This document shows, piece by piece, positions 1-34,424 of a DNA stretch of 34,424 nt. Source of the DNA: a bacterium (GTDB lineage: Bacteria; SZUA-182; DTGQ01; JAFGSM01); contig JBLIRP010000038.1 of the NCBI GenBank assembly GCA_049472355.1, forward strand, positions 1 to 34,424. The letters are read 5' to 3'. Numbering within the stretch: position 1 is the first letter of the stretch; every line of letters begins with the position of its first letter. The translations under genes and the position numbers were made by a program. Under the pieces are notes generated by a model. That model was not told where the DNA came from. It searched no databases and saw only the letters and a list, made by a program, of their open reading frames with translations.

Positions 1-1
1 G

Positions 2-2305
2 AATAATGTAATCGATTCCTATACCTATTCAAAAAATCCCGGGAAGAACAAGTCGATCGGGAGATCCCCCGATGGCGGAGCCGTCTGGACGATATTTCCT
101 ACACCAACACCGGGTGCATCGAATGTAGGGCTTGAAAATGTCCCGCCAATAGCACGATTTTCCTATACTCCTCTCAACCCGAAGATGTCGGATAAAGTAC
201 GATTTGATGCCTCCCAGTCAACCGATAGCGATGGGGTTATTGCTGAGTACAGGTGGGATTGGGAATCTGATGGGACATACGATGCTACAGGAAAAAATGC
301 CACTCATGTATTCTCGAATCCGGGGACTTGGCGCATTACCTTGATGGCCATTGATGACGACGGCATAAACTCCACGATAACCGAGACTATCATCACCCCC
401 CCTTCTGAGACATCGCTTGAATTTTATGGTACGCCCCACGAATTCGCAGGAGAGAATATCTATTTTGTTGTAACCGATCGATTTGTCAATGGGAATACGG
501 GAAATGACCACAGAGATCAAGGCAGGGAGAGTGGCCGTCCCACCTGGGAATTGAGAATGGCAGGGCCTGGCGGGCAATATGCGAATATCGGATACATGGG
601 GGGTGACTTCGAAGGGATATACAATAATGCAGACTATATCAAGGAAATGGGTTTCACCTCTCTATGGATAACACCGATTGTTGACAATCCCGATGAATCA
701 TTCACCGGCGGGCGCCCTTGCTCATATGGTGCAGGAATTGGCTCGGATGGCGGCAAGACAGGGTATCACGGATATTGGGGGGTAAATTTCTATACGGTCG
801 ATGAGCATTTGGAATCATCCGGTTTCACCTTTGAGCAGTTCTGCTCGAAGATGAAGGGAAAAGGCCTGAATATTGTCCTTGACATCGTGTGCAATCATGG
901 ATCTCCCTCATATACCATGCCTTCGGATCAGCCGAAGTTTGGAGAGATATATGATAAAAACGGGACATTGATCGCGGATCATCAGAACCTCCGGCCGCAG
1001 GATCTCGATCATAATAAGTCCCTTCACCGGTTTTATAACAAAGGGGGAGGTCTTGCCGAGCTCTCCGACCTGAACGAGAACAATCCGGATGTCTTGGAAT
1101 ATCTTACTGGTGCGTATCTACAGTGGATCAGTCAAGGGGTATATGCCTTCCGTATCGATACTATCGCATGGATGCCCCATTCCTTCTGGAAACGATTCGC
1201 CGATAAGATACGCGAGAATCATCCCGGTTTCTTCATGTTTGGCGAGAATTTCAACTCTGATGCACGGACAATAGCGCAGCATCAAAGGCCCGAGAACGGA
1301 GGGATCAGTGTCTTGGATTTCCCCTGTAAGGATGCCATGCAGGGCATATTTGGGGGCAACGGGAGCTATTCTTCATTGGAAGGGTATCTTCATCTCATGG
1401 ATGGCACCTATACAAATCCCTATGAGCTTGTCACCTTTTATGATAATCACGACATGTCACGGCTGAATGCGGGCGAGAATGCATTTATTGACGCACATAA
1501 CTGGCTTTTCACCGCACGCGGGATACCATGCATATATTATGGTTCTGAGAGGCGGTTCATGGCAGAGAAATCCGAACACCAGGGGAATCGTAATTACTAT
1601 GGTCCGGAAGGTGTCGCCGATGCACGAACGAACAGCAAGATATTTCGGCAGTTAAAAAGGATCGCGAACATCAGGAAAAACAGCCCAGCCCTTCAGAAGG
1701 GGCTCCACGTCAATGTTGCGCTCGGGAATGATACGGCCTCGTTCTATCGGGTATACCAGCATGGAGGGATAAACCAGACAGCCCTGATTCTCTTGAATAA
1801 GGGAGAGAGTGCGGCCAATTTTCGAGTAACGGAGTACATGTGTAACGGCACCTGGATCGATGCCTCCTCAGGAGACCAGTACAATGTCAATGAAGGTGCG
1901 TTGAGCACCTCTGTTCCTCCTCATGACGTGAAGGTCCTTCTTTTCAATGAACCGTTGAACAACGGATCATTCGTCAGCCTGCTTAGGGCAATGATGATCG
2001 GGGCAGGTGAAAAGGTGGCAATCGAGCCCAACCCAGCAATAGCCGGTGGAAATGTTAAGGTCAGCTATCGATCAATCAAGGGAAAAGTCATCGAATGTCA
2101 CTGGGGAAAGAACAACTGGGAGGGCAGAGGAATGCATCAGGGAGACATCCCGATGAGCTGGAATGAAGAGAGGTTTTGCCATGAATGCATGATCACCGTG
2201 CCTGCGGATGCGTCAAAGCTCGATATGGTCTTCCATAATATCACGGATGCCACGTGGGATAATAATAACGGTGCGGATTGGCACTTTGAGGTTAAAGGGA
2301 TCTGA
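2..2305 (+). CDS. Modular GH13 alpha-amylase/CGTase-like glycosidase (5'-truncated by window): lamin-tail-like end, PKD, GH13 catalytic domain, C-terminal starch-binding CBM (CBM25/CBM53-like)
   Basis: Frame is open from base 2 (NNVIDSYTY...SIGRSPDGG..W..FPTPTPGASN, LTD-like), so the start lies upstream of the window. PKD motif (PIARF..VRFDASQSTDSDG.I..Y.WDW). GH13 regions DIVCNH, FRIDT (nucleophile), FGENF (acid/base), FYDNHD. C-terminal HWG.NNW...WDNNNGADW. Confidence 0.9.
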   Translation, partial: NNVIDSYTYSKNPGKNKSIGRSPDGGAVWTIFPTPTPGASNVGLENVPPIARFSYTPLNPKMSDKVRFDASQSTDSDGVIAEYRWDWESDGTYDATGKNATHVFSNPGTWRITLMAIDDDGINSTITETIITPPSETSLEFYGTPHEFAGENIYFVVTDRFVNGNTGNDHRDQGRESGRPTWELRMAGPGGQYANIGYMGGDFEGIYNNADYIKEMGFTSLWITPIVDNPDESFTGGRPCSYGAGIGSDGGKTGYHGYWGVNFYTVDEHLESSGFTFEQFCSKMKGKGLNIVLDIVCNHGSPSYTMPSDQPKFGEIYDKNGTLIADHQNLRPQDLDHNKSLHRFYNKGGGLAELSDLNENNPDVLEYLTGAYLQWISQGVYAFRIDTIAWMPHSFWKRFADKIRENHPGFFMFGENFNSDARTIAQHQRPENGGISVLDFPCKDAMQGIFGGNGSYSSLEGYLHLMDGTYTNPYELVTFYDNHDMSRLNAGENAFIDAHNWLFTARGIPCIYYGSERRFMAEKSEHQGNRNYYGPEGVADARTNSKIFRQLKRIANIRKNSPALQKGLHVNVALGNDTASFYRVYQHGGINQTALILLNKGESAANFRVTEYMCNGTWIDASSGDQYNVNEGALSTSVPPHDVKVLLFNEPLNNGSFVSLLRAMMIGAGEKVAIEPNPAIAGGNVKVSYRSIKGKVIECHWGKNNWEGRGMHQGDIPMSWNEERFCHECMITVPADASKLDMVFHNITDATWDNNNGADWHFEVKGI

Positions 2306-2387
2306 GATCAAATCAGCTATCTATGAAGCAAGGCATTGGATAAGCAGGGACAGAATGTCTAAAGAATAGCGTTGCATGAGACTCTTG

Positions 2388-2503
2388 CAAGGTCTCGTCA
2401 AAGTCGTCAAAAAGAGTAAATTTTCAATGAGATAATAAGAGAAAGTTGAGAAGCAAAGCATAGATTGAAATAATTGCCTTGATCTGACTTTGACGAGACC
2501 TTG
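2388..2503. mobile_element. Possible MITE-like element: 116 bp with perfect 18-bp terminal inverted repeats
   Basis: CAAGGTCTCGTCAAAGTC (2388-2405) and its exact reverse complement (2486-2503), directly flanked by TGAGACTCTTG (2377-2387) and TGAGACCCTTG (2504-2514). Confidence 0.45.
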
Positions 2504-2707
2504 TGAGACCCTTGTTGCCTATTTGATTTTGATGGCACCTTTTTGGTATAAAAGGTGTGCGCATTTTTGTTAGTTTTATTCAAACAGATTAAATCAAAAT
2601 AAAATAATTATTATAGATAATATATAAATTATTTAGATTTATTGTTGCTAATAAGCTAACAAGAATCATTAATTTTTTCGTTTTATCGGCAAAGAAAGGA
2701 GATGCAA

Positions 2708-3136
2708 ATGTACTGTAGGAATTGTGGCAAGGAGGTGCATCCTCAAGCAGTCGCTTGTCCGAGTTGCGGTGTGCCGCCGCATTTGGAGAAGAAATTCTGC
2801 CAGAACTGTGGAGCCGAGACGCAGGCGAATCAGTTGCTTTGCACAAAATGCGGGGTTGCCCTTGCTGGCGGCATGGCGGCCGGGGAGAAGAGTAAGGTTG
2901 CTGCTGGTTTGCTTGGAATATTTCTGGGCTGGATTGGAATCCATAAGTTTTACCTCGGATATAACAAAGAAGGCTTGATCATGCTGCTTGTGTCTCTCGT
3001 CGGAGGAATCATCACCTGGGGAGTTGCCACGGGCGTCATCTCGATCATCGGCCTGATCGAAGGAATAATATACCTCACGAAATCGGATGAGGAGTTTGCC
3101 CAACTCTATGTCCGAAATCAGAAGGGCTGGTTCTGA
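2708..3136 (+). CDS. TM2-domain membrane protein with N-terminal double zinc ribbon
   Basis: Four CxxC motifs (CRNCG, CPSCG, CQNCG, CTKCG), then the TM2 signature KSKVAAGLLGIFLGWIGIHKFYLG. AGGAG lies 6 nt before ATG 2708, favouring it over 2702. Confidence 0.9.
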   Translation: MYCRNCGKEVHPQAVACPSCGVPPHLEKKFCQNCGAETQANQLLCTKCGVALAGGMAAGEKSKVAAGLLGIFLGWIGIHKFYLGYNKEGLIMLLVSLVGGIITWGVATGVISIIGLIEGIIYLTKSDEEFAQLYVRNQKGWF

Positions 3137-3368
3137 CAAGAAGTGACCGAACCAGAGGCTGAGTTTTCAGCTCCATTGATTTTATGATCGGTAGAAAAAG
3201 GGCTGCACAAATTGCTCGAGCGAAACTTCTTATAATTTCGGCTGCTTCGAGCCCTCGTTATATCGAAGTTCGCTCAGCTCAGCCTTTCGGGTTGGAATAA
3301 AATGTAAGGAATCCTGATGGAGCAATTAAGAAATAAGCACATAATAACGGATCTTGGGGGTGGTATTG

Positions 3369-5900
3369 ATGTGCAAGCTCTCATTAATAAAAGAGAAAGG
3401 TTTAAGCTGTAATTATTTCGTTATATATGCGGTGATAATATTTATGACGGTATACTCAAATAGTTGTAAAGCTGATACAATCGATCAATTAAAAGCCGAT
3501 AGGGAAAGATACGTTGAAAATTTTCGCATCCATGGTCAATTTGATATGGAAAAAGCCAAAGAGATTGAAAAAAGACTCAGGACCTTGGAAAAAAATTCAG
3601 AAGGGGAATTGCTTGCTCAAACCTTGTTTGAATTAGCCACGATTCAACGCATCACCAACCAGTTTGAAACAGCAATAGGCAATTACGAGCGTGCTGCCGT
3701 TGTGGCAAAAGAAAATCAGGATACGGAAATCGAGTTTGACGCCTGGTTGGGGGTTGCCAGGTCACATGCCTATGGTACGCGTAACCATGGCGCCGCCGCT
3801 GATGCCTTCGATCGTGCTGTTGCCAGTGCTGGTAATACACCCACCAAAAAGCAATGCTATGAAATGGCGGATTATTCTTCGCAACTGCAAACCGGGCGAG
3901 GAGAGTTGGAAGCTGCATTGTTAAATGCCCTTGAAGCCGTTACGTTCGCCCAGGATGACTCCCAGCGTTTTTATGCGCTTCTCGACACCGGCGATGTTCT
4001 GCAAAGATTCGCGGAAAGTTGTGACTACCGAAAAATAGTCGATGCGAAATCAAATGCTGAAAACGACTCATGGGGAGCCTGTAAGCGGGCGGTTGCAGCC
4101 GCCAGATCCTATTATGAAAAGGCCAGAATCACGGCGAATAAATTGGGATGGACATTCCTTAAGAATGAGTCACAGGATTTTGTCAATCAACTTGATATGC
4201 GATTGTCCCTCATAAATCAGAAAGCAAGATTTGAACATTTTGGACAGGTCGGTGTATTCAATGCACAGCATATAGACAATGTACTGGTTAATGAAAATTA
4301 CTCTTCAGGCGGCTCTGAACTGACAGCGGGTCTTCCCCTTAGCGCTCTTATTGAGGAAGTAGTGCCTGAGTCGCAAGCCAACAACCCCAGGAATATCTAT
4401 CTCAGAGGCATTAAAGCTGATATGGATGGCAATCCCATGCAGGCATTAGAATATTTCAAAAAAGCGACGAAATTGCTCAGCACCGAGCGTGCGAGCCTGT
4501 TTGACATTCGCCAAAGGGGGACGGTGGTTGAAAATCGTCCTGAACTTATACGAGACCTGGGCCTACGGTTGCTGGCGTTTCAAAAATTTGATGATGCATT
4601 TGTAGTGTTCGAATCCTTGCGCTCACGTGGTTTAGAATGGCTTACGACTGCATTTGATAAAAACAATTTCACAGATGCCGAGCGAAAATGGATAGCCAAT
4701 TTTGTTCAGTTGGATTCATTAGTCAGTGCAAAGCAAAATGGCCTTGTAGAAACCGTCATCGCGGGTATCGAGCATAGTCGTTCTCTTGAGTTGCTGGATG
4801 AACTTAACCAATTAAAGCAATTGCGTCGTGAACACCAGAAAGAAAAGCAGTTCCAGTCTGTCGTGAAAAGGCTGAAATCGACTGAGTGTGAAATCCCCAC
4901 GATGACTCAGTTGAAAAAGATTGTTGACAAGGTTAATATTCCTGTTTTGCTTTATTGGGTGACACCTACCAATGTGGTGGTCTGGGTCGTGAGTCCAAAG
5001 GGAGCCGAAGTCAAAACCGTATTTTTGCCGGAAGTAGCTGTCATTGATAAAGTGAGCAAGCTACGTGATTCATTTAAAACAACTGATCAGGATTTCGACG
5101 ATAAATCAGCAAAGGAACTTCATACGTATCTCATTAAGCCCTTCGCAAATTATCTCAATCAGAAACAAGCCGTAATCATACCGCAAGGGCCTCTCATAGG
5201 TTTACCTTTTGAAGCACTGGTTGATGCCGAAAACGGGAAATTTTTGGCGGAAACACTGTCCATCTCCTACGCACCGAATGCTGCATTTGTCATGCGAGTG
5301 TTTGAGGGCCGGGTACCAAAAATTTCCAAGATAACAGCTATATATGATGAGGCGATTGAAAAGAACACTCATGAGATTTCACGAATAAAAGGTGTTGAAG
5401 GTGTCCATGTTAGCTCGCATTCCACAAAAGGCATGAATGCCGAGGAAACAATTAAGCTTTTGGGAGATGCCGAGATTGTGCATGTGTTATTACATGGTGA
5501 GTACAATTATGACGACCCATTGCAATCGACTGTAAAAATCGGCGGAGGAAATTTGCACGGCGAATATATTACGGCGGCTGAACTGCTTGCTGCAGACTGG
5601 CGTGATACGCAGCTCGCGGTATTCAGTTCCTGTGAAGGTGCTCTTGTCAAGACGCGGATCTCCAATGAACAATTTGGGATCTCCTGGGCCTTGCTCGCCG
5701 GGAGTGTTGAACATTTGATTTTGAGTCGCTGGTGTGTTAATGCAGAGAGCAATGCTGTCTGGATGGAAACGTTTTATAAGAGTATGGCAGTGGAGAAGAT
5801 GTCTCCAGCGCTGGCAGCTAATGCTGCCATGCGTAAGATGATCAAAAGTGATAAGCGGCACCCCTATTACTGGGCCGGTCCGCAAGTATTTGGAAGGTAG
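3369..5900 (+). CDS. TPR + CHAT (caspase-like, clan CD) protease with N-terminal signal peptide/anchor
   Basis: Helical TPR-like N-terminal half. CHAT motifs LHTYLIKP, IIPQGPLIGLPFEAL, catalytic His (VHVLLHG), catalytic Cys (VFSSCEG), LSRW.V, HPYYWAG. Hydrophobic YFVIYAVIIFMTVYSNSCKA near the N-terminus. Exact start uncertain (3354 TTG or 3369 ATG). Confidence 0.88.
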   Translation: MCKLSLIKEKGLSCNYFVIYAVIIFMTVYSNSCKADTIDQLKADRERYVENFRIHGQFDMEKAKEIEKRLRTLEKNSEGELLAQTLFELATIQRITNQFETAIGNYERAAVVAKENQDTEIEFDAWLGVARSHAYGTRNHGAAADAFDRAVASAGNTPTKKQCYEMADYSSQLQTGRGELEAALLNALEAVTFAQDDSQRFYALLDTGDVLQRFAESCDYRKIVDAKSNAENDSWGACKRAVAAARSYYEKARITANKLGWTFLKNESQDFVNQLDMRLSLINQKARFEHFGQVGVFNAQHIDNVLVNENYSSGGSELTAGLPLSALIEEVVPESQANNPRNIYLRGIKADMDGNPMQALEYFKKATKLLSTERASLFDIRQRGTVVENRPELIRDLGLRLLAFQKFDDAFVVFESLRSRGLEWLTTAFDKNNFTDAERKWIANFVQLDSLVSAKQNGLVETVIAGIEHSRSLELLDELNQLKQLRREHQKEKQFQSVVKRLKSTECEIPTMTQLKKIVDKVNIPVLLYWVTPTNVVVWVVSPKGAEVKTVFLPEVAVIDKVSKLRDSFKTTDQDFDDKSAKELHTYLIKPFANYLNQKQAVIIPQGPLIGLPFEALVDAENGKFLAETLSISYAPNAAFVMRVFEGRVPKISKITAIYDEAIEKNTHEISRIKGVEGVHVSSHSTKGMNAEETIKLLGDAEIVHVLLHGEYNYDDPLQSTVKIGGGNLHGEYITAAELLAADWRDTQLAVFSSCEGALVKTRISNEQFGISWALLAGSVEHLILSRWCVNAESNAVWMETFYKSMAVEKMSPALAANAAMRKMIKSDKRHPYYWAGPQVFGR

Positions 5901-5908
5901 GTGGCAAT

Positions 5909-7423
5909 GTGGAGATCTTTTCTAATTTAAAAAACGTTGGCGGGATGTTGGCAACGGTAGCGACTCTTGTCTATGTTTCCGGTTATCTGGCTCTACGCGC
6001 CAGGGCTTTCACCCTGGGTATTGATCCGGTATTTACACTGGCTTATGAAGGTTATGTTTTTGCGGGATTTCGCTTTCTGTTCATTTCGTTAATTATCTTG
6101 TTAATATTGAGCCCTATTATTCTTGCTGTACGTTCTGGCGCTTTGTGGATGAGCAAGCGTGTTCCTGGCACATTGCTTAATACTGGTCAATGGTTGCTTT
6201 TGGTTTTGTTGGCGATATGCACCCTGTATATTACGTTTAGGATTTTAAGCGTTAACGGGGTGCTGCTGCGGGGAAAAAACAATGGATGGAATTCGTTGCT
6301 GGAGAGGGCTGTAATTGGTGGAGAACCGGCTGTTGCCTTAATGTTTGCAGTGTTGTTTTTGACTGCACTTTCAGTTCTTTGGCTAAAAATGCGTCTGCCG
6401 GCAGTTAATGATTCGTTCACCTGGATGCTGGGCATTGTCGTGACAATACAAATATTTTTATTACCTATCTTCCATGGTTCGTTGTATGCGGATCGCAAGG
6501 TCCGTGTACTGGCAGCTACCCCCGAGGCCGTGAAGGACTTCAAGGAGCCCTTGGGCATAGTCGATCGCACCAGCGATCACGTGACGTTATTGGGCGTGGA
6601 TAAAAATGATGAACGGAGGTTAGTCACCATCAAGATTGATGATTTAAATGGTATCCCGGTAAAAAATATCGTCAGCTTAAAGAAGTTTATTCAAAATGAG
6701 CTTGCTCATGCTCAGGAAAAAGGGGGGAGATTCGTACCTGAAAAAACAGGTCAAGAAGATATGACATCAAAAAATGAAGCCTATGTTGATAAAGGGTTTT
6801 TCAAACAATTAATTGATTACTTACATGTGACTTTTGAGAATATAGGTTCCTTGGGTGACAGTGTTGTCGCACACGGTCAGATTTGGTTAGTGGAGTTTGA
6901 TACATCAGGAAGGCCTGCCAAACCGAGAAAAATTAGTGCGGTAAGTAACCTTGCCTGGCCTATTCTTGACCCCAAAGATCAGACTATCTATGCTATACAG
7001 CAAGACCGGATTGTTCAACTTGGCGATGATGGACAGTCGATAACCGAGGTGGACAAACAAAAGCAATGGATCAAGCTTTTCGGTGTAACAGAACACGGTG
7101 ATGTGCTGGGCATGATATATGAAGATGGTGAAAGTATACTTGCCACACTGCACGCCGATGGAAAAATAACACTAAGTCCTGCCCCGCAGTCTGATGAGGA
7201 ACAAGAGCAAAAATCGATACTGGAACAAGAGCACCGGGCTTACGCAGGTAACAGATCCTTGTATGTGAAAAGATCGACTCGTGGTGGTCGCGGATTCGAT
7301 GTATTCTTTAAAAGAGGAGAAGATGTTTTTAACTTGAGTGACTGTGGCGATGATCGATGCGGGCAACCCTCTTTTTCTCCTGATTTTCGAAGAGCGTTAT
7401 ATGTTCGTAAATCGCGTTTTTAA
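5909..7423 (+). CDS. Hypothetical membrane protein: about 5 TM helices plus C-terminal soluble region ending in TolB/PD40-like propeller blades
   Basis: 504-aa ORF starting 8 nt after the CHAT stop. Five long hydrophobic stretches in the first ~190 aa. C-terminal LAWPILDPKDQTIY and GQPSFSPDFRRALYV resemble PD40 blades. Confidence 0.75.
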   Translation: MEIFSNLKNVGGMLATVATLVYVSGYLALRARAFTLGIDPVFTLAYEGYVFAGFRFLFISLIILLILSPIILAVRSGALWMSKRVPGTLLNTGQWLLLVLLAICTLYITFRILSVNGVLLRGKNNGWNSLLERAVIGGEPAVALMFAVLFLTALSVLWLKMRLPAVNDSFTWMLGIVVTIQIFLLPIFHGSLYADRKVRVLAATPEAVKDFKEPLGIVDRTSDHVTLLGVDKNDERRLVTIKIDDLNGIPVKNIVSLKKFIQNELAHAQEKGGRFVPEKTGQEDMTSKNEAYVDKGFFKQLIDYLHVTFENIGSLGDSVVAHGQIWLVEFDTSGRPAKPRKISAVSNLAWPILDPKDQTIYAIQQDRIVQLGDDGQSITEVDKQKQWIKLFGVTEHGDVLGMIYEDGESILATLHADGKITLSPAPQSDEEQEQKSILEQEHRAYAGNRSLYVKRSTRGGRGFDVFFKRGEDVFNLSDCGDDRCGQPSFSPDFRRALYVRKSRF

Positions 7424-7756
7424 TCCTCATCTGATAGAGCTGTGATTGGTAGTAGCTGTCGTCAGACCGAGATGACCAACTTAAATAATAAGTTACATCT
7501 GATGCTTGATGAAATGTTTGTCATTTTTGCCATGATAGTTGGGAGACAGGAAAAGATATTTGCTTTTGGCGAGTCAGATAATTTCTTCTCACATTTTGGA
7601 TGCCTTTGCCTAAGGAGGAATTAAAACTGTGGCAATTTCTTAATGCTGCGACAGGAGTTACAGGGTCAATGGAACTACTATTGTGTTTGTGGCAACTATG
7701 AGATGAAGGGAAATCAACAACAATTATAATTTATTACATAATTCGGAAGATATGGT

Positions 7757-9439
7757 ATGAACGATTTCTTATCCGGCGATAATTTACATTTAATCCAAGA
7801 TGATTTTGAGAGCAAAGTAGCCCGGCTATCCGCACTCTATGATATTTCACGGGATATTAACTCCATTTTTGACAGAGATGAATTGTTAAGATCGATTCTG
7901 CAAAAGGCCAAAAGGTTATTGAATGTTGAGGGTGCTTCTATTATCTTCTGGGACCAGAAGGAGAGGATGTTCTATTTCCCTGTGGTTGTTGAGGAAACAG
8001 AGGAAAGAGAGAGACGATTAAGGCAGCTCCGTTTTCCCGATAATTCGGGTGTTGCCGGTTGGGTCTTTCGTGAGGATAAACCTCTTTTGGTTCAAGATGT
8101 CAGCAAGGATGACCGTTTTTATAAAGAAATAGATAAATGCACCGATTGCGAAACGAAATCGATTTTATGTGTGCCTTTACATGGAAGAAAGGGGATATTT
8201 GGTGTCATTGAGGCGGTCAATAAGAAAAGTGGAGAATTCACTGATGACGATGAGCTCCTTTTAACCGCCATGGCAGATAATATTGCAACTTCAATAGAGA
8301 AGGCGAATCTCTATTATGATTTACAAAAGGCCTACTATGATTTACAAAAGGCCGAAGCCCTTCTGAGGAGACAAAATGCCCAATTGAAGAGATCTGTCAG
8401 GCAAAAATACAGCTTTGAAAATATCATCGGTATCAGTGAAGAGATTATGGATGTTATCAATAAGGCAGCACAGGTTTCCCTGACGGATGCTACCGTATTG
8501 GTCGTCGGAGAGACAGGGACTGGCAAGGAATTGATAACACAATCAATCCATAATTCCAGTTCCCGCGCCCTTAATAATTTCGTTGCCATAAACTGCGGTG
8601 CAATTCCTGAGAACTTGCTGGAAAGTGAGTTGTTCGGCCACGAAAAAGGGGCTTTTACCGATGCCACTCAGCGAAGAATTGGCCGATTTGAGGAGGCGGA
8701 TGGGGGGACACTTTTTTTGGATGAAATCGGCGATATGCCGCTGAGCCTACAGATCAAGCTATTACGCGTTTTACAGGACGGCGTTTTCCAGCGTATAGGC
8801 AGTAATCAGGATATCCCTGTAGATGTCAGGGTTATAGCGGCTACCAATCAGGATTTGGACATATTGGCAAAGAAGGGGATATTCCGTCAGGATTTATACT
8901 TTCGCCTTAATGTATTTGAATTGAAAATACCGCCCCTGCGAGAGCGGAGGGAAGACATTCCCCTCCTTATCCAACAATTCATAAGACTATATTCTAAAGA
9001 ATATGGTAAAAAGATCCTCGGTATAGAAATTGCCGCCCTTAATAATCTCTGCAAGTATGACTACCCAGGAAATGTAAGGGAACTGGAGAATATAATCGAG
9101 AGTGCTACAATCTTGTGCAAAAAGAATCTGATAGGGATTTGTGATCTTCCCCATAAGGTGAGTAATCTGAAGTCCCCCGGTACAATCCCAACAGCGCATG
9201 AGGATTTTTCCACCATCCCCAGAAACAATAAGGAATTAAAGGCTGCCAAGGCAGTGTCTCGAAAGAAGTCGGATGAAAGGATCGAAAGGCTGTTTCTGAC
9301 AGAACTCCTTACTCGTACGAGAGGTAATGTAACAGAAGCAGCCGGACAATCAGAAATGAATCGATCCTGGTTATCACAGCTAATCAATAAGCATAAATTG
9401 GATTTAAAGCAATTTCGAACGATTGCTCAGAAACCATAG
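7757..9439 (+). CDS. Sigma54-dependent enhancer-binding protein, GAF-AAA+-HTH (NifA/FhlA-like architecture)
   Basis: GAF domain (SGVAGWV...SILCVPL...GVIEAVNK), Walker [24 protein letters not shown] (GAFTGA variant), Walker [29 protein letters not shown]-terminal Fis-like HTH (GNVTEAA...NRSWL). Confidence 0.95.
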
Positions 9440-9550
9440 AGTACATTCAGTGAAATAATCTCATGAAATGGATAAACGTGAGGCACTCCCTCTGCTCCTG
9501 GCGACAGATCCTGAGTTTGGTCCTTATCGAGCCATCGGTTAAAGATGGAA

Positions 9551-9584
9551 ACGGCGTGAAGGATGTAAATACCCTTCACGCCGT
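9551..9584 (-). terminator. Hairpin, probable terminator between convergent genes
   Basis: Perfect 12-bp stem ACGGCGTGAAGG / CCTTCACGCCGT with 10-nt loop, followed by TTCCATCTTT on the minus strand. Confidence 0.6.
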
Positions 9585-9649
9585 CTATGACATAACCAAG
9601 GCTAATCAGGAAGCAGAATTATTCAATATGGTGGTATCCTTGATATCTG

Positions 9650-9877
9650 TTAGCACCAGCACCAGAGCCTACCGTTATGGACAATACAGCAGGGACTATG
9701 GCCTGTTTTGCATATGATTGTAGCAGTTGTCATATGACTGACTTCGCCCTGAAACTTGCAGTCACCCTCATTATTTCCGAGTTTCTTCCCATGTATCTTT
9801 AATCCTTGCCCATGGGGTTCAACGTTAATAATCTCTCCCTCGTCATTTAAAGTCAGAGTAACCTTTACCTCTTTCAT
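9650..9877 (-). CDS. Small (75 aa) Cys-rich hypothetical protein ending SPCCIVHNGRLWCWC
   Basis: Strong SD (GAAAGGAG) 8 nt before ATG, co-oriented downstream of the FecR-barrel gene, followed by a hairpin. Six Cys, no signal peptide. Confidence 0.75.
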   Translation of the reverse strand: MKEVKVTLTLNDEGEIINVEPHGQGLKIHGKKLGNNEGDCKFQGEVSHMTTATIICKTGHSPCCIVHNGRLWCWC

Positions 9878-10090
9878 GGTCCGTTCTCCTTTCCCCGTTC
9901 CATAAACTGCCTTAAAAAATTCCTTCCTATTCCTTCCTAACCTCTTGCCTCATTAATTACCTCTTGCATCACCTCCCTTTTTCTGGCATGCCTCGGATCC
10001 CCATGCCCTTCTTGTTTATATAGGAGCCTTTGTCTAATTGCTTATTTTTATGATCATTAATCATTAATTGTAGTCGACAGATCATAACGG

Positions 10091-13000
10091 TTAGTAGGCT
10101 ATTGTAAATTTTGCCCAAACAATACGTTCCGGGTATATCACAGGGTGTGGAAGATCCATATCCTGATAATGAAGGTCTTCATCGAATAGATTTTTTACCT
10201 CAAATATTATAACTCCCAATCGCTTGGGAATTCGATATTTCACCGATGCATCAACTACCGGGAAACGATCATTACCCGGCTCGAATGTCCCTAAGGAATT
10301 TCTAAATTCCCCCCTCTGATCGATATATGTACCTTTCAATCGTGCGCTGAATCCCAAAGGGTGAAAGAAGCTGAGCGTGAGAGGAAACCGATGTGTCGTG
10401 CATCCAGTTATATCCTCCTCACCAGGGGCTTCAAGGGTCCTTTCGAATCGCTCAAACTGATATTCAAAACTGAGTGCCAGCCAGTCTTGAGGAGTCCAGC
10501 AGATATACGAGCGCCCCAATTGTTCATCCCAATCTGTCTGTCGTATCTCGTGAGACGGGATATCTTCGAACGGGACTTCCATCTCCCGGAGGGAGAATTC
10601 CGCCCCTGCATACACAGCATCAGAAAATCCTTGATCAATGCCGATTCCATATCGCCATGATTCCGTACCCTCCGTATCGTCGAAAAACTGATTGAAACCG
10701 GCTACCTGGGTAGGTTCGAGGGTCTGGTCTGAAATTAGTGACTTTTTTAGGACCCTGAATGCTGCTGCCCGCAATGTGGTACCAGGAAATGGATTCCAGG
10801 TCACTCCGAATTTGGGATTGAACTGATCGCGATCCACAACGGCATGAATGAAATCGGCGCTTCCTCCGATAGTCCACGTGATATTGCGCGGGTAGGTAAT
10901 CTCGGAATACGCATGGAGATTCGTATGGCGGATGCCGCTTTCTGTTATTGATATCATCGGAGTCGGAGGAAATGGCGGTGGAGGGGTCATCATCTCGATA
11001 TCCCTTCGATCCGCATCGAAATATCCCGTACCGCAGGTGATATGGAAGCGTTCCATGTTATAGACATACTGCACTTCAGCAATGTATCCATCCTCATCCG
11101 TTGTTATATCGCTTCCAGGAAATAGAAGGGTGTAGAAATCCGCATTGCGGAATATTGCAGATGCAATGAGATCGGCATGGGGGGGAAAAGCATGATGCAA
11201 TCCAAGTCGAAAGGAATCGATTTGCTCCTCTTGTCTCAGGGTGGGCAAAAAATTATCCCGATGGAATCTGAGGGGTAGATCACCCTTCTCTTTATCCGTA
11301 TATCGAAATTCCGCCTGGATCCCTGTTTCGGGTGAGAGGCGCATCTGCGTAAATACATCATAAACAACCTGCCTCTGGTCATTATTCTCTCTAAACCCGT
11401 CATTCTCATAGTAAAATTGTCCCAGGCTGTAAGACATCCTTCCCAACACGGCCGAGTGAACCATCTCATCACCAAATGTATCGTTTCCTCCGCTAATGCC
11501 GCTTACCTGAAATGCCATCCTGTTTCGATTGAAGAGATGGTTGAATTCATATGAGGATGGATCCCCGGGACCTGCCCCCTCCAGGATGAACGGATTGCTT
11601 TCGGCAAGTTGTGGCTGAACAGGGACTATGTTTATTGGTTGCAGGAGTTGGGATTTGAGGAGCTCGCTGACCCTGGCAATCTCATGACGTGGAAGCGAGG
11701 CGTATAGATCGGAGAGAAATCTGTGCACCGAATGGTTGCCTGGTGCCTCATTGAGTGATTTCCATCCCTCCACCAATGCAAGTTGGTGAAATCCGAGGTC
11801 ACGATAAACCCGGGCAAGGCTTACACTCCGTGCAGCAAGGTCCTCATCAAGCAGGAGGCGTGATCGGTAGACGGCCCGGTTTTCGTTTAGCCGGATGGAT
11901 TCTCGTAAATCTATCAGTGCCTCCACCGGCCGGTTGAGAGTCTGTTTTCGAATGGCGTCATAGAAATAAGGGGTTGGATCCAATGGATCAAGCTTCTTGG
12001 CGACATCAAATTGCTCCATGGCCAGCGTATCACGCCTTTCCTCGAAATAGGCCTTCCCCAAGTAGCTGCGTATGAGCGAGTTGCCCGGAGAAAGGCTTGC
12101 GGCAATCTCGATCTCCAAACGACCTTCCTCTAGATCACCTTCCCATATCCGTGCCAATCCCAGCCCCAGACGTGGGATGGGATCTGCCTGATCAAGTTCG
12201 ATTGCCCTGTAGAAGGAGTGCCTTGCATCATGAATCTTGATCTGGCTCAGATAGGCAAATCCCAGAACAGTATGCGGGTATGTCAGATGAGGGTTAAGGG
12301 CTACCGCTGCCGGGGCTGCTTGCAGTGCTCTATCGAGATCTCCTACGGACAGCCAGAGTTCTGCAATTCGAGCCCATGCAAGGGCATTTTCCGGATCCAA
12401 TCGGATTGCCTCTTGGAGACTTGCCAGTGCTCCTTTGAGATCAAAATGTGCTTGTTGTGCATATGAGTGCGCGATCCAGGCACCCGGGGATTTGGGATCA
12501 GTCTCGATGGCCTTTTTAGACAACTCAAGGGCCATGTCCTTCTCGTTCTGAACCACAGCAATGATTGCCTGCAGGGCAAAGGCATTGGGATGGAACGGAT
12601 CCAGCTTCAGTGCCCTTTCAATATCGATGCGAGCTGCATCAATACGTCCCACTGACAACAACAACTGCGATCTATAGGTAAAAAATCGGGGATCGAGGAT
12701 TCCTTCTCGAACCCCTTCAAGGCTCGAAAATGCCCTGGCCAGGTCACCCTTCCGGTAAAAATCAATAGACGATCGAACCGATGCCTGCCAATCGGATTCT
12801 TCTTTATCAGGAAAATCGGATGGCCGGTAATCCAAAACAGGAGGGTAGTAGAGAGCCCATTGTACTGCGTCCAGCGGACGCACCACGATGCGCACGATCG
12901 GAGGCTGCCCGGCCTGAGCCGCGGCTGATTGACCACCTTCCACCATGATGCCTCCTGCTTCGTTTGTTGCCATCACCTGACCATCAAAGACAGAAATGGC

Positions 13001-13456
13001 TGCCTGGGTTTGGTCAACCCGCATAAAAAATTCCGTGCCCTCTATCGCGGCATTCATAAATGGTGTCAGGACCTTTAAACTGTGGGGGAACCGACTGAAA
13101 AAATGGGCGGCTCCTGTCATTAGGTTGATTAAAAAGGTTTTTTTTTGATCCAAACCGGAGAATATAATCGTAGTCATATGATCAAGACGAATCGTGCCTC
13201 CGGTGCGGGCGGCAACATCTGCCCGGCTTCTTTCAAGCACCCGTATCATGTCGCCGAGACAGATTGTATCATTCAATGCCAAAGGCGCCCATTCCGACTC
13301 ACCAGCTCTCAGAATCTGAACGTCACCTTGCACCGATACAACTTGAGCGACCCATTCCTTGCATGTATTCGCAGCCCCAGGGCAGGGAAGGGTATGCATT
13401 ATCAAAAAACCGACAAGAACGGTAAGGATAAAATAAAGGACTTCGTCTCTCTTCAT
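10091..13456 (-). CDS. FecR-domain + TPR + outer-membrane beta-barrel receptor (TonB-dependent-receptor-like; NsrA-like architecture)
   Basis: Signal peptide; FecR motifs (VVSVQGDV, GDMIRV, TPFMNAAIEGTEF, VFDGQV); many TPRs; alternating beta-strand C-terminal half with VKNLFDE and terminal aromatic (KFTIAY). Confidence 0.9.
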   Translation of the reverse strand: MKRDEVLYFILTVLVGFLIMHTLPCPGAANTCKEWVAQVVSVQGDVQILRAGESEWAPLALNDTICLGDMIRVLERSRADVAARTGGTIRLDHMTTIIFSGLDQKKTFLINLMTGAAHFFSRFPHSLKVLTPFMNAAIEGTEFFMRVDQTQAAISVFDGQVMATNEAGGIMVEGGQSAAAQAGQPPIVRIVVRPLDAVQWALYYPPVLDYRPSDFPDKEESDWQASVRSSIDFYRKGDLARAFSSLEGVREGILDPRFFTYRSQLLLSVGRIDAARIDIERALKLDPFHPNAFALQAIIAVVQNEKDMALELSKKAIETDPKSPGAWIAHSYAQQAHFDLKGALASLQEAIRLDPENALAWARIAELWLSVGDLDRALQAAPAAVALNPHLTYPHTVLGFAYLSQIKIHDARHSFYRAIELDQADPIPRLGLGLARIWEGDLEEGRLEIEIAASLSPGNSLIRSYLGKAYFEERRDTLAMEQFDVAKKLDPLDPTPYFYDAIRKQTLNRPVEALIDLRESIRLNENRAVYRSRLLLDEDLAARSVSLARVYRDLGFHQLALVEGWKSLNEAPGNHSVHRFLSDLYASLPRHEIARVSELLKSQLLQPINIVPVQPQLAESNPFILEGAGPGDPSSYEFNHLFNRNRMAFQVSGISGGNDTFGDEMVHSAVLGRMSYSLGQFYYENDGFRENNDQRQVVYDVFTQMRLSPETGIQAEFRYTDKEKGDLPLRFHRDNFLPTLRQEEQIDSFRLGLHHAFPPHADLIASAIFRNADFYTLLFPGSDITTDEDGYIAEVQYVYNMERFHITCGTGYFDADRRDIEMMTPPPPFPPTPMISITESGIRHTNLHAYSEITYPRNITWTIGGSADFIHAVVDRDQFNPKFGVTWNPFPGTTLRAAAFRVLKKSLISDQTLEPTQVAGFNQFFDDTEGTESWRYGIGIDQGFSDAVYAGAEFSLREMEVPFEDIPSHEIRQTDWDEQLGRSYICWTPQDWLALSFEYQFERFERTLEAPGEEDITGCTTHRFPLTLSFFHPLGFSARLKGTYIDQRGEFRNSLGTFEPGNDRFPVVDASVKYRIPKRLGVIIFEVKNLFDEDLHYQDMDLPHPVIYPERIVWAKFTIAY

Positions 13457-13494
13457 ACCTTGCCCCTTTTAAAATGTTAGGACCTGTGTATTGT

Positions 13495-15756
13495 TCATTC
13501 TGCAATCCTTCCTGATAGCCTATTTTTACGGATGTTAATCATCCCGTTCCATTCACCGCCCGGTGAATTCTCTCTATACTTCTTACACAATTCCAGGTAA
13601 AAGAGTGAAGGCCCATCTTGTTCCTTGATTTTCATGGAGTGATTAAATTTCTCGATTGCCTCTTTCCATGAGCTTCTCCTAAAGGCAGTTAATCCTTCAG
13701 AGAACACCTCGCAGAGATCCTTTTGGAATGCCTGAGTTTCTTCTATCCGGCATAGTAATTCATAAACCTCAACCGGCTTTGCCTTCCCTGCTAAAAGGAA
13801 CCTTCCGACTTCTCTTACCAAAAAACCATTGTGATTAGAGAGGACCTCTTTAGATATCAGGATCTTAGTACCTAAGGTTTTATTTAAACCTTCTATCCTT
13901 GATGCTGTATTGACCGTATCTCCTAGGACACGAACTTCCATATGATCACGAGCGCCCACAATGCCGAGCAACATTTCTCCGGAATGTAAACCAATCCGGG
14001 TCGGAAGTATGAAGATTTCAGAGCACTGATTGAATTGGTGAAGTGCGGTTTCAATACCCAGTGCTGCGGAACAGGCCCTCTCCATCAGCCCGGAATCAGA
14101 GGGTCTACCAGCCCATATGGCCAGTATGGAATCCCCTTTGACATCAATCACGGTCCCGCCATGTTGCTCTATGGGTGTAAAGACAACCTTAAAATATTTA
14201 TTTATGAAGATACTGAGTTCCTCTGGACCTATGGTTTCCGAGAGGGATGTATAGTCTTCCGCATCGGTAAACAAACATATGCCGTGGAGCATTTTTTTTA
14301 TTGTCTGGTTTCTGGGTAGATTTTTCACCAAATCCTCCACTACATCGCCAGGTACGATCTTTTTAAGAACCTTTTTGATATCTTCACGCTCCCTGTTTGT
14401 GTCGAGATATTTCCACTGTGCAATGGCAAAAAAGGCTAGGGGAGTTTGAAAAAATAACGGGATAACCAATGGGAACCAAGTGCCGTTATTGCCAAATTGA
14501 TAGACTGCAGACAATAAGAAAAGGATTCCCATCGCCACTACCCCTCCCATGGCAATGAACGGAGAGAAGAGGCTGCAACATATTCCTGCCACACATCCCC
14601 AAAGAAAAAAAATGGAGGTGTATGCACAGGGACCCAATGGGTGAATTGCCCTATCCTCTAAAAGGTTGGCAAAAGCAGTGGCAGCAATTTCGACACCACT
14701 GATATTATATCCACCTTTTGTGAAGACTGTTGGGTATCCGTCAATTTGTTCAGAGTATGTTTGGGCGGAAGATCCGATAAAAACAGCTTTGCCGTTAAAA
14801 TCGAGGGGCCTATGATTGAATTCTATTTGAGCCTGAGGTTCCAGTAATTGGTAATAAGAAATAGTAGTGAGGGTGCGAGGAGGACCATAAAAATTCAGGT
14901 ATTGGTTATCAGGACCCTGGTACATTCGTACGAGCGATTTTAGAAGTCTGGACCTTTTCTCATTGAGTGATGTAATCCGTGAATCCCTTAAATGCTTAAG
15001 CATCTTCCGAGCAATTAGCGGCTCCTTTTCAAACATATTCTTTGTGATCCTTATAAAGTTCTTAACCTGTTTGGTCCTGATCAATTCCTCTTTGCTCCAC
15101 GGGAGATTATCAATGGTGGATGGACTCACGTTTCGCAATAATTGGATAAATTCATCATATACCTGGAGCGAGAAGATTTGAAATGTTACAACTGGCAAGG
15201 TCGGCACATCTCCGGCACTTGTCTTAAATGGCCAATAACACTTAACCTCAACAGGCTCTATAGGCAGGGGAAACGGGGCACATGCGGCAGCAGATTCTGC
15301 AAGTGGTAAAATGGGAGGAACCTCTCTCTCAAAAATCAATTCTGCTTCATCTATCCCCTTTTTATCTGTCTTGAGGCTTGCACATAAGACCACTCTATCC
15401 GCATTCCGAATTGCTTCAGCAAATACGGCATCTTCTGAAGATGAACGTGTCTCATTGAAAAAAATGTCAAAGGTGATGACTGATGCCCCTCTTTTGACCA
15501 GATTATCGATCAGCCTGGCATGTAAAACGCGAGGCCACTTGCCGGGTTTTAATGGTAGGCTGAGATGGTCGGATGAGACCTCATCAATGGCTACGACAAT
15601 GACTTCTGATGGAGCCTCCCGATGTCCTCTAAGGCAGAAGAGCAGATCTAAGCCGATGTTTTCCTCAACATAACTTCCGATAGGAGAGATGCCTGCCATC
15701 AAACCTAATAGGCCAATCAGCAGACTCAGTAGTATTGCCCTTGTTAAACGAGACAT
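13495..15756 (-). CDS. CHASE2-domain class III nucleotidyl cyclase
   Basis: CHASE2 motifs (VIVVAIDE, WPR..HARLID.L...GA.VI.FDIFF, GKAVFIG, SGVEI.ATAFANLL), three TM helices, cyclase motifs LFTD, KGD, RIGLHSG, GDTVNTASRIEGLNK, and a C-terminal TPR-like tail. Confidence 0.93.
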   Translation of the reverse strand: MSRLTRAILLSLLIGLLGLMAGISPIGSYVEENIGLDLLFCLRGHREAPSEVIVVAIDEVSSDHLSLPLKPGKWPRVLHARLIDNLVKRGASVITFDIFFNETRSSSEDAVFAEAIRNADRVVLCASLKTDKKGIDEAELIFEREVPPILPLAESAAACAPFPLPIEPVEVKCYWPFKTSAGDVPTLPVVTFQIFSLQVYDEFIQLLRNVSPSTIDNLPWSKEELIRTKQVKNFIRITKNMFEKEPLIARKMLKHLRDSRITSLNEKRSRLLKSLVRMYQGPDNQYLNFYGPPRTLTTISYYQLLEPQAQIEFNHRPLDFNGKAVFIGSSAQTYSEQIDGYPTVFTKGGYNISGVEIAATAFANLLEDRAIHPLGPCAYTSIFFLWGCVAGICCSLFSPFIAMGGVVAMGILFLLSAVYQFGNNGTWFPLVIPLFFQTPLAFFAIAQWKYLDTNREREDIKKVLKKIVPGDVVEDLVKNLPRNQTIKKMLHGICLFTDAEDYTSLSETIGPEELSIFINKYFKVVFTPIEQHGGTVIDVKGDSILAIWAGRPSDSGLMERACSAALGIETALHQFNQCSEIFILPTRIGLHSGEMLLGIVGARDHMEVRVLGDTVNTASRIEGLNKTLGTKILISKEVLSNHNGFLVREVGRFLLAGKAKPVEVYELLCRIEETQAFQKDLCEVFSEGLTAFRRSSWKEAIEKFNHSMKIKEQDGPSLFYLELCKKYRENSPGGEWNGMINIRKNRLSGRIAE

Positions 15757-17050
15757 TGCCCCAATCCCTGAGATATTGTCCTATGGACTTCTAAAAGCGA
15801 TTCTAAAGAGATCATCATAACAGGATACAGCTTGTACGAGAAGAGAAGGACCGGTTTATAGAGCAGAATATCATCTTGTATTCTTATACATAAGCAGAAA
15901 ATACTTGTTGATGATAATCCAAAAGGGTAAATGAAATTCTACGGCACCTTGCTGTTGAATTTGATTTTGAAAAGAGAAATGCGCAATAGCACCGGACCAT
16001 ATGCGTATCTTGCCTTCTTTCTCACTGCGTATTCTGTAGAAAAAATAGCCGGGATTCTAAAAAAATAAATAGTTTTAGGAACAAGATTTTTAGAGATCTT
16101 CCATCCTCCAAAGGGAAATTGCAGGCAGGTCATTTTTAAGGGCAGGGCTGCTTTTGAAGAACGATTTCGCAGTCTTCCCTTTGATATAGTCCTCCGCTGA
16201 ACTGCGGGATGTTTACTACCCATATACGTCAGTGACGTATCGAGTATAAGAAAATTGCCTTTTTGCATGCTTTCTTGCGTCTTAACAGAAAACGTCTGCA
16301 ACGGTAAATCCGTCTGAAATCCTCCTATTGGGCACTTTATGAGAGATAGACAATTACAAAGCCTGTGAAACTGGCGTCCGAATCCTTATCGCCGGCTTTA
16401 CACCCCCGTGAAGGCAGAATTGTGGAAACGGGAAGTGGATGATGGATTAAGGATGCAGAGGTCTGTGGAGAGCATCTCGTCAAGGTTAATAAGAGGATTC
16501 TTAAGGTAGTGGATATTGACTTCACACCATTCAGGATTTCGTCTGCCGCTTGATTCTTTGATATATCAGTGCTGATCGTATACAAAAAGCGATACTCTTC
16601 TCATCGGTTGTAAGATTCAAAAAAAATCTCAATGATTTCACTGAAGCAGTCTGAAACCGGTGATTTATGGGGTCTCTTGCCTGTCTCGACGGGAACAACC
16701 ATTACATATTTTGAATTCTTAGAATATGGTTGACGGCTTTTGAAAATCCCTTACTATCACTGATGAATTGTGATGCAGTGCGATTGTTCTCTACCATGAC
16801 CGTCTTTCTCTTGAATCAGTAATGGTTCACAAAATTTCAACACGCTCTTAAGACAGTCTGATAAAGACTGTCTTGGACTAAAGATATACAGGTATTCGCT
16901 AAGAGCTGGATAAAGGCTATAAAAACAATAAGTTACAAATTTATTCGCACAGGTAAAAAACTATACGACTCCCCCAAGTTTGCATATTACTGTTTTATAT
17001 ATTCATAAAGGGAAGCCTATAAGAGAAAAATACAAGAATCCATTAGAAAT

Positions 17051-17079
17051 AGTATAGCGAAGCACTGCAATTTTGTCAA
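17051..17079 (-). promoter_or_regulatory. Sigma70-type promoter TTGACA-N17-TATACT
   Basis: Minus strand reads TTGACA aaattgcagtgcttcgc TATACT: near-consensus with optimal spacing. Confidence 0.6.
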
Positions 17080-17084
17080 CACGC

Positions 17085-17116
17085 CTAAAGAACGTCTAAA
17101 GAACCTTTCTAAGAAC
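17085..17116. promoter_or_regulatory. Tandem direct repeats (CTAAAGAAC x2 plus a variant) abutting the -35 box
   Basis: CTAAAGAAC at 17085 and 17096 (11-bp period); TCTAAGAAC at 17108. Confidence 0.4.
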
Positions 17117-17604
17117 CGAAATCGATATGAATCGCAGCGATTTTTTAGTGAGTTCTATCCGCAAAGAACCAAAGAATTAAAACCCATCTTCCGATTGGAT
17201 TATTTTTTCATTATCAGCAGACGGAATGGACTCCTTGGTAGGGCTATTGGGCATAGCATGCCTTTTTAATAGTGACAGCGCTAAGTGCATTGCCAATAGC
17301 TTACGGATTCGCAAATTTCCATATTTTTATACAAGTATCGCAAAACAGAGTGTAAAAAACCCCTGCGTAGTTACAGAAGGATCTGATTTGTGTGAAATAC
17401 GATCTTCCCTGTTATCTGACAAAGCCTTCATCGAAGCTTCTGCACGCAATGCCTGTGCCATGAGGCGGCAATGGCAATTAATGCGAATAAACGAAACAGA
17501 TTTATAGGAAGTGCCCCTATAATGAAAAAGATAGCATTTGCCGCTATTTGCCTGCAAGGCATACACTTCAGGCCTCCGGATTTGCAGGACAATAAGCCTC
17601 CGGG

Positions 17605-17638
17605 GCACTTTCGATGTGGAGATCACCGTGGAATAGAC
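17605..17638 (+). pseudogene. Isolated 3'-end remnant paralogous to the end of the YGYPQ/I42 gene
   Basis: GCACTTTCGATGTGGAGATCACCGTGGAATAGAC (TFDVEITVE*) versus 28618-28654 GCACCTTCGAGGTGGAGATCACCGTTGAGGAATAGAC ([10 protein letters not shown]). No start codon in frame before the upstream stop. Confidence 0.6.
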
Positions 17639-18304
17639 GCGGCAATACAGTAACGGAACGGGAAATATGTCGGGAGCACAAAAGACGTAGGAATCCGTAC
17701 AATACACTATGCACAGTATCGTAGTTTTCTGCATTTTAAAACATGCATGAAAGATGTAAAATATAATAGGGGCCTTTGTTTCACGGCGTCATCGTCCATT
17801 GAGGCCGTGAAAAGGGGAAAGATAAAAAAAATTACGTCTATTTATTTAAAGGTAACGTAGGACTCGTATAAAGATTATGAAGGCCTCAGGGGGAAGGTTC
17901 TGATTAATGGATTCTCTTGATGTTTATAAATGGTTAAGGCTTGATGCGGATCACATTATTGGCATAATCATATCAATATCGCCGGCGTCAACATAGTATG
18001 AGTTAATTACGATACCGGAATAGTCCGCAACATTCCTCTATTGAAAAGACATATTTTTTTAATAGCAACGAGTTTAAGACGGCAAAATTGGGAGAAGGTG
18101 ATTGCCCGCAAAGAACAAGAAATGCTTCAGCATAGAGAATCGGTATAGAGAATGCTCCACAATCCAAATGGTTTCTATGACCCTGCAAAAATGATCTGTC
18201 AATGCCGGAGCCTTGGGATTTGGATAGATCATCAGGCCGTGGCCTTAAGACACCCTGTGCAGTAATCCTCCTTAAATAAGAGGATGGGAAAAGGAGGGAG
18301 AGAC

Positions 18305-18571
18305 ATGACGGGACGAAAGTGGCTCATGGCGGCCATGTTCATGGCAACTTTCCTAATCGTGGGATTCTCGATGTTCATGCTCAGGGCAGGGCGTATTTCG
18401 GCTCTAACGAGTTACTGGACGCCTCAGACGGCATCATACCCGACGAGCTATTTCGATTCATTCACCAACTGGCCAAACAATGCCTTCCCGTTTCAGACCT
18501 CCTCATGGCCCCAAACCTATTCCCGCTTTTCACATCATTATGCCACGGCTGTGAGGAGGGAAGAAAAATGA
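18305..18571 (+). CDS. Small secreted low-complexity (S/T/Y/W/P/F-rich) protein, possibly a truncated remnant
   Basis: SD AGGAGGGAG before ATG 18305; signal-peptide-like N-terminus; stop overlaps the next start (ATGA at 18568-18571). Confidence 0.6.
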   Translation: MTGRKWLMAAMFMATFLIVGFSMFMLRAGRISALTSYWTPQTASYPTSYFDSFTNWPNNAFPFQTSSWPQTYSRFSHHYATAVRREEK

Positions 18572-20559
18572 GATTTCAAATCGTTGAAACCCTTGCCATC
18601 ATCCTGATAATGGCCCTTCTTCTGTTCCTGCCCCATGCCGGAGGCGCCCAATATCCTGCATTTCAATATGGGCCAGGATTTGGTGCCTGTGCAGGCCCTT
18701 TTGAACAGCCCTTCTTTCCTTCCGCCTCTGCCTGGTCCGGGGGATTGTATGTGCAATCACCCTATTCGAGCTATGCGGACCCCCTGCGCATGATATATGC
18801 GCAGTATTATTCATATGGCATTCCAATTGATCCCTCCGAACGATCCAACAAGGTGGATGTTTCTCAAATACCCTCGGAATATGTCAGGCAGATTGAGCTT
18901 GTCGGTGACTATGCGTATCTTTTGCTTTCCTCAAGGGAAGCCATCATATTGAGGATTGTCGATATCAGCGATCCCGACAACCTGGAAATCGTTAAGAACG
19001 TGGAATTGGAGACATTTCACAATTTTATCAGGATATTCCCGTTTGATGGGTATCTTTTCTGGATCGGGCTCTCACCCGCGACAAGGCAGGAGCAGGATGG
19101 CCCTGCAAAGGATACCGTGGGGGTGTTCGATATCTCGAATCCCGCTGATCCGCAAACAATGGATAGCCTGGAAATCGACCTTTCTCCGCAATATGAAGCC
19201 ACCGGGGATACCTTCGGCTTTGTCGGAGGGGATCGCGCATACATCTATTACAGACAGATCAAGGAGGGAACAAGCGGCCTTGTGGTCATCGATACCTCGG
19301 ATCCCGAAAACCTGAGCATGATCTGCTGTAATGAACTGTCCTGGCCTGACGGGGAACCCCGCATTGCGCATATCCTTGCCAGTGATGACACCCTGTTCCT
19401 TTTTGGGGAGGCAGAATTGTATCTGATGGATATGTCCGATCCTGAGCACCCGGCCATGCTGTCCACACTGGGCCAGGGCCGGGGAAACTCGCCGCACATT
19501 CCGTCCCTGTTCGGTGATTATCTGTGCATCCCCGGCGGCAGATGGCTGGCCCTGGTGGATATCCGGGACCGGGCCCATCCGGAGCTGGCCGGATTCATGG
19601 AATTGCCGGATCAGACTGGACGGTTCATCAAACACGGCGATCGCATGTTTGCGGCTGATATGCATAGAGGGCTTGTGGCGATTGACATATCCAATCCCGA
19701 GGCCCCGGAAATACTCCCCGGGTATCGGTTCCCCAAACAAGACAGGGACGATCACGGTTCGATTGAGGATCTGGCGGTTCAAGGGAATCTGATTTATACA
19801 GCGCAAGCATATGATGCACTCCAGATATTGGATGCATCGGATCCACAGGATGTCATAAAAAGAGGGGAAATCGGAACCTGTCGTTCGACTATCTATCCCT
19901 ACCAGAAGGGTGAAAAATTTCCTGACCGTCTCATCGTTACCCTCACCATTGAGGCACACGAAGCGGTTTCCCTCGGCAAGGACGGGTATATTGCCACCTT
20001 CGGGATTGCCTCCCTGGATCAGCTTAATCACACCTATGGGGTCTTTATCATAGCCCCGCCAAAGTACCCGGCGACCTTGGGCGGTATCCATGAACGCCTC
20101 TATAGACAATACATCCTGCTATTTCCGGATGTGGATGACATCTATGACATTCAAGCGGATTATGAGGATGATCCCCATTGTGTGATAGCGGAATTCCAAT
20201 ACGGGGCCAGTTCAAATACCGGCTCAAGCGGAGACCATTCCGGAGGATGCGAATATTATAGCTCGATTTGTCAACTAAATGGCACCTATCAGGGCCTGAT
20301 TCTTCGTCTGGGACAATCCCTGAACCCATGGCAATATTCCTACGCAAACCAGTGGACCACCTATTCACCAAGCGGGCTCGCCTCATGGTCTTCTCCTGCC
20401 CTTCGGTCAGCCACGAATACGTGGTGGTATAATCCCCTGCAATTTTCATTGTATAGCTATCCCACGATTCCAACAATGAAATATATCGGGCCGAATATAT
20501 GGAATTACGCGCAACCCAATTATTACCCATGGGGAATCGTTTACACTTCCCAACTGTGA
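18568..20559 (+). CDS. Secreted LVIVD-repeat beta-propeller protein with subtilase-prodomain-like module and aromatic-rich low-complexity termini
   Basis: SD GAGGAGGG before ATG 18568; signal peptide ...LPHAGGA|QY; about 7 blades (IVDISDP, VFDISNP, VIDTSDP, LMDMSDP, LVDIRD, AIDISNP, ILDASDP); then PDRLIV..GIASLDQLNHTYGV..LYRQYILLFP..YEDDPHCVIAE; Y/W/P/S/N tail. Confidence 0.85.
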   Translation: MRFQIVETLAIILIMALLLFLPHAGGAQYPAFQYGPGFGACAGPFEQPFFPSASAWSGGLYVQSPYSSYADPLRMIYAQYYSYGIPIDPSERSNKVDVSQIPSEYVRQIELVGDYAYLLLSSREAIILRIVDISDPDNLEIVKNVELETFHNFIRIFPFDGYLFWIGLSPATRQEQDGPAKDTVGVFDISNPADPQTMDSLEIDLSPQYEATGDTFGFVGGDRAYIYYRQIKEGTSGLVVIDTSDPENLSMICCNELSWPDGEPRIAHILASDDTLFLFGEAELYLMDMSDPEHPAMLSTLGQGRGNSPHIPSLFGDYLCIPGGRWLALVDIRDRAHPELAGFMELPDQTGRFIKHGDRMFAADMHRGLVAIDISNPEAPEILPGYRFPKQDRDDHGSIEDLAVQGNLIYTAQAYDALQILDASDPQDVIKRGEIGTCRSTIYPYQKGEKFPDRLIVTLTIEAHEAVSLGKDGYIATFGIASLDQLNHTYGVFIIAPPKYPATLGGIHERLYRQYILLFPDVDDIYDIQADYEDDPHCVIAEFQYGASSNTGSSGDHSGGCEYYSSICQLNGTYQGLILRLGQSLNPWQYSYANQWTTYSPSGLASWSSPALRSATNTWWYNPLQFSLYSYPTIPTMKYIGPNIWNYAQPNYYPWGIVYTSQL

Positions 20560-20959
20560 GGGGGGAACTGATTTGCCCCATCGTTCGGTGTTGATACGAA
20601 TATTTTTTAACACGTCGAACATTCATGAATCCTCGATTCACCCGGGGGTATGAAAACACCCGGAGGGCGATTTTCAGGTGAGATACGATAAGATATTTGT
20701 TCAGCCGAGAGGGTGGGTGCCGTTACAAACATACGCATACGGGAGTTCATTCCCACAGACGGGCATCTTCTATGAGCCGCTATGGCCTGCAACGTCCGCC
20801 TACATAAATCTCCCGATGTCTTATACATCAATCCTTAGAGAAGATTTTTGAAATCATATGGACCGGCTGTTAACCATCCAAACACGTGGACGTGGGTATA
20901 GCCTTGTATGACCTTTATCTTCACCTGATCAACACATGCTTAGAGAAGGGAGTAAGATT

Positions 20960-21664
20960 ATGGATCGAAACAAAAATAATAAAATGTTTTTGAAATGCCT
21001 TTTGGTCGGTATGGTCATACTGACCTTGGTCCATTTGATGCAAGTTTCAGGATCATGTGGCCAATGGTCGCCTTACTACGGCAGCGGATATGGATCCTAT
21101 CTCGGCTATGCCGGATCCTCCGGATACGGTTCCTGGAGCGGCTTATATGCCGGATCCCCTGGATATGCGACTTCAAGTTACTATCCCTTTCAAGGAGGCT
21201 ACCCTTCAACCATTCCCTTGATGCAGCCGTGGAGTCAAATCATTAGGGCAGGGCAGTCGTATCAGTATGCATGGATGCCTTCCTCCGGATGGGGGACCAG
21301 GTACCCGCCGTATTCTTTGTCGTCTTCGTATCTCGGTGGATATCCATTTTCTCAAGGGTTTTCTTCCTATTTGAGTTCCTCTAGTCCCTGGCCGTACATG
21401 TCGGGTGGAACGAAAATTCAATACAGCAGTCCTACAGTGATTCAAGGAACCAGGATTACCGGCCGGGTTACTGGATCTAATACCATAGATTCAAACGGTA
21501 AGATAATCAAATGCTATATCCACGGCATGGCTCAGGCGGCATATGGGGAACTCGACCTTTCCCCCTACCTGGGGATGGTGGTGGAGGTGTCCGGAGAGCT
21601 CCAAATGAGCAATAATTCCCAGGGTTCTCTCTATGGGGCACGATTTGAGAGGGTTATCTCCTGA
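20960..21664 (+). CDS. Secreted Ser/Gly/Tyr-rich low-complexity protein with small C-terminal beta (OB-like) domain
   Basis: SD AAGGGAG; signal peptide ending SCG|QW; ~120 aa of GSGYGSY-type sequence; C-terminal LSPYLGMVVEVSGEL. Confidence 0.8.
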   Translation: MDRNKNNKMFLKCLLVGMVILTLVHLMQVSGSCGQWSPYYGSGYGSYLGYAGSSGYGSWSGLYAGSPGYATSSYYPFQGGYPSTIPLMQPWSQIIRAGQSYQYAWMPSSGWGTRYPPYSLSSSYLGGYPFSQGFSSYLSSSSPWPYMSGGTKIQYSSPTVIQGTRITGRVTGSNTIDSNGKIIKCYIHGMAQAAYGELDLSPYLGMVVEVSGELQMSNNSQGSLYGARFERVIS

Positions 21665-21883
21665 TCCGGGCAATTGAGGGGTGCCATACGTATCTGGCGT
21701 TTAAGTCAATAATTGCTGTATGGCGTGCCCGGAATGCGGAAACGATGAAGTCCCCTTTGTACCCTGTGCCAAGGTAAGCCCTGGTAAGGATAAATTCCTC
21801 TTCCCCTGCCCCTGTCCGTGCGGCCTATACCGTCACAAAGGGGGATGGTGTGGATTCTGCCAAGCCTTCCGCCCTATGCGCAT

Positions 21884-22357
21884 GTTCCATCAGTCAACGA
21901 TCTGGCCGGAAGCGGGGATTATCTGTACATGATTGCATCGGGCCAGGAGGGCCAGGAGAGACTCTTTGTGGTTGATATCTCCGACCCGCTCGGCGACGTA
22001 TCCACCTACAAGGCCCGATCGGTTGCAGTGCGGAGTGACCATGCCTGCATCATTGGTCGCGAAGGTTTTCAGATCATCGACATATCCGACCCGGATTCTC
22101 CTTCCTCTGACTTTTCGCCGGCGAAATCTCTTTATCTCGCCAATCTTCCAATCCTGAATCACCGTGGTTTTCCGGGGGTGGTTCAGGGGCTTTTGACTAT
22201 GGGCCTTCTTAGCCCTGGCAATACGCTCAATTATTTTTATCCGGCTATTTACCCGGGGCCTTGGAGATATTACACCTATCCAGGAGCAAACGCCCATGCC
22301 GCTTTAGCGGCGCCACGAAGAATGAAAATGCTATATTTTCAGATGAAACGCACATGA
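21884..22357 (+). pseudogene. Fragment of an LVIVD-repeat gene (about 2 blades plus aromatic-rich tail)
   Basis: VNDLAGSGDYLYM..LFVVDISDP and ARSVAVRSDHACI..GFQIIDISDP, then YFYPAIYPGPWRYYTYP. No convincing start or signal peptide. Confidence 0.65.
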
Positions 22358-22371
22358 GCCGGATGAAACTG

Positions 22372-22405
22372 CGAATATCGAATATCGAATGTAGAATGTA
22401 GAAGT
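22372..22405 (+). repeat. Heptamer tandem repeat (CGAATAT/AGAATGT x~5)
   Basis: cgaatat cgaatat cgaatgt agaatgt agaagt. Confidence 0.7.
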
Positions 22406-22644
22406 GAAACGCAGATAAGCCTTCGGCTCACAAAGATGCATGAAAATACCCAAAGGGGATTTTCAAGTGAATACAGGATATTTTCGTAACACCTATCCCG
22501 GAATTATTTGACATCTATCCATATGATTTTCCTCGCGTACTGCCTTAAATACAATTCCGCTCCTTCCCTCTCTCCAGCGATGCTACTTCTCCGGAATACC
22601 ATTCCCCGCTTCACCATCTGCTACGTTCAAATTGAATATTTGTA

Positions 22645-22674
22645 TTGACAAAAATTAGATATCCTGCCTATAAT
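22645..22674 (+). promoter_or_regulatory. Sigma70 consensus promoter TTGACA-N18-TATAAT
   Basis: Exact -35 and -10 hexamers about 240 bp upstream of the LVIVD gene. Confidence 0.7.
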
Positions 22675-22915
22675 TTTTTCAGAAAGGCAAATTTTTATCG
22701 AACAAGTTCTTATCATAAAAAAGTTTTTCACTCTTTATGACGCCCCAAAGTGGTATGAAAGTATGTTCTGAGAAAAAGATTTTTTTCCATGCTTCATGGC
22801 GTTGTGTAGTTGTAGGAGGCTTCATCGTGACAAATACCATATTCATCCTTGCTTGGTAGCAAATTTGCTTTTCAAGATGGGCATGGTAAACAAAACATAG
22901 GTTGAGGGCTTGGAG

Positions 22916-25570
22916 ATGTATAAGAGGTCCTTCATAGAACCCATATGTTCAATGTTATTTCTTTTCAGCCTGATCCTTCCAAGGATTGGAAATGCCGCAG
23001 CCCCGGTTATTACATCCATAGAACCGGATTTTGGAATCAATACCGCTCCCACTACTATAACGATCAATGGATCAGGCTTTTCACCCATATCTACGATTTC
23101 CCTCTACGGAGGAGGGCCATATATAACCGGCTCCTGCAATACGCCGGGTCATGCTCTCAATGTCTATGTAGCCGGGACCTGTGCCTATGTAGCTGATCAT
23201 GATTCGGGTCTGCAGGTGATCGATATCACCGATCCCGCTCATCCTGTTATCGTGGGCTCGTGCGATACACCGGGCTCAGCTAATGGTGTCCATGCAGCCG
23301 GGATCTATGCCTATGTGGCTGATCATGATTCAGGTCTGCAGGTAATCGACATCACCGATCCCGCCCATCCTGTTATCGTGGGCTCGTGCGATACACCGGG
23401 CGCAGCCAATGGTGTCCACGCAGCCGGGACCTATGCCTATATGGCTGATCATGATTCAGGTTTGCAGGTGATCGACATCACCGATCCAGCCCATCCTGTT
23501 ATCGTGGGCTCGTGCGATACACCGGGTTCAGCCAACGGTGTTCATGCAGCCGGGACCTATGCCTATGTAGCTGATGGAGGTGGAGGGCTGCAGGTGATTG
23601 ATATCACCGATCCAGCCAATCCTGTTATCGTGGGATCCTGCGATGCGCCGCGTTATGCTCTCAATGTCTATGTAGTCGGGACCTATGCCTATGTGGCTGA
23701 TTATGACATTTATCATTTTTGGCCTCAGAAGATTACAGGTCTGCAGGTGATCGATATCACCGATCCTGCTCATCCTGCAGTAGCAGGCTTCTGCGATACG
23801 GTGTCTGATGCTTTCGGTGTCCATGTGGCAGGCTCCTACGCCTATATGGCTGCTGAATCAGGGTTGCAGGTGATCGACATCATCGAACCCACAAATTTTA
23901 CCATCGTGGGCTCCTGCTATATGCCGGGTCGGGCTTTAAGTATCGATGTAGTGGGCGCCTACGCCTATGTGGCTGATTATGATTCGGGATTGGAGGTGAT
24001 TGACATCACCAATCCTGCACATCCTGCCATTGTGGGCTCCTGCGATACCTCGGGTTGGGCTTACGGTGTTCACGTCGTCGGGTTTTATGCCTATGTGGCT
24101 GAATATTCAAAGCTGCAGGTGATCGACATCACCGACCCTGCGCATCCTGCCATTGTGGGCTCCTGCGATACGCAGGGTTATACCCTTGAAGCCGGGGCTC
24201 ACTGTGTACATGTAGCCGGCGGCTACGCCTATGTGGCCAATTATGATTCAGGTCTGCAGGTGATCGACATCACCGATCCCGCTCATCCTTCCGGCGTGGG
24301 TTCCTGTGATACGCTGCATTGGGCTCACGGTGTACATGTAGCCGGCGGTTACGCCTATGTGGCTAATTACGATCCAGGGCTGCGGGTGGTCGATATCACC
24401 GACCCTATGCATCCTACCATCGTGGGCTCCTACCATCTGCCAGGTGCTGCTTACGATGTCCAGGTGGCTGGCTCCTATGCCTATATGGCTGATGATTCAG
24501 GTCTGCAGGTGCTCGATATCACCGACCCTATGCATCCTACCATCGTGGGCTTCTGCAGTACGCCGGGTTGGGCTTATAGTGTCCATGTAGTCGGCACCTA
24601 TGCCTATGTGGCTGATAGGTATTCCGGGTTCCAGGTGATTGACATCACTGATCCCGCTCATCCTGCCATCGTGGGCTCCTACTATACGCCGGGCGAGGCT
24701 CGCGTTGTTCAGATAGCCGGTTCCTACGCCTATGTGGCTGACGGGGGCGGCGGGCTTCTGATTTTAGACCAATGGAAGCCGCTTATGAACATCACCTCTA
24801 TTGATTCGGGCACCATTACCGCCACTGTGCCTGAAGGCTACAAACCGGGCGTCTATAGCCTGCATCTCACCAACCCGGATGGAGAGCATATCATGATTCC
24901 CAATATGTTCCAGGTGTGCCAGACCTATTATAAAGACCATGACCTGGATTCGTATGGGATGGAGAATGATTATATATGTTCCCATGATCCGGAAGGAGAG
25001 TATAGGGCAATCCAGGGTGGGGACTGCAATGACGATGATGCCCCTACCCATCCCGGCGCCGTCGAGGTCTGCGATGGGATGGACAATAACTGTGATGGAA
25101 ATGTCGATGAAGGATTTGATCGTGATACCGATGGCTATACCTCGTGTGCCGGGGATTGTGATGATAACGATGGCGCCGTATATCCGCGAGCCCCCGGAAC
25201 CTATAAGGGTAAGGATAATAACTGTAATGGGATTGTAGACAAAGATGAGATGAGACGATCCATATACCCAATATACACCTCTATCATTCCATCAGGCTCA
25301 CAATATCAACAATTATTGGCGCTTTCGTTTTTGCCGTTATATTCGAATCAACAAAGGCAAATTTGGTATGAGTATCAATATACCTTTTATCAACAGCAAA
25401 TAACAAAGGCCATATCTTCCGGAAATCAATCCTGGATTTCCAATATCCAGCCCTATTGGCAGAAACCGTATTTACCGTGGTATTTTCTGGAAAATGAGAG
25501 TCTGTTTAAAAATACGATTCCAGCCTTGCGGATGCGCAGAAAGACGATGGATCCGGATCCACAAAGATGA
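22916..25570 (+). CDS. Secreted surface protein: IPT/TIG domain interrupted by 13 LVIVD repeats, MopE-related Cys/Asp metal-binding motifs, Y/Q/W-rich tail
   Basis: Signal peptide ...RIGNA|AAPVITSIEP; 13 repeats of ~42 aa (IVGSCDTPG.A..V.V.G.YAYVAD..SGLQVIDITDP); GDCND....HPGA.EVCDG.DNNCDG.VDE motifs; aromatic/Gln tail. Start is 22910 (TTG) or 22916 (ATG). Confidence 0.92.
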   Translation: MYKRSFIEPICSMLFLFSLILPRIGNAAAPVITSIEPDFGINTAPTTITINGSGFSPISTISLYGGGPYITGSCNTPGHALNVYVAGTCAYVADHDSGLQVIDITDPAHPVIVGSCDTPGSANGVHAAGIYAYVADHDSGLQVIDITDPAHPVIVGSCDTPGAANGVHAAGTYAYMADHDSGLQVIDITDPAHPVIVGSCDTPGSANGVHAAGTYAYVADGGGGLQVIDITDPANPVIVGSCDAPRYALNVYVVGTYAYVADYDIYHFWPQKITGLQVIDITDPAHPAVAGFCDTVSDAFGVHVAGSYAYMAAESGLQVIDIIEPTNFTIVGSCYMPGRALSIDVVGAYAYVADYDSGLEVIDITNPAHPAIVGSCDTSGWAYGVHVVGFYAYVAEYSKLQVIDITDPAHPAIVGSCDTQGYTLEAGAHCVHVAGGYAYVANYDSGLQVIDITDPAHPSGVGSCDTLHWAHGVHVAGGYAYVANYDPGLRVVDITDPMHPTIVGSYHLPGAAYDVQVAGSYAYMADDSGLQVLDITDPMHPTIVGFCSTPGWAYSVHVVGTYAYVADRYSGFQVIDITDPAHPAIVGSYYTPGEARVVQIAGSYAYVADGGGGLLILDQWKPLMNITSIDSGTITATVPEGYKPGVYSLHLTNPDGEHIMIPNMFQVCQTYYKDHDLDSYGMENDYICSHDPEGEYRAIQGGDCNDDDAPTHPGAVEVCDGMDNNCDGNVDEGFDRDTDGYTSCAGDCDDNDGAVYPRAPGTYKGKDNNCNGIVDKDEMRRSIYPIYTSIIPSGSQYQQLLALSFLPLYSNQQRQIWYEYQYTFYQQQITKAISSGNQSWISNIQPYWQKPYLPWYFLENESLFKNTIPALRMRRKTMDPDPQR
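23123..24768 (+). repeat. Coding tandem repeat, 13 units of ~126 bp (LVIVD blades)
   Basis: Recurrent GCCTATGTGGCTGAT...CTGCAGGTGATCGA(C/T)ATCACCGA; units 2-4 are nearly identical at DNA level. Confidence 0.9.
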
Positions 25571-25681
25571 AATACCATCAGAACTGATTGCGGGGATTAG
25601 ATATATCGACGATAGTGAAGATGGAAGGATCGCCGCCTAATGTCGTACACAACATTTGACAATACATCATAGCCGCACGGT

Positions 25682-26070
25682 GATGAGCGGTCCGAAAAAG
25701 CCTACATAGCCACCTTGGTGCCTTCGCCGATTTTGAATTCGGCGAACATTTTGCTGTTGTCTTTATCCTGCGGCAATGTCAGGGCAAACTCATAGTTCAG
25801 GGCATTGATCGTTGCCAGGGCCATACTTCGTTCAATAGGGCGGTCGCTTTTTATCTGTTCCAGGAGCTTCACAGCCGGCCCGCCCTCATAGTCGAAGGGT
25901 GTGTTCAAGGCCATGCAGGATGTCTTATCGGTATAGTACGTATAGGACAGGCCGATCCCTCCGTCCGACAAGGTCACGGCAGTGTACCCAAGGCCGAGAC
26001 TTATTGTCTCCACGCTGACGGCCTCGGCTTTATGTAAAAAAAGATCATAGAGGGTTTGACTTAATTTCAT
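25682..26070 (-). pseudogene. DUF4213/DUF364-family (Rossmann-like, putative metal-binding) gene, frameshifted and truncated
   Basis: N-terminal GLGYTAVTLSDGGIGLSYT...ALATINAL. At KVAM the DNA reads ATG TAG GCT TTT TCG; restoring one G gives the family-typical M-V-G-F-F-G-P-L-I, after which similarity stops. Confidence 0.75.
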
Positions 26071-26099
26071 TCTCCTTCTGTCCCTTTTTAATCCCTATT

Positions 26100-26160
26100 G
26101 GTTTAATTCCCAGCCCCTTGGGGCGGATTATCTTGATGCCCCGCTGCTTGTGCGGGGGGG
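26100..26160. repeat. REP-like palindromic intergenic repeat (copy 1)
   Basis: GGTTTAATTCCCAGCCCCTTGGGGCGG...GATGCCCCGCTGCTTGTGCGGGG, similar to the units at 32086 and 32174. Confidence 0.65.
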
Positions 26161-26252
26161 GGAAATGGCCGGTTTCTTCAGCCCCTGGAGATAGTCCGAA
26201 TGAGGGTGGATTTCCCGCACCCTGGTGTCCGGTAAAGAGTGTATTGGACGCC

Positions 26253-26675
26253 TCACGGGCGGGCAAGGTCACGGTTCCACGATGTCTTTTCTATGAATTT
26301 CCTGATATTCGCCTCGATGATATCGGCGACCATCTCATAGGCCTGCACCCCCTCCCCATAGGGATCGGGGATCTCCCATTGGATTTTCTCTCCGTTGAAA
26401 TAGTAAGGGATAATCCTTTCCAGGGGAAAGGATGCCATGCCGATGATGTAATCCATTTCGGCAATGGGGATCTCCTCGAGCCCCTTTGAATACTGGTCGG
26501 AGATGTCGATTCCCCTCTTCGCCATGATCTCGTATACCCCATTGGCCACCATCCCCAGGGGGGAGATTCCTGCCGAATACGCCTTGTATAGTCCCTCACC
26601 GAGGACCTTTGAGAGCCCCTCGGCGATCTGGCTGCGGCACGCATTGGCATAGCATATAAAGGCAACCTTTTTCAT
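26253..26675 (-). CDS. LMW-PTP fold protein (ArsC-like arsenate reductase or low-molecular-weight phosphatase)
   Basis: P-loop CYANACRS (CX5R), YSAG, GIDISDQYSK, WEIPDPYG. Lacks the downstream resolving Cys pair. Confidence 0.85.
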   Translation of the reverse strand: MKKVAFICYANACRSQIAEGLSKVLGEGLYKAYSAGISPLGMVANGVYEIMAKRGIDISDQYSKGLEEIPIAEMDYIIGMASFPLERIIPYYFNGEKIQWEIPDPYGEGVQAYEMVADIIEANIRKFIEKTSWNRDLARP

Positions 26676-27221
26676 TGTGTCATCCCATCTTAGGGTTATG
26701 AATTGTCTATGCAAAGGGAGGTGATATCACCATGGGCATGCACATCCCCTTGCATGGTCCCTCCGCTACGGGGCAGGCCCGAGGGAAACGTTATTTATAA
26801 AAATGCTATTATAAAATTGGTATTAAAAAATGGCATTATAAAATAATTTTACGGTAAAATAAAATTATGAAGCGTCACCCCCGCCTTCCTGCAAGACCCC
26901 GGCGATCACCACAAAAATTCTGATCTTACATGCTGTAGTGATTTGAATATGTTATGTTTTATGCCCGGCGCTTCCCGCTCTACAACCCTGGACGGGTGCC
27001 GGACGGATGGCAGCATCCCATCCGGCACTGTTAGCGTGTCTGCATTTTCCGGCTCGTTCGAGTCGTAACCATTGAGAAAACACTCCCGTCTCTTTTAAAG
27101 AATGGATTTGTGCATTATAATATCATTAGAAGATACATGCGTATTGTAAAAAATATATGATCATTCGTCAGGATGGCAGAATAATAATATTTAAATACAG
27201 TAACATAGAAACATATGACCA

Positions 27222-27237
27222 TGGTATGATAATTGCT
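27222..27237 (+). promoter_or_regulatory. Candidate sigma54 (-24/-12) promoter
   Basis: TGGTATGATAATTGCT = GG-N10-GC with TTGC, in AT-rich DNA about 600 bp upstream of the YGYPQ gene. Confidence 0.5.
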
Positions 27238-27830
27238 TATTGGCTATTATTAGAGTAATCCTTTGACCGAGCAAAACGTTACATCCCTGTTTTTACACTT
27301 CATTTGTTTTTCAGGACTATCATATATCGACGACAGTAAGAAAAGAGATGATATGACGTGGCTATGTATTTGGTTGTCATTTTTTTAATTATTGTCAGCC
27401 TCTATTTTTTGCCTCCGGGTTTTGACTCCATTTTTTATTCCCCTTCGGCAAATAGGACCTATAAGTGCCTGTATGTCCCCAAATGGTTTTTCTCGATTGT
27501 CATGAGCCCTCCTGTTCTTAACGCGCGTGATACCCGTCACGGGACGCCCCTTCTCCGGATGGTTGACGCTTTCGTTCTACCCTGGAAAACTCCTCTTCCA
27601 TTGCCCGTTCCTTCCGTTTTTCACCTTGGTGCGGTTTTTATGCCTGTGGGTCATAGGCCTTAGACATACGAACGTAATTTTATACACTGCATTGATTCAA
27701 GCAGTTCCTTGGATCATTCTTGAGAAGGTACATTTATCCGAAATGCGAAGGGGGTGTTAATGGAGAACAAAGGACGCAGTGCTGTTTGAGAATACCGGTA
27801 CATAAACGAGCCTTTTTGAGGAGGTGCATC

Positions 27831-28652
27831 ATGGTTTCAAAAAGGGCAAATCATCTGTTTTTTATTGGTATTATGGTTCTCATTGTATCACTCTCGTTAT
27901 GCCTGCCCAGTGCCCACGGGCAATGGGGCTACGGATATCCCCAGTATGGGTATGGACCCCAGTACGGCTACGGATATCCCCAGTATGGGTATGGGTACGG
28001 ACCTCAGTACGGGTACGGATATGGCTACCCGCGCCAGGGATATGGCTATCCCCAGTATGGCTATCCCCAGTATGGCTATCCCCAGTATGGCTATCCCCAG
28101 TATGGCTATCCGCAGTATGGCTATCCGCAGTATGGCTATCCGCAGTACGGCTATCCGCAGTACGGCTATCCTCAGTACGGCTACCCTCAGTACGGCTATC
28201 CCCAGTCCGGCTACCCTCAGTACGGCTACCCCCAGTACGGATACCCTCAGTACGGCTACCCCCAGTACGGATACCCTCAGTACGGCTACCCTCAGTACGG
28301 CTACCAGTACCCATACACCACCCCGCAGTATGAAGACGCCGATCTTGATCTGGATTCTGCAGACAATGGAGACGACTTCACCGTGGACGTAGGGGACACC
28401 ATCAGTATCATACTCTCGTCGAACCAACCCTCGGGCTATCAATGGGTGCTCGACACCGGTGATCTCGATGACGATATCGTCGACAAGGACAGCTCCCAAT
28501 ATTTCCCCGCCTATAATATATACACAGGCGGAACCGAACAGTGGATCTTCGAGGCGAAGGACGTCGGCACCACCACTATTAAGCTGGAATATATGTATGG
28601 ATTGTATACGGTCCAGAGCACCTTCGAGGTGGAGATCACCGTTGAGGAATAG
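27831..28652 (+). CDS. Secreted YGYPQ-repeat protein with C-terminal chagasin/I42-like Ig domain
   Basis: SD GAGGAGGT before ATG 27831; signal peptide ...PSAHG|QW; Y/G/P/Q tract; acidic domain DNG...[18 protein letters not shown]...[10 protein letters not shown]...GTTTIKLEY. Confidence 0.9.
28041..28295 (+). repeat. 15-bp coding tandem repeat x17 (YGYPQ)
   Basis: TA(T/C)GG(C/A)TA(T/C)CC(C/G/T)CAG units; all differences are synonymous except one Tyr-to-Ser change at 28206. Confidence 0.95.
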
Positions 28653-28746
28653 ACTATGGGCGTGCATGGGATAGACTGAAGGATAGAGTAAACCTTGAAG
28701 TGAGAGGGAGATCCCATCCCCGGGAATGGGGCGCTATAATCCAGGG

Positions 28747-29529
28747 TTATGAATTCGATCCCTCTTTGAACACCGCCGCAACCGGGGCATGATCGGAGGG
28801 GAGCTTGCCCTTGCGCTCCCCTCTGTCTATCTCCGCAGAAAATAGGCGATGTGTCATGGGTCCGGTGGCGAGAAGGTGGTCGATGCGGAGACCGTCGTTC
28901 TTGGGAAAGGCGAGCATCCGGTAATCCCACCAGGAAAAGACCCCTCCCTCGGGGTGGGCTGTGCGCACCAGGTCCACCAGACCCCATTCGCAAATCCTCC
29001 GGAACGCCCTCCGGCCGTCATCGTGGCACAAGACGGTGTTGCGCCATGACTCCGGGTTCGCCACGTCCTTGTCATCGGGGGCGATATTGAAATCCCCGCA
29101 CAGCACCAGGTTTTCCGCAGGATCGGCATGCGTGTCCAGGTAGGTGCGGAGCCGGTTCATCCACGCCAGCTTGTACTCCCACTTATCGGAGCCCACCGTG
29201 CCCCCATTCGGGACATAGACGGAGGCGACCCGCACATCCCCGATCCGACATGCGATGAAGCGTGCCTGGGACTCGTCCCCCTCATCCTGGAAGCTGCGCT
29301 CCACATGCATAGGTTCATGAGGTGACAGGATGGCGACCCCGTTGTAGGTCTTCTGTCCCCGCACCACTGCCCGATATCCTGCCTCCTGGAGAGGCAGGAG
29401 CGGGAATGCGTCTTCCTCTGCCTTAAGCTCCTGGAGACACATGACATCCGGCTTGTTCTTATCCAGCCAGCGAAGAAGACGCTCCAGTCGGGAGCGAATG
29501 GAATTGACGTTCCATGTGGCGATCTTCAT
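28747..29529 (-). CDS. xth: Exodeoxyribonuclease III (AP endonuclease)
   Basis: MKIATWNVNSIR, CLQELK, YNGVAIL, SVYVPNG, GDFNIAP, SWWDYR, GLRIDH, SDHAPV. Confidence 0.96.
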   Translation of the reverse strand: MKIATWNVNSIRSRLERLLRWLDKNKPDVMCLQELKAEEDAFPLLPLQEAGYRAVVRGQKTYNGVAILSPHEPMHVERSFQDEGDESQARFIACRIGDVRVASVYVPNGGTVGSDKWEYKLAWMNRLRTYLDTHADPAENLVLCGDFNIAPDDKDVANPESWRNTVLCHDDGRRAFRRICEWGLVDLVRTAHPEGGVFSWWDYRMLAFPKNDGLRIDHLLATGPMTHRLFSAEIDRGERKGKLPSDHAPVAAVFKEGSNS

Positions 29530-29545
29530 TACAGGGACCTGCCTT

Positions 29546-30340
29546 TCAAAAATCGATGATGAGCGAGGTCAGGAATGTGGCATCCGTATGTTTTTCTACG
29601 TCTACGGGCGTGAGATTCTGATAGGACAGGGTGTAGCTGACCCCCAGGGATATGTGTCTGTTCACCGCTACGCTCAGTGAGGATTCGGAATCGATGAAGT
29701 ATTTCTTGCTCTGTTCGGTCGAGACCAGGTACTCCAGGATCTGCTTGAACCTGAGATTCTCCGAGATCTGCCATTTGTAGTCCATCTGCGCCTTGGGCGA
29801 CACGTAGGAGTCGGTGTGCCCGGTGCCGTCATATCGGTCGAAGTGGTAGAGGGAGGAAAGCAGGGACTTCAGCCGGTGCTCATCCGTGGTGATGAGGTCA
29901 TACCCTAATCCGGGTCCTCCGGATGTCCGGTAATCGTACCCGGAAAACTTGTCCTCCATATAGTTTGCTGACAGGAACCAGAAGAAACGCTCGGTGAATG
30001 TCCGCTCCCATCGGCCGTCCACGGACCACTTGTTCTGCGTTTCCACGTCGTTGTCCTCTCCGTACAGGACATTCCCCTTGATGAAGTACCGGTTTGACTC
30101 CCCCTCCCTGGAAGCGTCCGCCTTTGCGGAGAGGGCTATGGTATCGGTGTTCCCCATGGTATTCACGTAGGATAATTCCATGTGCTTCTCCCACAAGCGC
30201 TTCCCCGCTTCCCCCTCGGTTGCCGTGATGGCGGGTGCTGCCACGAGCAGTCCAAGGCAGGCAAGGATTGCGACCACCCGGGCAATGGTCTTCAATCCCC
30301 GTCCCCTGAGCGGTTTCAAACAGCTTACCCATACGGTCAT
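29546..30340 (-). CDS. DUF481 (YdiY-like) outer-membrane beta-barrel protein
   Basis: Signal peptide; ELSYVNTMGNTDT; EDKFSGYDYR..GGPGLGY; beta-strand pattern and terminal Phe (SLIIDF). Confidence 0.88.
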   Translation of the reverse strand: MTVWVSCLKPLRGRGLKTIARVVAILACLGLLVAAPAITATEGEAGKRLWEKHMELSYVNTMGNTDTIALSAKADASREGESNRYFIKGNVLYGEDNDVETQNKWSVDGRWERTFTERFFWFLSANYMEDKFSGYDYRTSGGPGLGYDLITTDEHRLKSLLSSLYHFDRYDGTGHTDSYVSPKAQMDYKWQISENLRFKQILEYLVSTEQSKKYFIDSESSLSVAVNRHISLGVSYTLSYQNLTPVDVEKHTDATFLTSLIIDF

Positions 30341-30408
30341 GATCAATGATCCCCCCTTGTGTGCAATATGGGATCGTCGAGGCGATCCCTGTCACGGTTA
30401 CCTTAGCC

Positions 30409-30535
30409 CTATTCGATTTTCCTGAACATCCCTCCCTTTGCCCCGCGCACCGGGCAGGAATCAGAGGCCTCTCTCTCGGCGGTATACCCGTACAGCGGCG
30501 AATGCCTCCTTGAGGTATTCCTCTGTCTTGGACAT
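30409..30535 (-). pseudogene. Rubrerythrin remnant with large internal deletion
   Basis: SD GGGGAGGG then MSKTEEYLKEAFA (rubrerythrin N-terminus), joined out of frame to YGYTAEREASDSCPVRGAKGGMFRKIE* (degenerate rubredoxin-like C-terminus, CGY...CPVCGA). Confidence 0.75.
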
Positions 30536-30639
30536 ACATTTCCCTCCCCTTGTTTTTTATGTTCGATATGAGGGTTGTCAGGTATCGTCATCCCTATCTT
30601 AACCATGAACCCCGGCCGCTGCAAGGGGGGTGAGCCAAT

Positions 30640-31995
30640 TCACCCCGGGGAGATTGAAAAATCCCTCCCTGCGTAGGCATCCGCATCGAATTTCCTGGAG
30701 AGCCCCTTCGCGTTCATATACCTGACCGTGCCGAAGATTTTCCGCTCTTGCCACGGCCTGTCGTGTTTTCCGAGGCACCATGCCACCCCGGCATATCCAT
30801 TCGGGTCCCTTCCGTCGAGCTCGTATCTGTTGTTCAGGTAAACGGCCCGGTCAAAGGCCTCCTCAGGACTCGCGCACCATTCCAGTATTTTTTTCCCCCA
30901 GTACATCCGCATGTACCCATGCATCTTTCCCGTGATCGTCATCTCCCGCTGGGCAGCGTTCCAATATGGATCATGTGTCGCGGCAGCCTCCAACTCATCA
31001 AGGGTATAGGCGTACTCCCGGGGATCATTCGCGTGCCTCAGCAGGGTCATCTGCGCCCATTCGGGGAGCCCCTTGAATGATGCATATCGGTCATTGTACC
31101 GGACGTAGTTGACGGCGAGCTCGCGCCTGATGATAAGCTCCTCCAGATAGGCCTCCCGCCCCGGACTCTCGGTTTCGCGCACCTTGAGCGCGATATCAAG
31201 GGGGGAGATCTGCCCGAAGTGCAGGTAGGGGCTCATGTGGGAGAGGTAATCAACCGTGGGGTCATTCCGAAGCTCGTGAAACCGGTCCAGCTTGCCGTTA
31301 ATGAACGTATCGAGGCGCTGTTGTGCCTCCCTCGTGCCGCCGTGAAAGGTGTTCACCCTGCCCACGCTGCGATCAACATCGAGGCCGGAGAGCACCCGGT
31401 CAATGTCGGCAAGGTCGAGGGACTCGACCTGCAGGTCCAGCGAACTTCGCTTGGGGTTTTGCTCCTCGACGGGAACGAGGAAGGTTTCGAGGTACCTGCT
31501 GATCTTGGGCCGTATGGTGGATGCGGCATACTCCTCCTTGGGGGAGGCGACCTCCACCGGGATCACCACGTCCGATTCCACCTGCATGCAGGGGCAGGCC
31601 ACCCGGTCCGCCACGTATCTTCGCCACTCCCGCTGGATCTTCAGGTATCCCCGGTCGCACGCGACCAGGGATGCCTCTTTTGCCAATTCCACCGCACCCA
31701 TCTCGGGGGAGGTGAGCCGGATGACCATCAGTATCCCGCGTTCCCTTAAGGAGTTCTGCACCTCCCTGAGCCCCTCCAGCATGAAGGAGTAGTGTCGCTC
31801 ATTTGCATCGGGGAACCGGGGGGTGATCCCGAAGAAGACCAGGAGGGGAAGTCTCCGCTTATCGGCCTGCCGAATGGCAAATTCCAGGGCGTGATTCTGC
31901 TCGGCCCTCTGGGATGCCTGCATCCAGTAGAGCACGTAACGCCCCTTGCGCACCCTGCTGGGATTCAGGTGCCGGACCCGTTCCTCATGTATCAT
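30640..31995 (-). CDS. phr: Class II CPD DNA photolyase
   Basis: YVLYWMQ..QRAEQNHAL, SHMSPYLHFGQIS, YLEELIIRRELA.N, THDPYWNAAQ, GKMHGYMRMYWGKKILEW, DGRDPNGYAG. SD AGGAGG before ATG 31995. Confidence 0.95.
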   Translation of the reverse strand: MIHEERVRHLNPSRVRKGRYVLYWMQASQRAEQNHALEFAIRQADKRRLPLLVFFGITPRFPDANERHYSFMLEGLREVQNSLRERGILMVIRLTSPEMGAVELAKEASLVACDRGYLKIQREWRRYVADRVACPCMQVESDVVIPVEVASPKEEYAASTIRPKISRYLETFLVPVEEQNPKRSSLDLQVESLDLADIDRVLSGLDVDRSVGRVNTFHGGTREAQQRLDTFINGKLDRFHELRNDPTVDYLSHMSPYLHFGQISPLDIALKVRETESPGREAYLEELIIRRELAVNYVRYNDRYASFKGLPEWAQMTLLRHANDPREYAYTLDELEAAATHDPYWNAAQREMTITGKMHGYMRMYWGKKILEWCASPEEAFDRAVYLNNRYELDGRDPNGYAGVAWCLGKHDRPWQERKIFGTVRYMNAKGLSRKFDADAYAGRDFSISPG

Positions 31996-32085
31996 GTTTT
32001 CCTCCTGCATTGGATGCCGCTCGGGGTATCCTCCCTGTGTCCAAAACCACCCGTAATGCCACCGCAAGGATGCGTAATCTCTCTG

Positions 32086-32246
32086 GGTTTAATTCCCCGA
32101 AGCTTGCTTCGATAAAAAAATATTTTTGCACGAGATACCCCGCAGCGTGCTGCGGGGAGGGTTCATTCTGTGTGGGCTTGATTCCCCGCCCCTCGGCGCG
32201 ATCCAAAAAAATTGTTTTAGTGTCCCGCTGCTCGCTCGGGGCAGTC
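32086..32246. repeat. Two tandem REP-like palindromic units (copies 2 and 3)
   Basis: GGTTTAATTCCCCGAAGCTTGCTTCG...ATACCCCGCAGCGTGCTGCGGGGAGG and GGCTTGATTCCCCGCCCCTCGGCGCG...GTCCCGCTGCTCGCTCGGGGCAG. Confidence 0.65.
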
Positions 32247-32283
32247 TATGGTACGAATACCTTTTCGATGTGCAGCGAGTGTA

Positions 32284-33216
32284 TCAGATGATCCCGCATC
32301 CGTGCAAAAAGGAGGAGACATCACGCCAGAAGATATCCCAGTCCGGCGGGCAGTCATTGTGGTTGCATTCGTAGGTGATCATGGTGGCGTCCTTGGCGGC
32401 GCGGTACAGGGAAATTCCGTGGCGGTAGGGAACAATGGTGTCGCGGCTTCCGTGGATGATCAGGATGGGGCCGTTATAAGAAGATACCACGGGGAGGTTG
32501 TCGAAGGTATCCCTCACCAGGAAGCCGGGGGCAAGGAATCGCCTGGCGAATGATCGCGCGCTCGTGAAGGTGGACATGAGGATGAGGGCCGCGGAGGGCC
32601 TTTTGGCGGCGAGCGCGCACACCGCCCCGCCGCCCAACGAGCGGCCGAGGAGGACGATCCTGGACGCATCGACATCCGGGCGTGCAGCAAGGGCATCGTA
32701 GGCCGCGATGAAGGTATCCGTGATACTGTTCTGGTCGGGTGTCCCCCGTGAGCGGCCGTACCCCGGATACTCCACGAGCAGGAGGCGGAGTCCCATGCGG
32801 GTGAATTGATCGAGGGTCTGCGGCCAGAAGTCGATGAGCTCGGCATTGCCATGGGCGAAGATCACCGCAGGTGCGGGTGCTCCGGGGTCTCCCCCGGCAG
32901 GCGGCAGATACCATGCCTCCACCGGTCCCTCTGGGGTGTCAAGCCGCATCGTTTCGATCCCTGCCCGCCCCTTTTCCGTGTCTGTCGGTTGCGGGATCAG
33001 GTAGCGGGGGTACATGATACGTCGCTGCAGGAAAAACAGGGTGCAGCAGTAGACAAGGTAGAAGCAGGATATGACGATCGCGATGTTCAGGAGCGCACTC
33101 AACAGTCTTCCCCTCCGTTGTGTCGCCGGTGTGCGGTCAGGATCGGGTGCATGCGGGGTGTTCCCGATTTCTCTGAAGCCGTTGGCCGTATCATTGCCGA
33201 GCATGTCTTTCTTCAC
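32284..33216 (-). CDS. Membrane-anchored alpha/beta hydrolase (ABHD13/BEM46-like)
   Basis: TM helix then QRRIMYP, IFAHGNAE, EYPGYGRSRG, nucleophile elbow GRSLGG, IIHGSRD, HND. Confidence 0.9.
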   Translation of the reverse strand: MKKDMLGNDTANGFREIGNTPHAPDPDRTPATQRRGRLLSALLNIAIVISCFYLVYCCTLFFLQRRIMYPRYLIPQPTDTEKGRAGIETMRLDTPEGPVEAWYLPPAGGDPGAPAPAVIFAHGNAELIDFWPQTLDQFTRMGLRLLLVEYPGYGRSRGTPDQNSITDTFIAAYDALAARPDVDASRIVLLGRSLGGGAVCALAAKRPSAALILMSTFTSARSFARRFLAPGFLVRDTFDNLPVVSSYNGPILIIHGSRDTIVPYRHGISLYRAAKDATMITYECNHNDCPPDWDIFWRDVSSFLHGCGII

Positions 33217-33306
33217 AGCCGGATGCCATACATGGCATCGATTGCCCTTTGGTTTATCAGGAACTGCAACCGCAGCACTACGGTCGCTGAGGTGATCGGA
33301 TACGCA

Positions 33307-34029
33307 TCAAATCAACAGGACGTCCACCAGGAGAAGCTCTGTTTCCTCGTCCGCCTTTATATTCAAGTCGAACTCCTCGTATATCCGGGCAGCGGCGAGG
33401 GGGGGAAGACGGTGGCCGTTTACCCGCACCGCGCCTCCCTCCAGGACATACAGGTATACCCCGTGCTGCTTCCCGATCCGATGACGCACCATCCTTTTCG
33501 GCTCCAGAAAGGCGGAAAACACCTGGGCCAGGGAGAGTATCGGAAGGGCGCCCTTGTGTTCGTTGGATACGAGGGGAAACAGTTGGTTCGTGCGCTCCGG
33601 CCGCGCGACCATCTTCTGCTGAACCGCTGGATCATGACCCGGCTCGGAGGGGAAGAACCACATCTGAATAAATCGCATGGGGACGTCCGCACGGTTATTG
33701 ATCTCAGCGTGATGCATGCCCCTGCCCACCGTGGTGTGCTGCACCCCTCCCTTGGTGAGTATTCCGCCCTTACCGTGATCATCCTCATGGCGGAACTCCC
33801 CCTCCACGCAGTAGGTGACCACCTCGATCTCCCGGTGGGGGTGAAGGGGCCATACGGCGCCGGGGGAGAGGGTGTCGTCGTTGAATACGCGCAGCGTGCC
33901 GAAGTAAACATTTTCAGGATCGCGGTACTCGCCGAAGGAGAAGTGCCATCGCCCGGAAAAGGTGCCGTTTTTGATGTCACCCTTGGTCTGATATATCTCC
34001 TCAGGCATTCGTATGTGGATCATGGTCAC
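33307..34029 (-). CDS. Pirin-family (bicupin) protein
   Basis: HFSFGEY, FGTLRVFNDD, HPHREIEVVTY, H.D, GGVQHTTVGRGMHHAE, FIQMW. Confidence 0.93.
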   Translation of the reverse strand: MTMIHIRMPEEIYQTKGDIKNGTFSGRWHFSFGEYRDPENVYFGTLRVFNDDTLSPGAVWPLHPHREIEVVTYCVEGEFRHEDDHGKGGILTKGGVQHTTVGRGMHHAEINNRADVPMRFIQMWFFPSEPGHDPAVQQKMVARPERTNQLFPLVSNEHKGALPILSLAQVFSAFLEPKRMVRHRIGKQHGVYLYVLEGGAVRVNGHRLPPLAAARIYEEFDLNIKADEETELLLVDVLLI

Positions 34030-34063
34030 ACTATCCTGAAGGTTATGCCGCGGTAATGGAAAA

Positions 34064-34423
34064 CTACACTAGGACCTCTTCCTGTTCCACGGGCAGCAGG
34101 CATTCCGTTGACGATCCCAGGCTTGCCAGCAGCGTTCGGGCGCTTTCCAGCTTCCTCTCCAGGTCCGTATCCGAATGATCGGGGTCCTGGTGAAAGAGGT
34201 AGAGCCTTCGAACCCCGGCGTCGTGGGCGAGTTTTGCCACCTGGCTTACGCAGGAATGCCCCCAGTTGACCTTCTTCGTGTATTCCTCGTCAAAATAGGT
34301 GGCGTCATGGATCAGAATGTCGGCATCCTTGATAAAATCGATCAATTGTTCACGCACGCTCTCAATATAATATTCCGACTCAGGAAGATAGAGCTCGTTG
34401 TCGGTGACGTAGCAGAATGATCG
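34064..34423 (-). CDS. Metallo-beta-lactamase-fold hydrolase, C-terminal part (RNase Z/phosphodiesterase-like; 5' end outside window)
   Basis: Frame open to the window edge: SFCYVTDNE, DILIHDATY, WGHS, LYLFHQDP. Confidence 0.85.
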   Translation of the reverse strand, partial: RSFCYVTDNELYLPESEYYIESVREQLIDFIKDADILIHDATYFDEEYTKKVNWGHSCVSQVAKLAHDAGVRRLYLFHQDPDHSDTDLERKLESARTLLASLGSSTECLLPVEQEEVLV

Positions 34424-34424
34424 T

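Follow-up and report, generated by a model that had tools for sequence, protein, structure and literature searches.

The locus raises the question of why neighbouring genes for predicted secreted proteins share uncharged, tyrosine-rich tracts joined to different folded domains. Our comparisons make it fairly likely that such proteins, found across the uncultured order of this bacterium, self-associate outside the cell into a coat holding the fused enzymes and binding domains.

Tract genes in the window

The window (the whole stretch of DNA analysed, 34,424 nucleotides) has six open reading frames (ORFs) with tracts, at 18305, 18568, 20960, 21884 (a remnant), 22916 and 27831. These positions agree with those claimed in an earlier reading made without database searches (the sequence-only reading). 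The features of the region are:

18305..18571, + strand: 88-aa ORF with a hydrophobic N-terminus and an aromatic/Ser/Thr tract, cargo-free
18568..20559, + strand: 663-aa predicted secreted protein with signal peptide, tract, LVIVD propeller, unannotated domain and C-terminal tract
20960..21664, + strand: 234-aa predicted secreted protein with signal peptide, 119-aa Y/G/S tract and small beta domain
21818..22357, + strand: remnant with an LVIVD fragment and weak tract, no signal peptide, running into a dispersed repeat
22283..22490, no strand assigned: dispersed repeat of about 200 nt (127 BLAST pieces across the genome), unconnected to the tract genes
22854..22868, + strand: candidate sigma-54-like -24/-12 site preceding the 22916 gene
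22916..25570, + strand: 884-aa predicted secreted protein with signal peptide, TIG, 13 LVIVD, MopE repeats and C-terminal Y/Q/S tract
27831..28652, + strand: 273-aa predicted secreted protein with signal peptide, 137-aa tract and acidic chagasin (I42) inhibitor domain

The N-termini of the five intact ORFs are basic and then hydrophobic, by eye or heuristic, in accordance with the signal peptides proposed for them. Most of the proposed cargo was recovered with Pfam: LVIVD in 18568 and in the 21818/21884 remnant, TIG (IPT), 13 LVIVD and MopE in 22916, and chagasin I42 in 27831. No Pfam family matched 18305 or 20960, and for 18305 there was no match in NCBIfam either. The 'OB-like' fold proposed for 20960 is not demonstrated; the best structural match of its C-terminal domain was GroES (Z 4.0, rmsd 3.3, 67 residues aligned), obtained with a weak single-sequence model (pLDDT 42.6).

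The tracts differ considerably in composition. The tract in 27831 (aa 30-166) is 37% Tyr with one charged residue and 18 YGYPQ units, and that in 20960 (aa 34-152) is 16% Tyr with three charged residues. Tracts are found at both ends of 18568 (aa 28-92 and 561-663; 14% Tyr) and near the C-terminus of 22916 (aa 783-864; 13% Tyr). The remnant has a weak tract (11% Tyr), and the tract of 18305 (aa 31-78; 8% Tyr, 25% aromatic) is below the strict Tyr filter; the stop codon of 18305 overlaps the start of 18568 (ATGA). The [G/S]Y[G/S] repeat typical of uncharged, FUS-type low-complexity domains is frequent in 27831 (8 motifs) and 20960 (2) but not in 18568 (only 1) or the other window ORFs (0). Genome-wide there are 462 such motifs in 87 of 113 tract ORFs, and they are sparse in four of the six window ORFs.

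Absence from orthologues would have refuted the sequence-only reading, but orthologues keep tracts, with changed repeat units. All six orthologues retrieved for 18568 bear tracts, their sequences differing, and all four orthologues of 27831 read full-length have tracts with different repeat units; 27831 was matched in 11 of 12 other genomes of the order. The domain of 20960 is present in 3 of 20 other genomes, and the single orthologue read full-length retains a tract. The tail of 22916 has paralogues on another contig (C123) and a tract-bearing homologue in one other genome (G004).

The tract set across the genome

The genes in the window are a small part of a set that extends over the whole genome. 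Uncharged Tyr/Gly/Ser/Pro tracts are found in 113 ORFs over 63 contigs of this genome, which is 87.5% complete. They are not a product of chance, because 0 of 2525 residue-shuffled proteins passed the strict filter in each of three shuffles. Among 86 proteins the tract is N-terminal in 32, C-terminal in 19 and internal in 11 and makes up the whole protein in 24; tract-only proteins (signal peptide and tract), such as (YGGL)n-WW, constitute about a quarter of the set. The tract types are heterogeneous (G/Y/L, Y/P/Q and S/Y/W) and may differ in function. There are 192 copies of GGLY, spread over 33 of the 113 ORFs. His and Ala constitute 0.2% and 3.3% of the tract residues.

The term 'prion-like', used earlier for the tracts, finds no support in their Gln and Asn content: Q is 3.6% and N 2.9% in tracts compared with a background of 3.1% and 3.3%, and the sum is not enriched genome-wide (6.5% against 6.4%). 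The individual tracts of 27831 and 22916 are Gln-rich. Composition rather than sequence appears to be under selection, since units change between orthologues and codons vary within identical peptide units, 16 YGGL units being encoded by 9 DNA forms.

Export and expression

Confinement of the tracts to exported proteins had been proposed as a test, and nearly all are indeed in signal-peptide proteins. A signal-peptide-like N-terminus was found in 85 of 87 scored tract genes and in 683 of 2267 others (p=3e-40), using a loose heuristic with a 30% background that does not distinguish periplasm from exterior. With scoring by composition, tracts are present in 86 of 549 soluble genes with a signal peptide and in 8 of 1667 signal-less genes, and several of these 8 are genes with a wrongly called start, fragments or a gene at a contig end. 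A lipobox-like motif is present in 2 of 86 tract proteins and in 38 of 394 others. The predicted signal cleavage falls just before Gln or Tyr; a search of the genome for a glutaminyl cyclase (PF05096), the enzyme that would account for Gln at +1, gave no match. The surroundings of the tract genes revealed no gene dedicated to export or anchoring, and secretins are equally common outside the order.

A strong Shine-Dalgarno sequence (GGAGGT) precedes 33 of 135 tract genes and 30 of 414 other signal-peptide genes. Two candidates for a shared upstream element were rejected: neither the repeat at 22283 nor that at 22555 is specific to tract genes, and a search for shared k-mers returned mainly Shine-Dalgarno words. 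In one RNA run 5% of the window's words were present, but the RNA contigs are no evidence either way on expression because they are shallow and span convergent genes.

Cargo and exchange of anchors

The cargo is, judged by its families, of extracellular type. The 51 of 113 tract ORFs scanned include subtilases, C25, C39, alpha-2-macroglobulin, Kazal, chagasin, propellers, cohesin, deacetylase, Ig and a multiheme cytochrome. Tract-bearing cargo is also acidic (-0.083 compared with -0.027 charge per residue, n=33 and 372). Solute-binding proteins, TolB, PPIase, CtpA, amidase, Omp85 and secretin occur in the tract-negative set (144 of 442 scanned), which proves only that such proteins exist because the sample was picked as tract-negative. 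Extracellular-type proteins without a tract are common, for example 6 of 11 MopE ORFs and 2 of 5 LVIVD ORFs.

The proposal of a generic anchoring tag gains support from homologous cargo, where the tract appears to take the slot of lipoboxes, dockerins and membrane anchors. For the KPAIYLYP domain a tract is present in 17 of 17 homologues with at least 56% identity, the taxonomy of which is inferred, and in 0 of 28 with at most 51%. The 28 tract-less homologues include 3 with dockerin, 6 that match the lipobox pattern and several with N-terminal membrane anchors. In this genome the Cthe_2159 protein bears a tract of 165 aa, while an appended tract was found in 0 of the 120 homologues listed; 7 filter hits among them lie within the folded C-terminal region, and 83 of the 120 match the lipobox pattern. 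The exchange was seen in these two cargo domains, whose more distant homologues are without the tract.

Distribution within the order

Three markers, YGGLYG repeats, a 'PPYN' module and an 'AEQAG' barrel, were found in 13 of 13 genomes of the order. The last two were found in none of 18 other genomes, and YGGLYG gave one stray match in each of two of them. No tract ORF was seen in 268 kb of class-level control stretches, which is weak alone because the density is low also in two genomes of the order (G006 with 2 in 200 kb, of which one is an antisense shadow, and G009 with 1 in 140 kb), where the stretches were taken from contigs in which matches had been found before.

PPYN is an unannotated, well-predicted folded module with 34 copies in the genome. 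It was without a Pfam match across 16 homologues and without a match in PDB sequences or NCBIfam; its predicted fold had no Foldseek match and a best VIA-align Z of 2.3. Chloroflexota clusters in the Atlas (score 0.88-0.90) are leads only. The fold is possibly new, though absent matches are no proof of this. The predicted AEQAG barrel resembles an avidin-family cluster (TM 0.69 over 114 residues between predicted models, below the Atlas naming bar), and its best PDB sequence match was no better than E 0.96. Homologues show fusions of PPYN with the barrel and of both with cargo.

Comparison with known anchoring and matrix systems

Lipoboxes, dockerins, SLH, PEP-CTERM and the T9SS C-terminal domain are comparable to the tract in that one portable module is found on many unrelated surface cargoes. 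They differ in being defined by sequence and having a dedicated partner or enzyme, whereas the tract is defined by composition, is found at either end and also exists cargo-free. The genome has two PEP-CTERM matches and one dockerin match, all outside strict tract ORFs. SLH gave no match in the genome, with positive controls, and T9SS (TIGR04183) matched neither this genome nor any control genome. Curli (CsgA/B/F/G) are likewise Sec-exported, self-assembling matrix proteins, but curlin (Pfam) was not matched in the 51 of 113 tract ORFs scanned, and CsgG was matched only partially, by pieces of about 55 residues inside frames of 720-740 aa.

Exported planctomycete proteins with acid-free Gly/Tyr tails (the TIGR03000 family) are comparable but are reported singly or in small families; TIGR03000 was not found in the 21 genomes searched, among which there was no positive control. 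Bap1-57aa of Vibrio cholerae has a basic and aromatic make-up and a propeller as host. According to the available part of its source, this biofilm peptide adheres and co-aggregates (PMC13733808); it is one short insert, unlike the genome-wide tag described here. The anammox S-layer/matrix protein Brosi_A1236 is a bacterial extracellular protein with a disordered region that forms droplets and gels and promotes aggregation (PMC7482068, in the part available, where the word 'tyrosine' is absent). It is a single protein with a Thr/Ser/Gly-rich tail, whereas the tag is here found on about 100 proteins.

Squid suckerins and beak HBPs are Tyr-rich sets of several paralogues with GYG/GGY/GGLY repeats, as here. 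The available part of one source states that amorphous suckerin modules (M2) consist of GYG, GGY, GGLY and GLGGY, that an 8-residue Gly/Leu/Tyr suckerin peptide (GV8) forms beta-sheets and hydrogels, and that suckerins assemble without covalent bonds (PMC11931252). The first seven residues of GV8 occur 16 times in 5 tract ORFs. Suckerins are, however, animal proteins with Pro-flanked Ala/His crystalline modules, which are missing from these tracts, and the same part of the source describes no cargo-tagging role. The resemblance is in composition only.

Dityrosine cross-linking of the resilin-like kind, which had also been suggested, was not supported: multicopper oxidase, DyP, class I peroxidase and cytochrome c peroxidase (PF07731, PF04261, PF00141 and PF03150) were not found in the incomplete genome and matched in control genomes, which leaves room for other enzymes. 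As regards tyrosine sulfation of secreted proteins (RaxST type), a sulfotransferase (PF13469) is present in 11 of 13 genomes of the order but also in 4 of 7 genomes of the class, and in this genome only on a contig (C35) that has no strict tract ORF. No description of such a system was found in the literature, most subscription journals being outside the search.

Proposed assembly of a coat and alternative explanations

The best reading, by analogy, would be a suckerin-like self-assembling coat with composition, not sequence, as the anchoring tag. The proteins would be exported by Sec and cleaved at the predicted site, and would then pass the outer membrane, probably through the type II secretion system, whose machinery is present. 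The bulk matrix would likely consist of the tract-only proteins, the 34-copy PPYN proteins and the tract-barrel proteins, held together as in suckerins by aromatic and hydrophobic 'stickers' and not by covalent cross-links. Cargo that gained a tract would partition into this matrix with its acidic folded domain towards the water, and the tract would thereby do the job of lipid anchors, dockerins and sorting signals elsewhere.

The most serious alternative, itself unlikely, is that each tract acts by itself, as an anchor inserted into the outer membrane or as a signal read by the secretion machinery, without a shared matrix. Tracts do stand in for lipoboxes and membrane anchors, many have aromatic or glycine-zipper-like GGLG runs at their ends, and the genome has 5 secretin matches. 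The 24 of 86 proteins that are tract-only would nevertheless have nothing to anchor, the tracts are 40-230 aa long, at any position and divergent in sequence, and the 34 PPYN paralogues suggest bulk material.

A coat restricted to a cyst- or spore-like resting stage under a developmental regulon is rather less probable. Bacillus spores are known to have coat proteins rich in Tyr, and here protease inhibitors are numerous among the cargo and 86% of the tract genes have an upstream gap of their own of more than 100 nt. Sigma-54-like sites, a pattern picked post hoc, precede 18 of 113 tract genes compared with 61 of 1310 genes with long upstream gaps, but this is only 16%. Hydrolases and a cytochrome among the cargo suit active cells, and presumed Spo0A and sortase motifs matched nothing in a crude, loose scan.

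We find it quite improbable that the chief role of an aromatic matrix is to bind metals or minerals, or to conduct charge and so connect displayed multiheme cytochromes to minerals of the sediment. The genome is rich in such cytochromes, one of 3257 aa bears a tract, and Tyr constitutes 18% of tract residues, but 30 of 35 ORFs with at least three CxxCH motifs are tract-free by the broad tract filter and the tracts are without His, Cys and acidic ligands as a feature.

Glycine-zipper bacteriocins exist, and the small secreted proteins with GGLG/GGLM runs might be such antibacterial peptides or aggregates, the cargo tracts being unrelated linkers; this is very hard to reconcile with the same composition being joined to dozens of enzymes, with the exchange of anchors and with the lack of adjoining immunity or transporter genes in the neighbourhoods listed. 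That the tracts arose by neutral expansion of low-complexity sequence, or are a pro-region that is cleaved off, and have no role in assembly is barely credible, for although units and lengths change fast between close relatives, the tracts are confined to export-signal proteins and kept across the order, their codons are diverse and Tyr is costly to make.

Implications

The surface-anchoring tags known from bacteria are sequence motifs, and dedicated proteins recognise them. Our comparisons indicate a tag that would instead be defined by composition and carried by about one fifth of the soluble export-signal proteins (86-130 of 549). Going beyond the self-associating coat, we tentatively suggest, as a possibility more doubtful than the coat itself, that the whole order builds a suckerin-like envelope layer of dozens of Gly/Tyr polymers and PPYN, into which enzymes, protease inhibitors and cytochromes are sorted by composition alone (a 'condensate address'). 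If true, surface display would here follow a new principle, in which lipid anchors and dockerins are replaced, and the order would hold a natural library of modular bioplastic and adhesive sequences. The hypothesis is testable by synthetic genes, and culture is unnecessary. The system supplies natural fusions of Gly/Tyr polymers with cargo, together with a well-predicted module that has neither annotation nor a structural match. If the proteins self-assemble, condensate and 'sticker-spacer' ideas would reach the bacterial envelope from the eukaryotic cytoplasm and from squid biomaterials.

Results

The tract ORFs of the window are a sample of a larger set found throughout the genome (G000). 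All six ORFs reported in the sequence-only reading (starting at 18305, 18568, 20960, 22916 and 27831, with the remnant at 21884) are present as it stated. Pfam places LVIVD in 18568 and in the remnant, TIG, 13 LVIVD and MopE in 22916, and chagasin I42 in 27831; no Pfam family matched 18305 or 20960. The suggested OB-like fold of 20960 is tentative at best: a single-sequence model (pLDDT 42.6) has GroES as its top structural match (Z 4.0). The tyrosine content of the window tracts is lowest in 18305 (8%) and highest in 27831 (37%), where one residue in 137 is charged.

The window also holds a dispersed repeat of about 200 nt (22283-22490), probably MITE/REP-like, represented by 127 BLAST pieces in G000 and by numerous ones in the related genomes G001 and G005. 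A second intergenic repeat (22555-22725; 11 pieces in G000, found also in G001-G005) includes TTGACA-N18-TATAAT at 22645-22674. Elsewhere a CHASE2 adenylate/guanylate cyclase adjoins a FecR-TPR-TonB-like barrel fusion (10091-15756), and at 3354-9439 a CHAT (caspase-like) TPR protein is encoded along with a GAF sigma-54 activator and a 504-aa ORF lacking annotation.

A tract filter (40 residues with at least 6 Y, at most 3 charged and at least 26 Y/G/S/P/Q/W/N/T) was run on every stop-to-stop ORF of 60 aa or longer in G000 (26,191 in all). Of these, 115 passed, spread over 63 of the 148 contigs; two were antisense shadows, and their removal left 113. After pooled residue shuffling, none of 2525 proteins passed in each of three rounds. 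Tracts differ from background in Tyr (18.4% vs 3.4%), Gly (26.9% vs 8.2%) and charged residues (2.5% vs 23.2%). Neither Gln nor Asn departs from background genome-wide; the "prion-like" label is not supported in its Q/N sense, and by this test the set does not belong to the Q/N prion families.

The proposed tie to exported proteins is borne out. When genes and signal peptides were called with our own caller and heuristic, a signal-like start was seen in 85 of 87 tract genes vs 683 of 2267 others (p=3e-40). By composition score, tracts occur in 86 of 549 soluble signal-peptide genes vs 8 of 1667 genes lacking a signal peptide (130 vs 19 with a broader filter). The listed non-signal exceptions by this score are mostly fragments, contig ends or mis-called starts; one is a short Tyr cluster in what we take to be a Wzc-type kinase. 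The predicted +1 residue of tract proteins is Gln in 36% (11% in other proteins) and Tyr in 20%, and a lipobox-like motif is scarce (2/86 vs 38/394 others). By position, 32 tracts are N-terminal, 19 C-terminal and 11 internal, and 24 span the whole protein.

Several kinds of protein carry or accompany tracts. Some are tract-only, for example (YGGL)n-WW and (GMYG)n. Others join a tract to the 'AEQAG' beta domain (a cluster of 12 members, 18 ORFs by motif), which resembles avidin between predicted models, with scores under the bar for naming. The 'PPYN' module (about 155 aa, almost uncharged, Pro/aromatic-rich) occurs in 34 ORFs of G000, frequently in tandem arrays, and some homologues are joined to LVIVD, beta-helix/PKD or AEQAG domains. 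Its AlphaFold model (pLDDT 87.5, pTM 0.84) gave no match in structural searches, and only 94 of 1.84 billion cluster representatives match the module.

Features of G000 (contig:positions, examined stretch)
C82:3679-10790 (L054), C116:57265-59815 (L058), C27, C52: secreted 'PPYN-WPLWSP' module, 34 copies, order-specific
C72:21179-34921: embedded copy of the PPYN-WPLWSP module
C92:11990-21787 (L050): predicted secreted multiheme cytochrome, 3257 aa, with Ig domains, MopE repeat and internal Tyr tract

Cargo in the 51 of 113 tract ORFs scanned includes enzymes (subtilases, C25 and C39 peptidases, polysaccharide deacetylase, sugar dehydrogenase), inhibitors (alpha-2-macroglobulin, Kazal, chagasin) and cohesin, Ig and propeller domains, as well as the 3257-aa multiheme cytochrome. 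Compared with exported proteins of other kinds, cargo is more acidic. Routine periplasmic or outer-membrane proteins were absent from the scanned tract proteins and present in the tract-negative set (144 of 442 scanned, a sample picked as negative). Coverage is incomplete, with tracts absent from 6 of 11 MopE and 2 of 5 LVIVD ORFs.

The PPYN array, like some further tract genes, has sulfatase and sulfatase-TPR genes as neighbours (C82:3-2872, C17; L054, L060). Small unannotated secreted families, 'YYTNP...WxLLQ' and the 'YYPVQT' tail, have 4-6 copies each (C2, C20, C41, C127, C129). Doubled-CXXCH multiheme cytochromes cluster with NHL propeller proteins (L055, L072, L063, L064), suggesting extracellular electron transfer.

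Each of the 13 order genomes has the YGGLYG codon pattern 11-206 times. It is absent from all 7 further genomes of the class and appears once in each of 2 of 11 outgroups; reversed-pattern controls gave 0-3 matches. PPYN (10-66 matches each) and AEQAG are likewise in 13/13 order genomes and 0/18 others. Because kin are not independent, this distribution counts as one origin. When the DNA of relatives was itself scanned, tract ORFs numbered 2 in 200 kb of G006 (one a shadow), 1 in 140 kb of G009 and 3 in 60 kb of G011; class controls totalling 268 kb contained none.

Discussion

The tract system is real and order-wide, and no published description was found in the literature searched. What the sequences establish are the tracts with their signal-like starts, the modular fusions, the restriction to one lineage, the conserved composition and the anchor swaps; function we infer. 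The lineage is diderm-like (LpxC motif, Omp85). On the reading we hold to be somewhat probable, tract proteins would be exported beyond the outer membrane, the tracts would self-assemble without covalent links, and the assembled tracts would recruit tract-bearing cargo.

Judged by two hand-picked cases, the tract seems to occupy the position where homologues elsewhere carry anchors. Among homologues of the KPAIYLYP domain, which has no annotation, it is found in 17/17 at 56% identity or more (inferred members of the order) and 0/28 at 51% or less; these 28 include 3 proteins with dockerin, 6 that match a lipobox and several membrane-anchored proteins. Among the best 120 of 7912 Cthe_2159 homologues (44-65% identical; those named are from Anaerolineae, Sedimentisphaerales, Thermodesulfobacteriota and Bathyarchaeia), none has an appended tract, the 7 tract-filter matches all lie within the folded C-terminal region, and 83 match a lipobox pattern that is absent from the G000 protein. 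That each tract is an individual membrane anchor or secretion signal is the foremost alternative, though an improbable one.

G000 encodes type II secretion and pilus components, neither being order-specific; the 3.4-Mb class genome G013 has 15 secretin matches. Most tract genes are preceded by a long gap and a strong ribosome-binding site; sigma-54-like candidate sites precede a minority, 22916 among them. A resting-stage coat is slightly less plausible than an anchor, a metal-binding or conductive matrix is unlikely, and it is very doubtful that the tract-only proteins are bacteriocins.

Selection on the tracts acts at the level of composition. The four 27831 orthologues examined over their whole length differ in their units (YGPQ/YPQ, GGYYP/YQQP, YQYNP, YGQNP), tracts are kept in 6/6 orthologues of 18568 (a remoter LVIVD protein has none), and identical peptide units vary in codons. 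Neutral tracts are the least credible explanation. The claim that tracts share composition and not sequence stands among the window tracts; across the genome, some tails form sequence families.

As to how the self-assembling, cargo-recruiting matrix would be held together, laccase, DyP, class I peroxidase and cytochrome c peroxidase were not found in G000 (87.5% complete), and the dityrosine cross-linking suggested earlier is therefore without support. Membership in known systems was rejected for curli, SLH/dockerin and PEP-CTERM: neither full CsgG nor SLH was found in the 87.5%-complete G000, which has one dockerin and two PEP-CTERM matches. For T9SS, the C-terminal domain TIGR04183 gave 0 matches in a search in which no control genome scored either. 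By analogy, the tract set probably behaves as do squid suckerins, which self-assemble with no covalent bonds and have GYG/GGY/GGLY/GLGGY as their amorphous modules (PMC11931252), and the phase-separating anammox protein Brosi_A1236, which has a Thr/Ser/Gly-rich tail (PMC7482068). Bap1-57aa (PMC13733808) is a lone adhesive insert, unlike the multi-protein tract set.
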